Translations under genes and position numbers: made by a program | DNA from: Escherichia coli | GTDB taxonomy: Bacteria; Pseudomonadota; Gammaproteobacteria; Enterobacterales; Enterobacteriaceae | DNA length: 64,000 nucleotides | Assembly (NCBI RefSeq): GCF_044647545.1 | Contig: NZ_CP172818.1 | Reading direction: 5' to 3' (one strand) | Shown: piece after piece, positions 1-64,000 of the stretch | How the letters are laid out: the number at the start of each line of letters is the position of its first letter | How positions within the stretch are numbered: the first letter of the stretch is position 1 | Notes under the pieces: model-generated | Told to the model about the DNA's origin: nothing | The model's database searches: none | The model's input: the letters and a program-made list of their open reading frames with translations, nothing else

Positions 1-83
1 GTAAACGATAAAGTCTCGGTAGAAGCAAAAGAGCTGATCGCAATAGGGGTTGTCAGGACTATTCCCAGAAGTTTCGCCCGCAT
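1..83 (-). CDS. ompT: Outer membrane protease OmpT, 5' fragment (start codon and signal peptide only; gene continues beyond window start)
   Basis: Reverse-complement of bases 1-83 translates MRAKLLGIVLTTPIAISSFASTETLSFT, which I recognise as the OmpT signal peptide and mature N-terminus; AT-rich upstream region follows. Confidence 0.7.
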   Translation of the reverse strand, partial: MRAKLLGIVLTTPIAISSFASTETLSF

Positions 84-507
84 AAAAGTTCTCCATTCAA
101 TCGTTTTAATGATTGAATATGTATTTTTTATATCTAACTTAATGAGTCAATTACATATTGCTCCACTGTTTATATTTTGTTTAGTATTGAATGATTATCA
201 CAATGCGCTATCTGTTTTTGGTTTAATTATCTGTTATTGTTTCATATTGCGGTTTTACTGTGTGGTTTTTTTATGCTTTTGTGGTGCTTTTATCTATTTA
301 AGTGCCATGCCTTTAGAGGCATATAAGCGAAAATAGCATGAGGTTTATCCTCAATTACTATGTTTTTTAGTACAAAAAAGAGGGACAAAACTGAGACACA
401 TAAGGCCTCACAATGGCTTGCAAGGCTTTACATGTTTTGAGGTAGTGGGACGTGTGAGCGCAGAGATGGCGCGGTAAGTTGTTGACTTAAAATGTCGTTC
501 TAGGAAC

Positions 508-551
508 TTCTAAGTCGTGGGCCGCAGGTTCGAATCCTGCAGGGCGCGCCA
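508..551 (+). pseudogene. pauD: 3' fragment of tRNA-Arg (argU-like), the DLP12 prophage right attachment-site remnant
   Basis: CTTCTAAGTCGTGGGCCGCAGGTTCGAATCCTGCAGGGCGCGCCA matches the anticodon-loop-to-3'-end portion of argU tRNA; no 5' half is present, so it is not a functional tRNA. Confidence 0.7.
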
Positions 552-595
552 TTTCTTCTTCATTTAATCCCGTCTTATCCGTTCCGCTTTGCTCT

Positions 596-1357
596 TCACC
601 ACATCACTTTTTGTCGCTGTTTGGCGAGATAATTCAACGGTGTCAGGCCGTAAAACGCCTTAAAAACAGAGATAAAGTACGACGTGCTGCTATAGCCACA
701 TAATTGCGCCACCTGAGTGATATTTTTGTTATCCATCAATAACATCTGTACGGCGTAACGCATACGACACTCTGTGACAATCTGGCTATAGCTGGTATTT
801 TCGTTTTTTAATTTCTTTTTGAGCAGGCTGGGGCTTAAACATAGCGAACTGGCGACAATTCGCAGATTCCAGTAATGCTGAATATCGCTTTGAATAATGC
901 GGCAGACGCTGTCGCGGACGCTGCTGCGTAAGATATACATCAGTAGGGCAATAAACCGCGATTGCTCAAGAAAGTTAGACAATACGGTAAAAAGCAATGC
1001 GCGCGTCAACTCCGCTTCGCAGGGTTTGCTGGGTTGCTGCTTGCTGTGGTTGGCGGCTAGCCGGAACACTTCCGGTGTACGGCTATGACAAGCGATAACC
1101 GGGGTTGCCAGCCGCGACCAGGGCTTTATACAGGTTAAGTTCTTATTTAAAAACAACAGATAATCGTTGATGATGTTACGGTTGATGTGGGTGATTAATA
1201 CGTGATTTAACGTTGAGAGTTCAATGACGTTATTGTTGCACGCGAAGGCGGCCAGGTAGTTTTTCGGAAGGGTAAACGTAGCATGGTTATTGACGCTTAC
1301 CTCTACCTCTTTTTCGGTCAGGATCACCACGCAAGGTTCACTGCTGCTCAATTGCAT
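596..1357 (-). CDS. envY: AraC-family transcriptional regulator (porin thermoregulation)
   Basis: 253-aa ORF with a C-terminal AraC-type helix-turn-helix region; sequence recognised as EnvY; position between ompT/attR and ybcH matches K-12 synteny. Confidence 0.85.
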   Translation of the reverse strand: MQLSSSEPCVVILTEKEVEVSVNNHATFTLPKNYLAAFACNNNVIELSTLNHVLITHINRNIINDYLLFLNKNLTCIKPWSRLATPVIACHSRTPEVFRLAANHSKQQPSKPCEAELTRALLFTVLSNFLEQSRFIALLMYILRSSVRDSVCRIIQSDIQHYWNLRIVASSLCLSPSLLKKKLKNENTSYSQIVTECRMRYAVQMLLMDNKNITQVAQLCGYSSTSYFISVFKAFYGLTPLNYLAKQRQKVMW

Positions 1358-1539
1358 TTCGCACTCCTCAGATATCAGAAACTCCGCTCAAAGGATCTAT
1401 GCTTCCTGCATGAGTGATCGGCCCGTTCGCCGATAACGATCTTCTTTCTTTAGCACGCTTTTTAGCAATTAATCTTGATGGAATTCTGACGAGAGCGAAA
1501 GAGGTAAGCCAGGTCGTACCCGACTTACCTGGAGGAGAT

Positions 1540-2430
1540 TTAATACTCGAGAATGCCGTGCGCGACGGGCAAATAGCGCAGAGAGAAATAGAGCGTGTCT
1601 TTACCGCAAGAGGAACGTTTCGCTAACAGCGAGGCAATTTCTGCGTCCGGTTTCGGTTTCGCTGTAAAGGTTTTGCCTTTGCCGGCGACAAACAGTTCAT
1701 AAACAATGCCGCTTGCTGGGGCGGAGCTTTGGCAATCGGCGCTGGCCTGTAGATAACGTTCACGCTGTTCAGCGGTCAGTTTATCCACGCCGCTGCCATC
1801 CTGTACCCAGACATTAACGCCGGTTGCTTTAACGTGTTCCAGCAGTTGGCGATAGCCATCGGGCGACATGTTTCCGGCGAAAAAACTACTGATATAAACC
1901 GGTTTTGCTGAAACATCGCTAATCAACCGCTGCGCGTTGTTTAACCATGTTAGCAAAGGCTGACGGGCGGCTTCGCTGCGCCAGTTCAGGTCGTCAATTT
2001 CCGCGCTGATGTACCAGCCATCCGGCGTTACGCCAGGTACGGCGCTCCATAATCTGGCTTGCTGGAGATCGGCAGCCAGCAGGCGGTTAAGATAGCTTTC
2101 CAGCGCTGCAGACGACTGTTTCTGGTGCATAAAAAATTCCGGATCGGCATTCAGCCCGACAATCAGCTTCAGGCCAGCCTGTTGCGCAGCTGCGGCACGC
2201 TTAAACAATAACGCGTGCTGTTCTGGCTGGGTGAATGCATCGCCGTAACGAGTCCATTGCAAAACCAGGGTATCGAAGCCTTGCAAACGTAACTGACTCA
2301 TCAGCCCCTGCCACTGGGTATCGGTAACCTGACTATCACGGTTTTGTGGTTGCCAGATAATACCTTTCATCGCAAAGGAAAAAGGGCTGACCAAAAGCAG
2401 TGTCAGCAATACGAAAATGAACTTACGCAT
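1540..2430 (-). CDS. ybcH: Exported protein, third gene of the nfrB-nfrA-ybcH operon
   Basis: 296-aa ORF with N-terminal signal peptide (MRKFIFVLLTLLLVSPFSFA); its start lies directly beside the nfrA stop on the same strand. Confidence 0.85.
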   Translation of the reverse strand: MRKFIFVLLTLLLVSPFSFAMKGIIWQPQNRDSQVTDTQWQGLMSQLRLQGFDTLVLQWTRYGDAFTQPEQHALLFKRAAAAQQAGLKLIVGLNADPEFFMHQKQSSAALESYLNRLLAADLQQARLWSAVPGVTPDGWYISAEIDDLNWRSEAARQPLLTWLNNAQRLISDVSAKPVYISSFFAGNMSPDGYRQLLEHVKATGVNVWVQDGSGVDKLTAEQRERYLQASADCQSSAPASGIVYELFVAGKGKTFTAKPKPDAEIASLLAKRSSCGKDTLYFSLRYLPVAHGILEY

Positions 2431-5403
2431 TTACCAGTGCACTCCAATGGTGAGAAACGCATTGTTGCGCTCTCCGTTACGTTGATTAATCGCCTTAAAG
2501 GTATGTTGATACTCGACGCCGAGACTGACTTTGTGCGGCCAGGCGTCGTAGTGCGTCTCGCCGGTCCAGATATTCCAGCGGACCCCGACACCGCCAAGCT
2601 GCGCGCCCTGAGTGCCTTTATCACGATAGCCGTTGTCCTGAACGTGAGCGTAAGGCTCAATAGTCTGTCCGTTAGCTACCTTCTGATGCCAGCTGACGCG
2701 ATAATCTGCCGTCCACGCCTGAATATCCTGGCGGATATATTGCGCTGCATCGAGGTACAGGTTTTGGGCAAACCAGCCTGAACCGTTCGGGTGCCATTCG
2801 TCGCTGTATTTGCCGCCATTAAAGAATGAGGCGCTGGCGCGCAGCATGGTATCGGATGCGCCATTTTGCCCGTTCAGCGGCAACTGCTGTTCGACGGCGA
2901 GGAAAAAGATCTGATCGCGCAGCGGCTTCCAGCGCAGACCGGTGCCGGACATCGGATTTTTCACCGGCATCATCACCCCGTTTTCTCCAGTATCGGCAAA
3001 TACACGGCTGTAAACCGAGAGCAGGTCGCCTTCCAGCAGCATATTGCGTCCGATGCGATACTCGGCTTCCAGTTGCCCGTAGCTACGATAGCTTTTCCCT
3101 GGCGCTGCGCCGCCGACATTATTGTTAGCGGTACTTATTGCGCCGGAACGCAAGCCGATAGAAGAATCGAAACTGAACGTCCAGCGGCGACCGACCTCCT
3201 CATGCAGACGGCGGAAATTGAAGCGTTGCTGATTTTGCTCTGGGGTCAGTGGGGTTATCAGCGCCTGATTATCAATGTCATCAATCACCAGCCGGGCGTA
3301 GTGCTGCGTCGCAGGCATGTCATCCAGACGCTGGTTCACGTAGGCCAGTTGTCGGATAAGTGCCGGATCGTCCGGTAGCCCTTTATGCGCCTGTTCGAGC
3401 ATTTCCCGCGACTGTGCGATATCACCGCTATCCCACAAGGCGTAACCGAGCGCTGCCTGGGTGTTGCTATTATTCGGTTCCAGTTCCAGCGCGGCGCGCA
3501 AATCACTCACCGCCGCCGGGACATTATGACGTTGGCGATAAATTGTCGCCCGCGCAACGTAAGCGTTGGCAGAAGGCGCAATATTGATTGAGCGCGTGAG
3601 ATCGTTCAGTGCGAGTTCCGGCTGACCAGGAATGTAACGTTGCGCATGCAGCCACCAGTAGAGGGCATTGTTTCCCAGCCCACGTTGTTCTGCCTGCTGA
3701 AGCCAGCGATCGCGAGCCGCACCATTTCCTGCCGCCTGGGCGGTATTGGCAGCAGCAAGCAGATCCTCATTGCTCATGTCGTGAAGACTGATTTTCTGCC
3801 AGGCCGCCAGTGCGGTGGCGTAGTCCTCAACCTGATACGCCTGATAGGCTACCGCACGATGTTGCCAGGCGTTCGGTTGTCGTTGTTCGGCCTGAAGCCA
3901 TGCATACAACGCCACACCGGGTAGCGTGTCCCGATAACACTTTGCCAGACGGTTCCAGGCGGCGGCATCGTAGGAAGGCGACATATCGCCCAGCAAGCGA
4001 ACTATTGCCGGGCAATTATCTGCAATACCCGGCAACTGACTTTGCCACTGACGTTGCTCCGCCAGCGGTAAAGGTTTCGATAAAATCGCCACCTTCGCCG
4101 GCGTTGCCAGGTAAGGATGACTTTCCAGCAGAGACGCCAGTCGCGCCATTAACGTCTGGCTGACACGCGCATCGCCCTGGAAAGGATAGCGTTGCAGCAA
4201 TAAATCGGCAGCTTCGCGTGACTGCTCGTTCTGCATCAGTTGCCAGGTCAGTTGATCCAGGCGGGTAAGATTTGCCGGTTCTTGCTGATACAGCAATCGT
4301 GCCAGACGCAGAGCTTCAGCCTTGTTATGGGTCGCTACGCTAACGGTATAACGCTCCTCAAGCATTTCATTGGCGGGGAGGGTGGCGAGCAGTTTTTGCG
4401 CTGCGTCGTACTGACCTTCTTTTAACAGCACCGGTAGCGTCGCGCCAACAACATACTGGCGGTTATCGGCAAACTGTACCGTATAATTCGCCAACGCCTG
4501 AACGGGGTTGACGCTGTATTTAGATAACAGATAGAGCCAACTTTTCTCTTGTGCGTCCGTGGTAAACAGCGGCTTATTTTCAATGAGATAATGCTGGAGG
4601 CGCGCTTTTTCGCCACGATAAGCCAGCGCGGTCGCGTAAGTAATATATGACTGAGGATCGGTGAAGATCCCCTGTGATTGCAGCGCCAGGATCCGATCAT
4701 CCAGCTGCGCGGCAAGAAGCACGTCAAACCACTGACGGCGTTCTGCCGCGCTTAATGTGTTCTGCTGGCGTGCTTCATTATATAGCGTATCTGCCTGGGA
4801 CCATTGTTTCAGGTAGATTGCGCGTTGCAGCAGATCGGTTCGCAACGTTTTTCCTTCCGGCGATGCAGCAAACGTCGCATCGTTTAGTTGCGCTCTGGCG
4901 ACAGGTAATTGTGCCAGCCGCAGGGCATTCTGCCCGACTTCACTGCGACAACGCAGGGTCGGCGCAGCGTCGCACGCTTTTTGCTGGGCAAGCAGTTCTT
5001 CAACAGTCGTAACGCTTTTCACTTCAACTGGAATAGCCGCCAGACTGCGCTCAAGTCGGGCATCTCCTGGGTGACGTTTCAGTTGATCCTCAAGCAACAG
5101 CCGCGCCCGGTCATCATGACCAAAATGGCGATAGGCTTCCGCAAGGTATAAAGTCAGCGGAATATTATCCGGCACCTGCTGGTGTATATATTCAAATTCG
5201 CGGATGGCGGTTGCTTCGTCGTTATTTTTCTGTGCCTTCAGCGCCTTGTCGAGACGGGGATAAATAACGAAATGGCGATAATCGCTCAGCCCCAGCTCTT
5301 CTGCGCTGGTGCCGATATTGTCTGCGAGTGCGCTGGTACTCAATAAAGACGTCAGCAGTAAACCAGACCATCCGATGACGCGATTAAGGTTATTCTCCTT
5401 CAT
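2431..5403 (-). CDS. nfrA: Outer-membrane phage N4 receptor subunit / polysaccharide export protein with TPR repeats
   Basis: 990-aa product starting MKENNLNRVIGWSGLLLTSLLSTSALA (signal peptide), long TPR-like N-terminal half, C-terminus ending in an aromatic residue (…GVHW) typical of outer-membrane beta-barrels. Confidence 0.9.
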   Translation of the reverse strand: MKENNLNRVIGWSGLLLTSLLSTSALADNIGTSAEELGLSDYRHFVIYPRLDKALKAQKNNDEATAIREFEYIHQQVPDNIPLTLYLAEAYRHFGHDDRARLLLEDQLKRHPGDARLERSLAAIPVEVKSVTTVEELLAQQKACDAAPTLRCRSEVGQNALRLAQLPVARAQLNDATFAASPEGKTLRTDLLQRAIYLKQWSQADTLYNEARQQNTLSAAERRQWFDVLLAAQLDDRILALQSQGIFTDPQSYITYATALAYRGEKARLQHYLIENKPLFTTDAQEKSWLYLLSKYSVNPVQALANYTVQFADNRQYVVGATLPVLLKEGQYDAAQKLLATLPANEMLEERYTVSVATHNKAEALRLARLLYQQEPANLTRLDQLTWQLMQNEQSREAADLLLQRYPFQGDARVSQTLMARLASLLESHPYLATPAKVAILSKPLPLAEQRQWQSQLPGIADNCPAIVRLLGDMSPSYDAAAWNRLAKCYRDTLPGVALYAWLQAEQRQPNAWQHRAVAYQAYQVEDYATALAAWQKISLHDMSNEDLLAAANTAQAAGNGAARDRWLQQAEQRGLGNNALYWWLHAQRYIPGQPELALNDLTRSINIAPSANAYVARATIYRQRHNVPAAVSDLRAALELEPNNSNTQAALGYALWDSGDIAQSREMLEQAHKGLPDDPALIRQLAYVNQRLDDMPATQHYARLVIDDIDNQALITPLTPEQNQQRFNFRRLHEEVGRRWTFSFDSSIGLRSGAISTANNNVGGAAPGKSYRSYGQLEAEYRIGRNMLLEGDLLSVYSRVFADTGENGVMMPVKNPMSGTGLRWKPLRDQIFFLAVEQQLPLNGQNGASDTMLRASASFFNGGKYSDEWHPNGSGWFAQNLYLDAAQYIRQDIQAWTADYRVSWHQKVANGQTIEPYAHVQDNGYRDKGTQGAQLGGVGVRWNIWTGETHYDAWPHKVSLGVEYQHTFKAINQRNGERNNAFLTIGVHW

Positions 5404-7627
5404 TTTCGGACTCCAGTTGCGCAACCTTTTCTGTGTTTAAACCTGCTTTGAGTAATAGTGATTGCATCGAAACTTGTAATTCGCGTTGAATTGTCAGAAC
5501 GCGATCCAACGTTTCCTGGCTGATAACGCCTTCGGTGACCAAAAACTTGCCGAGCGGCAGAGAACTGCGTTCATGGTGCAATAACAACACGTTAATTGCT
5601 GAACGATTAATATGACCGAGCGTGGTCAGTATTTCGGCGAACAGGAACTGATGCGGCACATATTGCCGCCAGATTTCACCGGCCTGCTGTTCCGTGAGCC
5701 ACTGATGCTGAACCGCATTGTACAACATTGCCCGCGGATCGTGACCGCGTCGGCGCGCATACCAGTGGCGTAACCCCGTGACAATTTGTCCCCGCAGAAC
5801 AATGACGTAACGCACTTTGCGTCCGACTTTACGCGTCAGGGCCGCCAGCGAAACCGGGTCAATACCATCTTCACTGCCGACAATTAACTCATCATTTTCC
5901 AGACGCAGCGGCAGCACTGCATAATGCAGCGCCACGGAGGCCGGCATCTCGGCAATCAGTGATGAAGGGATCTGCCAGGCGTCGATCGACTCCCACGCCA
6001 CGCCGTTTTGCTCTGCCAGCGCCTGTGCCAGCTGCTCGGCGCTAATCAGCCCCTGCATCAGCATTGAACCGCCAAGGCGTAGACCTTCGACGCGATTACG
6101 CAGTGCTGTATCGAGTTGTTCTTCAGTGATGACCTGATTTTCCAGCAGAATTTGACCTAACGGGCGCAACGAGCGGGTATCGCCAGTCACGCTGGGGAAG
6201 TCATGCGTTGTTTTATCCCACGCCACGCGACGTGGATCGCCGTGTTGAAGTACCTGTTTTAACGCGCGCCAGTTGGCCATGAAGTTAATCAGGTTGCCCC
6301 AGAAAAGACGCAGGACAGATAGTAGCCCCTGCGTCAGGCCGTAGTAGCCAGTGACGAAAATCACCCGCTGCACGATGCGGTTAACCATCAAGCCAAAGTT
6401 TAGCCACAGCAGGGTCATTAACCATGCGCTGCCGCTGAAAATAGAAAGGAAATGCCAGGCATCGGGCCACAAACTTTCATACGCCAGTAACAGCAAAAGC
6501 TGGATCATCACCAGCATCGCGAGGAAGCTGACAAAGTTACTGATTGCCCCTTTGCGGTCGCGCCAGAGAAAGTAGTTCAGCGTCAGGCTGGAGGTCCATT
6601 TGTGGGTTTTAAAGCCCTGGAAAACAATGCCGATGATCCAGCGAGATTTTTGTCGAACCGCCGTCGAAAAGGTATCGGGGAAATATTCGCGCACGCAGAT
6701 CATGTTTGACGTCCGCGCGTGCTGTAAAAATTTACGCTGCTCGCGTTCTTTGGCTTCGTCCACCACCGGAAAACGGACAAAAATTTCCGTCATACCTTTT
6801 TCTTTCAGGCGGAAACCAATGTCGTAATCTTCAGTAAGACTCTGCACGTCGAAAGCAATACCGTCACCGTCAGCTAACAGTGCGGTCACGGCGCGGCGGC
6901 TGAAACAAGTACCGACACCTGCGCTGGGCACCTGTCCGGCGAGGGCTTCACGCACCGGAACATCTTTGCCATGCAGTTCTGAAAACTCATCAATGTAAGT
7001 CATGCTGGTGAAGTGCGTCCATTCGCGTTCGAATGGGTATACCGGGATCTGAATCAGATCTTTACGCTCGACCAGATAGTTGAACAGACGCAATTCCATC
7101 GGTGAAATTACGTCTTCGGCGTCATGCAGAATAAAACCAGCAAAAGCGAAATTGGCGCTACGCTCAAACTGGGTGATGGCGTCCAGCACGTTGTTCAGGC
7201 AGTCGGCTTTGCTGGTGGGGCCAGGACGCGCGCAGACTACCTTATGCACGTTTGGGAAGCGAGCGCACACTTCGTCAACATCACGCTGAGTATCGGGGTC
7301 GTTGGGGTAGGTGCCAACAAAGATATGATAGTTTTCATAGTCGAGCGTGGTCGCCGCCAGCTCGGCCATATTGCCGATGACGCCCGTTTCATTCCACGCC
7401 GGAACCATAATCGCTAACGGTTTTTCATCTGGTTTATACAGTTCGCGGTAACTCATTCGCGGGTAGCGGCGATAAACACTCAACTTGCGTTTAATGCGGC
7501 GTACCCAGTAGACGACATCAATAAAAAAATCGTCCAGCCCGCTGATGAACATGATGACCGCTAACGTTATCGCGATTACTTTTAAGCCATATAGCCAGGT
7601 TGCAAAAACATCAAGAAGCCAGTCCAC
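5390..7627 (-). CDS. nfrB: Inner-membrane family-2 glycosyltransferase, phage N4 adsorption protein B (c-di-GMP-responsive)
   Basis: 745-aa ORF with N-terminal transmembrane segment, a DAED acidic motif and a QKSRW (QxxRW) motif characteristic of processive GT2 synthases; overlaps the nfrA start by 14 bp. Confidence 0.9.
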   Translation of the reverse strand: MDWLLDVFATWLYGLKVIAITLAVIMFISGLDDFFIDVVYWVRRIKRKLSVYRRYPRMSYRELYKPDEKPLAIMVPAWNETGVIGNMAELAATTLDYENYHIFVGTYPNDPDTQRDVDEVCARFPNVHKVVCARPGPTSKADCLNNVLDAITQFERSANFAFAGFILHDAEDVISPMELRLFNYLVERKDLIQIPVYPFEREWTHFTSMTYIDEFSELHGKDVPVREALAGQVPSAGVGTCFSRRAVTALLADGDGIAFDVQSLTEDYDIGFRLKEKGMTEIFVRFPVVDEAKEREQRKFLQHARTSNMICVREYFPDTFSTAVRQKSRWIIGIVFQGFKTHKWTSSLTLNYFLWRDRKGAISNFVSFLAMLVMIQLLLLLAYESLWPDAWHFLSIFSGSAWLMTLLWLNFGLMVNRIVQRVIFVTGYYGLTQGLLSVLRLFWGNLINFMANWRALKQVLQHGDPRRVAWDKTTHDFPSVTGDTRSLRPLGQILLENQVITEEQLDTALRNRVEGLRLGGSMLMQGLISAEQLAQALAEQNGVAWESIDAWQIPSSLIAEMPASVALHYAVLPLRLENDELIVGSEDGIDPVSLAALTRKVGRKVRYVIVLRGQIVTGLRHWYARRRGHDPRAMLYNAVQHQWLTEQQAGEIWRQYVPHQFLFAEILTTLGHINRSAINVLLLHHERSSLPLGKFLVTEGVISQETLDRVLTIQRELQVSMQSLLLKAGLNTEKVAQLESENEGE

Positions 7628-7776
7628 ACAAAAACCTTACATTAACGCTGGTTATGTTTAGGGTGGCGTATATTAAAGTTTTTTATGAATTGTGACAGCT
7701 TTTTATCATTAATAGGTAGGATTATTGCGGCACGTTATTTTTACACTGGTTATAAAAGTTGCCGATTGCTGAAGGA

Positions 7777-9219
7777 TTAAGCGGGTAGTTTGATCATAAA
7801 CCTTGTTCCCCGCGCATCTGACGTTACTGCAACCGTGCCTTTATGCGCGACAACAATTGATTTCACTATCGCCAGCCCAATGCCGCTACCTTCGCCTTTT
7901 CGCTGGCGGGAAGGATCAACGCGGTAGAAACGGTCAAACAATCGCGGTAAGTGTTCGGGCGCAATGGGCGTACCGGGGTTTTCGACGGAAACTTGCACCT
8001 GGTGATCGACCGTCTGGCAGCGCACAACAATTGCCTCTCCGGGTGGCGTATAACGCAGGGCGTTCGAAAGCAGGTTGCTTAACGCCCGACGCAACATCAG
8101 CGGATCGCCCGCAACCTGACACTCGTCACCAACAAACCGCAACTCCACGCCGCGATCTTCCGCTAACGCCTCGAAAAAATCGAACACTTTGCCGACTTCA
8201 TCCGCCAGGTTGAGCATTTTCTTTTCGGGGATTAACTGGTTGTTATCGGCCTGAGCGAGAAACAGCATATCGCTGACCATTTTCGCCATTCGAGTCAGCT
8301 CTTCGAGATTAGAGTAGAGCACATCTTCCAGCTCCTTCTGACTGCGCGACTGGCTGAGGGCGATTTCCGTTTGCGTTATGAGATTCGTAATCGGCGTGCG
8401 AATTTCGTGAGCGATATCCGCTGAGAAATTGGACTGGCGGGTAAAGACATCCTCGATACGCTCGATCATATGGTTGAACGACAGCACCAGTTGTTCGAGT
8501 TCAATGGGCACGGTCTGTGGATCGAGGCGAACGTCGAGATCTTTCGAGGTAATGTTCTGGATTTGACGGCTGACGCTGCGAATTGGCGCGTGGCCTTTAT
8601 GTACCGCCAGCAGCACGATAAAGACGATCAGGATGCTGATGATCGATGCGGTCATAATAAGTTTATTCATCAAATCATTTATGTAATGAAGATGAAAATC
8701 GATCGAAAGCGCGATGTAGAGCGTATAAATCGGTTTGCCGTCCACCAACGGGCCAACCGGCAAGTTAATCATCCGCCAGTTGCTGTGTTCCATATGCCCG
8801 TGACCGTGGCCTGGCATCATAATCGTCGGGCCGGAAAGGAGATACACCTCGCCACCCTGAGCGTCTTTATCGGGTATGGCGTCACGCGTAAACTCGCGGA
8901 TATCCGGCGCACCGGGGGAGTGATACACCGTTTTGCCGTGGCTATCTGCCAGGGAAATCAACACGTTGGAATAACCACTGACGATATCTTCCAGCGTCAT
9001 TAAGCGTCGGGCTTGCGTCTCGTCAGGATGATTAAGTACCCGTTCAAGGGTGGCGCTAATTTCTTTTAAATCATTAATATCCTGCTCGGCAAAATGCACT
9101 TTCACTGAGTGGATCATGATCCATGCAAAGGCGAAAAACGCCGCGATGGTGGCCAGGCTGATAAAAAAGGTCAGACGGGTTGCCAGCGAAAACGGGCGCT
9201 GAAATGGCTTACTGACCAT
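7777..9219 (-). CDS. cusS: Copper/silver-sensing histidine kinase
   Basis: 480-aa product from [16 protein letters not shown]; two transmembrane segments flanking a periplasmic domain, conserved His-containing phosphoacceptor region ([10 protein letters not shown]) and ATPase domain; overlaps cusR by 11 bp. Confidence 0.9.
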
Positions 9220-9892
9220 CCGGCACCTCAAGCATATAGCCCACGCCGCGCACGGTCTGAATCAGCTTCGGCTCAAAGTCGTTGTCGATTTTGCCGCGTA
9301 GCCGCTTCACCGCCACATCAATGGCGTTAGTGTCGCTGTCGAAATTCATGTCCCACACCTGCGAGGCGATAAGCGAGCGGGGCAGCACTTCACCCTGATG
9401 GCGGAGGAAAAACTCCAGCAAAGTAAATTCTTTACTGGTCAACGTGATGCGCGTGCCGCTACGGGTGACTTTGCGGCTGACGAGATCGACCATCAGATCG
9501 GCAACCTGAAACTGACTTTCGATAATCACCGCCGCCCCGCGCCGCAGTAGAGTGCGCACCCGCGCCAGCAGTTCAGCAAAAGCGAACGGCTTAACCAGAT
9601 AGTCATCCGCCCCCAACTCCAGCCCCTTGACGCGATGTTCAATGGTGCCAAGCGCGGTAAGCAACAGAATCGGCATCCCCTTATTGGCGGAACGCAACAT
9701 GCGCACGATATCCCAGCCGTTCACGTCCGGCAGCATAATATCGAGGATTATCAGATCATAATCACCGGTCATCGCCAGATGGTAGCCATTCAGCCCGTTG
9801 TCGGCCAAATCGACCACAAAACCGGCTTCGGTTAACCCTTTGGTCAAGTATTCTCCGGTTTTCTTTTCATCTTCGACAATCAACAGTTTCAT
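9209..9892 (-). CDS. cusR: OmpR-family response regulator for copper/silver efflux
   Basis: 227-aa ORF with receiver domain ([11 protein letters not shown]…, [10 protein letters not shown]) and winged-helix C-terminus; recognised as CusR. Confidence 0.92.
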
Positions 9893-9956
9893 ATTTCCTC
9901 CGCATGTTGCCCGGGCAATTCTAGAGTAGCGGGATCAGATGGCAATCGCTTATTGG

Positions 9957-9978
9957 CAAAATGACAATTTTGTCATTT
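9957..9978. promoter_or_regulatory. CusR box: perfect palindrome AAAATGACAA-TT-TTGTCATTTT in the cusR/cusC divergent promoter region
   Basis: Perfect 10-2-10 inverted repeat read directly in the intergenic sequence between divergent cusR and cusC; matches the CusR operator as I recall it. Confidence 0.6.
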
Positions 9979-10048
9979 TCCTGTCACCGGAAAATCAGAG
10001 CCTGGCGAGTAAAGTTGGCGGCATAAAATCACCAGAAATTATGAGCCT

Positions 10049-11437
10049 ATGTCTCCTTGTAAACTTCTGCCATTTTGTGTGGCCCTTGCGCTAACCGGTT
10101 GTTCACTGGCACCGGATTATCAGCGTCCGGCAATGCCCGTGCCGCAGCAGTTCTCACTCAGCCAGAACGGCCTGGTTAACGCAGCAGATAACTACCAGAA
10201 CGCGGGCTGGCGCACCTTTTTTGTTGATAATCAGGTGAAGACGCTGATTAGCGAGGCGTTGGTGAATAACCGGGATTTACGCATGGCGGCGCTGAAAGTG
10301 CAGGAGGCACGGGCGCAATATCGTCTGACCGATGCCGACCGCTACCCACAGCTCAATGGCGAGGGCAGCGGCAGCTGGAGCGGTAATCTTAAAGGGAATA
10401 CCGCCACGACACGGGAGTTTTCGACCGGCCTTAACGCCAGCTTTGACCTCGATTTTTTCGGGCGCTTAAAGAACATGAGCGAAGCCGAGCGTCAAAATTA
10501 TTTAGCTACTGAGGAAGCTCAGCGCGCGGTGCATATTCTGCTGGTTTCTAATGTCGCGCAAAGCTATTTCAATCAGCAACTGGCGTATGCGCAAGTGCAA
10601 ATAGCCGAAGAAACGCTGCGTAATTATCAGCAGTCATATGCATTTGTCGAAAAACAACTGTTGACCGGTAGCAGCAATGTTCTGGCGCTAGAACAGGCTC
10701 GCGGGGTGATAGAAAGTACCCGCAGCGACATCGCTAAACGTCAGGGGGAACTGGCGCAGGCGAATAATGCATTGCAACTGTTATTGGGAAGCTACGGCAA
10801 GCTGCCGCAAGCGCAGACAGTAAACAGCGACAGCCTGCAAAGCGTTAAATTACCGGCGGGCTTGTCGTCGCAAATCTTATTGCAGCGCCCTGATATTATG
10901 GAAGCTGAACACGCGTTAATGGCGGCTAATGCCAATATTGGCGCTGCACGCGCGGCATTTTTCCCGTCTATCAGCCTGACCAGCGGAATATCGACCGCCA
11001 GTAGCGATCTGTCGTCATTATTTAACGCCAGCAGCGGGATGTGGAATTTTATACCCAAAATTGAGATCCCCATTTTTAATGCCGGACGCAACCAGGCCAA
11101 TCTGGATATCGCCGAAATTCGCCAGCAGCAGTCGGTGGTGAATTATGAACAGAAAATCCAGAATGCCTTTAAAGAAGTGGCAGATGCGCTGGCATTACGT
11201 CAAAGCCTGAACGATCAAATCAGCGCCCAGCAGCGTTATCTGGCATCGCTGAAAATTACTTTGCAACGGGCGCGGGCATTATATCAGCACGGCGCAGTAA
11301 GTTATCTGGAAGTGCTGGATGCCGAGCGTTCTTTATTTGCAACCCGACAAACTTTACTTGACCTGAATTATGCCCGTCAGGTTAACGAAATTTCTTTATA
11401 TACCGCCTTAGGGGGCGGTTGGCAGCAAAATTTTTAA
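10049..11437 (+). CDS. cusC: Outer-membrane factor lipoprotein of the Cus efflux system
   Basis: ORF beginning MSPCKLLPFCVALALTGC (lipoprotein signal with lipobox Cys); TolC-like OMF family; 462 aa in this frame, a few residues longer than I remember for K-12. Confidence 0.92.
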   Translation: MSPCKLLPFCVALALTGCSLAPDYQRPAMPVPQQFSLSQNGLVNAADNYQNAGWRTFFVDNQVKTLISEALVNNRDLRMAALKVQEARAQYRLTDADRYPQLNGEGSGSWSGNLKGNTATTREFSTGLNASFDLDFFGRLKNMSEAERQNYLATEEAQRAVHILLVSNVAQSYFNQQLAYAQVQIAEETLRNYQQSYAFVEKQLLTGSSNVLALEQARGVIESTRSDIAKRQGELAQANNALQLLLGSYGKLPQAQTVNSDSLQSVKLPAGLSSQILLQRPDIMEAEHALMAANANIGAARAAFFPSISLTSGISTASSDLSSLFNASSGMWNFIPKIEIPIFNAGRNQANLDIAEIRQQQSVVNYEQKIQNAFKEVADALALRQSLNDQISAQQRYLASLKITLQRARALYQHGAVSYLEVLDAERSLFATRQTLLDLNYARQVNEISLYTALGGGWQQNF

Positions 11438-11453
11438 CTCCAGGAGAGAATAA

Positions 11454-11786
11454 ATGAAAAAAGCACTGCAAGTCGCGATGTTCAGTCTGTTTACCGTTAT
11501 TGGCTTTAATGCCCAGGCTAACGAACATCATCATGAAACCATGAGCGAAGCACAACCACAGGTTATTAGCGCCACTGGCGTGGTAAAAGGTGTTGATCTG
11601 GAAAGCAAAAAAATCACCATCCATCACGATCCGATTGCTGCCGTGAACTGGCCGGAGATGACCATGCGCTTTACCATCACCCCGCAGACGAAAATGAGCG
11701 AAATTAAAACCGGCGACAAAGTGGCGTTTAATTTTGTCCAGCAGGGCAACCTTTCTTTATTACAGGATATTAAAGTCAGCCAGTAA
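11454..11786 (+). CDS. cusF: Periplasmic copper/silver chaperone
   Basis: 110-aa ORF with signal peptide and the His/Met/Trp-containing region (…HDPIAAVNWPEMTMRF…) recognised as CusF. Confidence 0.9.
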   Translation: MKKALQVAMFSLFTVIGFNAQANEHHHETMSEAQPQVISATGVVKGVDLESKKITIHHDPIAAVNWPEMTMRFTITPQTKMSEIKTGDKVAFNFVQQGNLSLLQDIKVSQ

Positions 11787-11801
11787 CCCAGGTTTAATGA
11801 G

Positions 11802-13025
11802 ATGAAAAAAATCGCGCTTATTATCGGCAGCATGATTGCGGGCGGTATTATTTCTGCGGCAGGTTTTACCTGGTTTGCAAAGGCTGAACCGCCCGCAGAA
11901 AAAACGCCGACCGCAGAACGTAAAATCTTATTCTGGTACGACCCGATGTATCCCAATACGCGGTTCGATAAACCAGGTAAATCGCCGTTTATGGATATGG
12001 ATCTGGTGCCGAAATATGCCGATGAAGAGAGTTCTGCGTCTGGTGTACGCATTGACCCGACCCAGACGCAGAATCTGGGGGTGAAAACGGCGACCGTCAC
12101 GCGCGGGCCGCTGACTTTTGCCCAGAGTTTCCCGGCGAATGTCAGTTACAACGAGTATCAGTATGCCATTGTGCAGGCTCGCGCTGCCGGGTTTATCGAT
12201 AAGGTGTATCCGCTTACCGTGGGCGATAAAGTACAAAAGGGCACACCGCTTCTCGACCTGACCATTCCCGACTGGGTGGAAGCGCAGAGTGAGTATTTAC
12301 TGCTGCGCGAAACCGGCGGTACGGCGACCCAGACTGAAGGCATTCTTGAGCGGCTGAGACTGGCGGGAATGCCGGAGGCGGATATTCGCCGCCTGATCGC
12401 CACGCAAAAAATCCAGACTCGCTTTACGCTCAAAGCGCCCATTGATGGCGTGATCACCGCGTTTGATCTGCGCGCGGGAATGAATATCGCCAAAGATAAC
12501 GTGGTCGCGAAAATTCAGGGTATGGACCCGGTGTGGGTCACTGCTGCGATCCCGGAGTCCATCGCCTGGCTGGTGAAAGATGCCTCGCAGTTTACGCTCA
12601 CCGTTCCGGCGCGACCTGATAAAACACTCACCATTCGCAAATGGACGCTGCTACCCGGCGTGGATGCCGCGACCCGCACGCTGCAACTGCGTCTGGAAGT
12701 CGACAACGCCGACGAGGCGCTAAAACCGGGCATGAACGCCTGGTTGCAACTCAATACCGCCAGCGAACCGATGCTGCTCATTCCGTCACAGGCGCTGATT
12801 GATACCGGCAACGAACAGCGGGTGATTACCGTTGATGCTGACGGGCGCTTTGTACCGAAACGCGTTGCCGTTTTCCAGGCATCGCAAGGCGTCACCGCGT
12901 TACGCTCTGGTCTGGCGGAAGGTGAAAAGGTGGTTTCCAGCGGCCTGTTCCTGATTGATTCTGAAGCCAATATTTCTGGCGCACTGGAGCGGATGCGCTC
13001 TGAAAGTGCTACCCATGCGTATTGA
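11802..13025 (+). CDS. cusB: Membrane fusion (periplasmic adaptor) protein of the Cus efflux system
   Basis: 407-aa ORF, N-terminal membrane anchor, RND adaptor family; sits between cusF and cusA. Confidence 0.92.
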   Translation: MKKIALIIGSMIAGGIISAAGFTWFAKAEPPAEKTPTAERKILFWYDPMYPNTRFDKPGKSPFMDMDLVPKYADEESSASGVRIDPTQTQNLGVKTATVTRGPLTFAQSFPANVSYNEYQYAIVQARAAGFIDKVYPLTVGDKVQKGTPLLDLTIPDWVEAQSEYLLLRETGGTATQTEGILERLRLAGMPEADIRRLIATQKIQTRFTLKAPIDGVITAFDLRAGMNIAKDNVVAKIQGMDPVWVTAAIPESIAWLVKDASQFTLTVPARPDKTLTIRKWTLLPGVDAATRTLQLRLEVDNADEALKPGMNAWLQLNTASEPMLLIPSQALIDTGNEQRVITVDADGRFVPKRVAVFQASQGVTALRSGLAEGEKVVSSGLFLIDSEANISGALERMRSESATHAY

Positions 13026-13036
13026 GGGAATAACCA

Positions 13037-16000
13037 ATGATTGAATGGATTATTCGTCGCTCGGTGGCGAACCGTTTTCTGGTGCTGATGGGCGCGTTGT
13101 TTCTGAGCATCTGGGGCACCTGGACCATCATTAACACGCCAGTGGATGCGCTGCCGGATCTCTCTGATGTACAGGTGATTATTAAAACCAGCTATCCCGG
13201 TCAGGCACCGCAAATCGTTGAAAATCAGGTGACTTATCCGCTAACCACCACCATGTTGTCGGTACCTGGCGCGAAGACAGTGCGCGGTTTCTCGCAGTTT
13301 GGCGACTCTTATGTGTATGTCATTTTTGAAGATGGCACCGATCCGTACTGGGCGCGCTCGCGGGTGCTGGAGTACCTCAATCAGGTACAGGGGAAGCTGC
13401 CTGCGGGAGTCAGCGCCGAGCTGGGGCCAGACGCCACGGGCGTTGGCTGGATCTATGAATATGCACTGGTAGATCGCAGCGGTAAGCACGATCTGGCCGA
13501 TTTACGCTCATTGCAGGACTGGTTTCTCAAATATGAGCTAAAAACCATCCCTGACGTTGCGGAAGTGGCGTCGGTGGGCGGTGTGGTGAAAGAGTATCAG
13601 GTGGTTATCGATCCTCAGCGCCTGGCGCAGTATGGCATCAGTCTCGCCGAAGTAAAAAGCGCGCTGGATGCTTCAAACCAGGAAGCGGGCGGTTCGTCGA
13701 TCGAACTGGCGGAAGCGGAATATATGGTGCGCGCCAGCGGATATCTGCAAACGCTCGACGACTTTAATCACATCGTTTTAAAAGCCAGTGAAAATGGCGT
13801 GCCCGTTTATCTGCGTGATGTTGCGAAGGTCCAGGTTGGCCCGGAGATGCGCCGGGGCATTACCGAACTGAACGGCGAAGGCGAAGTGGCGGGCGGGGTG
13901 GTGATCCTGCGTTCCGGCAAAAACGCCCGTGAAGTGATCGCTGCCGTGAAGGACAAACTGGAAACGCTGAAAAGCAGTCTGCCGGAAGGCGTGGAGATAG
14001 TTACAACATACGATCGCAGCCAGCTCATTGACCGCGCCATTGACAACCTCAGTGGCAAGTTGCTGGAAGAGTTTATTGTGGTGGCGGTAGTCTGTGCGCT
14101 GTTTCTCTGGCATGTGCGCTCGGCGCTGGTGGCGATTATTTCGTTGCCGCTGGGGTTGTGTATTGCTTTTATTGTCATGCACTTTCAGGGACTGAACGCC
14201 AATATTATGTCGCTGGGCGGTATTGCGATTGCCGTCGGGGCGATGGTCGATGCCGCTATCGTCATGATCGAGAATGCGCATAAACGGCTGGAAGAGTGGC
14301 AGCACCAGCATCCTGACGCCACGCTGGATAATAAAACGCGCTGGCAGGTGATTACCGATGCATCTGTTGAAGTGGGGCCGGCGCTGTTTATCAGTCTGCT
14401 GATTATCACGCTGTCGTTTATCCCGATCTTCACCCTGGAAGGGCAGGAAGGTCGTCTGTTTGGCCCGCTGGCGTTCACCAAAACCTATGCGATGGCGGGC
14501 GCGGCGCTACTGGCGATCGTAGTGATCCCGATCCTGATGGGCTACTGGATCCGTGGCAAAATTCCGCCGGAAAGCAGTAACCCGCTCAATCGCTTTTTGA
14601 TTCGTGTTTATCATCCGCTGTTGCTGAAAGTACTGCACTGGCCGAAAACCACGCTGTTGGTGGCAGCGCTTTCGGTGCTGACGGTACTCTGGCCGCTCAA
14701 TAAAGTTGGCGGGGAATTTTTACCGCAGATCAATGAAGGCGACTTGTTGTATATGCCATCGACGCTGCCGGGGATTTCCGCAGCAGAGGCGGCGAGCATG
14801 CTGCAAAAAACCGACAAGCTGATTATGAGCGTACCGGAAGTGGCGCGGGTATTTGGCAAAACCGGGAAAGCGGAAACCGCCACCGATTCAGCTCCACTGG
14901 AGATGGTAGAAACGACTATCCAGCTTAAGCCACAAGATCAGTGGCGGCCAGGCATGACGATGGACAAAATCATTGAGGAACTGGATAACACCGTGCGTCT
15001 GCCGGGGCTGGCGAATCTGTGGGTGCCGCCAATTCGTAACCGTATCGATATGCTCTCGACTGGCATTAAAAGCCCTATCGGCATTAAAGTTTCCGGCACT
15101 GTGCTGGCGGATATCGACACGATGGCGGAGCAAATTGAAGAAGTGGCGCGAACGGTGCCAGGCGTAGCTTCTGCTCTTGCCGAGCGGCTGGAAGGTGGGC
15201 GCTATATCAACGTTGAGATTAACCGTGAAAAAGCCGCGCGTTACGGTATGACGGTGGCGGATGTGCAATTGTTTGTGAAATCTGCGGTGGGCGGGGCGAT
15301 GGTTGGCGAAACGGTGGAAGGGATTGCCCGTTATCCAATTAATCTGCGTTATCCGCAAAGCTGGCGCGATAGCCCGCAGGCACTGCGCCAGTTGCCGATC
15401 CTCACGCCGATGAAGCAGCAAATCACCCTGGCAGACGTGGCCGACGTTAAAGTCTCTACCGGACCGTCGATGCTGAAAACCGAGAATGCGCGCCCGACGA
15501 GCTGGATTTATATCGATGCCCGCGATCGTGACATGGTGTCGGTGGTTCACGATCTGCAAAAAGCGATAGCTGAAAAAGTGCAGTTAAAACCGGGCACCAG
15601 CGTGGCATTCTCCGGGCAGTTCGAGCTACTGGAGCGCGCCAACCATAAGCTGAAACTGATGGTGCCGATGACGCTGATGATCATCTTCGTGCTGTTGTAC
15701 CTGGCGTTCCGTCGGGTGGGCGAAGCGTTGCTGATTATCAGCAGCGTACCGTTTGCGCTGGTGGGCGGCATCTGGTTGCTGTGGTGGATGGGCTTTCATC
15801 TTTCCGTGGCGACGGGCACCGGTTTTATTGCCCTTGCCGGGGTCGCCGCCGAATTTGGCGTGGTGATGCTGATGTATTTACGTCACGCCATAGAGGCCGA
15901 GCCGTCGTTGAATAATCCGCAAACATTCAGCGAGCAGAAGCTGGATGAGGCGTTGTATCACGGCGCGGTCCTGCGCGTGCGCCCGAAAGCGATGACGGTG

Positions 16001-16180
16001 GCGGTGATTATCGCTGGTCTGCTGCCGATTCTGTGGGGAACGGGAGCAGGTTCAGAGGTGATGAGCCGGATTGCCGCGCCGATGATTGGCGGCATGATCA
16101 CCGCGCCTTTGCTATCGCTGTTTATTATCCCGGCGGCGTATAAGCTGATGTGGCTGCACCGACATCGGGTACGGAAATAA
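13037..16180 (+). CDS. cusA: RND-family heavy-metal efflux pump, inner-membrane component
   Basis: 1047-aa ORF with 12-TM RND topology and large periplasmic loops; recognised as CusA. Confidence 0.95.
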
Positions 16181-16281
16181 AAGCAGGATACCCCGTTTAA
16201 CCGTGTGGATTGTGTCTTGCGACGATGGGCACTAAATGTTAAAAGGTGCCCCTCAACAAAAAAGACACACAGGGGAAAGGC

Positions 16282-17658
16282 GTGAAAAACGCGTCAACCG
16301 TATCGGAAGATACTGCGTCGAATCAAGAGCCGACGCTTCATCGCGGATTACATAACCGTCATATTCAACTGATTGCGCTGGGTGGCGCAATTGGTACTGG
16401 TCTGTTTCTTGGCATTGGCCCGGCGATTCAGATGGCGGGTCCGGCTGTATTGCTGGGCTACGGCGTCGCCGGGATCATCGCTTTCCTGATTATGCGCCAG
16501 CTTGGCGAAATGGTGGTTGAGGAGCCGGTATCCGGTTCATTTGCCCACTTTGCCTATAAATACTGGGGACCGTTTGCGGGCTTCCTCTCTGGCTGGAACT
16601 ACTGGGTAATGTTCGTGCTGGTGGGAATGGCAGAGCTGACCGCTGCGGGCATCTATATGCAGTACTGGTTCCCGGATGTTCCAACGTGGATTTGGGCTGC
16701 CGCCTTCTTTATTATCATCAACGCCGTTAACCTGGTGAACGTGCGCTTATATGGCGAAACCGAGTTCTGGTTTGCGCTGATTAAAGTGCTGGCGATCATC
16801 GGTATGATCGGCTTTGGCCTGTGGCTGCTGTTTTCTGGGCACGGCGGCGAGAAAGCCAGTATCGATAACCTCTGGCGCTACGGTGGTTTTTTTGCCACCG
16901 GCTGGAATGGGCTGATTTTGTCGCTGGCGGTGATTATGTTCTCCTTCGGCGGGCTGGAGCTGATTGGGATTACTGCCGCTGAAGCGCGCGCTCCGGAAAA
17001 AAGCATCCCGAAAGCAGTGAATCAGGTGGTGTATCGCATCCTGCTGTTTTATATCGGTTCACTGGTGGTTTTACTGGCACTCTATCCGTGGGTGGAAGTG
17101 AAATCCAACAGTAGCCCGTTTGTGATGATTTTCCATAATCTCGACAGCAACGTGGTAGCCTCTGCGCTGAACTTCGTCATTCTGGTAGCATCATTATCGG
17201 TGTATAACAGCGGGGTTTACTCTAACAGCCGCATGCTGTTTGGCCTTTCTGTGCAGGGTAATGCGCCGAAGTTTTTGACTCGCGTCAGCCGTCGCGGTGT
17301 GCCGATTAACTCGCTGATGCTTTCCGGAGCGATCACTTCGCTGGTGGTGTTAATCAACTATCTGCTGCCGCAAAAAGCGTTTGGTCTGCTGATGGCGCTG
17401 GTGGTAGCAACGCTGCTGTTGAACTGGATTATGATCTGCCTGGCGCATCTTCGTTTTCGTGCTGCGATGCGACGTCAGGGACGTGAAACACAGTTTAAGG
17501 CGCTGCTTTATCCGTTCGGCAACTATCTCTGCATTGCCTTCCTCGGCATGATTTTGCTGCTGATGTGCACGATGGATGATATGCGCTTGTCAGCGATTCT
17601 GCTGCCGGTGTGGATTGTATTCCTGTTTGTAGCATTTAAAACGCTGCGTCGGAAATAA
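16282..17658 (+). CDS. pheP: Phenylalanine-specific permease (APC family)
   Basis: Start taken at GTG (VKNASTVSEDTASNQEPTLHRGLHNRH…) preceded by a Shine-Dalgarno-like AGGGGAAAGG; 458 aa; amino-acid permease signature. Confidence 0.9.
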   Translation: MKNASTVSEDTASNQEPTLHRGLHNRHIQLIALGGAIGTGLFLGIGPAIQMAGPAVLLGYGVAGIIAFLIMRQLGEMVVEEPVSGSFAHFAYKYWGPFAGFLSGWNYWVMFVLVGMAELTAAGIYMQYWFPDVPTWIWAAAFFIIINAVNLVNVRLYGETEFWFALIKVLAIIGMIGFGLWLLFSGHGGEKASIDNLWRYGGFFATGWNGLILSLAVIMFSFGGLELIGITAAEARAPEKSIPKAVNQVVYRILLFYIGSLVVLLALYPWVEVKSNSSPFVMIFHNLDSNVVASALNFVILVASLSVYNSGVYSNSRMLFGLSVQGNAPKFLTRVSRRGVPINSLMLSGAITSLVVLINYLLPQKAFGLLMALVVATLLLNWIMICLAHLRFRAAMRRQGRETQFKALLYPFGNYLCIAFLGMILLLMCTMDDMRLSAILLPVWIVFLFVAFKTLRRK

Positions 17659-17689
17659 GGCATTCACGCTACATCCGACAAAACGATGT

Positions 17690-17723
17690 CCGCTCTCATC
17701 CATTCGATGAGAGCGGTTTTTTT
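17690..17723. terminator. Hairpin terminator between convergent pheP and ybdG
   Basis: 11-bp perfect stem CCGCTCTCATC / GATGAGAGCGG with 5-nt loop followed by TTTTTTT, 30 bp after the pheP stop and just before the ybdG stop on the other strand. Confidence 0.6.
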
Positions 17724-17725
17724 AA

Positions 17726-19021
<1,296 letters not shown>

Positions 19022-19080
19022 TTATGCAAATCAGGAGAATCTGAGGGGAAATAGCCGGGCAGATGCCCGGCAAGAGAGAA

Positions 19081-19734
19081 TTACACTTCGGTTAAGGTGA
19101 TGTTTTGCGGCAGACGAGATTTCGGCAGCGTAGCGTTAAAATCTTCAACGCTGTGATGACCCACCGGAACAACTACCAGACTGGTGTAGCCTTTCTCTTT
19201 CAGACCAAATTCTGCATCGAGGATTGCGGCGTCAAAACCTTCGATGGGTACCGCGTCCAGACCCAGCGCCGCCACGCCGAGCAGGAAGTTGCCGACGTTG
19301 AGATAAACCTGTTTTGCCATCCACTCTGCATCATCATGCAGATCTTTACGGTGCATATCGGCGAAGAACTTGCGACCTTTATCGTTCGCGGCTTTCGCTT
19401 CCGGCGTGGCAAAGCGGCCATCGGCATCTTCCTGGTCAACAACCAGCTTCAGCCAGGCATCGTCCATCGCGGTTTTTGCACAGAACACCACGACGTGCGA
19501 GGCATCAAGCATTTTACGCTCGTTGAACACGTAATTACCGGCAGCGGATTTGGCAACACGCGCTTTACCTTCTTCCGTGCTGGCAACAATAAAATGCCAC
19601 GGCTGGGAGTTGGTGCTGGATGGGCTGTATTGCAGTAGCGTTTTTATCTGCTCGGCCTGTTCCGGGGTAAGTTTTTTGCTGGCATCAAATGCCTTAGTGG
19701 AATGACGCTTTAAGGCGACAGAAATGATATCCAT
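19081..19734 (-). CDS. nfsB: Oxygen-insensitive NAD(P)H nitroreductase
   Basis: 217-aa [26 protein letters not shown]… recognised as NfsB (nitroreductase fold). Confidence 0.92.
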
Positions 19735-19812
19735 AAAGACTCCATGTGAAAGTAATTTTGCGTGCCAGCAGATTACAAGGATCGAGATGAAATGGTAAGC
19801 GAGAAAAATGCG

Positions 19813-20196
19813 CTATTGATTTACGGTTGAGTCAGGACGCACTCTTTTTTGATCGCGTTTAGCCAGACCATCAACCACCAGATTCCACGAATCGTTGATC
19901 AGATCGCGAAGTAACGCTTCGGAGATTTCCTCGCCGGGATACACCGAAATCCAGTGCTTTTTATTCATGTGATACCCTGGCTTGATGCTTGGGTATATTT
20001 GCTGATTTAGCAGGGATTTTTGTGGATCGGACTTCAGATTGATAAAGGGGACGCCGCGCAGCTCCGACGACAGCATAAAAATCTTGCCGCCAATTTTAAA
20101 AACATCGAACTCCGGGCCAAAAGGCCAGCAAAGCTCGACAAAGGGTAACTCAAGAGCCAGGCGTTTCGCCGTTTCGTGCAGTGATTGCTTATCCAT
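19813..20196 (-). CDS. ybdF: Uncharacterised small cytoplasmic protein
   Basis: Start chosen at the internal Met ([19 protein letters not shown]…) giving about 122 aa; the longer 167-aa ORF would overlap ybdJ and is rejected. Confidence 0.75.
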
Positions 20197-20260
20197 AAAC
20201 GTTCCTTTAGGCGAAGGAGAATAAGCAAAGTATGCCGCGAAGTTCGGCGATAATCGACGT

Positions 20261-20509
20261 TTAATCCGCCAGCGAGAACCAGCGTCGCCAGATAAAGCGC
20301 AGAACAAAATACTCAATAGCGCCCAGCACTAAAAACCACAGACAAAACAATAAAGTGTAAAGCTGGCTAAGATCCATCAGATGGAACGTGGTCACCAGTT
20401 TTTGTGCCAGCGTCAGCCCCAATGCGGGGGCGGGAAGCAGCAGGCAAGAGAGGAAAGCCATCAGCAAAATGCCTGCTGCGGTGGTCAAGGTTTCTAAAGG
20501 GTGTTTCAT
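20261..20509 (-). CDS. ybdJ: Small inner-membrane protein of unknown function
   Basis: 82-aa ORF with two hydrophobic helices (…[21 protein letters not shown]… and …[18 protein letters not shown]…). Confidence 0.7.
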
Positions 20510-20574
20510 AACATTGTTAAATGTAAGTTAAAACACCATTGTCAGGGATATTCTTCTGTAAGGCAATTCCCGGC

Positions 20575-21702
<1,128 letters not shown>

Positions 21703-22029
21703 TTATGTTGGCGTTTTCTATTCAGTATAGAAGTGGGAGCGACTGGGCGAGATGCGGAAGTTCTGGAATATTTCTTTTTTTGGTGATGGTGAACTGATTG
21801 TGAGTGAAGCAATTTAGCTACTTTTTCAATGTGGCAAGTTATGGCACAGCTGGCTGGTGGCGAAGAATTTTGACGATTGAGGCATGCAGAAAAAACGGGC
21901 TCAGCTTCAGTTGATCAAATGGGGAGTGAGAAGTCCGAAACAGGATTCACTGTATAAATAAACAGCTATTTTGCTGAGGAAGCGTAAGATAACGGCGGGT
22001 GCCTGAAGCTTTCCGGTTTCAGGTTAACT

Positions 22030-22100
22030 CTGAGGTCTGGAAAGATGAAGCCCCAGGACGATATTTCTATCAACCCTGGGGCTGCCACTCCAAACCCGAA
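22030..22100 (-). ncRNA. sokE: Predicted Sok-type antisense RNA overlapping the mokE translation start (coordinates approximate)
   Basis: By analogy with hok/sok loci the antitoxin RNA is antisense to the mok start; on the minus strand a candidate promoter (TTGCCT, 17-nt spacer, TACCAT) sits near 22105-22135 and an inverted repeat (GCCCCAGG…CCTGGGGC) near 22049-22081. Ends not determined. Confidence 0.3.
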
Positions 22101-22233
22101 CAATTTGGATGGTAGTCCCTTCTTCGCATGGAGGCAATATAAACATGCTGACGAAATATGCCCTTGTGGCAGTCATAGTGCTGTGTTTAACGGTGCTGGG
22201 ATTTACGCTTCTGGTCGGCGACTCGCTGTGTGA
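22045..22233 (+). CDS. mokE: mok-type overlapping reading frame that couples translation to hokE
   Basis: 62-aa ATG-initiated ORF overlapping the first two-thirds of hokE in a different frame, the arrangement typical of hok/mok/sok loci. Confidence 0.4.
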
Positions 22234-22297
22234 GTTTACGGTGAAGGAACGTAATATTGAGTTTAAGGCTGTTCTCGCTTACGAACCGAAGAAGTAG
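22145..22297 (+). CDS. hokE: Hok-family type I toxin (small membrane peptide)
   Basis: 50-aa peptide [50 protein letters not shown]: single TM helix plus the conserved Hok C-terminal region. Confidence 0.85.
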
Positions 22298-22418
22298 CCG
22301 TTGTGCGGGGAGCAATCCCCGCATATCCGGTTGTCAGGTCAGGATGGTAAGGCACCTGCTTTACACTTTCGCCCGTGGTCAGTGATGGCTGCGGGCGAAT
22401 CGTACCAGATGTTGTCAA

Positions 22419-23039
22419 TTAATCGTGTTGGCACAGCGTTATGACTATTTTTTCTTTTATCTGCCAGTGCACAGCAAACTGCTCATCCTCTAGTCGAATG
22501 ATGATCTGCTGTTTATTCCAGCTAATTATCTGATAATCCAGAAAACCTTGAGCGGCCTGTATCTTGCTTGCCTTAAATGCGCTTTCTTTGGCGGAAAATG
22601 CCAGTGTCAGCGCCAGAGAAAAGGTTAAACCGCATTCTGCGAGTCGCTCGTGTTCTGCTGGTGTAATAATGTTGTCTGTCAATTCTCTTGCGGTTTGTAC
22701 AGAGAAAATCTCTTCGATATCAATGCCAATCGGTTGACGAGATACCACGGCTAATGCCGTAGTCCCACAGTGACTAATGCTGCCGTATACCCCCGCAGGC
22801 CACACAGGTTGGCGTAGCTCGCCGATTGCGGGCACACATTTATAGCCATATTCCCGCAGCGCATAAACTGCAGCGATCCGTCCGGCTAAATGCTCTGTTT
22901 TACGTTTACGTCCAGCGTGTTGCAGTTGCGCGTAGTGTGGCAGCCAGAGTAAATCCTGCTCACAAAAACTCGCCGGATCAAACTCAACAAAATGCAGCGT
23001 ATGTCCTACAAAGGGGAGGGCGGTATGCGTAGTTTTCAT
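22419..23039 (-). CDS. entD: Enterobactin synthase 4'-phosphopantetheinyl transferase
   Basis: Start chosen at MKTTHTALPF… (206 aa); the longer track ORF start is rejected; PPTase family. Confidence 0.88.
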   Translation of the reverse strand: MKTTHTALPFVGHTLHFVEFDPASFCEQDLLWLPHYAQLQHAGRKRKTEHLAGRIAAVYALREYGYKCVPAIGELRQPVWPAGVYGSISHCGTTALAVVSRQPIGIDIEEIFSVQTARELTDNIITPAEHERLAECGLTFSLALTLAFSAKESAFKASKIQAAQGFLDYQIISWNKQQIIIRLEDEQFAVHWQIKEKIVITLCQHD

Positions 23040-23213
23040 GTCGACCATATTAGAGACTGATGACAAACGCAAAACTGCCTGATGCGCTACGCTTATCAGG
23101 CCTACGTGGTCCTGCAATATATTGAATTGGCAAGATTTTTGTAGGCCGGATAAGGCGTTCACGCCGCATCCGGCATGAACGACGCGCACTTTGTCAACAA
23201 TCTGACGTTAGCA

Positions 23214-25454
23214 TCAGAAGTGAGTGTTTACGCTCATATACCACGTACGTCCCGGCTCGTTATAGGTATACGCCCCGGCACCTGCGATATAGTTGGCTCC
23301 TGCCAGATCGCCCGTGGTCTGGGCATTACCCGCACGCCACAAACGTTTGTCGAACAGGTTGTCCACGCCGCCGGTCAGACTGACATTCTTCGTCACATCC
23401 CAGGTCGCGCTCAGGCCAACAATGCTGTACGGGCTGATTTCTTTGGTTTCCGGTCCAACCGCTGGCTGACCTTTATAGTTGTACTTCTTCGGCTGCTGCT
23501 TGCCGTACCAGGTGAAGGTTGTTTGCATCGACAAATCTTCCCGTGCCTGCCAGCTCAGCGTTGAGTTCAACGTATACTCCGGGATGATCGACAAACGGTC
23601 GCCCGTGGTTTTGTTTTCACTCTTCAGCATATAAGTGATGTTATTGGTCCACATCACCGTTTCGCTAACCGGTACGTTTAACGATCCTTCCAGACCTTCA
23701 ACCACCGCTTTCGGTACGTTATCCCACTGATAGAGATCGGTGCCGACTGCGTTTTGCCCTACAGCCACATAGCCCGCTTCAATCTTATTGCGATAATCGT
23801 TACGGAACCAGGTGACGCCCGCCAGCCAGCCGTCGCGTTTGAACTCCAGACCAATCTCTTTGTTGATGCTGGTTTCCGCTTTCAGGTCATCATTACCTTG
23901 CAGATAGCAGCCGCCCGCGCTGGCATAGCAACCCTGACCTTTACTGTAGAGAATGTAGTTCGGGTTAGTCTGGTACAGGCTCGGTGCTTTATAGGCGCGG
24001 GCAATGCCCATTTTCAGCGTGAAGTCATCGCCTAAACCTTGCGATATGTTCAGCGCCGGGCTCCAGTTATTGCCAACAATGCTGTGATGATCGAAACGCA
24101 GCCCCGGCGTTACGATGGTGCTGTCAGTCAGCTCCATATTGTTTTCGGCAAATAGCGAGAAAATTTCTGCTTTTGAATACGGGCTACGGTCGGTGGCACT
24201 CACACCATCAATAGCACCGCCAGTATTCGTCCCAGTGAGCGCCTGGGTGTTGGAACTTAAATCCTTCATCCGCTGCTGATTCCACTCCGTACCCAGCGTC
24301 AGCGTCTGGTTAACGAGGAAATCAATCGGCAGGTTAACTTCGCTGTGCAGCATCACGTCATCGAGATCGATATCGACGAAATCCTGTGTCGCTTTTTCGT
24401 TAAATTTCCCTTCGGTACCGCCCGCCAGACCTTCCGGAATACGCGAGTTACGGGTGTGTTCGTACTGCACCCAGTTGCTGGTGGTCACGCCGTTATCCCA
24501 GCCACCGTTCCAGGTCAGCGAGTAGTTCTGGCGATACAGGCGGTTGGTTTCATCGCCATATTTCGAGCGAGTGTAAGCGTCAGAGTTGGTGTTCTGAGTA
24601 TCACCCGCATACAGGTTACCCTGGCGGCTGTAGCCCGCTTCCAGTTCGAGTGATTGCAGAGGCGCGAAGTCCCAGCGCACTACGCCATTAATATCTTTGT
24701 TAATTACCCCTTCGCGCCCGGCTGGTAACGTCGTGGCATACGTTCCGGCACGCGCGGACTGATGGCCCTGGTTGATATCCCACGCGTCAGCCTGGGTTTT
24801 GTCGAGGTTGCCATACAAGCGGAAGCTGAATTCGTCGCCCAGCGGACCGGTCAGGCTGAAGTTGGTGCGTTTGGTGGCACCTTCCTCTTTATGTTCTGGC
24901 GCATTGAAATAAGCATCCCAGGAGCCGTGCCACTCACCGCTGCCTTTTTTGGTAATGATGTTAACCACGCCGCCCGCCGCGCCGTTGCCATAACGCGCAG
25001 CTGCCGGACCACGCAGAACTTCAATACGTTCAATCATTTCAGGTGGCACCCAGGAGGTATCACCACGGGTATCGCGCTCGCCACGCCAGCCCTGACGCAC
25101 TGAGTTACGGCTGCTTACCGGCTTGCCGTCAATCAAAATCAGCGTGTTTTCCGGACCCATGCCGCGAATATCAATCTGGCGGTTATTCCCACGCTGACCA
25201 CTGGTGGAGTTACCGGTCAGGTTAACGCCTGGCATGGTACGGATGATCTCCGACACATCACGGGCAACGGGGTTTTTGCGGATTTCATCTGCGGTGATGG
25301 TCGAAACGCCAGGCGCCTGCAAGTTCTGCTCGGCGGCGGTAACGACAATGGTATCGTCATGTGAAACAGGAGTATCGGTCGGCTCTTGTGCCTGTGCTAC
25401 CCCATAAATCCCCAGATTGACCAACAAGGCCAGGGAATGAATCTTCTTGTTCAT
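23214..25454 (-). CDS. fepA: TonB-dependent ferric enterobactin outer-membrane receptor
   Basis: 746-aa precursor from MNKKIHSLALLVNLGIYGVAQA; TonB box DTIVVTA near the N-terminus; C-terminal …VNTHF terminal Phe. Confidence 0.95.
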   Translation of the reverse strand: MNKKIHSLALLVNLGIYGVAQAQEPTDTPVSHDDTIVVTAAEQNLQAPGVSTITADEIRKNPVARDVSEIIRTMPGVNLTGNSTSGQRGNNRQIDIRGMGPENTLILIDGKPVSSRNSVRQGWRGERDTRGDTSWVPPEMIERIEVLRGPAAARYGNGAAGGVVNIITKKGSGEWHGSWDAYFNAPEHKEEGATKRTNFSLTGPLGDEFSFRLYGNLDKTQADAWDINQGHQSARAGTYATTLPAGREGVINKDINGVVRWDFAPLQSLELEAGYSRQGNLYAGDTQNTNSDAYTRSKYGDETNRLYRQNYSLTWNGGWDNGVTTSNWVQYEHTRNSRIPEGLAGGTEGKFNEKATQDFVDIDLDDVMLHSEVNLPIDFLVNQTLTLGTEWNQQRMKDLSSNTQALTGTNTGGAIDGVSATDRSPYSKAEIFSLFAENNMELTDSTIVTPGLRFDHHSIVGNNWSPALNISQGLGDDFTLKMGIARAYKAPSLYQTNPNYILYSKGQGCYASAGGCYLQGNDDLKAETSINKEIGLEFKRDGWLAGVTWFRNDYRNKIEAGYVAVGQNAVGTDLYQWDNVPKAVVEGLEGSLNVPVSETVMWTNNITYMLKSENKTTGDRLSIIPEYTLNSTLSWQAREDLSMQTTFTWYGKQQPKKYNYKGQPAVGPETKEISPYSIVGLSATWDVTKNVSLTGGVDNLFDKRLWRAGNAQTTGDLAGANYIAGAGAYTYNEPGRTWYMSVNTHF

Positions 25455-25611
25455 TGTTTTATTCCTGCATTTTTGCCACGAATTGCAACTGTCGGGCATG
25501 GTCGTCATCAATACGACGCACCCCGCTACCGCGAAAACCTTTGATCCTGAAAGACACGCAGTGCAGTTGGTTAATTAATGTCCGCGCTTCCCACGGCGCG
25601 CCATTACGCTA

Positions 25612-25676
25612 TTGCAAATGCAAATAGTTATCAATAATATTATCAATATATTTCTGCAATCAATGAAAAATTGCAC
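25612..25676. promoter_or_regulatory. Fur-box cluster in the fepA/fes divergent promoter region
   Basis: AT-rich hexamer array GCAAATGCAAATAGTTATCAATAATATTATCAATAT resembling the GATAAT-type Fur consensus, plus TGCAAT…ATTGCA inverted repeat. Confidence 0.55.
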
Positions 25677-25696
25677 AGTAAACATGGGGTTATGGT

Positions 25697-26899
25697 GTGA
25701 CGGCGTTAAAAGTAGGAAGTGAGAGCTGGTGGCAGTCGAAACATGGCCCGGAATGGCAGCGTCTGAATGACGAAATGTTTGAGGTCACTTTCTGGTGGCG
25801 TGATCCCCAAGGTTCTGAAGAATACTCGACGATAAAGCGCGTATGGGTCTACATCACTGGTGTGACCGATCACCATCAGAACAGCCAGCCCCAGTCGATG
25901 CAGCGAATTGCAGGCACCAACGTCTGGCAGTGGACGACACAGCTCAATGCCAACTGGCGCGGCAGCTACTGCTTTATTCCCACCGAACGCGATGACATTT
26001 TTTCTGCACCATCCCCCGATCGCCTCGAATTACGTGAAGGCTGGCGAAAACTATTACCCCAGGCGATAGCCGATCCGCTGAATCCACAAAGCTGGAAAGG
26101 CGGGCGAGGGCACGCTGTTTCTGCACTCGAAATGCCGCAAGCGCCTCTGCAACCGGGATGGGATTGTCCGCAAGCGCCAGAAACGCCTGCCAAAGAAATT
26201 ATCTGGAAAAGTGAACGGTTGAAAAATTCACGCCGTGTATGGATTTTTATCACCGGCGATGCAACAGCAGAAGAACGCCCGCTGGCAGTTTTGCTTGATG
26301 GTGAATTTTGGGCGCAGAGTATGCCCGTCTGGCCTGCGCTAACTTCGCTGACCCATCGTCGGCAACTTCCTCCCGCCGTGTATGTGTTGATCGATGCTAT
26401 CGACACCACGCACCGCGCCCACGAACTGCCGTGTAATGCGGATTTCTGGCTGGCAGTACAGCAAGAGTTATTACCCCTGGTGAAAGCTATTGCCTCTTTT
26501 AGCGATCGCGCCGATCGCACCGTGGTCGCCGGGCAGAGTTTTGGTGGGCTTTCCGCGCTGTATGCCGGACTGCACTGGCCTGAACGCTTTGGCTGTGTAT
26601 TAAGCCAGTCAGGATCGTACTGGTGGCCGCATCGGGGCGGGCAGCAAGAAGGTGCTTTACTTGAGCAACTTAAAGCTGGTCAAGTTAGCGCCGAAGGTCT
26701 GCGCATTGTGCTGGAAGCGGGTATTCGCGAGCCGATGATCATGCAGGCCAATCAGGCGCTGTATGCGCAATTACACCCCATAAAAGAATCCATTTTCTGG
26801 CGTCAGGTTGACGGCGGACATGATGCGCTTTGTTGGCGCGGTGGCTTGATGCAGGGGCTAATCGACCTCTGGCAACCACTTTTCCATGACAGGAGTTGA
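25697..26899 (+). CDS. fes: Ferric enterobactin esterase
   Basis: ORF from a GTG start (MTALKVGSESWWQSKHGPEWQ…), 400 aa; esterase GQSFGG (GxSxG) motif present. A later start giving about 374 aa is possible. Confidence 0.88.
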   Translation: MTALKVGSESWWQSKHGPEWQRLNDEMFEVTFWWRDPQGSEEYSTIKRVWVYITGVTDHHQNSQPQSMQRIAGTNVWQWTTQLNANWRGSYCFIPTERDDIFSAPSPDRLELREGWRKLLPQAIADPLNPQSWKGGRGHAVSALEMPQAPLQPGWDCPQAPETPAKEIIWKSERLKNSRRVWIFITGDATAEERPLAVLLDGEFWAQSMPVWPALTSLTHRRQLPPAVYVLIDAIDTTHRAHELPCNADFWLAVQQELLPLVKAIASFSDRADRTVVAGQSFGGLSALYAGLHWPERFGCVLSQSGSYWWPHRGGQQEGALLEQLKAGQVSAEGLRIVLEAGIREPMIMQANQALYAQLHPIKESIFWRQVDGGHDALCWRGGLMQGLIDLWQPLFHDRS

Positions 26900-26901
26900 A
26901 T

Positions 26902-27120
26902 ATGGCATTCAGTAATCCCTTCGATGATCCACAGGGAGCGTTTTACATTTTGCGCAATGCGCAGGGGCAATTCAGTCTGTGGCCGCAACAATGCCTCTTA
27001 CCGGCAGGCTGGGACATTGTGTGTCAGCCGCAGTCACAAGAGTCCTGCCAGCAGTGGCTGGAAGTCCACTGGCGTACTCTGACACCGGCGAATTTCACCC
27101 AGTTGCAGGAGGCACAATGA
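26902..27120 (+). CDS. ybdZ: MbtH-like protein, NRPS adenylation-domain partner
   Basis: 72-aa ORF MAFSNPFDDPQGAFYILRNAQGQFSLWPQQ… with the conserved Trp pattern of MbtH-like proteins; its ATG lies 2 bp after the fes stop and its stop overlaps the entF ATG. Confidence 0.85.
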   Translation: MAFSNPFDDPQGAFYILRNAQGQFSLWPQQCLLPAGWDIVCQPQSQESCQQWLEVHWRTLTPANFTQLQEAQ

Positions 27121-30100
27121 GCCAGCATTTACCTTTGGTCGCCGCACAGCCCGGCATCTGGATGGCAGAAAAACTGTCGGATTTACCCTCCGCCTGGAGC
27201 GTGGCGCATTACGTTGAGTTAACCGGAGAGGTTGATGCGCCATTACTGGCCCGCGCGGTGGTTGCCGGATTAGCGCAAGCAGATACGCTGCGGATGCGTT
27301 TTACGGAAGATAACGGCGAAGTCTGGCAATGGGTCGATGATGCGCTGACGTTCGAACTGCCAGAAATTATCGACCTGCGAACCAACATTGATCCGCACGG
27401 TACTGCGCAGGCATTAATGCAGGCGGATTTGCAACAAGATCTGCGCGTCGATAGCGGTAAACCACTGGTCTTTCATCAGTTGATACAGGTGGCGGATAAC
27501 CGCTGGTACTGGTATCAGCGTTATCACCATTTGCTGGTCGATGGGTTTAGTTTCCCGGCCATTACCCGCCAGATCGCCAACATTTACTGCGCATGGCTGC
27601 GTGGCGAACCTACGCCTGCTTCGCCGTTTACGCCTTTCGCTGATGTAGTGGAAGAGTACCAGCAATACCGCGAAAGCGAAGCCTGGCAGCGTGATGCGGC
27701 ATTCTGGGCGGAACAGCGTCGTCAATTGCCGCCGCCCGCGTCACTTTCTCCGGCACCTTTACCGGGGCGCAGCGCCTCGGCAGATATTCTGCGCCTGAAA
27801 CTGGAATTTACCGACGGGGAATTCCGCCAGTTGGCTACGCAACTTTCAGGTGTGCAGCGTACCGATTTAGCCCTTGCGTTGGCAGCCTTGTGGCTGGGGC
27901 GATTGTGCAACCGCATGGACTACGCTGCCGGATTTATCTTTATGCGTCGACTGGGCTCGGCGGCGCTGACGGCTACCGGACCCGTGCTCAACGTTTTGCC
28001 GTTGGGTATTCATATTGCGGCGCAAGAAACGCTGCCGGAACTGGCAACCCGACTGGCGGCTCAACTGAAAAAAATGCGTCGCCATCAACGTTACGATGCC
28101 GAACAAATTGTCCGTGACAGCGGGCGAGCGGCAGGTGATGAACCGCTGTTTGGTCCGGTACTCAATATCAAGGTATTTGATTACCAACTGGATATTCCTG
28201 ATGTTCAGGCGCAAACCCATACCCTGGCTACCGGTCCGGTTAATGACCTTGAGCTGGCCCTGTTCCCGGATGAACACGGTGATTTGAGTATTGAGATCCT
28301 CGCCAATAAACAGCGTTACGATGAGCCAACGTTAATTCAACACGCTGAACGCCTGAAAATGCTGATTGCCCAGTTCGCCGCGGATCCGGCGCTGTTGTGC
28401 GGCGATGTCGATATTATGCTGCCAGGTGAATATGCGCAGCTGGCGCAGATCAACGCCACTCAGGTTGAGATTCCAGAAACCACGCTGAGCGCGCTGGTGG
28501 CAGAACAAGCGGCAAAAACACCGGATGCTCCGGCGCTGGTTGATGCGCGTTACCAGTTCAGCTATCGGGAAATGCGCGAACAGGTGGTGGCGCTGGCGAA
28601 TCTGCTGCGTGAGCGCGGCGTTAAACCAGGCGACAGCGTGGCGGTGGCATTACCGCGCTCGGTCTTTTTGACCCTGGCGCTACATGCGATTGTTGAAGCT
28701 GGTGCGGCCTGGCTACCTCTGGATACCGGCTATCCGGACGATCGCCTGAAAATGATGCTGGAAGATGCGCGTCCATCGCTGTTAATCACCACCGACGATC
28801 AACTGCCGCGCTTTGCCGATGTTCCAGATTTAACCCGCCTTTGCTATAACGCCCCGCTTATACCACAGGGCAGTGCGCCGCTGCAGCTTTCACAACCGCA
28901 CCACACGGCTTATATCATCTTCACCTCCGGTTCCACCGGCAGGCCGAAAGGGGTAATGGTCGGGCAGACGGCTATCGTTAACCGCCTGCTCTGGATGCAA
29001 AACCACTACCCGCTTACAGGCGAAGATGTCGTTGCCCAAAAAACGCCGTGCAGTTTTGATGTCTCGGTGTGGGAGTTTTTCTGGCCGTTTATTGCCGGGG
29101 CTAAACTGGTGATGGCTGAACCGGAAGCGCACCGCGACCCGCTCGCTATGCAGCAATTCTTTGCCGAATATGGTGTAACAACCACGCACTTTGTGCCGTC
29201 GATGCTGGCGGCATTTGTTGCATCGATGACGCCGCAAACCGCTCGTCAGAGTTGCGCGACGTTGAAACAGGTTTTCTGTAGTGGTGAGGCCTTACCGGCT
29301 GATTTATGCCGCGAATGGCAACAGTTAACCGGCGCGCCGTTGCATAATCTGTATGGCCCGACGGAAGCAGCGGTAGATGTCAGCTGGTATCCGGCCTTTG
29401 GCGAGGAACTGGCACAGGTACGCGGCAGCAGTGTGCCGATTGGTTATCCGGTGTGGAATACGGGCCTGCGCATTCTCGATGCGATGATGCATCCGGTGCC
29501 GCCGGGTGTGGCGGGAGATCTCTATCTCACCGGTATTCAACTGGCGCAGGGGTATCTTGGACGACCCGATCTGACAGCCAGCCGCTTTATTGCCGATCCT
29601 TTTGCGCCAGGTGAACGCATGTACCGTACCGGAGATGTTGCCCGCTGGCTGGATAACGGCGCGGTGGAGTATCTCGGGCGTAGTGATGATCAGCTAAAAA
29701 TTCGCGGGCAGCGTATCGAACTGGGCGAAATTGATCGCGTGATGCAGGCGCTGCCGGATGTCGAACAAGCCGTTACCCACGCCTGTGTGATTAACCAGGC
29801 GGCAGCCACTGGTGGTGATGCGCGTCAGTTGGTGGGCTATCTGGTGTCGCAATCAGGTCTGCCGTTGGATACCAGCGCATTACAGGCGCAGCTTCGTGAA
29901 ACATTGCCACCACATATGGTACCGGTGGTTCTGCTGCAACTTCCACAGTTACCACTTAGCGCCAACGGCAAGCTGGATCGCAAAGCCTTACCGTTGCCTG
30001 AACTGAAGGCACAAGCGCCGGGGCGTGCGCCGAAAGCGGGCAGTGAAACGATTATCGCCGCGGCATTCTCGTCGTTGCTGGGTTGTGACGTGCAGGATGC

Positions 30101-30998
30101 CGATGCTGATTTCTTTGCGCTTGGCGGTCATTCGCTACTGGCAATGAAACTGGCAGCGCAGTTAAGTCGGCAGTTTGCCCGTCAGGTGACGCCGGGTCAG
30201 GTGATGGTCGCGTCAACCGTCGCCAAACTGGCAACGATTATTGATGGTGAAGAAGACAGCACCCAGCGCATGGGATTCGAAACCATTCTGCCGTTGCGTG
30301 AAGGTAATGGTCCGACGCTGTTTTGTTTCCATCCGGCATCCGGTTTTGCCTGGCAGTTTAGCGTGCTCTCGCGTTATCTCGATCCACAATGGTCGATTAT
30401 TGGCATCCAGTCGCCACGCCCTCATGGCCCCATGCAGACGGCGGCAAACCTGGATGAAGTCTGCGAAGCGCATCTGGCAACGTTACTTGAGCATCAACCG
30501 CACGGCCCTTATTACCTGCTGGGTTATTCGCTGGGCGGTACGCTGGCGCAGGGTATTGCGGCGCGGCTGCGTGCCCGTGGCGAACAGGTGGCATTTCTTG
30601 GCTTGCTGGATACCTGGCCGCCAGAAACGCAAAACTGGCAGGAAAAAGAGGCTAATGGCCTGGACCCGGAAGTGCTGGCGGAGATTAACCGCGAGCGCGA
30701 GGCCTTCCTGGCGGCACAGCAGGGAAGTACTTCAACGGAGTTGTTTACCACCATTGAAGGCAACTACGCTGATGCTGTGCGCCTGCTGACGACTGCTCAT
30801 AGCGTACCGTTTGAAGGTAAAGCGACGCTGTTTGTTGCTGAACGCACGCTTCAGGAAGGTATGAATCCCGAACGCGCCTGGTCGCCGTGGATTACGGAGC
30901 TGGATATCTATCGTCAGGATTGTGCGCATGTGGATATTATCTCGCCGATGGCGTTTGAAAAAATAGGGCCGATTATTCGTGCGACGCTAAATAAGTAA
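27117..30998 (+). CDS. entF: Enterobactin non-ribosomal peptide synthetase (C-A-PCP-TE, serine-activating)
   Basis: 1293-aa product from MSQHLPLVAAQPGIWMAEKL; adenylation core FTSGSTGRPKG, carrier-domain GGHSL motif, thioesterase GYSLGG motif all visible. Confidence 0.95.
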   Translation: MSQHLPLVAAQPGIWMAEKLSDLPSAWSVAHYVELTGEVDAPLLARAVVAGLAQADTLRMRFTEDNGEVWQWVDDALTFELPEIIDLRTNIDPHGTAQALMQADLQQDLRVDSGKPLVFHQLIQVADNRWYWYQRYHHLLVDGFSFPAITRQIANIYCAWLRGEPTPASPFTPFADVVEEYQQYRESEAWQRDAAFWAEQRRQLPPPASLSPAPLPGRSASADILRLKLEFTDGEFRQLATQLSGVQRTDLALALAALWLGRLCNRMDYAAGFIFMRRLGSAALTATGPVLNVLPLGIHIAAQETLPELATRLAAQLKKMRRHQRYDAEQIVRDSGRAAGDEPLFGPVLNIKVFDYQLDIPDVQAQTHTLATGPVNDLELALFPDEHGDLSIEILANKQRYDEPTLIQHAERLKMLIAQFAADPALLCGDVDIMLPGEYAQLAQINATQVEIPETTLSALVAEQAAKTPDAPALVDARYQFSYREMREQVVALANLLRERGVKPGDSVAVALPRSVFLTLALHAIVEAGAAWLPLDTGYPDDRLKMMLEDARPSLLITTDDQLPRFADVPDLTRLCYNAPLIPQGSAPLQLSQPHHTAYIIFTSGSTGRPKGVMVGQTAIVNRLLWMQNHYPLTGEDVVAQKTPCSFDVSVWEFFWPFIAGAKLVMAEPEAHRDPLAMQQFFAEYGVTTTHFVPSMLAAFVASMTPQTARQSCATLKQVFCSGEALPADLCREWQQLTGAPLHNLYGPTEAAVDVSWYPAFGEELAQVRGSSVPIGYPVWNTGLRILDAMMHPVPPGVAGDLYLTGIQLAQGYLGRPDLTASRFIADPFAPGERMYRTGDVARWLDNGAVEYLGRSDDQLKIRGQRIELGEIDRVMQALPDVEQAVTHACVINQAAATGGDARQLVGYLVSQSGLPLDTSALQAQLRETLPPHMVPVVLLQLPQLPLSANGKLDRKALPLPELKAQAPGRAPKAGSETIIAAAFSSLLGCDVQDADADFFALGGHSLLAMKLAAQLSRQFARQVTPGQVMVASTVAKLATIIDGEEDSTQRMGFETILPLREGNGPTLFCFHPASGFAWQFSVLSRYLDPQWSIIGIQSPRPHGPMQTAANLDEVCEAHLATLLEHQPHGPYYLLGYSLGGTLAQGIAARLRARGEQVAFLGLLDTWPPETQNWQEKEANGLDPEVLAEINREREAFLAAQQGSTSTELFTTIEGNYADAVRLLTTAHSVPFEGKATLFVAERTLQEGMNPERAWSPWITELDIYRQDCAHVDIISPMAFEKIGPIIRATLNK

Positions 30999-31011
30999 AT
31001 TTATATTATCT

Positions 31012-31060
31012 ATAAACCCATAATTACAATAAATGATTATGGGTTTATTATTTATTTAAT
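31012..31060 (+). terminator. AT-rich 13-bp perfect inverted repeat followed by T-rich tract downstream of entF
   Basis: ATAAACCCATAAT … ATTATGGGTTTAT with about an 11-nt loop, then TTATTTATTTAATTTAT; about 14 bp after the entF stop. Confidence 0.5.
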
Positions 31061-31212
31061 TTATCAATTTAACGGATATTTCTCTGAAATAGAGTGAATG
31101 TTGCATTCAGTGGGAGGAATTTACAAACTTCAGCTTCGGATAAATCTCACCAACTGGTAAAGTGGGGGCCGTGGAGATTTACTCTTATTGGACCCATTTC
31201 AGGTTATACCGC

Positions 31213-32346
31213 ATGTCATCACTGAATATTAAACAGGGAAGTGACGCTCATTTTCCCGAGTATCCTCTGGCGTCGCCCAGTAATAATGAAATTGATTTAC
31301 TTAATCTAATCGACGTTTTATGGCGGGCAAAAAAAACGGTCATGGCGGTCGTTTTTGCGTTTGCCTGCACAGGATTGCTGATCTCTTTCATCCTGCCGCA
31401 AAAATGGACCAGCGCGGCGGTTGTCACGCCTCCAGAACCTGTTCAGTGGCAAGAACTGGAGAAAACATTCACTAAGCTTCGTGTGCTGGATCTGGATATC
31501 AAAATTGATCGTACAGAAGTATTTAACCTGTTTATCAAGAAGTTTCAGTCTGTTAGCTTACTAGAAGAGTACCTGCGCTCATCACCTTATGTGATGGACC
31601 AATTAAAAGAGGCGAAAATCGACGAACTGGATTTGCATCGAGCTATCGTCGCATTGAGCGAAAAAATGAAAGCGGTTGATGACAATGCCAGTAAGAAAAA
31701 AGATGAACCGTCACTGTATACCTCCTGGACGCTAAGTTTTACCGCGCCAACCAGTGAAGAGGCGCAGACCGTTTTGAGCGGGTATATCGATTATATCTCT
31801 GCGTTGGTGGTGAAAGAGTCGATAGAAAACGTCCGTAATAAACTGGAGATCAAAACCCAGTTTGAAAAAGAAAAACTGGCTCAGGATCGCATTAAAACGA
31901 AAAATCAACTTGATGCAAACATTCAGCGCCTCAATTATTCACTCGACATTGCCAACGCGGCAGGAATTAAAAAGCCCGTTTACAGTAATGGTCAGGCCGT
32001 TAAAGATGACCCCGATTTCTCTATTTCTCTCGGCGCAGACGGTATTGAACGCAAACTGGAAATTGAAAAAGCGGTTACTGACGTTGCGGAATTGAACGGT
32101 GAATTACGTAATCGTCAGTATCTTGTTGAGCAGCTAACAAAAGCAAATATCAACGATGTGAATTTTACGCCGTTTAAATATCAGTTAAGCCCGTCATTGC
32201 CAGTGAAAAAAGACGGTCCGGGTAAGGCGATTATTGTGATCCTTTCTGCGATGATCGGCGGGATGGTGGCTTGTGGTGGCGTGCTGTTGCGCCATGCGAT
32301 GGCATCCAGAAAACAGGATGCCGTGATGGAAGAGCACTTAGTTTAA
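31213..32346 (+). CDS. fepE: Wzz-type polysaccharide co-polymerase (chain-length regulator) encoded inside the enterobactin cluster
   Basis: Start at MSSLNIKQGSDAHFPEY… (377 aa); two TM helices at the N- and C-terminal ends flanking a coiled-coil-rich periplasmic domain; visibly lower GC than neighbours. Confidence 0.85.
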   Translation: MSSLNIKQGSDAHFPEYPLASPSNNEIDLLNLIDVLWRAKKTVMAVVFAFACTGLLISFILPQKWTSAAVVTPPEPVQWQELEKTFTKLRVLDLDIKIDRTEVFNLFIKKFQSVSLLEEYLRSSPYVMDQLKEAKIDELDLHRAIVALSEKMKAVDDNASKKKDEPSLYTSWTLSFTAPTSEEAQTVLSGYIDYISALVVKESIENVRNKLEIKTQFEKEKLAQDRIKTKNQLDANIQRLNYSLDIANAAGIKKPVYSNGQAVKDDPDFSISLGADGIERKLEIEKAVTDVAELNGELRNRQYLVEQLTKANINDVNFTPFKYQLSPSLPVKKDGPGKAIIVILSAMIGGMVACGGVLLRHAMASRKQDAVMEEHLV

Positions 32347-33158
32347 ATCTTGGCAGTTGAAGGTGCCGTTCGTCCGAGCGGCACCACGAGCGGAGTTCCG
32401 GCTACCGGATCGTCAATAATCATGCAGCGCAGACCATAAATGCGCTCGATCAATTCAGCAGTGACAATCTCCTTCGGCGCTCCCTGAGCAACAATTTTCC
32501 CTTCCCGCAATGCAATCAAATGGCTGGCGTAACGACAGGCCTGATTAAGATCGTGCAGCACCGCCGCCAGGGTATAGCCTTTCTCGCGGTTCAGTTCGCT
32601 TAACAGTTCCAGCAAATCAATCTGATGACTGATATCCAGCCAGGTCGTGGGTTCATCGAGCAGCATAATTGCCGTTTCCTGGGCCAGCACCATTGCTATC
32701 CACGCTCGCTGGCGTTGTCCGCCAGAAAGGGTATCCACGCTTTGATCTGCCAGATGAGTGATTCCCGTGGCCTGCATCGCTTTCGTTACCGCGTCTTCAT
32801 CCTCTTTGCGCCAGCGGGTAAACAGCGGTTGATGCGGGTAACGTCCACGCGCCACCAGCTCCTGCACGGTGATATCGCCCGGCGTGGTAGCATTTTGCGC
32901 CAACAGACCAATCCGGCGTGCAACCTCTTTACTGGCGTAATGTTGAATGTGCTCACCATCCAGCCAGACATGCCCGTGAGCAGGTGTCATCAGGCGGCTT
33001 AAAGTACGCAGTAACGTGGATTTACCGCAGCCATTTGGCCCGATAATTGCCGTGAAGTGACCATCAGGTATTTCTACAGTCAGATTCTCCGCAACGGTAT
33101 ATTTGCCATATCCGAGGGTTAACTGTTCGCCGCGCAAACGGGCTACTGATTCGGTCAT
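32343..33158 (-). CDS. fepC: Ferric enterobactin ABC transporter ATP-binding protein
   Basis: 271 aa from MTESVARLRGEQL; Walker A GPNGCGKST and ABC signature LSGGQRQR present. Confidence 0.92.
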   Translation of the reverse strand: MTESVARLRGEQLTLGYGKYTVAENLTVEIPDGHFTAIIGPNGCGKSTLLRTLSRLMTPAHGHVWLDGEHIQHYASKEVARRIGLLAQNATTPGDITVQELVARGRYPHQPLFTRWRKEDEDAVTKAMQATGITHLADQSVDTLSGGQRQRAWIAMVLAQETAIMLLDEPTTWLDISHQIDLLELLSELNREKGYTLAAVLHDLNQACRYASHLIALREGKIVAQGAPKEIVTAELIERIYGLRCMIIDDPVAGTPLVVPLGRTAPSTAKI

Positions 33159-34147
33159 TTTTTGCGAGACTCCTGAATTAACAAGACGATAAGGTAAATA
33201 CCGCCGAGGCTGACGGTAACGACGCCAACCGGAAGTTGATACGGCATAAACAGTTGTTGGGCGCAGAGATCGGCCGCCAGCAGTAACAACGCCCCGCACA
33301 GCGCCGCCTGGGTCAGCCCCCAGCGAGCGGTGCCGCTAATGCGTCGGGCAATGTGCGGCGCGACTAAAGCAATAAAGGAAATCGGCCCGGCAAGCGCTGT
33401 TGCCGCAGCGGTAAGCACCACTGCAACCAGCATCATTAACAGACGCGAACGTTCGACGCTGACGCCCAGCGCACACGCGGTATCATCGCCCATTTCCAGC
33501 AAGCGCATCCGGCGTACCAGTAAGGCGGCGGCAATTAGCATCAATATAATGATGGGTGCGGAAGGCGAGGTTTTTGCCCACGTCAGGCCGTTGAGCGATC
33601 CGGCATTCCATAAACCCGCTGTTAGCGCCGTTTCTAAAGACGCTTTCAGCAACAGCCAGGTATTAAAGGCCACCAGCATGGCGCGAACGCCGATACCAAT
33701 AATAATCAACCGAAAGGTGTCGATGCCGTTACGCCAGGCGAGCAGCCAGACCAGCAGCGAAGTGACAATGCCGCCCACCATTGCTGCCAGCGCGATAGCC
33801 GTCAGATCCTGACCAAACAGCACCATCGCCACCAGCACGCCGCTCCACGCCCCGGTGTTAAAGCCCATTACGTCAGGGCTACCGAGCGGGTTACGCATCA
33901 GCGACTGAAAAATCGCGCCGCTGACGCCCAGAGCCGCGCCAATTAACAGCGCCATCAGCACGCGTGGTAAACGCCATTCAGTGACCACCATCGTCATACT
34001 GCGCGGCGCATCGCCCATCAGCGCGGCGAATACCTGCGAGGTTTCCAGCGTGACGGTACCGCTGCGTAATCCCCAGATACCTGCAACCACACAGGCGGTA
34101 ATTAGCAGCAAACAGGTGATGATTAATCGGCGAGAGACGTAAATCAT
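33155..34147 (-). CDS. fepG: Ferric enterobactin ABC transporter permease
   Basis: 330-aa polytopic FecCD-family permease; start overlaps the fepD stop by 4 bp and its stop overlaps the fepC start. Confidence 0.92.
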   Translation of the reverse strand: MIYVSRRLIITCLLLITACVVAGIWGLRSGTVTLETSQVFAALMGDAPRSMTMVVTEWRLPRVLMALLIGAALGVSGAIFQSLMRNPLGSPDVMGFNTGAWSGVLVAMVLFGQDLTAIALAAMVGGIVTSLLVWLLAWRNGIDTFRLIIIGIGVRAMLVAFNTWLLLKASLETALTAGLWNAGSLNGLTWAKTSPSAPIIILMLIAAALLVRRMRLLEMGDDTACALGVSVERSRLLMMLVAVVLTAAATALAGPISFIALVAPHIARRISGTARWGLTQAALCGALLLLAADLCAQQLFMPYQLPVGVVTVSLGGIYLIVLLIQESRKK

Positions 34148-35148
34148 GCGCCACCTCGCGTTTTACGTCGCACGAGGAAGATCAGCACCGGTGCGCCAAT
34201 AAAGGCACTGACTACAGAAACGCGTAACTCGCCGGGCACAATCACCCGCCCGATGATATCGGCAAACAGCAGCAGGGCAGGGGTGGCAAGTAGCGTGACG
34301 GGCAGCGACCAGCGATGATCGGCACCTACCAGCCAGCGCGCCATATGCGGCATCATCAGGCCAATAAAGGCAATCGGGCCAACTACCGCCGTCGCACTAC
34401 CACAAAGCACGGTAATCGCCAGCAGACCAATCAACTGTGTGCGCGCCACGCGGCTGCCCAGCGCCGTCGCGGTGTCACTGCCGAGGCTTAAACTGTTCAG
34501 CGCGCGGCTCAGTAATAGCGCGGTTGCTCCGGCGATCAGCACCGGGATCAGCACAACTTTTAAGGTATATAGATTGCGAATATCCAGCGAACCGGCTTGC
34601 CAGAAACGCAGTTGATCGTAGACGTCAGGATTAAGCAGGGCGATGCCGCTGGTCAGCCCTTCCAGCACCGCCGCCAGCGCCACGCCCGCCAGGGTTAAAC
34701 GCACCGGACTTAACTGCCCGCCGCCCTGGCTGCCGGTAAAGGCAACAATCAACGAGGCCACTAGCGCCCCGGCGAAGGCCATCGCCAGTTGTTCCTGCGC
34801 GGATGAGTATCCAAACAGCGCCGCACCCAGCACAATGGCAAAGCTGGCTCCGGCGTTTACGCCAAGCAAGCCGGGGTCGGCAAGTGGGTTTCGGGTGAGG
34901 GTTTGCATCAACGCCCCGGCAAGGCCAAGCGCACCGCCGGCCAGTAAACCGGCAAGGGTGCGCGGCAGTCGTGCGTCGAGCACGATGGTGCAGTCGGCGC
35001 TCTGGCAGGTGCCGGAGAGGGCCTCCAGCACTACGGAAGCGGGGAGTGATTTTGCTCCAATGAGCAGGCTTAATGCCGTCGCGATAATCAGTAATAACAG
35101 CAATCCGGGCACGGCAATGGCGCGTGTCACGGCAACAGAACCAGACAT
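34144..35148 (-). CDS. fepD: Ferric enterobactin ABC transporter permease
   Basis: Start chosen at MSGSVAVTRAIAVPGLLLLL… (about 334 aa); FecCD-family permease. Confidence 0.9.
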   Translation of the reverse strand: MSGSVAVTRAIAVPGLLLLLIIATALSLLIGAKSLPASVVLEALSGTCQSADCTIVLDARLPRTLAGLLAGGALGLAGALMQTLTRNPLADPGLLGVNAGASFAIVLGAALFGYSSAQEQLAMAFAGALVASLIVAFTGSQGGGQLSPVRLTLAGVALAAVLEGLTSGIALLNPDVYDQLRFWQAGSLDIRNLYTLKVVLIPVLIAGATALLLSRALNSLSLGSDTATALGSRVARTQLIGLLAITVLCGSATAVVGPIAFIGLMMPHMARWLVGADHRWSLPVTLLATPALLLFADIIGRVIVPGELRVSVVSAFIGAPVLIFLVRRKTRGGA

Positions 35149-35160
35149 ACGAACTTCCAT

Positions 35161-35185
35161 GATAATGAAATTAATTATCGTTATC
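35161..35185. promoter_or_regulatory. Fur box in the fepD/entS divergent promoter region
   Basis: GATAATGAAATTAATTATCGTTATC is a close match to the Fur consensus GATAATGATAATCATTATC and sits immediately upstream of the fepD start. Confidence 0.6.
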
Positions 35186-35258
35186 GATCTTATTTGGATA
35201 TGTTAGCATGTGCAGCCTAAGAATAGGTATTTAAAATATTTGATGGCAAGGCATTGTA

Positions 35259-36509
35259 ATGAATAAACAATCCTGGCTGCTTAACCTCAGCCTGTTGAAA
35301 ACGCACCCGGCGTTTCGCGCAGTATTCCTCGCTCGTTTTATCTCAATTGTGTCTCTGGGTTTGCTCGGCGTCGCGGTGCCGGTGCAGATCCAGATGATGA
35401 CGCATTCTACCTGGCAGGTGGGGCTTTCGGTGACGCTGACCGGCGGCGCGATGTTTGTTGGCCTGATGGTCGGCGGTGTGCTGGCGGATCGCTATGAGCG
35501 TAAAAAAGTGATTTTGCTGGCGCGCGGCACCTGTGGCATTGGCTTCATTGGACTGTGCCTGAACGCGCTGCTGCCGGAGCCGTCATTGCTGGCAATCTAT
35601 TTACTTGGTTTATGGGATGGTTTTTTCGCATCACTTGGCGTTACGGCGCTACTGGCGGCGACACCTGCACTGGTAGGGCGTGAAAACCTAATGCAGGCCG
35701 GGGCGATCACCATGTTGACTGTGCGTCTGGGATCGGTGATTTCGCCCATGATTGGCGGTTTACTGCTGGCGACCGGAGGCGTAGCCTGGAACTACGGGCT
35801 GGCGGCGGCGGGCACGTTTATTACCTTGCTACCGTTGTTAAGCCTTCCGGCGTTGCCACCACCGCCGCAGCCGCGTGAGCATCCGTTGAAATCATTACTG
35901 GCAGGATTTCGTTTTCTACTCGCCAGCCCGCTGGTGGGAGGGATTGCGTTGCTGGGTGGTTTATTGACGATGGCGAGCGCGGTGCGGGTCCTGTATCCGG
36001 CGCTGGCTGACAACTGGCAGATGTCGGCGGCACAGATTGGTTTTCTCTATGCGGCGATTCCGCTCGGCGCGGCTATTGGCGCGTTAACCAGCGGGAAGCT
36101 GGCACATAGTGCGCGACCAGGGTTATTGATGCTGCTCTCCACGCTGGGATCGTTCCTTGCCATTGGTCTGTTTGGCCTGATGCCGATGTGGATTTTAGGC
36201 GTGGTTTGCCTGGCGCTGTTCGGTTGGTTGAGCGCGGTTAGTTCGTTGCTGCAATATACAATGCTGCAAACGCAAACCCCGGAAGCGATGTTAGGGCGGA
36301 TTAACGGTTTGTGGACGGCGCAAAACGTGACGGGCGATGCCATAGGCGCAGCGCTGCTGGGCGGTTTGGGCGCGATGATGACACCGGTTGCTTCCGCAAG
36401 CGCGAGCGGTTTTGGTTTGTTGATTATCGGCGTGTTGTTATTGCTGGTGCTGGTGGAGTTGCGACGTTTTCGCCAGACGCCGCCGCAGATGACAGCGTCC
36501 GACAGTTAA
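35259..36509 (+). CDS. entS: Enterobactin exporter, MFS transporter
   Basis: 416-aa ORF with 12 predicted TM helices; recognised as EntS (YbdA). Confidence 0.92.
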
Positions 36510-36512
36510 TGC

Positions 36513-37469
36513 TTAAAACAGCGCCTTAAGTCGTTCCAGCACTTGCATGGCGCTGTAGTAATCCAGGCGGAACGTCTCGGTTCCCAGCGCATAAACCTGC
36601 TTGTTTTGTACTGCAGGCAGGTGCGCGAGCAGTGGATTGGCATAAATCGCATCGGCATCTTTCTGATCACCAGCGAACAGGAATAGTGAATCGCCATTTA
36701 ACCCTGCAGCCAGATTTTCTCCACCAAGCTGAATGATGTCATGGCGTTTGCCCTGGCTTTGGCTGGCGTTTAACCCTGCGGGCAATTTCGCCAACGTAAA
36801 GCCGAGTTGTTCCAGCATCTGCCCTTGTGCTGATTCCGGCGTCCAGAGATTGGCACTGTGTGCAGCGGCGGTATAGACAATGGCAGTGACCGGCTGCGGC
36901 GGTAATTTGATTTGCTCTTTCGCCGCCGCCAGTTGCTTATCAAACTGTGCAATCCGCTCTGCCGCTTGTTTCTCATGCCCGGTAATTTCGCCAAGCTGCG
37001 TTAACAGCGACTGCCAGCTTTTGTCGTCGTAATTGATGATTAATGTTGGGGCGATGGTAGAAAGCTGATCGTACAGCGCCAGCGCCGAATCGCCGCCGGT
37101 TGCGCTAATTAAAATCAGATCCGGCATTTGCGCGGCAACGGCTTCGGCGCTCGGTTCGCCGATATAGATCCGTTGCAGTTTGCGTTCTTTCGCCACCTTG
37201 CTCCACTGGCGTAAAAAGCCCTGGTCATCCGCGACGCGGTTATTTGGCGTGGTCGCGCCGCTGGCGATCACCGGAGCATCAATCGCCAGCAGTGAGCCGG
37301 TCAGGGTGACGCTGGTGGAAACTATACGCTGCGGCTGGCTTTCCAGGGTATGAGTGCCCCGGCTGTCAGTAATCTGACGCGGCCAGTCGGCGGCCTGAAC
37401 TGCGACTATTCCTGAAAGCAAAAGTCCTGTTAATAGAAGGGCGTTGCGGTAGAGCGGGGCGAGTCTCAC
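36513..37469 (-). CDS. fepB: Ferric enterobactin periplasmic binding protein
   Basis: 318-aa ORF with signal peptide ([26 protein letters not shown]); siderophore-binding PBP family. Confidence 0.92.
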
Positions 37470-37607
37470 AAATTAGCTTCCTGTTATTAATAGAGTTAAT
37501 GCTTCTCATTTTCATTGTAACCACAAACAGATGCAACCCCGAGTTGCAGATTGCGTTACCTCAAGAGTTGACATAGTGCGCGTTTGCTTTTAGGTTAGCG
37601 ACCGAAA

Positions 37608-37630
37608 ATATAAATGATAATCATTATTAA
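37608..37630. promoter_or_regulatory. Fur box in the fepB/entC divergent promoter region
   Basis: ATAAATGATAATCATTATTAAAG contains GATAATCATTAT, a near-perfect Fur consensus core, about 30 bp upstream of the entC start. Confidence 0.6.
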
Positions 37631-37657
37631 AGCCTTTATCATTTTGTGGAGGATGAT

Positions 37658-38833
37658 ATGGATACGTCACTGGCTGAGGAAGTACAGCAGACCATGGCAA
37701 CACTTGCGCCCAATCGCTTTTTCTTTATGTCGCCGTACCGCAGTTTTACGACGTCAGGATGTTTCGCCCGCTTCGATGAACCGGCTGTGAACGGGGATTC
37801 GCCCGACAGTCCCTTCCAGCAAAAACTCGCCGCGCTGTTTGCCGATGCCAAAGCGCAGGGCATCAAAAATCCGGTGATGGTCGGGGCGATTCCCTTCGAT
37901 CCACGTCAGCCTTCGTCGCTGTATATTCCCGAATCCTGGCAGTCGTTCTCCCGTCAGGAAAAACAAGCTTCCGCACGCCGTTTCACCCGCAGCCAGTCGC
38001 TGAACGTGGTGGAACGTCAGGCCATTCCGGAACAAGCCACGTTTGAACAGATGGTTGCCCGTGCTGCCGCACTTACCGCCACGCCGCAGGTCGACAAAGT
38101 GGTGTTGTCACGGTTGATTGATATCACCACTGACGCCGCCATTGATAGTGGCGTATTGCTGGAACGGTTGATTGCGCAAAACCCGGTTAGTTACAACTTC
38201 CATGTTCCGTTGGCTGATGGTGGCGTTCTGCTGGGGGCCAGCCCGGAACTGCTGCTACGTAAAGACGGCGAGCGTTTTAGCTCCATTCCGTTAGCCGGTT
38301 CCGCGCGTCGTCAGCCGGATGAAGTGCTCGATCGCGAAGCGGGTAATCGTCTGCTGGCGTCAGAAAAAGATCGCCATGAACATGAACTGGTGACTCAGGC
38401 GATGAAAGAGGTACTGCGCGAACGCAGTAGTGAGTTACACGTTCCTTCCTCTCCACAACTGATCACCACGCCGACGCTGTGGCATCTCGCAACGCCCTTT
38501 GAAGGTAAAGCGAATTTGCAAGAAAACGCACTGACTCTGGCCTGTCTGCTGCATCCGACCCCCGCGTTGAGCGGTTTCCCGCATCAGGCCGCGACTCAGG
38601 TTATTGCTGAACTGGAGCCGTTCGACCGCGAACTGTTTGGCGGCATTGTGGGTTGGTGTGACAGCGAAGGTAACGGCGAATGGGTTGTGACCATCCGCTG
38701 CGCGAAGCTGCGGGAAAATCAGGTGCGTCTGTTTGCCGGAGCGGGGATTGTGCCTGCGTCGTCACCGTTGGGTGAGTGGCGCGAAACGGGCGTCAAACTT
38801 TCTACCATGTTGAACGTTTTTGGATTGCATTAA
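37658..38833 (+). CDS. entC: Isochorismate synthase
   Basis: ATG-initiated [16 protein letters not shown]… (391 aa); the track ORF begins at an upstream GTG; chorismate-binding enzyme family. Confidence 0.92.
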
Positions 38834-38842
38834 GGAGCGAGG

Positions 38843-40453
38843 ATGAGCATTCCATTTACCCGCTGGCCGGAAGAGTTTGCCTGTCGCTATCGGGAAAAAG
38901 GCTACTGGCAGGATTTGCCGCTGACCGACATTCTGACGCGACATGCTGCGAGTGACAGCATCGCGGTTATCGACGGCGAGCGGCAGTTGAGTTACCGGGA
39001 GCTGAATCAGGCGGCGGATAACCTCGCGTGTAGTTTGCGCCGTCAGGGCATTAAACCTGGTGAAACCGCGCTGGTACAGCTGGGTAACGTCGCTGAATTG
39101 TATATTACCTTTTTCGCGCTGCTGAAACTGGGCGTTGCGCCGGTGCTGGCGCTGTTCAGCCATCAGCGTAGTGAACTGAACGCCTACGCCAGCCAGATTG
39201 AACCGGCGTTACTGATTGCCGATCGCCAACATGCGCTGTTTAGCGGGGATGATTTCCTCAACACATTTGTTGCAGGGCATTCTTCCATTCGCGTGGTGCA
39301 ACTTCACAACGACAGCGGTGAGCATAACTTGCAGGATGCGATTAACCATCCGGCTGAGGATTTTACTGCCACGCCATCTCCTGCTGATGAAGTGGCCTAT
39401 TTCCAGCTTTCCGGCGGAACCACCGGCACACCGAAACTCATCCCACGCACTCATAATGACTATTACTACAGCGTGCGTCGTAGCGTCGAGATTTGTCAGT
39501 TCACACAACAGACGCGCTACCTGTGCGCGATCCCGGCGGCTCATAACTACGCCATGAGTTCACCGGGATCGTTGGGGGTATTTCTCGCTGGCGGCACTGT
39601 CGTTCTGGCTGCCGACCCCAGCGCCACGCTTTGCTTCCCATTGATTGAAAAACATCAGGTGAACGTCACCGCGCTGGTGCCACCAGCAGTCAGCCTGTGG
39701 TTACAAGCGCTGACCGAAGGTGAAAGCCGGACGCAGCTTGCTTCCCTGAAACTGTTACAGGTCGGCGGCGCCCGTCTTTCTGCCACGCTGGCAGCGCGTA
39801 TTCCCGTAGAGATTGGCTGCCAGTTACAGCAGGTGTTCGGTATGGCGGAAGGGCTGGTGAACTACACCCGACTTGATGATAGCGCGGAGAAAATTATCCA
39901 TACCCAGGGTTACCCAATGTGTCCGGACGATGAAGTGTGGGTTGCCGATGCCGAAGGAAATCCACTGCCGCAAGGGGAAGTTGGACGCCTGATGACCCGC
40001 GGTCCGTACACCTTCCGTGGCTATTACAAAAGCCCGCAGCACAATGCCAGCGCCTTTGATGCCAACGGTTTTTACTGTTCCGGCGATCTGATCTCTATTG
40101 ATCCAGAGGGTTACATCACTGTGCAGGGGCGCGAGAAAGATCAGATCAACCGTGGCGGCGAGAAGATCGCTGCCGAAGAGATCGAAAACCTGCTGCTGCG
40201 CCATCCGGCGGTGATCTACGCCGCACTGGTGAGCATGGAAGATGAGCTGATGGGCGAAAAAAGCTGTGCTTATCTGGTGGTAAAAGAGCCGCTGCGCGCG
40301 GTGCAGGTGCGTCGTTTCCTGCGTGAACAGGGTATTGCCGAATTTAAATTACCGGATCGCGTGGAGTGTGTGGATTCACTTCCGCTGACGGCGGTCGGGA
40401 AAGTCGATAAAAAACAATTACGTCAGTGGCTGGCGTCACGCGCATCAGCCTGA
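38843..40453 (+). CDS. entE: 2,3-dihydroxybenzoate-AMP ligase
   Basis: 536-aa adenylating enzyme; [12 protein letters not shown]-binding motif visible. Confidence 0.95.
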
Positions 40454-40466
40454 AGGAGAGAACACG

Positions 40467-41323
40467 ATGGCTATTCCAAAATTACAGGCTTACGCACTGC
40501 CGGAGTCTCACGATATTCCTAAGAATAAAGTCGACTGGGCCTTTGAACCGCAACGTGCCGCGTTGTTAATCCATGATATGCAGGACTATTTTGTCAGCTT
40601 CTGGGGCGAGAACTGCCCGATGATGGAGCAGGTGATCGCGAATATTGCGGCACTACGCGACTACTGCAAACAGCACAATATCCCGGTTTATTACACCGCC
40701 CAGCCGAAAGAGCAGAGCGATGAAGATCGGGCGCTGTTGAATGATATGTGGGGGCCAGGCCTGACCCGTTCGCCGGAACAGCAAAAGGTGGTGGATCGCC
40801 TGACGCCAGATGCCGACGACACGGTGCTGGTGAAGTGGCGCTACAGCGCGTTTCATCGTTCCCCGCTGGAGCAAATGCTGAAAGAGAGTGGACGTAACCA
40901 GCTGATTATTACCGGGGTATATGCCCACATTGGCTGTATGACCACCGCAACGGACGCATTTATGCGCGATATTAAACCGTTTATGGTGGCAGATGCGCTG
41001 GCCGATTTCAGCCGTGACGAGCATTTGATGTCGCTGAAATATGTGGCCGGACGTTCTGGCCGGGTGGTGATGACCGAAGAATTGCTGCCAGCACCTATCC
41101 CCGCCAGCAAAGCGGCGCTGCGTGAGGTGATCCTGCCGTTGCTGGACGAGTCCGATGAACCGTTCGATGATGACAACCTGATCGACTACGGTCTGGATTC
41201 GGTGCGGATGATGGCGCTGGCGGCGCGCTGGCGCAAAGTGCATAGCGATATCGACTTTGTCATGCTGGCGAAAAACCCGACCATCGACGCCTGGTGGAAG
41301 CTACTTTCCCGCGAGGTGAAATA

Positions 41324-41324
<1 letters not shown>
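40467..41324 (+). CDS. entB: Isochorismatase / aryl carrier protein (bifunctional)
   Basis: 285-aa ORF; N-terminal isochorismatase domain and C-terminal carrier domain with phosphopantetheine-attachment motif DYGLDSVRMMAL. Confidence 0.95.
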
Positions 41325-42486
<1,162 letters not shown>

Positions 42487-42666
42487 GCCCGACAGAATTA
42501 AATGAGATTGCAGGAAAACGCGGTTAACGGAGTGATCGAGTTAACATTGTTAAGTTAAATATTGGTTTCAACTCTGATTTACATGGTTGCTGTGTTGTTA
42601 AATTGTACAAAGATGTTATAGAAACAAAATGTAACATCTCTATGGACACGCACACGGATAACAACT

Positions 42667-44772
42667 ATGAACAAATCAGGGAAATACCTCGTCTGGACAG
42701 TGCTCTCTGTAATGGGAGCATTTGCTCTGGGATACATTGCTTTAAATCGTGGGGAACAGATCAACGCGCTGTGGATTGTGGTGGCGTCGGTCTGTATCTA
42801 TCTGATCGCTTACCGTTTTTATGGGTTGTATATCGCCAAAAATGTGCTGGCGGTTGACCCGACGCGTATGACGCCAGCGGTGCGCCATAACGACGGGCTG
42901 GACTATGTGCCGACGGACAAGAAAGTGCTGTTCGGTCACCATTTTGCGGCCATTGCCGGAGCTGGCCCGCTGGTGGGGCCGGTACTGGCGGCGCAAATGG
43001 GTTACCTGCCAGGGATGATCTGGCTGCTCGCCGGGGTGGTTCTCGCCGGTGCGGTGCAGGATTTCATGGTGCTGTTTGTTTCTACGCGCCGTGACGGTCG
43101 CTCGCTGGGTGAGCTGGTCAAAGAAGAGATGGGGCCAACCGCCGGGGTGATAGCGCTGGTGGCCTGCTTTATGATCATGGTCATTATCCTTGCCGTGCTG
43201 GCGATGATCGTGGTGAAAGCCCTGACTCATAGCCCGTGGGGAACGTATACCGTTGCGTTCACCATTCCGCTGGCGCTGTTTATGGGGATCTACCTGCGCT
43301 ATTTGCGTCCGGGGCGTATTGGCGAAGTGTCGGTGATTGGTCTGGTGTTCCTGATTTTCGCCATTATCTCTGGCGGCTGGGTGGCAGAAAGCCCGACCTG
43401 GGCACCGTACTTTGACTTTACCGGCGTGCAGCTGACCTGGATGCTGGTGGGCTACGGTTTTGTGGCGGCGGTGCTGCCGGTGTGGTTGCTGCTGGCCCCG
43501 CGCGACTACCTCTCAACCTTCCTGAAAATCGGGACTATCGTCGGTCTGGCGGTAGGCATTCTGATTATGCGCCCGACGCTGACCATGCCTGCGCTAACTA
43601 AATTTGTCGATGGCACTGGCCCGGTATGGACCGGTAACCTGTTCCCGTTCCTGTTTATCACCATCGCCTGTGGCGCGGTGTCTGGCTTCCATGCACTGAT
43701 CTCTTCCGGCACTACACCGAAGATGCTGGCGAACGAAGGGCAGGCGTGCTTTATCGGCTACGGTGGGATGTTGATGGAATCCTTCGTGGCGATTATGGCG
43801 CTGGTTTCCGCCTGTATCATCGATCCGGGTGTGTACTTCGCCATGAACAGCCCGATGGCGGTGCTGGCTCCGGCAGGGACGGCGGATGTGGTTGCTTCTG
43901 CCGCGCAGGTGGTGAGTAGCTGGGGCTTTGCGATTACCCCGGATACGCTAAACCAGATTGCCAGCGAAGTGGGTGAACAGTCGATCATTTCCCGTGCGGG
44001 CGGTGCGCCGACCCTGGCGGTGGGGATGGCCTACATTCTGCACGGTGCGCTGGGCGGCATGATGGATGTGGCGTTCTGGTATCACTTCGCCATTCTGTTT
44101 GAAGCACTGTTTATTCTGACGGCGGTGGATGCAGGTACGCGTGCTGCGCGCTTTATGTTGCAGGATCTGCTGGGCGTGGTGTCTCCGGGCCTGAAACGGA
44201 CCGATTCACTGCCTGCTAACCTGCTGGCAACGGCGCTGTGCGTACTGGCGTGGGGCTACTTCCTCCATCAGGGCGTGGTCGATCCGCTGGGCGGTATTAA
44301 CACTCTGTGGCCGCTGTTTGGTATTGCCAACCAGATGCTGGCAGGGATGGCGCTGATGCTCTGTGCTGTGGTGCTGTTCAAAATGAAACGTCAACGTTAC
44401 GCCTGGGTGGCGCTGGTACCAACGGCCTGGCTGCTGATTTGTACCCTGACCGCAGGCTGGCAGAAAGCGTTTAGCCTGGATGCAAAAGTCGGCTTCCTGG
44501 CGATTGCTAACAAGTTCCAGGCAATGATCGACAGCGGCAATATTCCGTCGCAGTATACCGAGTCACAGCTGGCGCAACTGGTGTTCAACAACCGTCTGGA
44601 TGCCGGGTTAACCATCTTCTTTATGGTGGTCGTGGTGGTTCTGGCACTGTTCTCGATTAAGACGGCACTGGCGGCATTGAAAGAGCCGAAGCCAACGGCG
44701 AAAGAAACGCCGTATGAGCCGATGCCGGAAAATGTCGAGGAGATCGTGGCGCAGGCAAAAGGCGCGCACTAA
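42667..44772 (+). CDS. cstA: Carbon starvation protein A, CstA-family peptide/pyruvate transporter
   Basis: 701-aa polytopic membrane protein recognised as CstA. Confidence 0.93.
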   Translation: MNKSGKYLVWTVLSVMGAFALGYIALNRGEQINALWIVVASVCIYLIAYRFYGLYIAKNVLAVDPTRMTPAVRHNDGLDYVPTDKKVLFGHHFAAIAGAGPLVGPVLAAQMGYLPGMIWLLAGVVLAGAVQDFMVLFVSTRRDGRSLGELVKEEMGPTAGVIALVACFMIMVIILAVLAMIVVKALTHSPWGTYTVAFTIPLALFMGIYLRYLRPGRIGEVSVIGLVFLIFAIISGGWVAESPTWAPYFDFTGVQLTWMLVGYGFVAAVLPVWLLLAPRDYLSTFLKIGTIVGLAVGILIMRPTLTMPALTKFVDGTGPVWTGNLFPFLFITIACGAVSGFHALISSGTTPKMLANEGQACFIGYGGMLMESFVAIMALVSACIIDPGVYFAMNSPMAVLAPAGTADVVASAAQVVSSWGFAITPDTLNQIASEVGEQSIISRAGGAPTLAVGMAYILHGALGGMMDVAFWYHFAILFEALFILTAVDAGTRAARFMLQDLLGVVSPGLKRTDSLPANLLATALCVLAWGYFLHQGVVDPLGGINTLWPLFGIANQMLAGMALMLCAVVLFKMKRQRYAWVALVPTAWLLICTLTAGWQKAFSLDAKVGFLAIANKFQAMIDSGNIPSQYTESQLAQLVFNNRLDAGLTIFFMVVVVVLALFSIKTALAALKEPKPTAKETPYEPMPENVEEIVAQAKGAH

Positions 44773-44777
44773 AGTCA

Positions 44778-44870
44778 GAGTGAGGGGGGATGTTGGCGAA
44801 TGTTGGCATGGTGCCGAGGGTTCCCCCTCACCCTAACCCTCTCTCCTGTGGGGCGAGGGGACTGACCGAG
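44778..44870. repeat. GC-rich structured inverted-repeat element in the cstA-ybdD spacer
   Basis: GTGAGGGGGGA (about 44780-44790) pairs with TCCCCCTCAC (about 44822-44831) across a loop containing the tandem ATGTTGGC…ATGTTGGC, followed by a CCCTAACCCTCTCTCC…GGGGCGAGGGGA tract. Confidence 0.4.
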
Positions 44871-44915
44871 CGCGTTGATAGCACCCTCTCAGCAACCTGT
44901 TTACCGGAGGTTTAG

Positions 44916-45113
44916 ATGTTTGATTCACTGGCAAAAGCCGGAAAATATTTAGGTCAGGCGGCGAAACTGATGATTGGTATGCCTGATTACGACAACTATG
45001 TCGAACATATGCGGGTTAACCATCCCGATCAAACGCCGATGACCTACGAAGAGTTTTTCCGTGAGCGGCAGGACGCGCGCTACGGTGGAAAAGGCGGCGC
45101 GCGCTGCTGCTAA
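44916..45113 (+). CDS. ybdD: Small conserved protein paired with cstA (DUF466-like)
   Basis: 65-aa [61 protein letters not shown]… recognised as YbdD. Confidence 0.8.
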
Positions 45114-45122
45114 ATCTGTACG

Positions 45123-46211
45123 TCAGGCTTTAAACGATTCCACTTTTTCGAACGCTGCACGCAACGTATCCGGTGTCAGCGTGACCGGCAGGTAATGAAT
45201 GGATTCCACCGGACGTAAGGTGTGGGCAATCACTTTGTCGATCTCCGCCTGATTATTGATATCCACTTCCAGCTCCGCCAGCGTAGTCGGCAGATGAAAA
45301 CGCTGATACGCTCCAGTTAATTGCGCCAGCACATCATCCTGACCCAGCAAGGCGCTTTGCACCAGAATTCCGTAGGCGACTTTGGTGCCGTGGAGAAACT
45401 TCTCGGTTTGCGGCAGCACGGTCAGACCGTTATGCACGGCATGAGCTGCCGCCACACGCGTAAAACGATCGCCCAGACCACCAACCATCCCACCACCAGC
45501 AATAATGGCATCCACCACATCGCAAAATGATTGCGTTAACTGGTGATTTTGCTGATCGCTCAGCGCCTGTTCGCTACTGTTTAACAAGACGTCGCGAATG
45601 GCCTGCGCATTATTGATCCCCAGTCGCACGGTTAGCGGCAACGTTTCTGGTTGCGGGGCCAGCACCACCGCTTCATACCATTTCGCCAGCGTGTCACCGA
45701 TCCCCGCCAGCAGATATTGTTGCGGCGCGTTGAGGATAATCTCCGGTTCCACCAGCACCATAAAATTGGCGTCGTCGAAAATCTCATAATGCAGCGCCTG
45801 TCCGGCATCGTTATACCAGACAGAGAGCGGTGTCCAGGCGGCGCAGGTAGCGGCGATCGTCGGAACGGCAACAAATGGCAGACCGAGACGGCGGGCGAGG
45901 GCTTTCGCGGTGTCGAGCAGTGCGCCGCCGCCGACGCCAATCACCACGTTGCGATCGTCAGCGGATTCAGCCGCCAGTTGCTGTACATCGCTTTCGCTGC
46001 AATGACCACGAAACAAAATATGCTTTGCCCCTGGCAGTTCAAACGCTGGCGGCAGTTTGGTTTGCGCCGCAGCAATGGCGCGTTCGCCGTAGATCCACAC
46101 CGCGCGAGAAAGCTGTTCATCAGTGAAAAAATCGTGCAGGTGATTGAAACTTCCTGGATGTGAAAAGTAGTTAGCCGGGCCGACGACCACGCGGATAGGA
46201 TTGTGAGGCAT
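45123..46211 (-). CDS. ybdH: Iron-containing alcohol dehydrogenase family protein (hydroxycarboxylate dehydrogenase)
   Basis: 362-aa ORF with glycerol-dehydrogenase-like fold features (GGGSxxD-type region VIGVGGGALLDTAK). Confidence 0.88.
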   Translation of the reverse strand: MPHNPIRVVVGPANYFSHPGSFNHLHDFFTDEQLSRAVWIYGERAIAAAQTKLPPAFELPGAKHILFRGHCSESDVQQLAAESADDRNVVIGVGGGALLDTAKALARRLGLPFVAVPTIAATCAAWTPLSVWYNDAGQALHYEIFDDANFMVLVEPEIILNAPQQYLLAGIGDTLAKWYEAVVLAPQPETLPLTVRLGINNAQAIRDVLLNSSEQALSDQQNHQLTQSFCDVVDAIIAGGGMVGGLGDRFTRVAAAHAVHNGLTVLPQTEKFLHGTKVAYGILVQSALLGQDDVLAQLTGAYQRFHLPTTLAELEVDINNQAEIDKVIAHTLRPVESIHYLPVTLTPDTLRAAFEKVESFKA

Positions 46212-46319
46212 GTTGTGTTGTCCTTATTGTTTTATTTAGACATCTAAACGTCTTGATTGCCAAATACTAGCATCGTGTTATAGTGCCTTCAACACGCAAC
46301 TTCATCAGGCACAATAAAA

Positions 46320-47480
46320 ATGACAAATAACCCTCTGATTCCACAAAGCAAACTTCCACAACTTGGCACCACTATTTTCACCCAGATGAGTGCACTGGCG
46401 CAGCAACACCAGGCGATTAACCTGTCGCAAGGCTTTCCTGATTTTGATGGTCCGCGCTATTTGCAGGAACGGCTGGCGTACCACGTTGCCCAGGGGGCAA
46501 ACCAATACGCACCCATGACCGGCGTGCAAGCATTACGCGAGGCGATTGCTCAGAAAACGGAACGGCTGTATGGCTATCAACCAGATGCCGACAGCGATAT
46601 CACCGTAACAGCAGGGGCGACGGAAGCGCTATACGCAGCGATTACTGCATTGGTTCGCAATGGCGATGAAGTGATTTGCTTTGATCCCAGCTATGACAGT
46701 TACGCGCCCGCCATCGCGCTTTCTGGGGGAATAGTGAAGCGTATGGCACTGCAACCACCGCATTTTCGCGTGGACTGGCAGGAATTTGCCGCATTGTTAA
46801 GCGAGCGCACCCGACTGGTGATCCTCAACACCCCGCATAACCCCAGTGCAACTGTCTGGCAGCAGACTGATTTCGCCGCTCTGTGGCAGGCGATTGCCGG
46901 GCACGAGATTTTTGTCATTAGCGATGAAGTTTACGAGCACATCAACTTTTCACAACAGGGCCATGCCAGCGTACTGGCGCATCCGCAGCTGCGTGAGCGG
47001 GCGGTGGCGGTGTCATCGTTTGGCAAGACCTATCATATGACCGGCTGGAAAGTGGGTTATTGCGTTGCGCCAGCGCCCATCAGTGCCGAAATTCGCAAGG
47101 TACACCAGTATCTGACCTTTTCGGTGAATACCCCGGCACAGCTGGCACTTGCGGATATGCTACGTGCAGAACCTGAGCATTATCTTGCGTTACCGGACTT
47201 TTATCGCCAGAAGCGCGATATTCTGGTGAATGCCTTAAATGAAAGTCGGCTGGAGATTTTACCGTGCGAAGGTACATACTTTTTGATGGTGGATTACAGC
47301 GCCGTATCTACGCTGGATGATGTTGAGTTTTGCCAGTGGCTGACGCGGGAGCACGGCGTAGCGGCGATTCCGCTGTCGGTGTTTTGCGCCGATCCCTTCC
47401 CACATAAACTGATTCGTCTCTGTTTTGCCAAGAAGGAATCGACGTTGCTGGCAGCAGCAGAACGCCTGCGCCAGCTTTAG
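46320..47480 (+). CDS. ybdL: PLP-dependent methionine aminotransferase
   Basis: 386-aa class I/II aminotransferase; PLP-lysine context SSFGKTYHMTGWKVGY visible. Confidence 0.9.
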   Translation: MTNNPLIPQSKLPQLGTTIFTQMSALAQQHQAINLSQGFPDFDGPRYLQERLAYHVAQGANQYAPMTGVQALREAIAQKTERLYGYQPDADSDITVTAGATEALYAAITALVRNGDEVICFDPSYDSYAPAIALSGGIVKRMALQPPHFRVDWQEFAALLSERTRLVILNTPHNPSATVWQQTDFAALWQAIAGHEIFVISDEVYEHINFSQQGHASVLAHPQLRERAVAVSSFGKTYHMTGWKVGYCVAPAPISAEIRKVHQYLTFSVNTPAQLALADMLRAEPEHYLALPDFYRQKRDILVNALNESRLEILPCEGTYFLMVDYSAVSTLDDVEFCQWLTREHGVAAIPLSVFCADPFPHKLIRLCFAKKESTLLAAAERLRQL

Positions 47481-48110
47481 TTATTTAACCGTCCAGGCGC
47501 GGGAAAATTGACGGTCGGCAAACAACTCTTGCAGGCCGTTAATTTGCTTCAGGCGCAACACTTCGTCGCTGTCCATTCCCAGCTCTTTGCCAATTTTATT
47601 ATCGTCCCATCCCAACTGGCTGAGTTCTCGGACGATTTCTGACATGGCAGTGATTTGGTGACGTCCACGAGCGCGATTATGACGAATAGTTGCGGCGATG
47701 CGTTGATTACGCGTACCTTCCAGACAGGTCACCGGCAAATAACCTTTTAAGCGTAATTTTAACGATGATGAGCCTTTACCAATTTCATGGCGGTGAAAAC
47801 CATCCACGATTTCCAGGGCATTTTTATCCGTATGCGTGACCACAATGGGTTGGGTAAAACCATCTATTTCAATGGATTTTTTCAGCAGTTTTTTTTCGGG
47901 TGGTGCCACGTTGTTTGGGTTGTAATCATTAGGCATAAGTTGGCTGTTTTTAACCCACAGAACGCAATCCACTGGCTCTTCACGAAAGGGGCTAACCTGA
48001 TGGATCGCCATGCGGATTTCATTAATCGCTTTGATGCGATCATCTTCCGGCAAGCTGGCGAGAAATTGGGTTAAATCCTGCGTTAATCGTTGTTGCATAG
48101 TATCCCCCAT
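47481..48110 (-). CDS. ybdM: ParB/sulfiredoxin-like domain protein (IbrB-like)
   Basis: 209-aa ORF containing EIVDGFHRHEIG (DGxHR ParB/Srx-type motif); start overlaps the ybdN stop by 28 bp; its stop abuts the convergent ybdL stop. Confidence 0.8.
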   Translation of the reverse strand: MGDTMQQRLTQDLTQFLASLPEDDRIKAINEIRMAIHQVSPFREEPVDCVLWVKNSQLMPNDYNPNNVAPPEKKLLKKSIEIDGFTQPIVVTHTDKNALEIVDGFHRHEIGKGSSSLKLRLKGYLPVTCLEGTRNQRIAATIRHNRARGRHQITAMSEIVRELSQLGWDDNKIGKELGMDSDEVLRLKQINGLQELFADRQFSRAWTVK

Positions 48111-49303
48111 TCCTGACGTTTTCCTTTTATCCGTTCGTTATAACGCTGATAGTTCTTCGCTTTCGTAGGACTAAATGATAATGCCCGGCACCAGTAATCG
48201 TTATTGAGTAAAACTTTGCATATTCGCCGCCAGGAGGGGATATCTTTCGCGCCAATGTCCCCTTGCTGGGTTTGTGGAACTTCGATGCCTTTTTTCTGAT
48301 ACCAGTGCAAATAAATGGCGATTTTATTGCGGTAATGCTCAGCTGTTTTTTCCGGCATGCTATTGAGCAGCAATAATGCATATTCTTGCCAGTCTAAATG
48401 TTCTGGCTTGAGGATTTTCCGATGACCATAAAAATGATTATCATGTCCGGCGTAAATGCCGCCACTTTTTACCCCGCTGACTCGTGCGCACATAGCAGCC
48501 CAGCGATCCGGTTCGATAACGTGATAGAGCCATAATCCTTGCCGTTGCTCCGGGCCAAAAGGTTCGCAAATTCGCATATGACGCAGAGGAACGCCTGCCT
48601 GATACATTATATTATACAGTGGGTTACAGAGCTGTTGATGGTTAGCATACCAGGTCCAGATATCAGCCACTTTCCAGTCGTAGATGGGGTAAATGTACCA
48701 ACTATGACCGCCTGGTGCGGCGGTGGTCCAGGGCTTATCATCGGCAAAACGTTGTTTATTTAAACTGGCGATGGCGACAAAACGGTTGTAGGACTCATCT
48801 GCACGGATGCCGATCATCATCGCCGCCGGACGTTTTTGTGAAAACCATTCAGCAAACTCACGCACAAATTGTTCGAAGGTCATGCCAGGCTGGTAAAAGG
48901 AGAAAAAGTCAGGATCGGTTATCGCATCTTGCGGGGGCTGACGCACCCATTCGACATCAGGTTCCCAGCACTGCCATTCGGGTTGGTATTGAGAAAGGGA
49001 ATTTTGCGTCGTAAGCGGGAGCGCAACCCAGTAAAACTCTTCGATGACATCGGCGTAAAACTCACGTAATGACTGAACATAGTTAATAGTGCATGAGAAC
49101 TGCGCTTCCCAGTCGATAAACAAAACGCAGATTTTTTTGCCCATTTGTCGGGCAATTTCGGCGGTCAGATGCAGCATTAATCCGGAATCTTTACCACCCG
49201 AAAAAGAAACGCAGACACGGGGTAGGGTATTAAGTGTCCAGGTAATACGTTCTTTTGCAGCTTCCAGAATATTCAGTGGAAGCGGGATTTTATAAATAGA
49301 CAT
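48083..49303 (-). CDS. ybdN: PAPS-reductase-like PP-loop ATP pyrophosphatase family protein (IbrA-like)
   Basis: 406-aa ORF with N-terminal PP-loop VSFSGGKDS (SGGxDS) typical of the PAPS reductase / DndC superfamily. Confidence 0.85.
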   Translation of the reverse strand: MSIYKIPLPLNILEAAKERITWTLNTLPRVCVSFSGGKDSGLMLHLTAEIARQMGKKICVLFIDWEAQFSCTINYVQSLREFYADVIEEFYWVALPLTTQNSLSQYQPEWQCWEPDVEWVRQPPQDAITDPDFFSFYQPGMTFEQFVREFAEWFSQKRPAAMMIGIRADESYNRFVAIASLNKQRFADDKPWTTAAPGGHSWYIYPIYDWKVADIWTWYANHQQLCNPLYNIMYQAGVPLRHMRICEPFGPEQRQGLWLYHVIEPDRWAAMCARVSGVKSGGIYAGHDNHFYGHRKILKPEHLDWQEYALLLLNSMPEKTAEHYRNKIAIYLHWYQKKGIEVPQTQQGDIGAKDIPSWRRICKVLLNNDYWCRALSFSPTKAKNYQRYNERIKGKRQEWGILCNND

Positions 49304-49449
49304 CTAAAAACGCTCTCTGAACGTTACGGGGTGACTCGTGAGATGAATCCGCTAATTATAGGATAAACGAAGCAAGATAGAGCACATTATTTTATATTCA
49401 CATAATGAATTAATTGATGCGTAATATATTATTTGCCAGTGGTAATGAA

Positions 49450-50352
49450 TCAGAAGCTATCATTTAAACGATCTATGAATCGGGAGAAGACAAGGTTGTT
49501 CAACGAAGCCTTGTTATAGGAAATATAAAGTTTAACCGCAGGAAGAGGTTGTTCCAGTTTTATTTCTTTTAACTTCAAAAAGTCACGATGTAAATTGTAC
49601 AGTTCGGTGGGCACAATGCCTAATAAGTCAGTAACAGAAATACTATTAATTATAGTCATCAAAGAAGAACTGCGAAATGAAACTTTACGGTTCATAAAAC
49701 GTTCATCTATGTCCATTTGAATTTCGTCAATCCCTGCTGATTTAGATATCAACAGGGTGAATTCTTCGGCGATAATTTGTTCATAGTTACTGGTATCGGT
49801 AATACGAGGATGTTTGTTGCTACATATAAGAGAATTGCGAATAGTATGTAACGGCATGCAGATGACAGAGCGGCTAATTACTGGTTGTAGTGTAATTGCC
49901 AGGTCAGTTTTGCGTTGAACCAACAGTTCTTCGGCATTTTCAGCTGAAAGCAGTATGTCATGGCATTCTATATCGATTGAAGTATCTTGTCTAAGACAGC
50001 GGATTAGCATGTTGTTATTAGTACAAGAAATAAGCTGAGGACCGTAGATAATAAAATTTTTCTTTAGCTCAGACTTATTAACAATATTGATCGTTTGTTC
50101 AATGCCTCTGAGATTTTTCTCAAGATGATGATGCAGATTTAACCCTGTCGTAGTCGGCGCGATACCTTTCCCTGAACGAATGAATAACGGGTCATTAAAT
50201 TGCGCACGTAAACGTTGTAACGACTGACTAACAGCAGAGGGCGTTATATATAATGATTCTGCCGCTTTACTAATGCTGAGATGTTGATAAATACATTCAA
50301 ATATGACCAGTAAATTGAGGTCAAATTTTTTTAGATCATAAAGATTCGCCAT
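49450..50352 (-). CDS. ybdO: LysR-family transcriptional regulator
   Basis: Start at MANLYDLKKFDLNLLVIFECIYQHLSISKAAESLYITPSAVSQ (LysR HTH); about 300 aa; markedly AT-rich coding sequence. Confidence 0.8.
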   Translation of the reverse strand: MANLYDLKKFDLNLLVIFECIYQHLSISKAAESLYITPSAVSQSLQRLRAQFNDPLFIRSGKGIAPTTTGLNLHHHLEKNLRGIEQTINIVNKSELKKNFIIYGPQLISCTNNNMLIRCLRQDTSIDIECHDILLSAENAEELLVQRKTDLAITLQPVISRSVICMPLHTIRNSLICSNKHPRITDTSNYEQIIAEEFTLLISKSAGIDEIQMDIDERFMNRKVSFRSSSLMTIINSISVTDLLGIVPTELYNLHRDFLKLKEIKLEQPLPAVKLYISYNKASLNNLVFSRFIDRLNDSF

Positions 50353-50556
50353 AACATACTCCGTTGTATTGTCTCTTCCATAAATCATTCACTTGATCAA
50401 TATTGTTGTTGTATTTATATGTGTTATGTTTTTCTGCTTAACTTTGGATTAAGATTTTCTAAAATAGCATAGCTGTCAGGTGGGTTACGAGCAATTCATG
50501 CTTTTTTAGGATGGTTGAAAAGCAGGAATATATTTCAACCATCCATAAATTATCTT

Positions 50557-51303
50557 TTATTTATTCCCCATAATGATATTAAGCGTTTTCTGATCGGGCA
50601 ACCCCACGGCCTGTTGCAGTGTATTTTCCTTACTCATGTAATAGATAGCTGGCGTGACATTTGCCCCCAGATCGTCCATCAGTTTCTCGTTATCGCTTAA
50701 CACTTTCATTTGCTCTGTACTTACGTTTGCAGGCACGTTTAGTTTAAGCTTGCCACCAGAGGCTTCATATTCTTGCCAGGTTTTTGCGGGATCTTTGGAG
50801 GCAAGAATTGCCGCTGCTGTCGCCGGGCTTTCTGGCTTGATAACGCCAACCAACAATGTTCTTAATTGCACTTTGCCAGAATCTACCCACGGGCGAGCCT
50901 GCTGCCAGAACTGTTTACAATATGGGCAGAACGGATCGGCGAAGACGTAGACAATGACCGGCGCGTCTTTTTTACCGTCGAGGAGCCAGTGGGATTGTTC
51001 CATCCGTTGCCACATTTCGCGTCCGGCGGGTGCGTAAATTTCTTTTTCGATAAGTGTGTTACTCAGGTTTTCACCTTTCTCGTTGTACATGTAACCGGAG
51101 ATAGCGTGCTTACCATCTGGAGTCAGGTAGATGGTGACGCCCATATCCTGATACTTGCCGAGATAACCTTTCATTCCTCCGGGAGCATCGAACGTTTTGA
51201 TGATTGTAATGCCCTGTTTTTCAATCGCTTTTACTGGGGCAGGAAGTTCCTCTGCGAAGGCGATTGCAGGAAGCAGAGCCAGTAAAAGTATCTTTTTTAA
51301 CAT
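50557..51303 (-). CDS. dsbG: Periplasmic thiol:disulfide interchange protein
   Basis: Start at [17 protein letters not shown] (signal peptide), 248 aa; thioredoxin-fold CPYC active site present. Confidence 0.9.
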
Positions 51304-51674
51304 TAATTTGTCCTTTTCAGTCAGTGCAAAAGTCGAGTAAAAGGCATAACCTATCACTGTCATAGGTAAGAGCTTAGATCAGGTGATTGCCCTTTGTTTA
51401 TGAGGGTGTTGTAATCCATGTCGTTGTTGCATTTGTAAGGGCAACACCTCAGCCTGCAGGCAGGCGCTGAAGATACCAAAGGGTAGTTCAGATTACACGG
51501 TCACCTGGAAAGGGGGCCATTTTACTTTTTATCGCCGCTGGCGGTGCAAAGTTCACAAAGTTGTCTTACGAAGGTTGTAAGGTAAAACTTATCGATTTGA
51601 TAATGGAAACGCATTAGCCGAATCGGCAAAAATTGGTTACCTTACATCTCATCGAAAACACGGAGGAAGTATAG

Positions 51675-52238
51675 ATGTCCTTGATTAACACCAAAATTAA
51701 ACCTTTTAAAAACCAGGCATTCAAAAACGGCGAATTCATCGAAATCACCGAAAAAGATACCGAAGGCCGCTGGAGCGTCTTCTTCTTCTACCCGGCTGAC
51801 TTTACTTTCGTATGCCCGACCGAACTGGGTGACGTTGCTGACCATTACGAAGAACTGCAGAAACTGGGCGTAGACGTATACGCAGTATCTACCGATACTC
51901 ACTTCACCCACAAAGCATGGCACAGCAGCTCTGAAACCATCGCTAAAATCAAATATGCGATGATCGGCGACCCGACTGGCGCCCTGACCCGTAACTTCGA
52001 CAACATGCGTGAAGATGAAGGTCTGGCTGACCGTGCGACCTTCGTTGTTGACCCGCAGGGTATCATCCAGGCAATCGAAGTTACCGCTGAAGGCATTGGC
52101 CGTGACGCGTCTGACCTGCTGCGTAAAATCAAAGCAGCACAGTACGTAGCTTCTCACCCAGGTGAAGTTTGCCCGGCTAAATGGAAAGAAGGTGAAGCAA
52201 CTCTGGCTCCGTCTCTGGACCTGGTTGGTAAAATCTAA
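51675..52238 (+). CDS. ahpC: Alkyl hydroperoxide reductase, peroxiredoxin subunit C
   Basis: 187-aa [31 protein letters not shown]… with peroxidatic Cys context FTFVCPTEL. Confidence 0.95.
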
Positions 52239-52255
52239 TCGCAATCGCGTAATTA

Positions 52256-52283
52256 ATCGGGTGCTGCGGCACCCGATTTTCTT
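52256..52283 (+). terminator. Hairpin with T-tract between ahpC and ahpF (partial terminator / attenuator candidate)
   Basis: Perfect 9-bp stem ATCGGGTGC / GCACCCGAT with 4-nt loop followed by TTTCTT, 18 bp after the ahpC stop; a second imperfect inverted repeat (CATGATGCAAGC…GCTTGCATGATG) precedes the ahpF ribosome-binding site. Confidence 0.45.
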
Positions 52284-52363
52284 CCCCGCACCATGATGCA
52301 AGCTGCATCCAGGTAGCCGCAGAGGCCGCTTGCATGATGATGTTTAAAGCCCAGGAGATAAAC

Positions 52364-53929
52364 ATGCTCGACACAAATATGAAAACTCAACTCAAGGCTT
52401 ACCTTGAGAAATTGACCAAGCCTGTTGAGTTAATTGCCACGCTGGATGACAGCGCTAAATCGGCAGAAATCAAGGAACTGTTGGCTGAAATCGCAGAACT
52501 GTCAGACAAAGTCACCTTTAAAGAAGATAACAGCTTGCCGGTGCGTAAGCCGTCTTTCCTGATCACTAACCCAGGTTCCAACCAGGGGCCACGTTTTGCA
52601 GGATCCCCGCTGGGCCACGAGTTCACCTCGCTGGTACTGGCGTTGCTGTGGACCGGTGGTCATCCGTCGAAAGAAGCGCAGTCTCTGCTGGAGCAGATTC
52701 GCCATATTGACGGTGATTTTGAATTCGAAACCTATTACTCGCTCTCTTGCCACAACTGCCCGGACGTGGTGCAGGCGCTGAACCTGATGAGCGTACTGAA
52801 CCCGCGCATCAAGCACACTGCAATTGACGGCGGCACCTTCCAGAACGAAATCACCGATCGCAACGTGATGGGCGTTCCGGCAGTGTTCGTAAACGGGAAA
52901 GAGTTTGGTCAGGGCCGCATGACGTTGACTGAAATCGTTGCCAAAATTGATACTGGTGCGGAAAAACGTGCGGCAGAAGAGCTGAACAAGCGTGATGCTT
53001 ATGACGTATTAATCGTTGGTTCCGGCCCGGCGGGTGCAGCGGCAGCAATTTACTCCGCACGTAAAGGCATCCGTACCGGTCTGATGGGCGAACGTTTTGG
53101 TGGTCAGATCCTCGATACCGTTGATATCGAAAACTACATTTCTGTACCGAAGACCGAAGGCCAGAAACTGGCAGGTGCGCTGAAAGTTCATGTTAATGAA
53201 TACGACGTTGATGTGATCGACAGTCAGAGCGCGAGCAAACTGATCCCGGCAGCGGTTGAAGGCGGCCTGCATAAGATTGAAACAGCTTCTGGCGCGGTAC
53301 TGAAAGCACGCAGCATTATCGTGGCGACCGGTGCAAAATGGCGCAACATGAACGTTCCGGGCGAAGATCAGTATCGCACCAAAGGCGTGACCTACTGCCC
53401 GCACTGCGACGGCCCGCTGTTTAAAGGCAAACGCGTAGCGGTTATCGGCGGCGGTAACTCCGGCGTGGAAGCGGCAATTGACCTGGCGGGTATCGTTGAG
53501 CACGTAACGCTGCTGGAATTTGCGCCAGAAATGAAAGCCGACCAGGTTCTGCAGGACAAACTGCGCAGCCTGAAAAACGTCGACATTATTCTGAATGCGC
53601 AAACCACGGAAGTGAAAGGCGACGGTAGCAAAGTCGTAGGTCTGGAATATCGCGATCGTGTCAGCGGCGATATTCACAACATCGAACTGGCCGGTATTTT
53701 CGTCCAGATTGGTCTGCTGCCGAACACCAACTGGCTCGAAGGCGCAGTCGAACGTAACCGCATGGGCGAGATTATCATTGATGCGAAATGCGAAACCAAC
53801 GTCAAAGGCGTGTTCGCAGCGGGTGACTGTACGACGGTTCCGTACAAGCAGATCATCATCGCTACTGGCGAAGGTGCCAAAGCCTCTCTGAGTGCTTTTG
53901 ACTACCTGATTCGCACCAAAACTGCATAA
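52364..53929 (+). CDS. ahpF: Alkyl hydroperoxide reductase, flavoprotein subunit F
   Basis: Start at [14 protein letters not shown] (521 aa) preceded by AGGAG; redox motifs CHNC and CPHC and FAD/NAD-binding glycine-rich segments visible. Confidence 0.95.
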
Positions 53930-53959
53930 GAAGAAGTAAGATTCACCTGCAATTGCTTA

Positions 53960-53990
53960 GCCGCCGGGGTCAAACCTGGCGGCTTTTTTA
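53960..53990 (+). terminator. Rho-independent terminator downstream of ahpF
   Basis: GC-rich stem GCCGCCGGGG…CCTGGCGGC followed by TTTTTT, about 30 bp after the ahpF stop. Confidence 0.65.
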
Positions 53991-53995
53991 TTGCA

Positions 53996-54030
53996 TTAAA
54001 AAGCCCTGCAGGGATGGCTCCGGGCAGGGC
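53996..54030 (-). terminator. Rho-independent terminator downstream of uspG (minus strand)
   Basis: Inverted repeat GCCCTGC…GCAGGGC; on the minus-strand transcript it is followed by a U-tract (plus-strand AAAAA at 53998-54002). Confidence 0.5.
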
Positions 54031-54049
54031 GGGATATTTATTCTGGCAA

Positions 54050-54478
54050 TTAACGCACAACCAGCACCGGCAGATTGGCGTGGCGGATCACGCTCGAGGC
54101 GTTAGAACCCAACAGATGAGTTGAAATTGATGGGTTACGCGAACCAATCACTACTACATCTGCATCAAGTTCTTTCGCTAACTCGTTAACTTCATCCCGC
54201 ACACTACCAAAACGGACATGTTGCTTAATGCGGGAAGGATCGATGGTGAAGTGGCTGACCATCGTTTGCAGACGTTCTTCTGCTTCATGTTGCAGATGCT
54301 CTTCAAAACGACGTACATCAGCGGCAAAACGGTGCAGACTCAGGCTGGCGGACCCCGGTAGTACGTGAAGTAGATGAATAACTCCGTCATCCTGGGCGAG
54401 GAATTCAGCGTGGCGAACCGCTTTGTCGCTCAATTCCATTTCGAAAACATCCACTGGCATGATGATTGTTTTGTACAT
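54050..54478 (-). CDS. uspG: Universal stress protein G
   Basis: Start at [26 protein letters not shown] (142 aa); UspA-family fold with C-terminal G-rich nucleotide-binding segment (VVIGSRNPS). Confidence 0.88.
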
Positions 54479-54756
54479 AAGCATTCTCTCCTTGTTTTTG
54501 CATGTTATAAAGAACTAAAGCGTTGTTCAAGGTATAGCACTGCAGCACACAATAATTGCTGCTATGAATATATAAATATGCAGTGATATCGAGAGCTTCG
54601 CTCATATGAGGTTATTCCGCAGATGAATAACCAGTTCAGATTAGAATGCTGCAGCATAAGAGAAAAATGATAAATCTGGATAAATTGATATTTGAGCGGA
54701 AAGAGGATGCGAGTGCATCCTCTGGGCAAAGCGAGTTGTCGCTTGTGCAGATGGGA

Positions 54757-55167
54757 TTAAAGCAGGTAGTCGCCAGCAGCTTCTGGCTGGTATTCGAGTT
54801 CCAGCACTTCAAGGTGGGTTGCAACGCCGCCCGGAAGTTCCCAGTGAATGGAATCGCCAACGCGCAGCCCCAGCAGTGCGGCACCTACCGGAGCCATAAC
54901 GGAAAGCTGAGTATTGCTGTCGGTCATTTTTGCCGGATACACCAGCGTGCGCACACGCACTTCGCCATCGCTAAGATTGCGGAATTTAACCCGGCTGTTC
55001 ATTGTCACCACGTCGTGTGGCATCTCTTCTGGCGAACACATTTGGGCGCGATCCAACTCTGCGTTTAACGCGTCGGCGATTGGCAAACCAGCATAGGCGG
55101 GTTGCTCCAGCAGAATATCGATGCGTTCGGCATCCAGGTCGTTAATGATGATAGTTGGTCTGGACAT
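54757..55167 (-). CDS. rnk: Regulator of nucleoside diphosphate kinase (GreA/GreB-like C-terminal domain)
   Basis: 136-aa [46 protein letters not shown]… recognised as Rnk. Confidence 0.88.
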
Positions 55168-55214
55168 TTTTACTCCATGTCGTCGGTACTGCGAGTGTCG
55201 CAGATAAACATACC

Positions 55215-55250
55215 CAAAAGAAAACCCTCACCGTCAGGCGGCGAGGGTTT
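55215..55250 (-). terminator. Hairpin terminator between rna and rnk (minus strand)
   Basis: AACCCTCACCG…CGGCGAGGGTT inverted repeat; on the minus-strand transcript it is followed by UUUUCUUUUGGG. Confidence 0.5.
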
Positions 55251-55396
55251 AACTCACATGATGATACTGACTGTTGCTCACTCTTTGAAGTGATTTGCGT
55301 CACATTCAGGGAATTCCTCAATGTAGCGCATTATGTATAAATCTTAATCGTCATGGTTTATGGAAGACGAATTAGCGTGTTTTGTAAATCAGAGGA

Positions 55397-56203
55397 TTAA
55401 TAACCAGCTTTATCAATCACAAAGGTTTTGCCACAGTTGCCTGGGTGTGGTTGTGGCAAGAATGAGTTGGCAGAAAGCGGAGCGTTGATGGCGTCAGCTT
55501 TGATCGAGATCTGAATTTCAGTCAAATACGCAGGGTTACCCTGGCACGTTAGCTTAACTGCTTTCACGTTCTCTTTTCCCCAGCTTTTGGCAAAGGCGGC
55601 ATCAAAGTCACGGCGGCTCACTGTTTTACCGTAGTTATCCGCAAGGAATTTTCCGGCTTCGCTCTCTTTAATTTCTTGATTCAGGCGTACCATCGTGCCG
55701 AAGTATGCGTCTGGATCAAAACCAAAGCAGGCACCGTGTTTGGCATATTCGTAGCGTTCCAGGCAGGAACGTCCGCCAGCTCCTGGCATGACTTCACTTA
55801 GTTTAGCGGCCGTTTCCAGCGATAACCCGGTTTCCGGAGATGAACACATTCGGCTGGCGCGCGCTTCTGGTAGATTCGGGATTGGGCGAGTAGCGCAACC
55901 GAAGCGCATCCAGCGGCGTTCATCAACACCACGGGCAGCAACCGATTTAGGCAATCCTGGCCACAGACCATGTACGGTCAGAAAATCAGCTTTGTTGGTC
56001 GTTTCGGTTTGCAGGCGACATTCATCTCGTTCGTTACGATTTCGATCGTGTTGACTCTGGCAAAATCCGGTTTGCCAGGAGAGGGCCAGGACATAGCGAT
56101 CAAAATCGCCATACTGTTTTGCCTGCAACGCCACGGCGTTGGCAGAAGAGAAGGGAAGCAGAGAAACCGCGAGCAACGCGGCGTTACGCCAGAATGCTTT
56201 CAT
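55397..56203 (-). CDS. rna: Periplasmic ribonuclease I (RNase T2 family)
   Basis: Start at MKAFWRNAALLAVSLLPFSSANA (signal peptide), 268 aa; T2-family catalytic motifs VHGLWPG and YAKHGAC present. Confidence 0.9.
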   Translation of the reverse strand: MKAFWRNAALLAVSLLPFSSANAVALQAKQYGDFDRYVLALSWQTGFCQSQHDRNRNERDECRLQTETTNKADFLTVHGLWPGLPKSVAARGVDERRWMRFGCATRPIPNLPEARASRMCSSPETGLSLETAAKLSEVMPGAGGRSCLERYEYAKHGACFGFDPDAYFGTMVRLNQEIKESEAGKFLADNYGKTVSRRDFDAAFAKSWGKENVKAVKLTCQGNPAYLTEIQISIKADAINAPLSANSFLPQPHPGNCGKTFVIDKAGY

Positions 56204-56249
56204 AATGGGTGTGGAACTCATACATATACTGAATACTATCTATTAAATC

Positions 56250-56286
56250 ATAAAAAAGCCCGCCAGGTGGGCTTACCTGGCGGGCG
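56250..56286 (-). terminator. Rho-independent terminator downstream of citT (minus strand)
   Basis: Perfect 10-bp palindrome GCCCGCCAGG…CCTGGCGGGC; the minus-strand transcript continues into UUUUUUAU (plus-strand ATAAAAAA at 56251-56257). Confidence 0.6.
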
Positions 56287-56316
56287 TGATGATTTATTCA
56301 GCGTTTGGCGAACGTA

Positions 56317-57780
56317 TTAGTTCCACATGGCGAGAATCGGCCAGCCAACCAACAGCAGCATAGAGATGTAAATCACCCCGAAGATTGCACCAAGTCGCCA
56401 GTAATCTTTTGATTTCACATAGCCACAGCCGTAAATAATCACCCCAGGACCGGTTGCATACGGCGTCAGACAGCCCATGATACCGATAGACAGCACCAGC
56501 AGAATACACAGTTGTTCCATTGGTACGCCCGGAATACCTTTACCGACGGCCAGAATAACCGGCAGCATGGTTGCGGTGTGCGCAGACAGGCTGGCAAACA
56601 GGTAGTGTGCAAAGTAGAACACCAGAACCAGTACAATCACCGTTGCGTTTGGTGAGAAGCCTTCCAGGTGTGTACTCATCGTGTTGGCGAACCAGTCGAT
56701 AAAGCCAGAACGGGTCAGGCCATTCGCCATAACAACCAGCGTTGCCAGGTTGACCAGCGTGTTCCATGCGCTGTTATAGCGAGTAATGTCTTTCCACGGC
56801 ACAACGTGCAGCGCCAGCATCAGCGAAACTGCCAGCAGACCTACCGCAGTAGCATTAATGACTTCACTGCCAAATACCCACAAACCTAAGCTGAGCAATA
56901 CAAGGCCAATCAGCGTCCACTCTCTGCGCGTCAGCGCACCCATGGTTTTTAGTTCATCACCCGCCCAGGTTGCCACTTCTTCACTGTGTGTGATTTCCGG
57001 TTTGTACAGCACGTAGGAAAGCCACGGCGCAATGATAAGCAAGATAACCCCAACCGGCAGGAAGCAGAGGAACCACTGCAACCAGCTAATCTGGATACCA
57101 GCAATTTTGCTGACGAACTCCAGACCCAGCACGTTTGGTGCCGCACCGGTGACAAACATGGACGAACTCAGACTGGTACTAATGACCATCATCCACATCA
57201 AATAGCCGCCAATACGACGCGCGGACGGATCGTTCGGGAATGATTTAAACAGCGGCGGCAGGTTTTTAATGACCGGAAAAACCGTACCCCCGGTACGCGC
57301 GGTGTTGGACGGTGTAAACGGTGCCAGCAGAATGTCGATAATGACAATCGCATAACCCAACGTCAGCGTGCGTTTGCCCATGAATTTCACCAGGAAAAGG
57401 GCAATGCGACGACCTAACCCGGAAACTTCATACCCTAATGCAAAAATAAATGCGCCAAATACCAGCCATACCGTGGTGCTGGAAAAACCAGCCAGACCCC
57501 ATTTCAGCGCCTGTTTTTGCGCATTAAACGCTGGGTCAGCTAATTCTTTGGCATCAAAGAGCAGGTAATTACTGCCAATAACGCAAATAGTAACCGCAAT
57601 AAAACTGATCGCCGTTGCCGGAATTGGCTCGAGGATCATGCCGACAATCATTGCCACAAACACTGCAAAGTAATGCCACGCCTGCGGCGGCATACCGTCA
57701 GGTACAGGGATAAGAAACATGACACCCATCACCACCAGGGGCGCCAATAATTTCCATATATTATCTTTTGCTAAAGACAT
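56317..57780 (-). CDS. citT: Citrate:succinate antiporter (DASS family)
   Basis: 487-aa polytopic membrane protein recognised as CitT; last gene of the citCDEFXGT operon. Confidence 0.92.
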   Translation of the reverse strand: MSLAKDNIWKLLAPLVVMGVMFLIPVPDGMPPQAWHYFAVFVAMIVGMILEPIPATAISFIAVTICVIGSNYLLFDAKELADPAFNAQKQALKWGLAGFSSTTVWLVFGAFIFALGYEVSGLGRRIALFLVKFMGKRTLTLGYAIVIIDILLAPFTPSNTARTGGTVFPVIKNLPPLFKSFPNDPSARRIGGYLMWMMVISTSLSSSMFVTGAAPNVLGLEFVSKIAGIQISWLQWFLCFLPVGVILLIIAPWLSYVLYKPEITHSEEVATWAGDELKTMGALTRREWTLIGLVLLSLGLWVFGSEVINATAVGLLAVSLMLALHVVPWKDITRYNSAWNTLVNLATLVVMANGLTRSGFIDWFANTMSTHLEGFSPNATVIVLVLVFYFAHYLFASLSAHTATMLPVILAVGKGIPGVPMEQLCILLVLSIGIMGCLTPYATGPGVIIYGCGYVKSKDYWRLGAIFGVIYISMLLLVGWPILAMWN

Positions 57781-57829
57781 ACGGGTTCTCCGACAATTAA
57801 TATTCCAATTTTATCAAGTGCTTAAATTA

Positions 57830-59234
<1,405 letters not shown>

Positions 59235-59237
59235 GGC

Positions 59238-60770
59238 TTATTCCTTCACCTGATGCACAACATCGATCACCGAGCCATCGCGGTAACGCACAACGGCAAC
59301 GACGCGGTCGGTGAATTCAATCGGCTGTGGTTCACCGGTCAGCAGACGCGCACGTTCACGCAGCCACTCAATAGAAACCACTTTGATCCCCGCTTCCTGC
59401 AGACGTTCTGCCAGCTCCGGACGTGCCGGGTTAACAGCGATGCCGTGGTCTGTGACCAGAATATCGACACTGGAGCCCGGGGTGATGCAGGTCAGCACGT
59501 TATCCACCAGCGTCGGAATACGACCGCGTACCAGCGGCGCGACGATGATGGAAAGCGCAGAGGCAATCGCGGTATCGCAGTGACCACCGGAAGCACCACG
59601 CAGTACGCCGTCAGAGCCGGTCAGCACGTTAACGTTGAACTGGGTGTCAATTTCCAGCGCACTCAGTACCACCACGTCGAGACGATCAACCGATGCGCCT
59701 TTCGACCCCCAGTTAGCGTACTGGTTGGCGCTGATTTCGATGTGATTGGGGTTACGGGCCAGCGATTGCGCAGCATGGCTGTCAAAGCTCTGCACATCCA
59801 GCAGTTTGCGGATCAAACCTTTTTCGTGCAGCTCAACCATCGTTGCGGTAATACCGCCGAGGGCGAAGTCGGCGCGAATATCGCGGCTACGCATTTTGTC
59901 TTCCAGGAAACGGGTTACCGCCAGCGAAGCGCCGCCGGTGCCGGTCTGCATGGAGAAACCTTCTTTGAAGTAGCCAGAGTTAACAATCACATCCGCAGCG
60001 CTACGGGCAATAAGCAGTTCGCGCGGGTTAGTGGTCATACGGGTAGCACCAGCGCCGATTTTTGCAGCATCGCCAACGCGATCAACTTTGACGATCAGAT
60101 CAACCTGATCTTGCTCAATGCTTGCCGGATTATGCGGATAAGGCAGCAGTTCTTCGGTAAGCATCACGACCTGTTTTGCGTTGTCGGCATCAACCATTGC
60201 ATAGCCGAGGGAGCCGCAGCAGGCTTTACCGGAGTAGCCGTTGGCATTACCGAATTCATCACAGGACGGGACGCCGAGGAAAGCCACGTCGATATTCAGT
60301 TCGCCGCTCTGTACCAGATGCACACGTCCGCCGTGAGAGTGGATTTGCACCGGTTCCGCCAGCAGACCACGGGAGATTTCTTCCGCCAGTGGACCGCGCA
60401 GGCCAGAGGTATAAATGCGGGTAACCACGCCCTGGCGAATGTGTTCTACCAGCGGCGCATGGCAATCACTCAGGGAGCTGGAGGCCAGAGTCAGGTTTTT
60501 AAAGCCCATCTTCGCGATGACGTCCATCACCATATTGACGGTCAGGTCACCGCCACGGAAAGCGTGATGGAAGGAAACCGTCATACCGTCCTGTAAGCCA
60601 GAGCGACGAATCGCTTCTTCCAGGTTGGCGCACAGTTTGCGATCGCGCGCTTTTTCAGCCTGGTAGGTTTGCTTTGGCGAGTTCTGGAAAGCGGCAAGAT
60701 CGCATTCAGCGCGACGATTCCAGGCCGCTACCCGTTCTTGTCGTTGAGATTGTTCAATTTTCTGCGTCAT
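59238..60770 (-). CDS. citF: Citrate lyase alpha subunit (citrate CoA-transferase)
   Basis: 510-aa ORF recognised as CitF. Confidence 0.95.
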   Translation of the reverse strand: MTQKIEQSQRQERVAAWNRRAECDLAAFQNSPKQTYQAEKARDRKLCANLEEAIRRSGLQDGMTVSFHHAFRGGDLTVNMVMDVIAKMGFKNLTLASSSLSDCHAPLVEHIRQGVVTRIYTSGLRGPLAEEISRGLLAEPVQIHSHGGRVHLVQSGELNIDVAFLGVPSCDEFGNANGYSGKACCGSLGYAMVDADNAKQVVMLTEELLPYPHNPASIEQDQVDLIVKVDRVGDAAKIGAGATRMTTNPRELLIARSAADVIVNSGYFKEGFSMQTGTGGASLAVTRFLEDKMRSRDIRADFALGGITATMVELHEKGLIRKLLDVQSFDSHAAQSLARNPNHIEISANQYANWGSKGASVDRLDVVVLSALEIDTQFNVNVLTGSDGVLRGASGGHCDTAIASALSIIVAPLVRGRIPTLVDNVLTCITPGSSVDILVTDHGIAVNPARPELAERLQEAGIKVVSIEWLRERARLLTGEPQPIEFTDRVVAVVRYRDGSVIDVVHQVKE

Positions 60771-60780
60771 TTTGATTGCC

Positions 60781-61689
60781 TTATTCTTCGCGGATGCCGG
60801 AAAGTTCTGCGCGGGAGAGCACCAGACGGGCGCGATCGATAACCGGACCGTCTACCATCTTGCCGTTCAGGGAAACCACGCCGAGGCCTTCGCGAGCGGC
60901 GGCTTCAGCGGCTTCTACGACGCGGCGGGCGTGATCCACTTCTTTCTGAGTCGGTGCGTAGAGGTTGTGCAGCAGATCAATCTGACGCGGGTTGATCAGC
61001 GATTTGCCGTCAAAGCCCAGCTGTTTGATGTGGGCGGCTTCTTGCAGGAATCCGGCTTCGTTGTTAGCGTCGGAATAGACGGTATCGAACGCCTGAATAC
61101 CCGCAGAGCGCGCGGCCTGCAAAATGGAGCAGCGTGCGAACAGCAGTTCAGTTCCTTCCGGAGAGCGTTCTGTACGCAGGTTGCGCACATAGTCTTCTGC
61201 ACCGAGGGCGATACCGATCAAACGCTCGGAAGCGTGAGCGATTTCCACTGCGCGGGTAATGCCCAGCGGAGATTCAATCGCTGCCAGCAGGCCGGTGCTG
61301 CCGGGTTCACGACCACAGGCTTTTTCGATGCGCAGGATCTCTTTTTCGATATCCAGAACATCCTGAGCGGTATCGGTTTTCGGCAGACGCACAACGTCCG
61401 CACCACCGCGAACGACGGCTTCCAGGTCGTTAACACCCCATTCGGAATCCAGCGCGTTTACACGCACAATGGTTTCAATATCGCGATACAGCGGATGTTG
61501 CAGCGCGTGGTAAACCATGCGGCGGGCTGTGTCTTTTTCACGCAATGCCACGGAGTCTTCGAGGTCAAACATCAGGGCATCAGCCGGGTAGATGAATGAG
61601 TTGCTGACCATCGCGGCATTGGCACCTGGCACAAACAGCATGCTGCGGCGGGTGCGAGTTTTACGTTGTTGCAGCGAAGCGGAAATCAT
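60781..61689 (-). CDS. citE: Citrate lyase beta subunit (citryl-CoA lyase)
   Basis: Start at [22 protein letters not shown] (302 aa); HpcH/HpaI aldolase-like fold; overlaps the citD stop by 4 bp. Confidence 0.92.
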
Positions 61690-61982
61690 TGGCAATCCTC
61701 CCATGGCAGAGCCGGGATACCGCTGGCGCGTGCCAGCAGGGCTTCCAGTCGTGCACGTAAAATGCAGTCCAGTGCGCCTTTGTCATCGACATTCAGCTGT
61801 ACGCCGCGCACGTTGTAGCGGGCGAGAACGTCCAGAATGGTGGTGCGAATTGCATCGCCAAACTGTTTCTCAACGCTGCTGTTGATTTGCAGGTCGATAT
61901 CCTGCGTATCGAGTGGGGCGATGCGTATCATCACATCCCCAGACTCAAGGGTGCCTGCAACGGCGGGCTGGTTTATTTTCAT
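61686..61982 (-). CDS. citD: Citrate lyase gamma subunit (acyl carrier protein)
   Basis: 98-aa [26 protein letters not shown]… with the prosthetic-group serine context (GTLESGD). Confidence 0.9.
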
Positions 61983-61996
61983 TTTTCACCTGTTTC

Positions 61997-63055
61997 TCAT
62001 GCGGGGGTCTTTTGACGAGCTGCCGCGTCCTGGCGGGAGTGCTCAAGCAGGTTCTGCAAATAATGCAGCGTGACTGCAGGGACCAGCGGCGCGATAGCCG
62101 TGAGATCGTTTTTCGCCAGCAGTTGACGTACCCGGGAAGCGGATATCGGCATCTCCTGGTAACGCAGCCGCTCAATTTCAACCAGTTCGATGGGCGGTGC
62201 GGAGATAGTCGGCGTTTCCAGCCAGTAGCGCATATCCTGGTTGTACTGGGCGGTAACGCGACAAAAGGGTTCAGTACCGACAAAGCGGTGAGTTACACCC
62301 AGCGCGGGAGCGAGGTACTGACGGAAAATCTTCAGATCAATTTCGGTGTAACAATGGTTAATGACGCTCTGTTCTTTAATGAAGTAGCAAGGGAACGTAG
62401 CGCGGGAGATGATGTATTCGGAGCCGCGATGCACAGTCAGGCGTGGAATATCGGCGGTGCCTTTTAACACCAGATCCAGCCGGTCTTCATAGGGGAAGCG
62501 TGAAGAATCTTCTTTGACTAAAAACAGATGCAACCAGTCGCACTGTGCCGCAGCCTGTTGAATCAGATAACGGTGACCATTCGTAAAGGGATTGGCGTTC
62601 ATCACAATGCAGCCAATCTTGTTCCCTGGATGACGAAATTTTTTCAGCGATTCGGCATAGCGTTTCAGTCGCGTGGCGCTGTTTTCCATCAGCACCATCA
62701 CGCCGGGTACGCTGGTCAGCGTGGAAAAACCGCACTGGCGGAACAGCGCCTCGTATTCGGTTTTGGTATAAATAAACAGATGCGTGCTGTGCCGCTCATA
62801 GGCGAGGTTTATCAATTCAGTGGCTAATGTCAGCGCCAGTCCTTCACCGCGAACGGATTCACTGATAGCAACGCATTTAATAATATTTCCGGCAATTCCA
62901 CCGCACGCGATAAGCTTTTCATCGCGGGTTACGGTAATAAATACTTCGACTGTGGTGTCAACGCTCAAATCATTTTCATGCAGGAATTGGGCGATTTCCG
63001 CCATTTTTTTATTTTCTGAACGTTTTACACGGGTGAAAATATCATTGCCGAACAT
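61997..63055 (-). CDS. citC: [Citrate (pro-3S)-lyase] ligase
   Basis: Start at MFGNDIFTRVKRSENKKMAEIAQ (352 aa); the longer 381-aa track ORF start is rejected. Confidence 0.88.
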   Translation of the reverse strand: MFGNDIFTRVKRSENKKMAEIAQFLHENDLSVDTTVEVFITVTRDEKLIACGGIAGNIIKCVAISESVRGEGLALTLATELINLAYERHSTHLFIYTKTEYEALFRQCGFSTLTSVPGVMVLMENSATRLKRYAESLKKFRHPGNKIGCIVMNANPFTNGHRYLIQQAAAQCDWLHLFLVKEDSSRFPYEDRLDLVLKGTADIPRLTVHRGSEYIISRATFPCYFIKEQSVINHCYTEIDLKIFRQYLAPALGVTHRFVGTEPFCRVTAQYNQDMRYWLETPTISAPPIELVEIERLRYQEMPISASRVRQLLAKNDLTAIAPLVPAVTLHYLQNLLEHSRQDAAARQKTPA

Positions 63056-63213
63056 AATAAATAGTATCCTGAAGGTGCATGTTGTTATCGATTTGCAACG
63101 AATGTTGTTCGATGTTGCAAACTGATAACCTTTTATTTTCACTTGGGAGAAAGGGGGGCGATCGAGGTATATCTTTTTCTCCTTTCGCTATACATCCTAA
63201 GGAGTATTGCTGC

Positions 63214-63236
63214 GTGAAATTTTGATTTATTTCACA
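63214..63236. promoter_or_regulatory. Palindrome GTGAAAT-N8-ATTTCAC in the AT-rich citC/citA divergent control region (candidate regulator-binding site)
   Basis: Perfect 7-bp arms read directly; the right arm contains the TCACA half-site of a CRP-like motif; the region also carries repeated TTTAA/TTAAT motifs. Confidence 0.3.
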
Positions 63237-63434
63237 TAGAGTTAGTGGTTTTTTATTTATTTAATGGTTTTAAGTTTTTTAATTAATGTAATTACGAAAT
63301 GACCCGCAGGTTTAAGTGATTTAATTGATTTAATGAATAAAATTTGCCACGATTATATTTAATATCTATGTATTTTGATTCAACATTTTAATTACATCTG
63401 TCAAAGAGGCTCGGGACAACCCGCAAGGAAAACA

Positions 63435-64000
63435 ATGTTGCAGCTTAACGAGAATAAACAGTTTGCATTTTTCCAAAGACTGGCATTTCCGCTGCGTATC
63501 TTTTTGCTGATTCTGGTGTTCTCAATATTTGTCATTGCAGCCCTGGCGCAATATTTTACGGCCAGTTTTGAGGACTATTTAACGCTTCATGTGCGCGACA
63601 TGGCAATGAATCAGGCAAAAATTATTGCTTCTAATGACAGTATCATCAGCGCAGTGAAAACGCGTGACTACAAGAGGCTGGCGACCATCGCTGACAAATT
63701 ACAAAGAGATACTGATTTCGATTATGTGGTGATTGGCGATCGGCACTCGATTCGTCTTTACCATCCTAATCCGGAGAAAATTGGTTATCCTATGCAGTTC
63801 ACCAAACCGGGCGCGCTGGAGAAAGGGGAGAGCTACTTCATCACCGGGAAAGGGTCAATTGGCATGGCGATGCGTGCCAAAACGCCAATCTTTGATGACG
63901 ATGGAAAAGTCATCGGCGTGGTGTCGATTGGCTACCTGGTGAGTAAAATCGATAGCTGGCGGGCTGAGTTTTTATTACCGATGGCTGGCGTGTTTGTCGT
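63435..64000 (+). CDS. citA: Citrate-sensing histidine kinase, N-terminal part (continues beyond window end)
   Basis: ATG-initiated MLQLNENKQFAFFQRLAFPLRIFLLILVFSIFVIAALAQ… (TM1 then periplasmic PAS-like citrate-binding domain); open to the end of the window. Confidence 0.85.
   Translation, partial: MLQLNENKQFAFFQRLAFPLRIFLLILVFSIFVIAALAQYFTASFEDYLTLHVRDMAMNQAKIIASNDSIISAVKTRDYKRLATIADKLQRDTDFDYVVIGDRHSIRLYHPNPEKIGYPMQFTKPGALEKGESYFITGKGSIGMAMRAKTPIFDDDGKVIGVVSIGYLVSKIDSWRAEFLLPMAGVFV

Follow-up and report, generated by a model that had tools for sequence, protein, structure and literature searches.

The closest described counterparts of the fepE product considered here are Wzz(FepE) of E. 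coli K-12 and O157:H7 (PDB entries 3B8M, 3B8N, 4E2L and 9SKI-9SKL) and of Salmonella Typhimurium, which are encoded by this very gene in the equivalent position, between entF and fepC. That fepE encodes a Wzz co-polymerase has been established since Murray et al. 2003 (cited in PMC4444967). In EHEC, fepE has been shown experimentally to give long O-antigen chains, and very-long chains are tied to the efficiency of type III secretion and to attachment (PMC8669466). A cryo-EM study handles FepE as a very-long O-antigen co-polymerase (PMC13161533), and in Salmonella, very-long O-antigen chains are tied to bile resistance and gut fitness (PMC3447750). The PCP-1 proteins WzzB, responsible for the short and long O-antigen modes, and WzzE, which acts on ECA, share the fold class and domain order of FepE. 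However, wzzB and wzzE adjoin their own polysaccharide clusters; fepE stands alone inside a siderophore cluster, and the modal length associated with FepE in the literature is much longer.

Expression of fepE has been described as well. A fepE promoter fragment from EHEC drives gfp and binds H-NS, and it is 3.3-fold derepressed in an hns mutant (PMC8669466). SdiA represses an E. coli fepE promoter fusion approximately 7-fold (PMC11619404). Serum exposure of ExPEC induces fes, ybdZ and entF but not fepE, which responds to complement instead (PMC4145685). In K-12, entF is up 13.7-fold alongside fes and ybdZ, and fepE is not listed (PMC6049941). Databases and papers still give fes-ybdZ-entF-fepE as a single operon.

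The DNA analysed here is a 64,000-nt stretch of an E. coli chromosome (GCF_044647545.1, contig NZ_CP172818.1), referred to as a whole as the window. From position 7784 on, it shares ~99.9% identity with E. coli FDAARGOS_497, and its ent region is 96.5-97% identical to that of K-12. On the plus strand, entF (27117-30998, stop codon at 30996-30998) encodes the enterobactin NRPS and is the last gene of the Fur-controlled fes-ybdZ-entF unit; its product carries Condensation, AMP-binding, PP-binding and Thioesterase domains (Pfam), and the gene is so annotated in RefSeq for an identical genome. [quoted passage not shown] The next gene, fepC (32343-33158), lies on the minus strand, convergent with fepE, and the stop codons of the two genes overlap by 4 nt (TTAA), which leaves no room for a terminator between them. 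This overlap is common to other Escherichia species; Salmonella and Citrobacter have in its place a fepE-fepC gap of 46-72 nt with a GC-rich hairpin. The segment singled out in the preliminary description, 31012 to 32346, runs exactly from the first base of the hairpin after entF to the fepE stop. The gene is carried by 5417 of 5426 E. coli genomes, those that are 100% identical annotate it as wzz(fepE), and the window protein differs from other E. coli Wzz(FepE) only in allelic substitutions. The fepE locus is already well known, largely described and ordinary.

With a probability of roughly 0.8, the region comprises two adjacent, independently transcribed units: a terminated fes-ybdZ-entF unit and fepE, an ancient junction gene that encodes Wzz(FepE) and is expressed from its own promoter. 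The widely copied operon fes-ybdZ-entF-fepE is probably, then, two transcription units split by a phylogenetically conserved terminator, and fepE should therefore not be counted in the Fur/iron regulon, either in regulon models or in the interpretation of transcriptomes. The correction is a small and practical one.

The element that would divide the two units is a perfect 13-bp, AT-rich inverted repeat after entF, which had been noticed from the sequence alone and proved real. Its arms, ATAAACCCATAAT (31012-31024) and ATTATGGGTTTAT (31036-31048), are fully complementary and stand 11 nt apart, and the first begins 14 nt past the entF stop. As plus-strand RNA, the hairpin (31012-31048) has 15 pairs, including T-G and A-T extensions, and a 7-nt loop; its dG is -15.5 kcal/mol (z -4.65), and none of 200 shuffles folds as well. 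The inverted-repeat pattern occurs once in the window against an expectation of 0.00. Directly downstream lies a T-rich tail (31049-31063, plus strand; TATTTATTTAATTTA here, TTTATTTGTTTGATT in the K-12 allele) that is terminator-like in a consensus scan, a scan that returned 2 such sites in the region against 2.8 expected from shuffles and thus no excess. A dispersed repeat or mobile element was considered and rejected, as the hairpin is single-copy in each E. coli genome and has no flanking direct repeats or tRNA genes. Likewise, the hairpin belongs to no known RNA family, because Rfam searches of positions 30800-31400 at permissive thresholds gave only sub-threshold chance matches to eukaryotic miRNA and snoRNA models. 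A literature search for a described entF-fepE terminator found nothing relevant, and the published Term-seq and 3ʹ-end supplements that were searched hold no entF or fepE entry.

Conservation of the element was assessed across 21 ent-linked loci from Escherichia, Salmonella, Citrobacter and Intestinirhabdus. A hairpin with a T-tract is found after entF in this set, with stem sequences that differ between loci, and almost every locus has the T-tract behind the stem (it is weak in C. werkmanii). In the alignment, 92.1% of the cells are paired, compared with 38-53% when the partners are slid, and 10 of the 15 stem pairs show double, compensatory changes. The covariation score of 0.489, compared with 0.06-0.15, was reached by none of 500 shuffles, and RNAalifold independently predicts the identical helix. 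Compensatory change is also evident within the species, in strain ECOR29, where an A>T change in the stem is matched by T>A. Moreover, G·U cells number 43 among the pair types and A·C cells just 2, which places the structure on the plus-strand RNA.

The most fitting reading of the hairpin is an intrinsic terminator that closes fes-ybdZ-entF. The preliminary description had offered a terminator or a protein-binding site; compensatory pairing in four genera, G·U pairs on the plus strand only and the T-tract uphold the former option and not the latter. Like canonical Rho-independent terminators, the element has a stem-loop with a 7-nt loop, a U-rich tract directly after it, a position close to a stop codon and compensatory pairing. 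Unlike them, its stem is unusually AT-rich and long. It has only 3 G-C pairs among the 15, a departure from the G+C-rich stem expected of this class, and owes its stability to its length; Citrobacter versions have 4-6 G-C pairs. The U-tract of the window allele is, additionally, broken by A residues (UAUUUAUUUAAUUU; tail TATTTATTTA), the alleles being UAUUUAUUU in the window and UUUUUUAUUU in K-12. Because the stem is AT-rich and the U-tract interrupted, termination may be partial. The Fur-controlled fes-ybdZ-entF transcript would end in Rho-independent fashion at this stable, AT-rich hairpin and U-tract (31012-31063).

Downstream of the tail, the spacer, which has a GC content of 0.327 overall, contains a site (31068-31080, plus strand) homologous to the H-NS DNase footprint published for EHEC (PMC8669466). 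That footprint maps to spacer positions 70-82 in O157:H7 and ECOR29; the sequence is TTTGCTGGTTATT in O157:H7 and TTTAACGGATATT here, and the alleles at the site also include TTTGATGAATATT. The window allele differs at 4 of the 13 positions, and the EHEC motif is absent from the window at up to 3 mismatches. The stretch behind the terminator is hypervariable in E. coli: over 82 nt, 3939 of 5426 genomes are 80-90% identical to the window allele, an uncommon one that is matched at ≥99% identity in 146 of the 5426.

Further downstream, transcription of fepE would start from a weak sigma-70 promoter of its own, which is predicted at 31135-31163 on the plus strand. The putative -35 (TTCGGA, 31135-31140) and -10 (TAAAGT, 31158-31163) hexamers are separated by a 17-nt spacer ending in TGG (extended -10), with a start site expected near 31170. 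They are placed within CGGATAAtTCT..N..TGnTAnnnT; no other block is conserved throughout the 20 ent-linked spacers of the alignment. A consensus promoter scan did not pick up the proposed promoter, whose -35 matches at 3 of 6 positions. A weak candidate RBS, AGG (31201-31203, plus strand), is located 9 nt before the ATG, and CAGGT is conserved in the aligned Escherichia, Salmonella and Citrobacter spacers. The best match to a Fur box in the spacer has 8 mismatches and is equalled by 90% of shuffles, compared with 3-6 mismatches in the true Fur spacers of the ent/fep cluster, and a CRP consensus scan of the spacer did no better than shuffles. The fepE promoter would thus lie within an AT-rich spacer that is bound by H-NS and has no Fur box.

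The suggestion that fepE is separately regulated gains from all of these observations: the terminator in the spacer, the missing Fur box, the conserved promoter-like block, the published H-NS and SdiA fusions and the induction tables without fepE. The first, second and last of these also set fepE apart from membership in a Fur-regulated fes-ybdZ-entF-fepE operon; the evidence on co-induction comes from published expression tables.

Two readings grant the hairpin less than full insulation. According to one, which is doubtful, the AT-rich entF terminator is deliberately imperfect and the stretch behind it serves as a tuning knob, such that read-through from the Fur-derepressed entF transcript and lineage-specific H-NS silencing couple very-long O-antigen to iron starvation, more strongly in some E. 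coli lineages than in others. If true, this would amount to a strain-specific link between nutritional immunity and resistance to serum or complement. According to the other, which we consider unlikely, the hairpin terminates transcription incompletely or only under certain conditions, or is no more than a stem that stabilises the 3ʹ end of the mRNA, and an appreciable part of fepE expression arises by read-through from Fur-regulated fes-ybdZ-entF. The AT-rich stem with its 3 G-C pairs and the interrupted U-tract of the window allele would fit read-through, as would the shared strand of fes, ybdZ, entF and fepE and the several papers that list the four as an operon. However, both transcriptome tables show fes, ybdZ and entF (13.7-fold) induced with fepE unlisted, the hairpin and T-tract have been kept by covariation, and the reporter fusions demonstrate an active, independent promoter region.

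It is very unlikely that the inverted repeat acts as a DNA operator, bound by a dimer that regulates fepE (PmrA or SdiA, for instance, or some other protein), and not as an RNA element. That the spacer is known to bind regulators and that the palindrome in it is perfect over 13 bp are suggestive of such a site, and a PmrA-box-like string with one mismatch (31044-31060) overlaps the T-tract. Nevertheless, the arms vary between genera while their pairing persists, which an operator would not tolerate, and the excess of G·U over A·C cells (43 vs 2) indicates a symmetry that exists only on the plus-strand RNA. Moreover, 11 nt separate the arms, and the conserved promoter block follows approximately 90-120 nt downstream of the element. 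PmrA-like matches in the window number 51, compared with 39 ± 7 by chance, which is no excess, and the published H-NS footprint falls downstream of the hairpin and not on it.

The base composition of fepE had been taken as a sign of separate acquisition or regulation. That fepE and its upstream region are visibly AT-rich relative to their flanks is correct: the gene has a GC content of 0.444-0.446 and a GC3 of 0.468, and the 15 ent/fep genes average 0.558 ± 0.030 and 0.605 (z -3.9 for GC and -2.35 for GC3). Its GC content is the second-lowest among 52 window genes with transferred annotation, a comparison that includes the ends of the window, where the FDAARGOS_497 annotation is out of register (the first ~11 kb and last ~10 kb) because of different content and indels; the out-of-register genes were left out of the codon-bias analysis. 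The expected departure in composition and codon usage was found for GC and not for codons. The CAI of fepE is no different from that of its neighbours (0.301 vs 0.305), and its Karlin codon bias relative to the ent pool, 0.312, ranks 13th of 33 genes and is no outlier. With the synonymous usage of the ent pool, fepE would have a GC content of 0.479, compared with 0.561 for the pool itself, and ~70% of the deficit is accordingly due to amino-acid composition. The low GC thus arises mostly because the protein is rich in Lys, Glu, Ile and Asn; synonymous sites add a lesser shift towards AT. In every genus examined, fepE is 9-16 points below entF in GC. This case therefore cautions against taking GC dips for horizontal transfer when the low GC is mainly an effect of protein composition.

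The distribution of the gene bears on its origin. The order entF-fepE-fepC is found in Escherichia, Salmonella, Citrobacter, Pseudocitrobacter, Intestinirhabdus, two Enterobacter sp., UBA7338 and Pseudescherichia. In Kluyvera, Yokenella, Kosakonia and E. asburiae, the entF/fepC junction is without fepE, being empty or holding other cargo, and no FepE remnants were found at the junction in these four. The E. cloacae complex and other genera carry FepE homologues away from this junction; in E. cloacae and Trabulsiella, they adjoin ygeA-lysR. The convergent entF/fepC junction is thus a variable slot in Enterobacteriaceae, one that fepE has probably occupied since before Escherichia, Salmonella and Citrobacter diverged. 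In an NJ tree of FepE proteins (no support values), the ent-linked genes fall into two clades, and the tree does not decide between one insertion, two insertions or loss in other lineages. Separate acquisition, as put forward in the preliminary description, finds support as an ancient event only, given junctions that are without fepE or genomes with a homologue elsewhere. The argument from composition has less force than it seems to, because the protein accounts for ~70% of the GC deficit and fepE is as codon-adapted as its neighbours.

A recent horizontal insertion, with the low GC as a signature of foreign DNA, is highly improbable and is largely refuted by synteny already. The GC contrast of fepE (0.444) and the spacer (0.327) with the neighbours (0.558) would fit a recent arrival, as would the binding of the promoter region by H-NS, a silencer of AT-rich foreign DNA. 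However, fepE occupies the same site in nearly all E. coli genomes as well as in Salmonella and Citrobacter, and its divergence tracks that of its neighbours (Salmonella and E. coli are 74% identical in FepE, 74% in Fes and 79% in EntF). The ordinary CAI and codon bias and the share of the GC deficit explained by amino acids argue against it further, and the flanks of fepE contain no meaningful direct repeats, tRNA genes or mobility genes. What would mark a recent islet is consequently limited to atypical GC, in a gene that is near-universal in the species, syntenic beyond it and typical in CAI.

The identity of the protein is established. The Wzz domain (residues 25-122, including TM1; 31285-31578, plus strand), delimited by Pfam PF02706 and a hydropathy scan, scores 69.3 bits (cut-off 25.5; E 3.5e-19). 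The NCBIfam equivalog for Wzz(fepE), NF007699, is matched over model positions 1-368 of 368 at 626.3 bits (cut-off 300). These searches gave the clear match to the Wzz/PCP family that had been anticipated. In comparison, FepE reaches only 121 bits with the WzzB model (cut-off 267) and 88 bits with the WzzE model (cut-off 332). FepE aligns end to end with the solved structure 9SKI with a handful of substitutions, and the match to 3B8M is also full-length; the Salmonella protein is 74-75% identical to that of the window and has the Wzz domain and two TM helices in common with it.

The two-TM architecture ascribed to FepE was recovered, with one helix near each terminus. In a Kyte-Doolittle scan (19 residues, threshold 1.6), only residues ~39-64 and ~335-360 exceed the threshold, which places TM1 at residues ~41-63 (31333-31401, plus strand) and TM2 at residues ~337-360 (32221-32292, plus strand). 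Just ahead of TM2 is the Pro/Gly-rich motif SPSLPVKKDGPG (residues 325-336). In an alignment of 15 family members, P330 and G335 of this motif never vary and P327 and P336 hardly ever do. At 377 aa, FepE lacks a cytoplasmic tyrosine-kinase domain, the N-terminal match to that type of model being 17.7 bits against a cut-off of 1248; the absence of this domain separates PCP-1 from PCP-2a. Besides its two TM helices, FepE, a class-1 polysaccharide co-polymerase, has a long, helical domain in the periplasm from which a large barrel is assembled, and together with the Wzy polymerase it would give the very-long modal length. On these sequence grounds, the fepE of the window is the gene predicted to set the very-long O-antigen modal length. 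The O-antigen cluster itself lies outside the 64-kb window.

That FepE instead takes part in ferric-enterobactin transport, as the name of its gene, the location inside the ent/fep cluster and older PDB entries under the name "Ferric enterobactin transport protein FepE" imply, has practically no likelihood given the match to a Wzz-family equivalog, the fepE-dependent long O-antigen chains of EHEC (PMC8669466), the treatment of FepE as an O-antigen co-polymerase by cryo-EM (PMC13161533), and the existence of both homologues outside ent clusters and complete ent clusters without fepE. The view that FepE is a Wzz-type co-polymerase rather than a transporter, reached earlier from its architecture, is thus confirmed by Pfam, the NCBIfam equivalog and the 9SKI and 3B8M matches, and FepE plays no role in enterobactin transport. 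The PDB matches of FepE also include 6RBG and 8C0E, of the WzzB/WzzE type.

The low-GC gene beyond entF is fepE, whose existence and function in very-long O-antigen synthesis are already known. Several genomes are 100% identical to a 1551-nt query spanning the fepE/hairpin region, and their annotation places entF at 27117-30998 (+), wzz(fepE) at 31213-32346 (+) and fepC at 32343-33158 (-). The 377-aa fepE product carries a Pfam Wzz domain (residues 25-122), scores 626 bits with the NCBIfam Wzz(fepE) equivalog (cut-off 300) while staying below threshold for the WzzB and WzzE models, and matches the solved full-length FepE structure 9SKI end to end. Hydropathy gives two TM segments (residues ~41-63 and ~337-360), the second preceded by a family-conserved Pro/Gly-rich motif. 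FepE is treated as a very-long O-antigen co-polymerase in a 2026 cryo-EM study (PMC13161533), and long O-antigen chains in EHEC depend on fepE (PMC8669466). Because domain, equivalog and structure matches agree with this published role, the preliminary description was right to call fepE Wzz-type rather than a transporter. Of 5426 complete E. coli genomes, 5417 have the region; the window from 7784 to 63920 is ~99.9% identical to strain FDAARGOS_497, and its ent region shares 96.5-97% identity with K-12 MG1655.

The perfect 13-bp inverted repeat first noticed after entF is exact, with arms ATAAACCCATAAT (31012-31024) and ATTATGGGTTTAT (31036-31048), and the window has a single occurrence of the pattern (0.00 expected). 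As RNA, it folds into a stem of 15 pairs closing a 7-nt loop (dG -15.5 kcal/mol, z = -4.65; none of 200 shuffles folds as well), directly followed by TATTTATTTAATTTA. FepE-encoding loci were collected from one genome per species and their neighbouring genes mapped; in 21 ent-linked loci of Escherichia, Salmonella, Citrobacter and Intestinirhabdus, a hairpin and then a T-tract lie 4-42 nt past the entF stop. The stem sequences are frequently unlike: AAACCC pairs with GGGUUU in E. coli, AAAGCC with GGCUUU in Escherichia sp. MOD1, AAAUCC with GGAUUU in Escherichia sp. E1V33, UCCCUCGUAAC with GUUACGGGGGA in C. amalonaticus, and AACCCUUAAUAAU with AUUAUUAAGGGUU in Intestinirhabdus. Within E. coli, one stem pair in ECOR29 shows a compensatory change (A>T / T>A). 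In the 21-sequence alignment, 92.1% of helix cells are paired, a share that drops to 38-53% on sliding the 3ʹ partners by 1-3 columns, and 10 of the 15 helix pairs have changed on both sides. The covariation score of the helix (0.489) exceeds that of the slid controls (0.06-0.15) and was reached by none of 500 shuffles, and RNAalifold, unprompted, gives the same helix.

The preliminary description had left open whether the repeat was a terminator or a protein-binding site. The helix contains 43 G·U cells and only 2 A·C cells, so what is conserved is pairing in the plus-strand RNA (the entF transcript) rather than symmetry of the DNA. Together with the covariation, this argues against a protein operator and, with the T-tract, favours the terminator. 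The hairpin is not a mobile or dispersed element, since its sequence is single-copy per genome and flanking repeats and tRNA genes are absent. From the comparison of sequences, the hairpin at 31012-31048 is best read as a conserved intrinsic terminator of entF. Its stem has only 3 G-C pairs, and the U-tract of the window allele is interrupted. A consensus scan of the region found terminator-like sites no more numerous than in shuffles, and no 3ʹ end was mapped to the hairpin among accessible published Term-seq supplements.

The operon fes-ybdZ-entF-fepE is commonly quoted as one unit (PMC4145685, PMC6049941). A conserved intrinsic terminator that would split this textbook operon is a mildly new point, made by comparison. 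Two transcriptome tables argue likewise: in ExPEC in serum, fes, ybdZ and entF are induced and fepE is not, responding instead to complement (PMC4145685), and in K-12 the first three are listed as induced (entF 13.7-fold) and fepE is not listed (PMC6049941). The quoted operon is therefore probably two units, with fepE on its own.

The 214-nt entF-fepE spacer holds no Fur box, its best match having 8 mismatches and being equalled by 90% of shuffles; those spacers in the cluster that are genuine Fur targets have 3-6. Within the aligned promoter-proximal 150 nt, one block, CGGATAAtTCT…TGnTAnnnT, is conserved in 20/20 ent-linked loci and is predicted to be the fepE promoter (31135-31163, +), with a putative -35 TTCGGA (31135-31140) and -10 TAAAGT (31158-31163) separated by a 17-nt spacer ending TGG. 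PmrA reportedly controls fepE in Salmonella. A fepE promoter fragment from EHEC drives gfp and is bound by H-NS, with 3.3-fold derepression in an hns mutant (PMC8669466); SdiA represses an E. coli fepE promoter fusion ~7-fold (PMC11619404), and the E. cloacae homologue is SdiA/AHL-activated. These experiments agree with an independent, separately controlled promoter in the spacer, and separate regulation, as originally suggested, is thus borne out. Approximately 30 nt 5ʹ of the predicted -35 lies a palindrome, GAATGTTGCATTC (31096-31108), conserved in Escherichia, to which a regulator could bind; in the alignment, its place is taken in Salmonella and Citrobacter by another palindrome, AATTCCGAAT.

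The spacer is unusually variable within E. coli. Its 5ʹ 82 nt (30999-31080) are at least 99% identical to the window allele in only 146 of 5426 genomes and 80-90% identical in 3939. Over its full length, the spacer shares 87.9% identity with K-12, compared with 98-100% for other cluster spacers and ~96-97% for coding regions; the terminator stem and promoter block are conserved islands within it. The published EHEC H-NS footprint, TTTGCTGGTTATT, occupies positions 70-82 of the O157:H7 spacer, ~20 nt past the terminator tail, where the window allele reads TTTAACGGATATT (31068-31080). The variability of this stretch, footprint site included, is also mildly new. In E. coli LR-58-1 (locus L097, NZ_AP027553.1, ~351-651), an IS200C element directly follows the entF terminator T-tract (…GGGTTTTTT/GTGCACAG…), upstream of the expected fepE start.

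In E. coli, as in other Escherichia, the other end of fepE overlaps the convergent fepC by 4 nt (32343-32346; TTAA), the two stop codons being shared. This leaves no terminator space, so each transcript must run antisense into the opposite gene; in Salmonella and Citrobacter the two genes are 46-72 nt apart, with a GC-rich hairpin resembling a bidirectional terminator. Inside fepE, the minus strand has a terminator-like site (31411-31430; 6-pair stem, then GGTCCATTTT), of a kind no commoner than in shuffles; if real, it could halt antisense read-through from fepDGC.

The reported AT-richness holds for base composition: fepE has a GC of 0.444 and GC3 of 0.468, against averages of 0.558 and 0.605 for 15 ent/fep genes (z = -3.9 and -2.35), and the spacer has a GC of 0.327. 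It does not extend to codon adaptation (CAI 0.301 versus 0.305 for neighbours), and the Karlin codon bias against the ent pool (0.312) ranks 13th of 33 genes. FepE contains 9.0% Lys versus 2.8% in the pool; it is also richer in Glu, Ile, Asn and Asp and poorer in Gly, Ala and Arg. Recoded with the synonymous preferences of the pool, the gene still has a GC of 0.479 (pool 0.561, observed 0.446); thus, ~70% of the deficit is amino-acid composition, and the rest comes from synonymous sites, which are modestly shifted towards AT. The GC of fepE is 9-16 points lower than that of entF in all genera compared, so low GC is a lasting feature of the gene rather than a scar still awaiting amelioration.

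Separate acquisition, also proposed initially, stands as an ancient event, not a recent one. The order entF-fepE-fepC is common to Escherichia, Salmonella, most Citrobacter, Pseudocitrobacter and Intestinirhabdus, and occurs in two Enterobacter sp., UBA7338 and Pseudescherichia. Elsewhere the junction lacks fepE: in Kluyvera it measures 121 nt and carries GC-rich REP-like palindromes, in Yokenella it measures 384 nt, in Kosakonia it measures 567 nt and includes REP elements, and in E. asburiae it holds YadA-anchor and DUF817 genes. No FepE remnants were found in these four gaps. Away from this junction, FepE-subfamily genes (47-61% identity) occur in the E. cloacae complex, Trabulsiella, Lelliottia, C. 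sedlakii, Buttiauxella, Kosakonia and Cedecea, adjoining ygeA-lysR in E. cloacae and Trabulsiella. Hence, fepE behaves as a solo unit able to relocate, and the entF/fepC junction as a variable slot. Its arrival there is ancient: the FepE proteins of E. coli and Salmonella are 74% identical, in line with Fes (74%) and EntF (79%). A neighbour-joining tree of FepE proteins, which carries no support values, is compatible with one gain, several gains or losses. Overall, the initial observation is confirmed and its interpretation supported with these caveats. In Pseudocitrobacter (loci L023 and L024), the entF-fepE spacer is 1.58 kb versus ~220 nt, with added content at the same junction.

A second AT-rich patch, stronger than fepE, comprises citR (49450-50352; GC 0.367, the lowest in the window, GC3 0.342) and ybdM and ybdN (47481-49303; GC ~0.465). 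The segment next to cusS is strain-variable: window 1-7783, which encodes an AraC-family protein, DUF4434, nfrA (phage N4 adsorption protein) and nfrB (glycosyltransferase with MshEN domain), has no match in FDAARGOS_497, where Rhs, DcrB-like and VgrG genes lie upstream of cusS. Four matches in the window reach the Rfam gathering score: the rnk leader (55213-55321, -), the sok antitoxin of hokE (21997-22153, +), STnc70 in the dsbG-ahpC spacer (51437-51530, +) and ES036 in the entD-fepA spacer (23098-23139, -).

Follow-up and report, generated by a model that had tools for sequence, protein, structure and literature searches.

The window, by which we mean the whole 64,000-nt stretch of Escherichia coli DNA analysed here, carries cstA and ybdD on the plus strand, separated by a spacer of 143 nt from stop codon to start codon (44773-44915), the length already given in an earlier note on this DNA; cstA ends at 44772 and the ATG of ybdD begins at 44916 (Table 1). 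The cstA-ybdD region is 100% identical to that of E. coli FDAARGOS_497. Downstream, ybdD (+) and hcxA (-) converge at 45113-45123 with 9 nt between their stop codons, and at the other end of the window (1-7026) genes for an Rhs core-domain protein, a DcrB-related protein and VgrG (type VI secretion) adjoin cusS.

The spacer contains a GC-rich inverted repeat, which the earlier note had described as 10 bp long with CCCCCCTCAC as its right arm. The repeat is present, but its perfect part is 9 bp long (GTGAGGGGG/CCCCCTCAC, the latter at 44823), and in the motif check of the window CCCCCCTCAC was absent, the sequence at that place being TTCCCCCTCAC. The arms extend to 15 nt (44774-44788 and 44823-44837) with 87% complementarity, and each 9-mer of the inverted repeat occurs once in the 64-kb window. 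The motifs GTGAGGGGGG at 44780, ATGTTGGC at 44790 and 44800, CCCTAACCCTCTCTCC at 44831 and GGGGCGAGGGGA at 44850 were located, all the other motifs that had been named being found where they had been placed, and the repeated ATGTTGGC is a real 10-nt tandem duplication, present as a single copy in E. coli MS1266 and Nord1. Structure prediction, one of the checks first suggested, gave a stable fold for the 97-nt element 44774-44870 (-49.8 kcal/mol on the plus strand, z = -2.9 against dinucleotide shuffles), with z = -3.3 (plus strand) and z = -4.9 (minus strand) for the first hairpin (44774-44837). The full 143-nt spacer gave a z of merely -1.2 to -1.4, a modest value because shuffled GC-rich sequence of this kind folds well too. 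Both the inverted repeat and the element are beyond chance. A 41-codon open reading frame at 44790-44915 was considered as a gene and dismissed, being broken by the indels that separate the spacer alleles described below.

Table 1 Features of the cstA-ybdD spacer and its borders in the window
Feature	Position	Strand	Basis or remark
cstA stop codon	44770..44772	+	upstream boundary of the spacer
Left arm of the palindrome, GTCAGAGTGAGGGGGG	44774..44790	+	inverted repeat, folds, Escherichia alignment
10-nt tandem duplication in the hairpin loop, ATGTTGGCGA-ATGTTGGC	44790..44807	+	motif positions; single-copy alleles of MS1266 and Nord1
Full BoxC unit: 5' flank GCGCTCGGTCAGTC, triplex-motif core, 3' flank GAACCCTCGGCAC	44811..44873	-	nhmmer, flank conservation, secondary blastn places
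TMECO/PIT core, type A (TTA loop), degenerate: CCCTCGCCC-CACAG-GAGAGAGGG-TTA-GGGTGAGGG-G	44825..44860	-	Holder 2015 consensus
Equivalent of K-12 RNA 3' end 632098	44870	+	coordinate transfer; inferred for the window strain from K-12
GCA junction of the 38-nt deletion that removed a REP	44881..44883	+	alignments
ybdD Shine-Dalgarno GGAGG (44906-44910) and ATG	44906..44918	+	outside the element

The tract CCCTAACCC.../GGGGCGAGGG and the right arm of the inverted repeat form one repeat unit, a point missed at first. This unit is a complete, slightly decayed copy of BoxC on the minus strand: a profile built from seven K-12 copies at other loci matched 44811-44873(-) in an nhmmer search with 47.6 bits (E = 6.4e-14, nodes 3-65 of 67), which bears out the suggestion that the element is a member of one of the small repeat families dispersed between enterobacterial genes; the family is BoxC (PIT, TMECO, HPG1). 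The name BoxC reportedly goes back to Bachellier et al., and the PIT elements are said to come from work of Hoyne/Maher in 2000. TMECO, BoxC and PIT elements are the same motif according to Holder 2015 (PMC4666352), with the TMECO consensus CCCTCNCCC N3-6 GGGNGAGGG N3 GGGNGAGGG, while HPG1 and HPG2 are names given to BoxC as a G-quadruplex-hairpin motif (Kaplan 2016, PMC5100583). In the seven K-12 copies that were fetched, the unit extends past the core into a 5' flank, GCGCAC.GAACGGTC, and a 3' flank, GAAC...GCAC, and the window copy shows the same order of parts (5' flank GCGC.C...GTC, CCCTCGCCCC, loop, G-block, TTA, GGGTGAGGGG, 3' flank GAAC...GCAC). Like the family, which is intergenic, multi-copy and often adjoins an inverted partner, it lies between genes; it differs in that its partner is reduced to a 17-nt arm and in that its middle G-block reads GAG, against GGG in the consensus. 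The second loop is of type A (GAGAGAGGG-TTA-GGGTGAGGG). The strict TMECO pattern does not match the window copy (middle block GAGAGAGGG, one mismatch in the two-block pattern); the K-12 orthologue departs from it at the third block instead (GGGTGAGAG, GAGAG), and because a different block is broken there it is missing from Holder's 23 K-12 copies. It is catalogued as HPG1 no. 19 (cstA >>> / 51 / 632058 / - / 108 / >>> ybdD; Kaplan 2016 Table 1, PMC5100583). The repeat family and the cstA-ybdD site are both already in the literature, and the element is ordinary, not new.

Counting dispersed copies by blastn of the spacer, another of the checks suggested at the outset, showed that 4824 of 5426 complete E. 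coli genomes hold similar sequence, with a median of 9 places per genome and 4 places in FDAARGOS_497, place counts that at E ≤ 1e-5 are undercounts; the secondary places cover 44821-44877. Within the window no second BoxC copy was found, the profile giving no further match, and the weak matches at 55223-55247, 14426-14444 and 34890-34903 (E = 0.6-4) were treated as chance. The highest-scoring Rfam matches, to eukaryotic miRNA models, reached 13-26 bits where the gathering thresholds are 60-95 bits. The possibility that the 3' codons of cstA (GCGCAC) derive from the BoxC 5' flank was ruled out: the C-terminus of CstA (...AKGAH*) carries a tail (…A-K/R-x-A/V-H*) conserved in 77/77 species examined, with or without BoxC, and is ancestral, not repeat-derived.

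The element has two parts, the BoxC copy and an older palindrome upstream of it. Pairing joins the left arm to 44823-44837, the inner end of the BoxC copy, and GTCAG to CTGAC at 44862-44866. This arm was found at each of the four further loci recovered from the genus Escherichia (E. albertii, E. whittamii, Escherichia sp. MOD1 and one labelled E. coli), and the palindrome GTCAGAGTGAGGGGGG-loop-CCCCTCACTCT occurs in E. albertii, in E. whittamii, in an Escherichia sp. and in several lineages of E. coli lacking the BoxC body. The K-12 fepB-entC spacer holds a head-to-head BoxC pair that aligns to window 44776-44877 (75% over 105 nt), the alignment running through the inter-copy spacer into the partner copy; at the level of sequence similarity it is suggestive that the palindrome may be the remnant of a BoxC pair, the left arm being the inner end of a lost, inverted second copy. 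Inverted pairing of BoxC is found at 5/18 K-12 sites. The profile found no separate plus-strand BoxC copy at the left arm. In the window strain, the fepB-entC spacer (37497-37499) is without the 183-nt K-12 segment (about 624541-624723) that holds the head-to-head pair, its flanks meeting in a clean junction with 3 nt of overlap.

The spacer varies greatly from one E. coli strain to another, which the earlier note had missed. The K-12 type, with BoxC and REP, is carried by 3699/5426 complete genomes, and K-12 and most E. coli have a true REP 20 nt further downstream in the same spacer; 1187 genomes are of the ATCC 25922 type, with the palindrome and a GCCCTC...GAGGGC hairpin and with neither BoxC body nor REP, and 343 have BoxC without REP, with the junction of the window. 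The REP is present at the deleted position in K-12 and in all other Escherichia species examined; the allele of the window is therefore derived, by loss of 38 nt between GCA repeats. The element itself does not agree with the REP consensus (GCCGGATG...CCGGC palindrome), and the sole REP match in the window, at 23141-23174 (-), is a perfect consensus copy between entD and fepA, in the spacer with the strongest fold z-score (-5.6) among the same-direction spacers of the window. The second hairpin of the ATCC 25922 type (GCCCTCTTAATTCAGGAGGGC, followed by ATTTGTA, in the place where other E. coli have the REP) looks homologous to the Citrobacter/Salmonella hairpin (GCCCTCTCC..GGGGAGGGCGTTTGTA). 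In strain TC24, 6 nt of the BoxC core have been lost. This variability fits the report that spots carrying the motif are highly variable locally and unstable (Holder 2015, PMC4666352).

Such turnover is what a neutral or selfish repeat would show, with BoxC and REPs accumulating and decaying in permissive spacers at gene 3' ends and any RNA 3' ends arising as by-products of stable hairpins. At least seven spacer alleles exist in E. coli, in which the BoxC body, the REP, the 6-nt piece of the core and the 10-nt duplication have been gained or lost; the core has decayed differently in the window strain (GAG) and in K-12 (GAGAG); the window strain has lost the entire fepB-entC pair; and high local variability without known function has been reported for the family (Holder 2015, PMC4666352). 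Additionally, no pair of the palindrome was altered on both sides among 12 Escherichia alleles, in an alignment that slips register; the comparison is uninformative taken alone, and the lack of compensatory changes within Escherichia counts, if at all, for a neutral repeat and against a role in RNA. At the same time, every E. coli allele examined keeps the palindrome together with a second hairpin, be it BoxC, REP or the ancestral one, which does not favour neutrality. We consider the neutral reading rather unlikely, although a serious competitor, and the comparison across species weighs against it.

The ybdD locus was recovered from 80 species genomes, with cstA upstream in 77. The usual spacer is 47-63 nt long and holds a single GC hairpin. 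In 74 of the 77 species it measures at least 40 nt, and all 74 spacers fold at -15 kcal/mol or better, with z below -2 in 93% of them (median -4.2), a proportion that overstates the number of independent cases, the 77 spacers being related by descent; the three remaining species have a spacer of 14-20 nt and no hairpin. Among the other same-direction spacers of the window, z is below -2 in only 6/17, so that about a third of these controls are comparably structured. The hairpins are built from unrelated sequences, namely BoxC pairs, REP-like elements and simple hairpins. BoxC occurs in this spacer in Enterobacter, Leclercia, Lelliottia, Pluralibacter, Phytobacter, Pseudocitrobacter and Escherichia, as full inverted pairs in several (not all) Enterobacter species, Leclercia, Lelliottia, Pluralibacter and Phytobacter, and as two tandem BoxC-like units in two Pseudocitrobacter species; a REP-like palindrome is found in several Enterobacter, Lelliottia and related genomes, CCCTCTCC-loop-GGAGAGGG often in Citrobacter, Salmonella and Kosakonia, and terminator-like hairpins in Atlantibacter and Buttiauxella. 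The spacer of the paralogous K-12 pair btsT-yjiX also has a GC hairpin followed by a T-rich run; on the minus strand it reads AGCCCCGC-TTCG-GCGGGGCT, then TTTGTTCTTAT, and looks like a weak intrinsic terminator. A strong hairpin kept in 74/77 species though the sequences that form it have been replaced speaks against neutrality and for a role in RNA. The absence of the BoxC body from the 1187 genomes and of any hairpin from the three species counts against a role in RNA, and means that BoxC itself is dispensable.

The 3'-end mapping that the earlier note had suggested exists in published form. Term-seq of K-12 grown in LB to OD 2.0 placed a plus-strand RNA 3' end at 632098 (Adams 2021, supplementary file 1). 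Checked against the sequence, this position is the last letter of GGGGACTGACCGA-G, corresponds to window 44870 and lies 11 nt beyond the BoxC core and hairpin; the window is identical to K-12 from the end of the core (GGGGCGAGGGGA...) to 10 nt beyond this position. The end has a low read count (1686) and was seen in one of three growth conditions (Adams 2021). In the same data, 3' ends lie 3-12 nt past four other BoxC copies, at 624567(-), 3781065(+), 4231270(-) and 164636(+), and at all five the RNA carries BoxC in the C-rich-first orientation, with none in the opposite one, in a small sample of 5 vs 0. The highly expressed adk transcript reads through a BoxC copy of the opposite orientation, the real terminator being just beyond. 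The orientation of BoxC relative to the nearest incoming gene shows no clear bias (about 9 vs 6 in a hand count of Kaplan 2016 Table 1), and the BoxC papers cited here do not connect the repeat with RNA 3' ends. A very strong 3' end in the fepB leader, at 624680 (-) in K-12 (103,563 and 243,213 reads; Adams 2021), sits exactly at the upstream edge of a sense-oriented BoxC copy, while the other five are downstream of complement-oriented copies. The filter applied by Adams 2021 to 3' ends upstream of open reading frames implies a transcription start at most 200 nt upstream of 632098; therefore, the RNA ending there may not be cstA mRNA. The implied start region is K-12 631898-632078, roughly window 44670-44850, in the cstA 3' end or the spacer.

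The position of this end just past the hairpin could also point to a partial terminator or attenuator, either setting the cstA:ybdD ratio on the plus strand or stopping antisense read-through from the convergent hcxA on the minus strand. For the minus strand, opposite the 3' end of cstA, Adams 2021 reported a Rho termination region at 631994(-) (Rho score 4.5, p = 8e-6), across which reads fall from 78 to 10, but the Rho score spans 800-nt windows and therefore cannot pin termination to the element. Of the two strands, the minus strand gives the more significant hairpin (z = -4.9), with CUUUAGUG after it, and ybdD-hcxA is listed as a convergent excludon, that is, an overlapping-transcript pair, by ExcludonFinder. 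As with intrinsic terminators, defined by a GC stem, a loop of 3-8 nt and then a U-run, a GC-rich hairpin follows the stop codon, and T-runs follow the orthologous or paralogous hairpins in Atlantibacter, Kosakonia, Buttiauxella and btsT-yjiX. The element differs from them in having loops of more than 8 nt and, on the plus strand, no U-tract after the hairpin, because of which the structure is most likely no terminator. A scan of 44400-45400 found no terminator-like or promoter-like site on either strand; since no promoter was found in the spacer, ybdD needs read-through. Moreover, PIT elements in reporters had, in earlier work, neither promoter nor terminator activity and no effect in vivo (per Holder 2015, PMC4666352). 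Constitutive pyruvate uptake requires cstA as well as ybdD, so read-through must occur, and this joint need argues against a strong terminator between them. Taken together, termination or attenuation at the element appears improbable.

An action at the level of DNA, in which the G-rich minus strand would form a triplex or G-quadruplex that stalls replication or recombination or serves as a regulatory switch, is very improbable at this site. Oligonucleotides of the family consensus do form triplexes in vitro (CD, NMR; Holder 2015, PMC4666352) and G-quadruplex or hairpin states (CD, in vitro; Kaplan 2016, PMC5100583), and variability at the locus is unusually high, in line with what Holder 2015 describes for such motifs. 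However, a G-block is broken here (GAGAGAGGG), a different block is broken in K-12 and part of the core is lost in TC24; therefore, the three-block motif is not being preserved at the site, and the broken G-block of the window variant predicts, as far as its letters can tell, weaker triplex or G-quadruplex formation. In vivo DMS footprinting lent no support to a stable triplex, and no triplex signal came from duplex DNA (Holder 2015, PMC4666352). The five mapped RNA ends are all found downstream of the hairpin and not at its entry.

Control of ybdD translation, through coupling to cstA as the earlier note had proposed or through masking of the Shine-Dalgarno sequence, is hardly credible. In the minimum-energy fold, AACCU and AGGUU form a 5-bp helix across the Shine-Dalgarno sequence, but this helix lies outside the element, and K-12 has AACAUG...GGAGGCC there. 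Coupling is unsupported across the 143 nt between the cstA stop and the ybdD start, given that ybdD has its own GGAGG, which begins 36 nt after the end of the element. Alleles that carry BoxC and alleles that lack it both have an intact Shine-Dalgarno sequence, GGAG(G/T) before the ATG being kept in 12/12 aligned Escherichia spacers whether or not the BoxC body is present.

We are thus left leaning, by a small measure, to the reading that the BoxC copy in the cstA-ybdD spacer acts, if at all, as a REP-like exonuclease barrier. In the mechanism that we infer, the cstA-ybdD transcript would carry the complement of BoxC, C-rich first, and the region would fold into two hairpins closed by GUCAG/CUGAC. 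This structure would probably block 3'-to-5' exonucleases, so that a stable RNA of cstA alone would remain, with its 3' end at window 44870, about 11 nt beyond the hairpin, while the read-through RNA would still carry ybdD, translated from its own Shine-Dalgarno sequence, so that the structure would work like a REP mRNA stabiliser between two cistrons. The role in mRNA processing or stability that the earlier note had considered thus receives indirect support, from the K-12 end at 632098. In E. coli, steady-state 3' ends lie just past stable stem-loops that have no U-tracts and that shield RNA from PNPase and RNase II (Dar and Sorek 2018, PMC6061677); the cstA-ybdD hairpin resembles these in its stability, in having no U-tract and in the precise steady-state 3' end that follows it within a few nucleotides, and differs from the protective stem-loops of Rho-dependent transcripts in lying inside an operon whose downstream gene is needed. 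With the REP/BIME stabilisers, of which that of malE-malF is the example (Newbury 1987, as cited in Dar and Sorek 2018, PMC6061677), the element shares its nature as a GC-rich palindromic dispersed repeat in an intercistronic spacer and the 3' end mapped in K-12 just past a stem that has no U-tract; in contrast, BoxC is another sequence family, the window allele has no REP in the spacer, and a stabilising effect of BoxC would follow by analogy.

A broader and more doubtful idea, even less probable than the neutral one, is that BoxC is an orientation-dependent determinant of RNA 3' ends and that the spacer is selected for any strong hairpin, BoxC pairs, REPs and CCCTCTCC/GGAGAGGG hairpins being interchangeable, in which case BoxC might spread onto or from older hairpins. 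If this were true, such spread could explain why BoxC recurs, in differing arrangements, in the cstA-ybdD spacer of the seven genera named above.

As found, the element matters little, being one more copy of a catalogued repeat. What deserves attention is that across the Enterobacteriaceae the cstA-ybdD spacer has kept a strong hairpin while the sequence forming it was repeatedly swapped, which makes the spacer a convenient natural experiment on whether hairpins between cistrons adjust the proportion of a transporter to its small partner protein. Moreover, the 3' ends past five BoxC copies would give a testable function to a repeat that has been without one for about 30 years.

Follow-up and report, generated by a model that had tools for sequence, protein, structure and literature searches.

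The locus considered here lies within a window of 64 kb, the whole stretch of Escherichia coli DNA that was analysed, and contains three genes on the minus strand, citR (also known as ybdO), ybdN and ybdM, with ybdL and dsbG as further neighbours of the ybdN–ybdM pair (Table 1). It is 100% identical to the corresponding sequence of E. coli strain EC11, where it is annotated as citR–ybdN–ybdM, and RefSeq names the two downstream products 'phosphoadenosine phosphosulfate reductase' (YbdN) and 'IbrB-like domain-containing protein' (YbdM). The open reading frames lie exactly where a first-pass annotation of the sequence had placed them, with the longest frame at citR covering 49450–50388 on the minus strand (312 aa), and the two motifs that it picked out are present, VSFSGGKDS at residues 32–40 of YbdN and VDGFHRH at residues 102–108 of YbdM. 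The 28 bp gene overlap that it described is also real, and overlap is usual throughout the family. A second ybdM ATG, at 48098, is the start position used in other genera and has a GGGGGA Shine–Dalgarno sequence 4 nt 5' of it; from this codon the overlap is 16 bp (48083–48098), as it is in the paralogous pair of the EDL933 island. As the genes overlap and the conserved ATG has its own Shine–Dalgarno sequence, translational coupling of ybdN and ybdM is suggested.

Table 1. Features of the citR–ybdN–ybdM locus and domains of its products (nucleotide positions are those of the window; residue numbers are marked)
Feature	Position	Strand	Description
ybdM	47481–48110	minus	209 aa; IbrB-family protein
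ybdN	48083–49303	minus	406 aa; IbrA-family protein
ybdN/ybdM overlap	48083–48110	minus	28 bp from annotated ybdM ATG (48110)
Hyper-divergent block relative to K-12	49150–50545		first ~50 ybdN codons, both intergenic regions and citR
citR–ybdN intergenic region	49304–49449	minus	candidate ybdN promoter, from sequence
TATAAT	49355–49360		candidate ybdN -10 box
LTTR-type dyad ATTCA-N5-TGAAT (T-N11-A)	49396–49410		candidate LTTR box, 35 nt 5' of the -10 box
citR (ybdO)	49450–50352	minus	RefSeq start, 300 aa; LysR-type repressor
dsbG–citR intergenic region	50353–50556	minus	citR upstream region: citR promoter and published H-NS-dependent upstream element
YbdM N-terminal helical hairpin	residues 1–45
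YbdM ParB/Srx-fold nucleotide-binding domain	residues ~46–150		motifs YNPNxVAPPE, DGFHR and TIRHNRARGxH
YbdM C-terminal helix-turn-helix	residues ~151–209
YbdN PP-loop ATP-pyrophosphatase domain	residues 30–236		PAPS-reductase subfamily
YbdN DUF3440 domain	residues 237–406		basic, helical, pI 9.4

Profile searches of YbdN return PF01507 (PAPS_reduct) over residues 30–234 (6e-14), PF11922 (DUF3440, 5e-23), an additional weak PP-loop match and phrog_2302 (1.5e-76). APS/PAPS reductases and CysD are among the solved structures nearest in fold, with TilS, TtuA, NcsA and ThiI also among the structural neighbours, and the PF01507 match together with these neighbours bears out the placing of YbdN in the PAPS-reductase/PP-loop superfamily. 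Across chromosomal, plasmid, phage and metagenomic sequences the PP-loop residues, D64, E66, S171 and D214 are invariant, and R167 and E170 nearly so. By homology YbdN is thus a PAPS-reductase-subfamily PP-loop ATP pyrophosphatase whose catalytic core is intact and invariant. No universal cysteine, DndC-type Cys dyad or Fe–S signature occurs in the YbdN family; C246, near the CysH-equivalent position, is a cysteine in just 51 of 77 viral homologues.

YbdM has a single, weak Pfam-type match (ParB_N, 2.8e-4) and a strong match to phrog_2159 (1.1e-68), and its predicted fold is clearly ParB/Srx plus a helix-turn-helix (HTH). The earlier assignment to the ParB/sulfiredoxin type with a DGxHR motif therefore stands on the profile match, the motif and the predicted fold together. 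Its ParB_N domain is basic (pI 9.8), the NTP-pocket-type motifs are invariant, and modelling shows a ParB/Srx-fold nucleotide-binding domain joined to a predicted KorB/ParB-type HTH. A canonical ParB/Spo0J/Noc CTPase is a different matter: YbdM scores 15.8 bits against a cut-off of 58.45 for TIGR00180 and 20.4 against 315 for Noc, and differs from the CTP-dependent clamps ParB, KorB, VirB and Noc in having DGFHR in place of the GERR box and in ending after the HTH, with no C-terminal dimerisation domain. Both proteins belong to the IbrA/IbrB family, YbdN as the larger protein with PF01507 plus PF11922 architecture and YbdM as the product of an adjacent, co-oriented ParB_N plus HTH gene with YNPN, DGFHR and RHNRARG motifs. 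The proposed homology to IbrA/IbrB is confirmed by full-length identities of 58% (YbdN) and 57% (YbdM) to the IbrA-like and IbrB-like proteins of the EDL933 island.

The locus had been described as a horizontally acquired, AT-rich islet. The dip in GC content is real and strong in the citR slot (49304–50556), which at 0.354 (z = -4.8; the window averages 0.530) has the lowest GC anywhere in the 64 kb, citR itself being at 0.367; ybdN (0.466, z = -1.6, 6th percentile) and ybdM (0.465, z = -1.2, 11th percentile) are, however, only mildly low. Recent acquisition is rejected, since 5,420 of the 5,426 complete E. coli genomes carry the locus, the order ahpCF–(dsbG)–(citR)–ybdN–ybdM–ybdL is syntenic in 65 Enterobacteriaceae species, no mobility genes flank the locus and its low GC is stable and family-wide. 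The ybdNM genes are retained in 5,400 of the 5,426 genomes and are under purifying selection (dN/dS 0.04 and 0.07). ybdN–ybdM represents the IbrA/IbrB family on the chromosome, where it is inherited vertically, and this copy probably descends from an ancient phage or plasmid module.

The variable part of the locus is citR. Its product gives a full-length match to NCBIfam NF047710 (454.3 bits, cut-off 400), and relative to K-12 the gene shows 79.8% nucleotide and 88.7% amino acid identity with a dS of about 2.1. It is dimorphic in E. coli, with two allele classes 80% identical in nucleotide sequence, and sliding identity to K-12 is 61–90% within the hyper-divergent block and 95–100% outside it; the region between dsbG and citR, in which the K-12 transcription start site lies 107 bp upstream of the citR ATG (PMC4720273), is 69–84% identical. 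ybdO is also among the top 50 genes for substitution rate (PMC4720273). The suggestion that the adjacent LysR gene encodes a dedicated regulator has since been borne out under the name CitR. Published ChIP-exo and RNA-seq data (PMC9068703) give it a ChIP-exo peak and put ybdN up by log2 5.5 in a citR deletion strain, in support of binding upstream of citR–ybdNM and repression of ybdNM. Read-through from a resistance cassette may exaggerate this repression; the strains derive from BW25113, and how they were made is not stated. Silencing by H-NS, likewise proposed from the sequence, has been demonstrated experimentally for ybdO (PMC4720273). In E. coli, CitR keeps the ybdNM operon repressed, and H-NS in turn silences citR. 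Four Escherichia allele classes share the half-sites of the candidate LTTR box and the TATAAT but differ in the spacer; a similar dyad occurs in some species that lack citR and the region is AT-rich, so the evidence for the box is weak. Because 17 species retain ybdNM with citR missing, CitR is not an obligate partner of the pair.

In contrast to citR, the pairing of ybdN with ybdM is near-obligate. Both genes lie on the same strand within 730 bp in 72 of 77 viral loci, mostly overlapping, with overlaps of -1, -4 and -16/-17 predominating among these 72 pairs; the phage host distributions of the two proteins are identical (224 and 226 records), and the pair was found in every metagenomic context inspected. 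It is carried by 854 plasmids, described as large and including Klebsiella hypervirulence plasmids, and 2,150 of 5,426 E. coli genomes (~40%), O157:H7 included, have extra island copies. The ECOR-9 IbrAB island and its island and plasmid paralogues carry the same two-gene family with the same architecture, the overlap again being 16 bp in the EDL933 copy, yet ybdNM is a syntenic core locus under a CitR/H-NS lock whereas ibrAB-type copies are mobile and IS-flanked. The EDL933 island copy adjoins PerC and Cah, that of ATCC 25922 a TonB-dependent receptor, an E. coli plasmid copy an F4-like fimbrial operon and a Klebsiella plasmid copy iroBCDN/peg-344.

The bacterial hosts of phage carriers belong to at least four phyla, with Bacteroidota, Actinobacteria, Firmicutes and Proteobacteria represented. 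Carriers include temperate phages, but many are strictly lytic, such as Flavobacterium phage FCL-2, cluster B mycobacteriophages and cos phages of Streptococcus thermophilus; the family is reportedly also present in viruses of Asgard archaea. The phage pair sits in DNA replication and recombination modules, near genes for RecE, Sak4, a Cas4-type exonuclease and primosome proteins, or just upstream of terminase. SF2/SNF2-type helicases adjoin it in 26 of the 77 viral loci, translational coupling of helicases to the pair is seen, and an unannotated third domain, which we call domain X, is often beside it. In phage phiFN37 a ParB-like plus TGT pair resembling DpdB/DpdA adjoins the IbrAB–helicase module.

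The reading that we favour, to which we would give a probability of roughly 0.45, is that ybdNM is a two-protein, nucleotide-dependent module acting on DNA. YbdM would bind DNA and use NTP, in the manner of KorB, VirB or DpdB, to load on or remodel it, and would then recruit or activate YbdN, which would perform an ATP-dependent adenylyl transfer on DNA or on a DNA-bound target; physical contact between the two proteins is putative, gene linkage being the evidence for it. The net effect would be the switching on of silenced, horizontally acquired genes, as IbrAB does for eib (activation of Eib expression by IbrAB is credited to Sandt, Hopper and Hill, 2002, as cited in PMC7649339). A role in gene activation fits because the island and plasmid paralogues adjoin adhesin, autotransporter, siderophore and PerC genes, although co-activation of prophage genes makes little sense in strictly lytic carriers. 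A ParB-like protein working with a DNA-modifying enzyme has precedents in DpdB/DpdA and DndB/DndC. In the former the partner enzyme needs a ParB-like NTPase to act on DNA, the difference being that DpdA is a TGT-family transglycosylase and not a PP-loop enzyme like YbdN. Neither biochemistry nor DNA-binding data for any IbrA/IbrB-family member were found in the literature searched, in keeping with the statement that no activity is established for the pair; YbdM was labelled 'completely uncharacterized' in 2022, and deletion and overexpression of ybdM in K-12 have fitness effects of merely 1–2% and 10%.

The domain content of the proteins, repression of ybdNM by CitR, silencing of ybdO by H-NS and homology to IbrA/IbrB are already annotated or published, and none of the features listed in the first-pass annotation is new, all being found in RefSeq/EcoCyc-type annotation or in papers. 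New here are the comparative results, namely the near-obligate pairing, the invariant PP-loop core that lacks a universal cysteine, the ParB plus HTH partner, the helicase and domain X partners and the dispensability of CitR. Core in the Enterobacteriaceae genera sampled, ybdNM is among the better-conserved 'y-gene' puzzles. Solving its chemistry would give DUF3440 a function and account for the activation of silenced surface-protein genes by IbrAB; a new mechanism of DNA-directed modification or of counter-silencing might also come to light.

An alternative that we consider unlikely, while taking it seriously, is that the pair is a true DNA-modification system resembling Dnd or Dpd, in which YbdN covalently modifies the backbone or a base through an adenylation-initiated reaction and YbdM, with the phage SNF2 helicase and domain X, targets it, the purpose being to evade restriction or mark self and any effect on transcription being secondary. 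Carriage by phages, lytic as well as temperate, of four or more phyla within replication/recombination modules or upstream of terminase, the coupled helicases, the many large plasmids and the ParB_N–methyltransferase fusions among the PHROG and PADLOC matches of YbdM are all consistent with it. So is the analogy with DpdB/DpdA, with DndB/DndC, which likewise combine a PP-loop ATPase of the PAPS-reductase family with a DNA- and nucleotide-binding DGxHR protein of the ParB superfamily, and with BrxP of type-4 BREX, a PAPS-reductase-family protein in a DNA-directed system with a helicase. YbdN is nevertheless rejected as a DndC: it scores 21.9 bits against a cut-off of 290.4 for TIGR03183, over residues 145–254 only, the PADLOC model matches a partial domain (1.9e-5), DUF3440 replaces the C-terminal region of DndC, a conserved Cys/Fe–S site is lacking and ybdNM has no linked dndA, dndD or dndE. 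The BrxP match is similarly limited to the PP-loop (residues 29–102, E 1e-4), BrxP itself carries DUF4007 among its additional domains, and the BREX core genes are absent at the ybdNM locus. Also against this alternative, no cognate restriction component is linked, and the E. coli copy is silenced and therefore cannot constitutively mark the chromosome. Nor is the DNA of E. coli K-12 known to bear an unexplained modification.

A more sweeping proposal, improbable as a whole, would make the IbrA/IbrB family a widespread ATP-dependent DNA-marking machinery, with a ParB-like NTP-driven loader and a PP-loop adenylyltransferase that installs an undescribed covalent modification with the assistance, in phages, of domain X and the SNF2 helicase. 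To phages and plasmids it would offer a way past restriction or silencing; in enterobacteria it would have been domesticated into an epigenetic switch locked by H-NS and CitR.

Very unlikely, in our view, is a role in anti-phage or anti-plasmid defence, or counter-defence, that current catalogues have missed. ParB-like, PAPS-reductase-like and SNF2 helicase domains do recur in Dnd, Ssp, BREX-4 and Dpd, the pair travels on phages, plasmids and islands with flanking IS elements, and YbdM protein is up 29-fold in the presence of a resistance plasmid. The PADLOC-DB 2.0 models, however, match partial domains only and weakly, at E-values of 1e-5 to 1e-3 (DndC 1.9e-5, BrxP 1.1e-4, MTase_II 6.5e-4; none for CitR), so that ybdNM is rejected as a known defence system. 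The chromosomal copy is moreover a syntenic core locus, lying outside any variable defence island, and under standard conditions it is kept silent; no effector (nuclease or toxin) is linked, and the pair is frequent in lytic phages.

A sulfur or thiol-redox role is likewise very unlikely. YbdN would act on APS/PAPS or another sulfonucleotide and YbdM as a sulfiredoxin-like ATP-dependent repair enzyme or kinase, perhaps tied to ahpCF and dsbG; the RefSeq name, the nearest solved folds, the conserved synteny and the rise of cysDNC, cysJI and cysAWU by log2 2–2.8 alongside ybdNM in ΔcitR RNA-seq (PMC9068703) speak for it. As a CysH, by contrast, YbdN falls far below the cut-offs (34.9 bits against 254.2 for TIGR02057; 34 against 154 for NF002537), as it does when set beside CysD or FAD synthase, and it has a canonical, intact ATP-type SGGKDS loop and the extra DUF3440, with no C-terminal ECG(L/I)H motif and no consistently conserved C246. 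The catalytic motif of sulfiredoxin is GGCHR; YbdM has Phe at the position of the catalytic Cys and carries an HTH. The phage neighbours belong to DNA metabolism and not to sulfur genes, and E. coli already has cysH. There is equally little likelihood that YbdN is a TilS/TtcA/ThiI-like PP-loop enzyme modifying an RNA or tRNA base with DUF3440 binding RNA, for its obligate partner has the ParB plus HTH architecture of DNA binding, its neighbours are helicase and recombination genes and it lacks a universal Cys/Fe–S site for thiolation, against which stand its structural neighbours TilS, TtuA, NcsA and ThiI, the basic DUF3440 and the position of the pair next to a pseudouridine synthase in one metagenomic context and next to a tRNA_bind gene in a second.

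The three genes studied here are all encoded on the minus strand (see the table below), and the first-pass annotation had placed them correctly. Both of the motifs it had described are present in the window ORFs, VSFSGGKDS at residues 32-40 of YbdN and VDGFHRH at residues 102-108 of YbdM, as is the 28 bp overlap between ybdN and ybdM when the annotated ybdM ATG is used. There is an in-frame ATG at 48098, with a GGGGGA Shine-Dalgarno sequence 4 nt upstream, which is the counterpart of the ybdM start in Citrobacter and other genera; from this start the overlap is 16 bp, equal to that of the ibrAB-type paralogue found on an island of E. coli O157:H7 EDL933. The locus is 100% identical to that of E. 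coli strain EC11. The observations on genes, motifs, overlap and a dip in GC content have therefore been confirmed, while the interpretation placed on them is supported in part. The locus itself, its domains, its regulator, its silencing by H-NS and its kinship with IbrAB (IbrA and IbrB being the YbdN and YbdM families, respectively) are already known.

Features of the ybdNM locus and of related loci (window positions unless a locus number, L, is given)
Feature	Position	Strand	Description
ybdM	47481-48110	minus	209 aa ORF
ybdN	48083-49303	minus	406 aa ORF
ybdO/citR	49450-50388	minus	ORF; RefSeq start 50352, RefSeq name citR
Block divergent from K-12	49150-50545		5' end of ybdN, citR and the intergenic region on each side of it; by identity to K-12
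Candidate CitR box	49396-49410		ATTCA-N5-TGAAT (T-N11-A dyad) in the citR-ybdN spacer
TATAAT box	49355-49360		35 nt downstream of the T-N11-A dyad
Helicases beside viral pairs (examples)	L002:3833-5002, L003:2509-3744, L012:552-1781, L077:5763-7013, L059:8913-10676		SF2/SNF2-type
Domain X, separate gene (example)	L040:3384-3809
Domain X, fused (example)	L047:1758-2897
DpdB/DpdA-like pair	L005:9748-11033		Fusobacterium phage phiFN37
Plasmid pair	L163:11989-13850		Klebsiella pneumoniae IncFIB hypervirulence-type plasmid
Island pair	L165:9001-11204		EDL933

The locus had been described as an AT-rich islet, with horizontal acquisition suggested. The AT-rich block is real, but by GC z-scores against the window it is strong only in the citR slot (49304-50556). 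There GC falls to 0.354 (window mean 0.530; z = -4.8), and no other kilobase of the 64 kb is as rich in AT; in ybdN (0.466, z = -1.6) and ybdM (0.465, z = -1.2) the dip is mild. Across 65 Enterobacteriaceae species the GC of ybdNM is ~4-7 points lower than that of ahpF/ybdL, and that of the regulator slot is lower by 10-18 points; as the low GC is stable across all of these species it is a lasting property of the locus and not the scar of a fresh acquisition. The pair is present in 5,420 of 5,426 complete E. coli genomes, and the order ahpF-ahpC-(dsbG)-(citR)-ybdN-ybdM-ybdL-(hcxA) is kept across the 65 species sampled, including members of Escherichia, Citrobacter, Salmonella arizonae and diarizonae, Enterobacter, Lelliottia, Pseudocitrobacter, Phytobacter, Kosakonia, Superficieibacter and others. 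This near-universal presence, conserved synteny and family-wide dip do not support the idea of a horizontally acquired islet. Outside Escherichia, YbdN retains 70-86% and YbdM 62-81% identity, with dN/dS against K-12 of 0.04 and 0.07, respectively. Judged by these sequence comparisons, ybdNM is ancestral at the ahpCF-ybdL position and under purifying selection.

The LysR-type gene is assigned to CitR by NCBIfam (454 bits; cut-off 400), and a ChIP-exo peak was reported upstream of citR-ybdNM by Rodionova et al. 2022 (PMC9068703), both of which agree with the earlier proposal that the adjoining gene is the regulator. RNA-seq of a ybdO mutant in the same study found ybdN up by log2 +5.5 and ybdM by log2 +2.5, although the mutants are BW25113 derivatives of unstated construction and transcription may have run on into ybdN out of a resistance cassette; flagellar genes were also strongly up. 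The H-NS silencing that had been suggested is likewise borne out, as H-NS binds and represses ybdO in K-12, SE11 and SE15 (Higashi et al. 2016, PMC4720273). The same paper lists ybdO among the top 50 most substituted E. coli genes and upstream regions, so both silencing and citR divergence are, in essence, already published.

The window allele of citR differs sharply from that of K-12, being 79.8% identical in nucleotides and 88.7% in amino acids with a dS of ~2.1, compared with 0.01-0.27 for neighbouring genes, and identity to K-12 is 61-90% inside the divergent block against 95-100% in its flanks. The gene is dimorphic among the 5,426 E. coli genomes: by identity to the window allele, 1,771 carry a citR at 95% or above, 3,477 fall at 60-80% (mostly ~79-80%, the K-12 type) and 97 are intermediate at 80-95%. 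A third class (74-77% aa) is found in E. whittamii and Escherichia sp. E1V33. Import from another genus was rejected as the source of this dimorphism, since the Escherichia alleles are 74-89% identical to one another in amino acids and 52-62% to those of Citrobacter and Salmonella. Outside Escherichia, CitR is just 48-62% identical where YbdN is 72-86%, and 17 Enterobacteriaceae species have ybdNM without citR (loci L109, L110, L113-L116, L118, L121, L131, L141, L143, L145, L146, L151, L153, L157 and L159), the dsbG-ybdN gap being AT-rich and either 215-415 bp long or occupied by a decayed remnant; these include the Citrobacter amalonaticus group, Phytobacter, Kosakonia, Pluralibacter and some Lelliottia. 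The half-sites of the dyad between citR and ybdN are kept in four Escherichia allele classes while its spacer differs, making it a reasonable candidate for a CitR box, albeit a weak one, given the AT-richness of the region and the presence of comparable dyads in species that lack citR. A promoter and terminator scan gave counts no higher than in shuffled sequence. In a few E. coli genomes (H11, H91, H98 and H108) IS1 is inserted in citR or ybdN.

The PAPS-reductase-type domain proposed for YbdN was recovered in profile searches, as Pfam PAPS_reduct together with DUF3440. AlphaFold predicts YbdN with confidence (pLDDT 92, pTM 0.90); only the N-terminal ~170 residues of the model align with solved structures, among which the helical and basic (pI 9.4) DUF3440 fold has no match. 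Across ~200 homologues of chromosomal, plasmid, cultured-phage and metagenomic origin, S35, G37, K38, S40, D64, E66, S171 and D214 are invariant and R167 and E170 nearly so, and there is no universal cysteine. This combination points to ATP-pyrophosphatase or adenylyl-transfer chemistry, and the alignment argues against a CysH-type thiosulfonate mechanism and a DndC/TtuA-type obligatory Fe-S site; YbdN also scores far under the CysH and DndC model cut-offs. Ala94 and Cys31/112/246/362/372 are fixed in enterobacterial chromosomal and plasmid YbdN/IbrA (62/63 species), a pattern that may mark a lineage-specific metal or redox site, while ~80% of phage homologues have Cys94 and vary at the other cysteines. 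The change from Cys94 to Ala was considered as a loss of function in the chromosomal lineage and rejected, as plasmid and some viral copies also have Ala94 and no cysteine is universal.

The ParB-like domain claimed for YbdM also holds, with a weak Pfam ParB_N match, a phrog_2159 match at 1e-68 and a model (pLDDT 86.8) whose N-domain resembles PadC, KorB, sulfiredoxin, SbnI, SerK and Spo0J. Its modelled C-terminal HTH matches the KorB DNA-binding domain, sigma region 4 and the VirB core. In an alignment of 65 YbdM sequences 19 residues are invariant, all within three ParB-box-like motifs (YNPNxVAPPE, DGFHR and TIRHNRARGxH); however, the GERR box and C-terminal dimerisation domain of canonical ParB are both missing, so YbdM is not a canonical ParB. 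PDB sequence searches with either protein gave marginal matches only. YbdM was termed 'completely uncharacterized' in 2022, in keeping with the first-pass view that the pair has no established biochemistry.

The two genes travel together well beyond the Enterobacteriaceae. YbdN-like genes are found in 224 GenBank phage records and YbdM-like genes in 226, with the same host spread (Flavobacterium 90, Mycobacterium 60, Streptococcus 21, Arthrobacter 12, and others), and the pair has been reported in a Heimdallarchaeal virus. Linkage is near-obligate: among the 77 intact IbrA genes of 80 IMG/VR loci, 72 are accompanied by a co-oriented IbrB gene no more than 730 bp away, upstream in 36 loci and downstream in 36, with overlaps mostly of 1-17 bp. 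Fusions of IbrA to ParB were sought among long homologues (P0243, P0293) and none was found, the ParB gene being separate and adjacent in each. The closest 'phage' tblastn records, the unannotated short fragments OR851112 and OR845499, were discarded as evidence of prophage copies: the latter is a stretch of another enterobacterium's chromosome with ybdL-ybdM-ybdN in syntenic order, and the former, which matches YbdN about as well as the chromosomal homologue of Salmonella does, is probably host DNA too.

The viral setting is one of DNA metabolism. SF2/SNF2-type helicases of two families, phrog_62 and phrog_16 types, are adjacent to or translationally coupled with the pair in 15 and 11 loci (26/77 viral loci), and also occur in several cultured Gram-positive phages; other recurrent neighbours are RecE/ExoVIII, Sak4, a Cas4-type exonuclease and a primosomal protein. 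Of the viral IbrAB loci, 26 have a second ParB-like paralogue. The terminase genes come straight after the module in several cultured phages. An unannotated domain of ~130-170 aa, which we refer to as domain X, is present in 47/80 viral loci (IMG/VR L020-L093): in 21 it extends the C-terminus of IbrB, as a fusion, and in 26 it is encoded by a neighbouring gene of its own. Domain X carries the motifs WE, W..S.E..L.N and NR.AW.G.A, has no match in Pfam, PHROG or PDB, and is absent from E. coli ybdNM. In phage phiFN37 a ParB-like gene and, after it, a gene for a queuine tRNA-ribosyltransferase form a DpdB/DpdA-like pair ~3 kb from an IbrA-IbrB-helicase module, placing two ParB-partnered enzyme pairs side by side.

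The kinship with IbrA/IbrB stated in the first-pass annotation is upheld by island-type copies 57-58% identical in amino acids to YbdNM, of which 2,150 of the 5,426 complete E. coli genomes (~40%) carry one to four. The EDL933 pair is followed directly by a PerC-family regulator and has cah nearby, on an IS-ridden island with the Cah autotransporter, and in ATCC 25922 (L166) it adjoins a TonB-dependent receptor. A further 854 plasmids carry the pair at ~58% identity to YbdN, from Klebsiella (323), Escherichia (204), Ralstonia (129) and Shigella (123, fragments only). On the K. pneumoniae plasmid it adjoins iroBCDN/peg-344, and on an E. coli IncF plasmid (L162) it comes after an F4/K88-like fimbrial operon.

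Taken together, our tentative reading, with a probability of roughly 45%, is that YbdNM is a nucleotide-dependent, DNA-directed pair that activates silenced genes. YbdM would bind DNA and spend nucleotide to load on or remodel it, and would recruit or activate YbdN, which would catalyse ATP-dependent adenylyl transfer on DNA or a DNA-bound target, and silenced genes would be switched on as a result. Precedents are DpdB, a ParB-like ATPase required for DpdA to modify DNA, together with DndB/DndC and BrxP, and, for gene activation, IbrAB with eib, according to Sandt 2002 as cited in PMC7649339. The main rival, a true DNA-modification or anti-restriction system, accounts better for the pair in lytic phages but is on the whole unlikely. 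A defence system, one of the module types mentioned in the first-pass annotation, is improbable, and a defence-like module is not supported. PADLOC, NCBIfam and Pfam scans gave superfamily-level matches only, with no Dnd, BREX, CysH or ParB family membership for the pair. A role in sulfur/thiol metabolism has two loose hints, the rise of cysDNC, cysJI and cysAWU (log2 2-2.8) along with ybdNM in the ΔcitR data (PMC9068703, Table 1) and synteny with ahpC and dsbG, but the catalytic residues do not fit and we consider it very improbable; RNA modification is possible at similarly long odds. Protein sizes, the enzymatic core and a mild overexpression cost speak against a toxin-antitoxin reading (TASmania lists DUF3440). 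The comparative picture sharpens experiments on YbdNM function without settling that function.

Elsewhere in the window, the strain lacks ybdR (K-12 b0608), with ~1.5 kb missing relative to K-12 at ~54500-54650, between uspG and yldA. Further low-GC stretches (0.39-0.41) occur at 1-900, ~30900-31800 and 62700-63900, the last of which corresponds to the spacer between dpiB and citC together with the first part of citC.

Follow-up and report, generated by a model that had tools for sequence, protein, structure and literature searches.

AhpC and AhpF are among the most abundant proteins of Escherichia coli and occur in unequal stoichiometry. The system closest to the one described here is the same intergenic region in E. 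coli K-12, where Gordon, Cameron and Pfleger (2017, mBio, PMC5371410) placed an RNase III site at NC_000913.3:639695 ('intergenic ahpC-ahpF') using RNA-seq of an rnc deletion mutant, in vitro cleavage by the purified enzyme and 5' RACE. In that study, the half-life of the ahpC mRNA was about 14 min in the wild type versus about 6 min in the rnc deletion mutant, the stability of the ahpF mRNA was unaffected by RNase III cleavage, and the cleavage was proposed to leave a protective hairpin 3' of ahpC. According to a citation in PMC4222554, ahpF had been listed as a confirmed RNase III target before 2017. An earlier paper treating ahpF as an RNase III target reported that in rnc14 the ahpF mRNA was 7.7-fold up and the ahpC mRNA 3.3-fold up. 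The published directions therefore conflict, with the ahpC mRNA being less stable in the rnc deletion mutant (PMC5371410) and yet 3.3-fold more abundant in rnc14. A 2022 paper (PMC9032294) placed ahpC among the positively regulated RNase III targets, the mechanism not being worked out.

The window, that is, the whole 64,000-nt stretch of E. coli DNA analyzed here, contains the gene neighbourhood dsbG (minus strand), ahpC, ahpF and uspG (minus strand). Over this locus it is identical to E. coli chromosomes at 99% or more, and its AhpC matches the annotated E. coli AhpC with 100% identity in the aligned part. The following features of the operon are referred to throughout.

51675-52238, plus strand: ahpC coding sequence, 187 aa, first gene of the operon (ORF list; comparison with annotated E. 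coli AhpC)
52239-52363, plus strand: ahpC-ahpF spacer, 125 nt, short variant (from the end of the ahpC stop codon at 52238 to the ahpF ATG at 52364)
52255-52278, plus strand: hairpin 1, perfect 10-bp GC-rich stem AAUCGGGUGC/GCACCCGAUU with a UGCG loop (folding, conservation, RNAalifold)
52277-52283, plus strand: U-rich tail UUUUCUU, the first two U of which also close the stem (sequence)
52288-52343, plus strand: hairpin 2, an RNase III substrate in K-12, including an optional GCA/UGU basal extension (folding, conservation, K-12 cleavage)
52306, plus strand: counterpart of the K-12 RNase III site 639695 (coordinates mapped via the K-12 record L085)
52340-52365, plus strand: hairpin 3, weak and AU-rich, AUGUUUA/UAAACAU (52340-46 with 52359-65), with the Shine-Dalgarno sequence in the loop and the AU of the start codon in the stem
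52353-52357, plus strand: ahpF Shine-Dalgarno sequence AGGAG, 6 nt 5' of the ATG (sequence)
52364-53929, plus strand: ahpF coding sequence (start as annotated in E. coli records; tblastn)

The original prediction of two hairpins in the ahpC-ahpF spacer was exact in its coordinates, 52239-52363 being the whole spacer. From the core stem of hairpin 1 (52258) to the ahpF start the window is exactly the same as K-12, and within hairpin 1 the two differ only at two bases, 52255-52256, where the 5' side of the stem begins. In K-12 the ahpF start is 58 nt downstream of site 639695, whose counterpart at 52306 falls on the upper 5' side of hairpin 2. The proposal that hairpin 2 marks a processing site is thus borne out by published data: hairpin 2 is the RNase III cutting site already described for K-12 and, judging from the identical sequence, it should be cut in the window strain as well.

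In the ORF list, ahpF starts at 52334, 10 codons early, only because three consecutive in-frame ATGs (52334-52342) sit in the 3' arm of hairpin 2. As part of this arm, the ATGATGA(T/C)G triplet is invariant across genera. What follows it is MMMF and a stop codon in many species and an out-of-frame overlap in others, the reading being in frame only in Escherichia. Since frame and stop vary between genera, a conserved upstream ORF or an N-terminal extension of AhpF starting at 52334-52342 was rejected. The consensus promoter scan found no promoter in the spacer, and a promoter-like site within ahpC (52102-52129) was rejected as not above shuffled expectation. The Rfam search of the locus yielded no spacer match at the gathering score; the sole spacer match, a 29-nt partial hit to rncO (19.4 bits versus a gathering score of 43, E = 0.34), was discarded as chance level. 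Elsewhere in the locus, the dsbG-ahpC intergenic region (51437-51530, plus strand) has an Rfam match to the enterobacterial sRNA STnc70 (44.1 bits versus a gathering score of 40, E = 6e-7). Among the ends tabulated in the supplement of Adams et al. is an 'orphan' Term-seq 3' end at K-12 638796 (plus strand), 149 nt 5' of ahpC, which would correspond to about 51526 in the window; a small transcript probably ends just 5' of the ahpC promoter region. On the other side of the operon, a strong terminator is found 3' of ahpF at 53959-53984 (plus strand; 10 pairs, 8 of them GC, then TTTTTTATT), with its T-run reaching to about 53992. In a Salmonella iRIL-seq paper the ahpF 3' UTR is named as a recently characterised Hfq-associated sRNA.

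Complete E. coli genomes have spacers of three classes, about 128, 170 and 244 nt, with K-12 belonging to the 244-nt class. All length differences fall after the ahpC stop codon and before hairpin 1; from the core stem of hairpin 1 (52258) to the ahpF start the classes are identical in sequence, and both hairpins are kept in all three. Between the ahpC stop codon and hairpin 1 the window is without ~119 nt of K-12, which comprise one more hairpin, imperfectly paired, and a palindromic repeat that is dispersed in E. coli (median, 8 places per genome). Given that the length variation is upstream and that hairpin 2 is single-copy, the hairpins are the constant parts of a variable spacer and hairpin 2 is not a repeat element. 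The K-12 type spacer (L085, 128-212; also L003, L007, L008, L013 and L018) holds a GC-rich palindromic element, …CACCCCGGTCACTTACTTGTGTAAGCTCCCGGGGATTC…, and a related element occupies the corresponding position in Citrobacter werkmanii, Enterobacter sp. Bisph1, Superficieibacter and a MAG. Its occurrence in other genera may mean that the long spacer is old and the short form in the window a deletion, or that the place is an insertion hot spot. Directly after the ahpC stop codon (52239-52254) the window reads TCGCAATCGCG… versus GTTCCGCAATCGCG in the closest complete genomes (O157:H7 type), a 3-nt indel. For a 326-nt query there was no exact match among the matches listed from complete genomes, the best identity listed being 99.1%. 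In one record, E. coli DH5alpha NZ_CP045741.1 (L004, 550-580), hairpin 1 is missing its 3' half, the whole of hairpin 2 is absent together with the Shine-Dalgarno sequence, and ahpF has lost its first codons, the annotated ahpF being shorter with a divergent start; this gap could be a lesion of the stock or an assembly error.

Hairpin 1 had been described as a perfect 9-bp stem followed by TTTCTT, starting 18 bases after ahpC, and this is what the spacer contains: ATCGGGTGC (52256-52264) pairs perfectly with GCACCCGAT (52269-52277), and the A52255-T52278 pair lengthens the stem to 10 bp. Folded alone, hairpin 1 has an energy of -18.3 kcal/mol (z = -5.5), and none of 200 shuffles was as stable. 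Its stem is of the terminator type, being GC-rich, with at least 5 pairs and a short loop. The tail reads UUUUCUU when the stem is counted as 8 bp. With the full 10-bp stem, T occupies four of the eight following bases, making the U-tract short and interrupted, in keeping with partial, not complete, termination. Hairpin 1 was not called in the consensus terminator scan, whose definition of the stem end counts the A-U pairs in the stem and leaves too few T after it. In the accessible texts and supplements no RNA 3'-end record at hairpin 1 was found, and the 3' ends listed in the supplement tables of Adams et al., which cover only some categories and may be incomplete, include one 5' of ahpC and none 5' of ahpF; the word 'terminator' for hairpin 1 is therefore something that we infer. 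Read-through past hairpin 1 must occur, since RNase III acts on RNA downstream of it. Several candidate modes of control at hairpin 1 were considered and rejected. Antitermination by pairing between hairpins 1 and 2 (I2) was rejected because the competing arm lies 3' of the terminator, and a weak alternative pairing upstream (I3) because it is missing from the other E. coli spacer classes. Given the 16 nt from the ahpC stop codon to hairpin 1 and the usual ribosome footprint, a ribosome terminating on ahpC would be too far away to block folding of the hairpin, and such interference was likewise rejected.

The conservation of the spacer was surveyed across Enterobacterales by an AhpC scan with one genome per species, from which the spacers were extracted; the alignment set consists of 71 sequences, including 58 distinct metagenome spacers. 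A GC-rich hairpin with a T-rich tail is found 3' of ahpC, at the same position, in every Enterobacterales spacer examined, its usual core being CGGGUGC/GCACCCG. Two-sided (compensatory) changes affect five of the ten pairs: two pairs each show a CG-UA swap in 25 sequences, and a GC-AU swap occurs in 5. Paired cells amount to 89.6%, versus 28-54% with the partners slid, and the covariation score of 0.242, versus 0.140 in shuffles, was reached by none of 500 shuffles. RNAalifold independently predicts the same stem. At the position of the tail, relatives have TTTTATT, TTTCATT or TTTTTTT; overall, the orthologous tails contain 3-8 T, and most have 4-8 T directly after the stem, the tail being very poor in some relatives, such as Leclercia (GTTATCCCC). 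This pattern of conservation indicates that selection maintains hairpin 1 as an RNA structure at the 3' end of ahpC. Its simplest interpretation is a leaky intrinsic terminator which also serves as the 3' protective hairpin of the ahpC mRNA. The suggested role as a partial terminator is accordingly well placed, given the U-tailed stem-loop kept across Enterobacterales, the compensatory changes and the read-through, and would account for an excess of ahpC over ahpF. In Pantoea sp. Mb-10 (L023, 2091-2120) hairpin 1 and its tail, AAUCGGGUGCUGCGGCACCCGAUUUUCUU, are the same as in the window, with AhpC only 89% identical and no hairpin 2; at the sequence level this identity is unusually strong conservation for a terminator stem. 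The idea that taxa with hairpin 2 have weaker U-tracts was rejected as not robust, the tail of Pantoea sp. Mb-10 being exactly that of the window. Outside Enterobacterales, other Proteobacteria, among them Pseudomonas, Comamonadaceae and Marinobacter, also commonly have a GC-rich hairpin between ahpC and ahpF, in most cases with a T-tract.

Hairpin 2 has a narrower distribution. Its core arms, CATGATGCAAGC (52292-52303) and GCTTGCATGATG (52328-52339), are complementary at 11 of 12 positions with one G.G mismatch; the arms are also given as CAUGAUGCAAGC (52292-52303) and GCUUGCAUGAUG (52328-52339), and imperfect apical pairs follow. There are 17 pairs over 48 nt, or 20 over 56 nt if the GCA/UGU extension is included, interrupted by 1x1 mismatches. 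Hairpin 2 thus has about two mostly paired helical turns, as an RNase III substrate does. At -23 kcal/mol (z = -2.5; 5 of 200 shuffles as stable), it appears only modestly unusual by predicted thermodynamics alone, and it is taken as real because of its conservation and the published cleavage data. Hairpin 2 is present, as a single copy, in 5421 of 5426 complete E. coli genomes. Among the taxa surveyed, it is confined to the group of Escherichia, Citrobacter, Enterobacter, Leclercia and Superficieibacter. Pantoea, Erwinia, Providencia, Brenneria, Arsenophonus and Mangrovibacter have no hairpin 2, and their hairpin 1 lies ~20 nt before the ahpF start. The module of ~65 nt shifts the hairpin 1 stem from about 20-30 to 84-91 nt before the ahpF start, and across the genera bearing it the ATG lies 84-91 nt past the base of the hairpin 1 stem, or 87-95 nt when counted from its GC core. 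From this distribution, hairpin 2 is judged to be a later insertion limited to core Enterobacteriaceae, and hairpin 1 to be ancient. In the 71 sequences, the paired cells of hairpin 2 amount to 94.4%, versus 24-54% when slid, a figure that comes mostly from invariant sequence. Covariation is scant, with two-sided changes in one or two pairs and uncompensated changes of the 5' arm in 8 and 13 sequences; the metagenome search pattern prescribed the 3' arm of 58 of the 71 sequences, which hides any variation in that arm and biases the count. The arms, the G.G mismatch and the AUGAUGAYGUUU tail are near-invariant, and the apical part drifts freely. With only 2-4 U after its stem, hairpin 2 was rejected as a second terminator.

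Hairpin 2 had also been thought to end immediately before the ahpF Shine-Dalgarno sequence and to occlude or modulate the ribosome-binding region. The former is an overstatement, since a gap of 13 nt separates the end of hairpin 2 (52339) from the Shine-Dalgarno sequence (52353-52357), with no contact between them. The latter was not upheld: in partition-function folding the predicted probability of an unpaired Shine-Dalgarno sequence was 0.73 with the spacer intact and 0.81 with hairpin 2 removed, and RNAs beginning at the two possible cleaved 5' ends gave 0.81 and 0.59; the range of 0.59-0.81 applies to constructs that start at or after the ahpC stop codon. Because of this distance and of the similar accessibility with or without hairpin 2, action of hairpin 2 by hiding the ribosome-binding site is not supported by these models. 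Neither the Shine-Dalgarno sequence nor the start codon is paired in a stable structure, and only hairpin 3 touches the AUG. Hairpin 3, which was not part of the original prediction, is specific to E. coli and E. albertii, its pairing not being kept in other genera, and is probably without function.

An alternative for hairpin 1 is that it is a mere barrier to 3' exonucleases, with RNase III or RNase E generating all ahpC 3' ends from a full-length ahpCF transcript. The short, interrupted U-tract and the negative terminator scan agree with this, as do the very poor tails of relatives such as Leclercia, and the published model (PMC5371410) requires only a protective hairpin 3' of ahpC. However, most orthologous hairpins directly precede 4-8 T, including those in taxa that have no hairpin 2 and are therefore without that downstream processing hairpin, and conservation of a T-rich tail is expected for termination and needless for blocking an exonuclease. 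We regard the barrier as unlikely to be the whole function of hairpin 1 and prefer leaky termination. As for hairpin 2, it could instead be a translational operator, with RNase III cleavage or melting activating translation of ahpF as in the case of adhE. Lying 13 nt from the Shine-Dalgarno sequence, it is within reach of the 30S standby site, and the weak extra stem 52340-46/52359-65 takes in the start codon. Against this, the Shine-Dalgarno sequence is predicted to be mostly unpaired in the presence of hairpin 2, whether full or cut, as in its absence, the weak stem at the start codon is not kept outside Escherichia, and in taxa that have no hairpin 2 a Shine-Dalgarno sequence of the same type follows hairpin 1 by about 20 nt, which makes an operator highly improbable.

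Even less credence, next to none, is given to the view that hairpin 2 derives from a dispersed extragenic palindrome (REP, BIME or box-type), whether as a copy or as a remnant, and has no role specific to the locus. The idea draws on the dispersed repeat that the K-12 spacer bears just upstream, at a median of 8 places per genome, but hairpin 2 itself has a median of one place per genome (5421 genomes, blastn E <= 10), and the spacers bearing it hold a fixed distance from hairpin 1 to the ATG across genera. Finally, hairpin 2 might be more than generic double-stranded RNA, for instance a protein or sRNA site, or a cleavage switch that retunes the AhpC:AhpF ratio under stress. Its arms, G.G mismatch and AUGAUGAYGUUU tail stay near-invariant while the apical part drifts, and the changes in the lower stem are uncompensated, suggesting constraint on sequence and not only on pairing. 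In addition, YmdB modulates RNase III, and both ahpC and ahpF are published as responding to YmdB overexpression. Conversely, there is no known partner and no Rfam family match, and the invariance of the 3' arm is in part an artefact of the search pattern. The conservation could also reflect the known sequence preferences of RNase III itself. We consider such an additional function distinctly doubtful; still, the near-invariance of hairpin 2 is stronger than pairing requires, leaving a modest chance of an extra, undescribed role. By the same reckoning there is a small chance that this ~65-nt insert of core Enterobacteriaceae acts in oxidative or osmotic stress as a regulated switch (e.g., through YmdB) or as a docking site for a factor.

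Altogether, it is likely that the spacer is a two-step device which uncouples the ahpC and ahpF mRNAs within one operon, with hairpin 1 acting as the leaky terminator and hairpin 2 as the RNase III substrate. RNA polymerase coming from the ahpC promoter would reach hairpin 1 and UUUUCUU, where a fraction would terminate, giving a monocistronic ahpC mRNA that ends in a stable hairpin. The read-through RNA would carry hairpin 2 and be cut by RNase III at or near 52306, as shown for the identical K-12 sequence. Following the model of Gordon et al., which was put forward as a proposal and is adopted here, the upstream piece would be trimmed by 3' exonucleases to hairpin 1, which would shield the ahpC mRNA, so that both routes would converge on one stable ahpC message. 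The downstream piece would be the ahpF mRNA, present at a lower level; its 5' end would be a product of processing, its leader short and its Shine-Dalgarno sequence accessible. The expected outcome is an ahpC message both more abundant and longer-lived than that of ahpF. An excess of ahpC fits the need for the decameric AhpC peroxidase above the dimeric AhpF reductase, the stoichiometry quoted in the literature for the assembly being [AhpC]10[AhpF]2. Codon bias, with optimal-codon fractions of 0.88 in ahpC, 0.69 in ahpF and 0.51 in the neighbouring genes, agrees with expression of ahpC well above that of ahpF.

The feature is already known and ordinary, and it leaves current understanding unchanged. 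The spacer offers a compact, textbook-style case in which leaky termination and endonucleolytic processing would yield unequal products from one operon. What the present analysis adds to the published mapping of RNase III cleavage is comparative, namely, an ancient, covarying hairpin 1 and a later hairpin 2, both surviving the length variants of E. coli. Compared with the K-12 ahpC-ahpF site (PMC5371410), the window has the same sequence from 52258 to the ahpF start, with 639695 within hairpin 2, and differs in its short spacer, which is without ~119 nt; the cleavage data come from K-12. The dispersed repeats differ from hairpin 2 in having many copies per genome, the K-12 insert at a median of 8 and hairpin 2 at a median of 1. 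Leaky terminators within operons, as described for setting subunit ratios in ABC-transporter operons (PMC9045158), resemble hairpin 1 in placing a GC-rich stem-loop and a U-rich tail between an abundant first gene and a scarcer next one, and hairpin 1 is conserved and covarying. Here, by contrast, the U-tract is broken up, and termination would be followed by a second step that relies on a nuclease. The RNase III signals in the early mRNA of phage T7 (PMC9032294) are similar in that cleavage between cistrons stabilises the upstream message; in T7, however, the cut hairpin stays as the 3' end, whereas here the shield would likely be the separate upstream hairpin 1. In the adhE leader, described as one from which RNase III removes a structure occluding the ribosome-binding site, the cleaved structure also lies 5' of the start codon. 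Unlike in adhE, the ahpF Shine-Dalgarno sequence is outside the cleaved structure, and its predicted accessibility is unchanged by cleavage.

Follow-up and report, generated by a model that had tools for sequence, protein, structure and literature searches.

A candidate class II CRP/FNR-type promoter layout in the known citC-dpiB control region of Escherichia coli, not centred on its perfect palindrome

The divergently oriented genes citC and dpiB (= citA) of Escherichia coli flank an A+T-rich spacer that contains a perfect inverted repeat, and the question we addressed was which bases of this spacer are likely to carry its regulatory signals. The DNA analyzed, referred to below as the window, was a stretch of 64,000 nucleotides whose source organism is E. 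coli; in it, citC (citCDEFXGT operon) and dpiB are separated by the region studied here. A preliminary description, made from the letters of the window, had placed a ~290-bp control region at 63143-63434 and pointed out a GTGAAAT-N8-ATTTCAC palindrome, a pattern that it called consistent with regulator binding sites. The names that it gave to the divergent genes were right, since RefSeq, on an identical genome, assigns citC to the minus strand and dpiB (= citA), in the opposite orientation, to the plus strand, where dpiA and dcuC come next. What the region represents is already known: it controls the citrate-fermentation locus of E. coli in both directions, and the regulators guessed in the preliminary description (DpiA/CitB, NarL and CRP) are already named in the literature. 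We found no difference in kind from the citC promoter and dpiB-citC spacer of E. coli K-12, which is the same locus (EcoCyc, RegulonDB; Yamamoto et al. 2008, 2009; Scheu et al. 2012), and the literature on this spacer describes CitB/DpiA binding and induction by citrate and anaerobiosis. The 501 bases round the palindrome were 100% identical to many E. coli chromosomes, the region was found in 5,419 of 5,426 complete E. coli genomes, and the identity of the spacer was 97-100% in at least 5,370 E. coli genomes. Because the spacer regulates an E. coli operon that has been well studied, it carries little weight for discovery; the practical value of the analysis is a sharper map, in which the start of citC is corrected.

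The correction concerned the left boundary, which the preliminary description had set too far to the right. When CitC homologues of 80 species were compared by tblastn, they aligned from residue 1, which is the Met of the ATG at 63055 and also the RefSeq start. The 29-codon extension to a GTG at 63142 contained stops or a frame shift in many genera and hence was not conserved. A citC start at GTG 63142 was ruled out by the RefSeq start, the 80-species alignment and the non-conserved extension together. With citC starting at ATG 63055 and not at GTG 63142, the real spacer extends from 63056 to 63434 (Table 1). The 87 bp nearest citC had been missed because the longest open reading frame had been taken as the gene; these 87 bp contained several short motifs that were conserved in an alignment of 24 spacers from close relatives.

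Table 1. Features of the citC-dpiB region (positions in the window; strand given where assigned)
Feature	Position	Strand	Remarks
citC coding sequence	61997-63055	-	[Citrate (pro-3S)-lyase] ligase, 352 aa; ATG start at 63055 per RefSeq (identical genome)
citC-dpiB intergenic control region	63056-63434		379 bp
Predicted citC leader	63056-63186	-	Conserved GTTATCA, CAACA and GCAACAA; Shine-Dalgarno AGGA at 63070-63067
Predicted citC transcription start, ~63187	63186-63189	-	From the -10 position; 16-mer centre at -41.5; leader of ~132 nt
NarL-like site, 7-2-7 inverted heptamers TACATCC-TA-AGGAGTA	63191-63206		Overlaps the predicted -10; spans -4 to -19
Predicted citC -10 hexamer, TAGGAT (citC strand)	63194-63199	-	TAnnAT exactly 21 nt after the 16-mer
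Perfect inverted repeat GTGAAAT-N8-ATTTCAC	63214-63235		Left arm (63214-63220) conserved in Escherichia only
Conserved 16-mer, TGTGAAATAAATCAAA (citC strand) = TTTGATTTATTTCACA (plus strand)	63221-63236	-	Putative CRP/FNR-family dyad, centre 63228.5
Box 1, three direct TTTAA(T/G) with a 9-bp period	63257-63285	+	Starts at 63260, 63269 and 63278; ~-73 to -98
Box 2, three direct TTTAA(T/G) with a 9-bp period	63308-63336	+	Starts at 63311, 63320 and 63329; ~-124 to -149
Conserved block AATTTGCCACGAT (AATCTGTAACGAT in other genera)	63341-63353	+	Cross-genus conservation
Conserved block AACATTTTAATTACA	63382-63396	+	39-53 nt upstream of the dpiB ATG
dpiB (= citA), 5' part	63435-64000	+	Citrate sensor kinase; continues past the window end

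For comparison of the spacer across genera, a scan for CitC in one genome per species yielded 80 loci, and a DpiB homologue was located divergently upstream in 52 of them. In most of the more than 50 Enterobacterales compared the spacer was ~305-436 bp long; two outliers were longer, at 514 and 556 bp. The close-relative alignment comprised 24 spacers from Escherichia, Citrobacter and Salmonella. In this alignment TTTTGATTTATTTCACA (63220-63236) was 100% identical in all 24, and TACATC[C/G/T]TAAGG[A/G]GTAT was invariant save at the bracketed positions. The other conserved blocks of the 24 spacers were ATGGTTTTAAGTT.TTTAATTA, TTTAATTGATTTAA, AAT.TG..ACGAT and AACATTTT.ATTACA. Eight E. coli lineages showed variation at 63209 and 63211 and none in the conserved blocks.

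The 16-mer at 63221-63236 consists of two 5-bp half-sites 6 bp apart (TTTGA-N6-TCACA), of which the promoter-distal one, TGTGA, is of the CRP type and the proximal one, TCAA, of the FNR type. The pattern TGA-N6-TCA was invariant in all 52 dpiB-linked sequences. The CRP-specific G of the distal half-site was present in 46 of the 52 and a T at that position was seen once, while the proximal TCAA was kept in every one of the 52 and is a perfect ATCAA in E. coli. Scanning for CRP, as the preliminary description had suggested, did yield a match at the 16-mer with 1 mismatch in the 10 positions of the core TGTGA-N6-TCACA, its distal TGTGA being perfect and kept across genera. Matches of this quality nevertheless occurred at the chance rate, with 2 sites of at most 1 mismatch in the 64-kb window and 1.8 expected. 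The case for this putative dyad is one of conservation and not of motif score.

When the sequences were anchored on the 16-mer, from E. coli to Providencia, the hexamer that is TAGGAT in E. coli was found as TACGAT, TATGAT, TAATAT, TATTAT and TACTAT in other genera. Of 51 distinct sequences, 48 had TAnnnT at offset 21 and no more than four had it at any other offset; the bases round the hexamer otherwise varied freely. The hexamer at 63199-63194 would be the -10 element of citC, and since it begins 29.5 bp from the dyad centre, the dyad would be centred at -41.5. Class II promoters, whether activated by CRP or by FNR, are defined by a site centred at -41.5. The comparison points to a class II CRP/FNR-type layout of the citC promoter with a start near 63187, at which a dimer of the CRP/FNR family bound at -41.5 would touch RNA polymerase. 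The same dyad/-10 layout was also found upstream of citC in loci of Serratia, Ewingella, Hafnia psychrotolerans, Pantoea and Erwinia outside the dpiB-linked set, and two species among these other cit loci had the full CRP-type TGTGA-N6-TCAC. A simple sigma-70 scan of the region indicated no promoter, and the predicted -10, TAGGAT, is weak (4 of 6 positions). Such a blank scan is expected for activator-dependent promoters and adds no independent support for the -10. The sigma-70 ChIP tables for glucose minimal medium had no peak inside the spacer, and a literature search for a published citC start site gave nothing usable. We also noted that an invariant A at -44 and another at -41 are explained by neither the CRP nor the FNR consensus.

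We consider CRP to be the likelier occupant of the dyad at -41.5, with a chance that we would put at about even or slightly better. CRP is favored over FNR because it requires fewer mismatches, because two species have TCAC proximally, and because T is rare at the FNR-specific distal position. CRP sites at -41.5 of both citC and citS of K. pneumoniae were reportedly described by Meyer, Dimroth and Bott in 2001. The K. pneumoniae citS-citC2 spacer is bound by CitB and CRP (PMC2735749), and the C. rodentium orthologous promoter is controlled, according to the authors of a biosensor study, by the host regulators DpiAB, NarL and cAMP-CRP (PMC12405535). In the CRP genomic-SELEX list neither citC nor dpiB was present. 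Activity of the promoter was seen with 20 mM glucose present, and glucose is said to induce the E. coli system (PMC12405535); this fits poorly with simple cAMP-CRP activation.

If the 16-mer were an FNR site, FNR and not CRP would activate citC from -41.5 and would give anaerobic induction, a reading that we regard as unlikely. The position at -41.5 is the classic one for FNR activation. The expression of cit is anaerobic, the proximal half-site is of the FNR type in all 52 sequences and perfect in E. coli, and FNR is among the regulators given for citC in a network compiled from regulatory databases (PMC5311112). However, the distal half-site reads GTGA and not TTGA in the 46 sequences with the CRP-specific G, with the single T already mentioned, and the two species with TGTGA-N6-TCAC have CRP-type halves on both sides. 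The 16-mer also differs from the FNR core TTGAT-N4-ATCAA at 2 positions, a level of agreement that is commonplace (45 such matches in the window against 30 expected). Moreover, we queried the supplementary tables of Myers et al. 2013 (PMC3688515) by coordinate and by gene name, and they showed neither an FNR ChIP peak nor a predicted FNR site at the spacer, and no expression dependent on FNR, in the wild type and in hns/stpA, in cultures grown in glucose minimal medium without citrate.

It is also conceivable, but in our estimate distinctly unlikely, that the hybrid dyad is deliberately maintained so that both CRP and FNR can occupy it, combining carbon and oxygen signals in one 16-bp element. 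In one version of such dual use FNR may activate while cAMP-CRP binds unproductively and competes with it. If true, this competition would account both for the requirement of the E. coli system for anaerobiosis and for its tolerance of glucose, or even stimulation by it, which sets it apart from the Klebsiella system with its catabolite repression. The only feature of the region that might repay experiment is the pairing of a CRP-type with an FNR-type half-site, which is strictly conserved.

The preliminary description had noted repeated TTTAA/TTAAT motifs, and the counts bore this out: TTTAA was observed 8 times with 2.3 expected and TTAAT 7 times with 1.8 expected, and none of 1000 dinucleotide shuffles attained either count. 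Every TTTAA copy was on the plus strand; its reverse complement, TTAAA, occurred 0 times. The repeats include two triplets, box 1 and box 2 (Table 1), at a distance of 51 bp from each other, with box 2 including a tandem TGATTTAAT x2. These triplets were conserved across genera. At position 63267, in box 1, there is a G allele and an A allele, the latter in K-12. Like the operators of the CitB family, they are A+T-rich tandem direct repeats upstream of a promoter. A comparable arrangement is the operator of MaeR, a regulator of the CitB family in Lactobacillus casei, where three tandem TTATT(A/T)AA are bound in a divergent promoter region (PMC5457438). Box 1 likewise has three units and opens with an exact TTATTTAA; the organism, the spacing and the target genes differ, and the DpiA operators in the present spacer are predicted from sequence.

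A truncation made in the C. rodentium orthologue helped to locate the citrate signal. The truncated promoter, minus the annotated DpiA operator sites (after EcoCyc), loses citrate induction (PMC12405535). From the primers in the supplementary material of that study we determined that the truncation, DTR305, begins with CATCTAACTCTTTGTGAAATAAATCAAA, the equivalent of 63248-63221. In the equivalent of DTR305 everything upstream of 63248 is gone, but the 16-mer, the NarL-like site and the -10 remain, as does the complete leader. The lack of a citrate response in DTR305 places the entry of the citrate signal to the right of 63248, in the part that holds the TTTAA triplets, and because this construct keeps the 16-mer and yet shows no induction, the 16-mer alone is insufficient. 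We propose that phosphorylated DpiA (CitB) on the two TTTAA triplets would supply the citrate signal and would be indispensable. Box 1 is likely to be the DpiA (CitB) operator for citC activation, and box 2 is likely to be an operator of DpiA and/or DcuR. Box 2 and the blocks nearer dpiB probably serve the autoregulation of dpiBA and the input of DcuR. Scheu et al. (2012) reportedly placed a DcuR site ahead of citAB, for which either box 2 or the block at 63341-63353 is a candidate.

Another reading is that the 16-mer is a further site for DpiA or DcuR, of the CitB family, and not one for a CRP/FNR-family protein. The E. coli 16-mer does contain TGATTTAT, which is similar to the box 2 unit TGATTTAAT, and in the literature CitB-family regulators are bound in the region. 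We nevertheless consider this reading very unlikely. Distant genera swap the AT-rich middle of the 16-mer (TTGATCTGCTTCACA, TTGACCTGATTCACA) and keep the outer half-sites fixed, which is the signature of a dyad and not of a TTTAA direct repeat, and DTR305, a construct that has the 16-mer and lacks the upstream boxes, did not respond to citrate.

The layout with a CRP/FNR-type dyad and separate DpiA boxes can be compared with that of the K. pneumoniae citC/citS-oadGAB-citAB locus (Bott, Meyer and Dimroth 1995-2001; PMC2735749). Both have divergent cit operons and an A+T-rich spacer, and in Klebsiella phosphorylated CitB acts with CRP as an auxiliary, as would be the case in E. coli. They differ in that the divergent partner is citS-oad-citAB in Klebsiella and dpiBA in E. 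coli, and that the citC paralogue is not the same. The E. coli-type site is moreover a conserved CRP-type/FNR-type hybrid, and the Klebsiella genes are catabolite-repressed whereas the E. coli system works with glucose. Among the loci that we retrieved there was none of the Klebsiella type, and one that had been taken as a comparator of that type proved to be without the divergent arrangement.

Over the predicted -10 we identified a pair of inverted heptamers that resembles the 7-2-7 pairs of nitrate-regulated promoters bound by NarL (TACYYMT-N2-AKRRGTA). As in those, the two heptamers are inverted and 2 bp apart, and one of them, the right heptamer, is a perfect TACYYMT on the citC strand; unlike those, the second heptamer has 2 mismatches. 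The NarL scan that the preliminary description had called for thus gave a conserved 7-2-7 candidate site at 63191-63206, the quality of which is reached about twice per 64 kb by chance (2 matches against 2.2 expected). In Escherichia, Citrobacter and Salmonella the distance of the site from the dyad centre is constant at 30 bp and its sequence is invariant except at one position, and the upstream heptamer alone (TACTCCT or TACCCCT) was also found in Hafnia, Intestinirhabdus and Buttiauxella. Its position over the core promoter would suit a repressor. Nitrate strongly inhibits the C. rodentium orthologous promoter in an E. coli host (PMC12405535). Phosphorylated NarL over the -10 would block RNA polymerase and bring about nitrate repression, and occlusion of the -10 in this way would be the simplest mechanism for the inhibition. 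The ArcA scan, also called for in the preliminary description, found no match to the ArcA consensus within 3 mismatches in the spacer.

The preliminary expectation that a response regulator and a global regulator have binding sites here agreed in outline with the TTTAA triplets, the C. rodentium truncation and the published attribution to NarL and cAMP-CRP; its emphasis on the palindrome did not stand. The model as a whole, in which the known bidirectional region would combine a class II dyad, a NarL site over the -10 and DpiA triplets and would not be centred on the palindrome, seems to us rather likely, at somewhat better than an even chance. The candidates conserved at base level (63221-63236, 63194-63199, 63191-63206 and the TTTAA triplets) could guide the engineering of PcitC as a citrate or gut biosensor.

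With regard to composition, the A+T-richness noted in the preliminary description was evident, the G+C content being 31.5% in 63143-63434, and 21.5% in 63220-63400, compared to 52.3% for the whole window. The perfect GTGAAAT-N8-ATTTCAC palindrome also exists, exactly at 63214-63235. It did not behave as a functional unit. When the intergenic region was dinucleotide-shuffled, 43% of the shuffles contained a perfect 7+7 inverted repeat with a spacer of 0-12 nt; for 63143-63434 the figure was 34%. Requiring at least 2 G/C per arm brought the frequency down to 16%. The left arm reads GGTAAAT, GATAAAT, GGTAATT or GATGAAT in Citrobacter and Salmonella, positions 63215-63216 were variable among the 24 Escherichia, Citrobacter and Salmonella sequences, and the conserved portion of the palindrome was its spacer and right arm only. 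The two arms were not conserved together, as the left arm varies outside Escherichia, and the symmetry was not rarer than chance. On the strength of the local shuffles and the unconserved left arm we ruled out the palindrome as a significant feature. It appears to be largely incidental, with its right arm and spacer belonging to a CRP/FNR-type site of different geometry. The left arm occupies roughly -27 to -33 of the predicted citC promoter, and the palindrome of Escherichia may have arisen by chance mirroring of the TGTGAAAT half-site by the sequence at -27 to -33. The palindrome is unsuitable as a target for mutagenesis.

That the 7-8-7 palindrome is itself the operator of a dimeric regulator, either specific to Escherichia or overlapping and competing with the CRP-type site, we hold to be highly improbable. 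The 7+7 repeat is perfect, and no variation was seen in either arm among the Escherichia sampled, E. albertii and cryptic clades included, or among the eight E. coli lineages, while 63209-63213 vary. Seven invariant columns inside one genus are, however, weak evidence at such divergence. A like palindrome arises in the proportion of shuffles given above, and the left arm is unconserved in Citrobacter and Salmonella, where all other functional blocks are kept. In addition, a TGAAAT-N8-ATTTCA consensus is not known for any regulator of E. coli, which also counts against such an operator.

The proposal that the inverted repeats act in RNA, as a leader hairpin, an attenuator or a small RNA, can be dismissed as having next to no probability: the predicted leader of ~132 nt does contain a strong 16-bp inverted repeat specific to E. 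coli (63084-63099/63114-63129) and a GGAGAAA/TTTCTCC pair, but the palindrome lies upstream of the predicted start and so outside the citC mRNA, RNAalifold on 20 leaders gave no consensus structure, pairing of the E. coli hairpin was 64.1% compared to 63.8% in shuffles with no excess covariation, the folding z-score was -1.0, the Rfam hits were confined to a eukaryotic scaRNA and a fragment of tmRNA that both scored far below threshold, and a terminator scan of the region indicated no terminator-like site. On the grounds of the absent consensus fold, the absent covariation and the z-score, we rejected both the repeat at 63084-63129 and the GGAGAAA/TTTCTCC pair as leader RNA structures. Two further candidates were rejected for poor conservation. 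A sigma-54 promoter at 63331-63346 (minus strand, TGGCA-N7-TTCA) was discarded because its GG is unconserved in other genera, and a mini-ORF with a Shine-Dalgarno-like AAGGAG at 63199-63204 followed by GTG-AAA-TTT-TGA was discarded because its GTG is unconserved. On the dpiB side, no convincing -10 or -35 could be assigned to a dpiB promoter by the sigma-70 scan and the cross-genus alignment, and the conserved block at 63382-63396 is probably part of that promoter. A peak in SELEX with the RpoS holoenzyme has been reported at this spacer (PMC5493296).

We examined the conserved CRP/FNR-type dyad of 16 nucleotides (16-mer) in the spacer between citC and dpiB (citA) and found that two of its A residues, at -44 (63231) and -41 (63228) of the inferred citC promoter, were invariant in 52/52 sequences. 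The two residues lie inside the pattern TGTGAA..A..TCAA and are specified by neither the CRP nor the FNR consensus. Variation within E. coli was noted at window position 63267 in box 1 (TTAATGGTTTT), the TTTAA triplet that is the likely DpiA operator, where K-12-like genomes have a G to A change at a position that was invariant in all other genera examined. Among complete E. coli genomes, 1,154 contain the 31-mer with A at 63267 and 4,204 the 31-mer with G. The A allele could alter the binding of DpiA. A larger change was seen in E. coli Ecol_AZ155, where the left arm of the GTGAAAT-N8-ATTTCAC palindrome (equivalent of window ~63214) is the exact point at which an IS1A element adjoins the spacer. 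The dpiB side was kept at this locus, and because all of the sequence on the citC side was replaced at the IS1A junction, the citC promoter of Ecol_AZ155 has been lost or separated.

The inferred citC leader contains an inverted repeat (see table) with 88% complementarity and a 14-nt loop, for which a strong hairpin is predicted in E. coli. Only the outer GTTA...TAAC of this repeat was conserved, and a search for covariation in the hairpin detected none. A GTG-start ORF antisense to citC enters the true citC-dpiB spacer for 70 bp at its 3' end. This ORF fits the description of nog1, an overlapping gene of EHEC whose published start is 40 bp upstream of the GTG (PMC4683798). A K-12 sigma-70 ChIP-seq peak at 650,810 (U00096.2) corresponds to window ~62786, only a few bases from that start.

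Features of the window and their coordinates
Feature	Position	Strand	Location or remark
16-nt inverted repeat	63084-63099 / 63114-63129		inferred citC leader, outside the region of the preliminary description
GTG-start ORF, 101 aa	62820-63125	+	antisense to citC
citCDEFXGT operon	~56317-63055
AGTGATTTGCGTCACA	55289-55304		spacer ahead of rnk, just past the rna ORF on its 3' side
rna ORF	55397-56221	minus

Myers et al. 2013 (PMC3688515) reported a strong sigma-70 ChIP-seq peak at 651,823-651,824 (U00096.2), whose occupancy under aerobic growth differed significantly from that under anaerobic growth. The peak maps to window ~63800, ~365 bp into dpiB, and points to a promoter that is internal or antisense. 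Their data also showed O2-dependent expression of citC, citD, citE, citF, citX and citT only in the hns/stpA double mutant (fold change of 0.20-0.27), hinting that H-NS/StpA affects the AT-rich citC promoter; the tables that were searched list no H-NS peak at the citC-dpiB spacer. Within the window, only the 16-mer and AGTGATTTGCGTCACA match the CRP core with no more than one mismatch.
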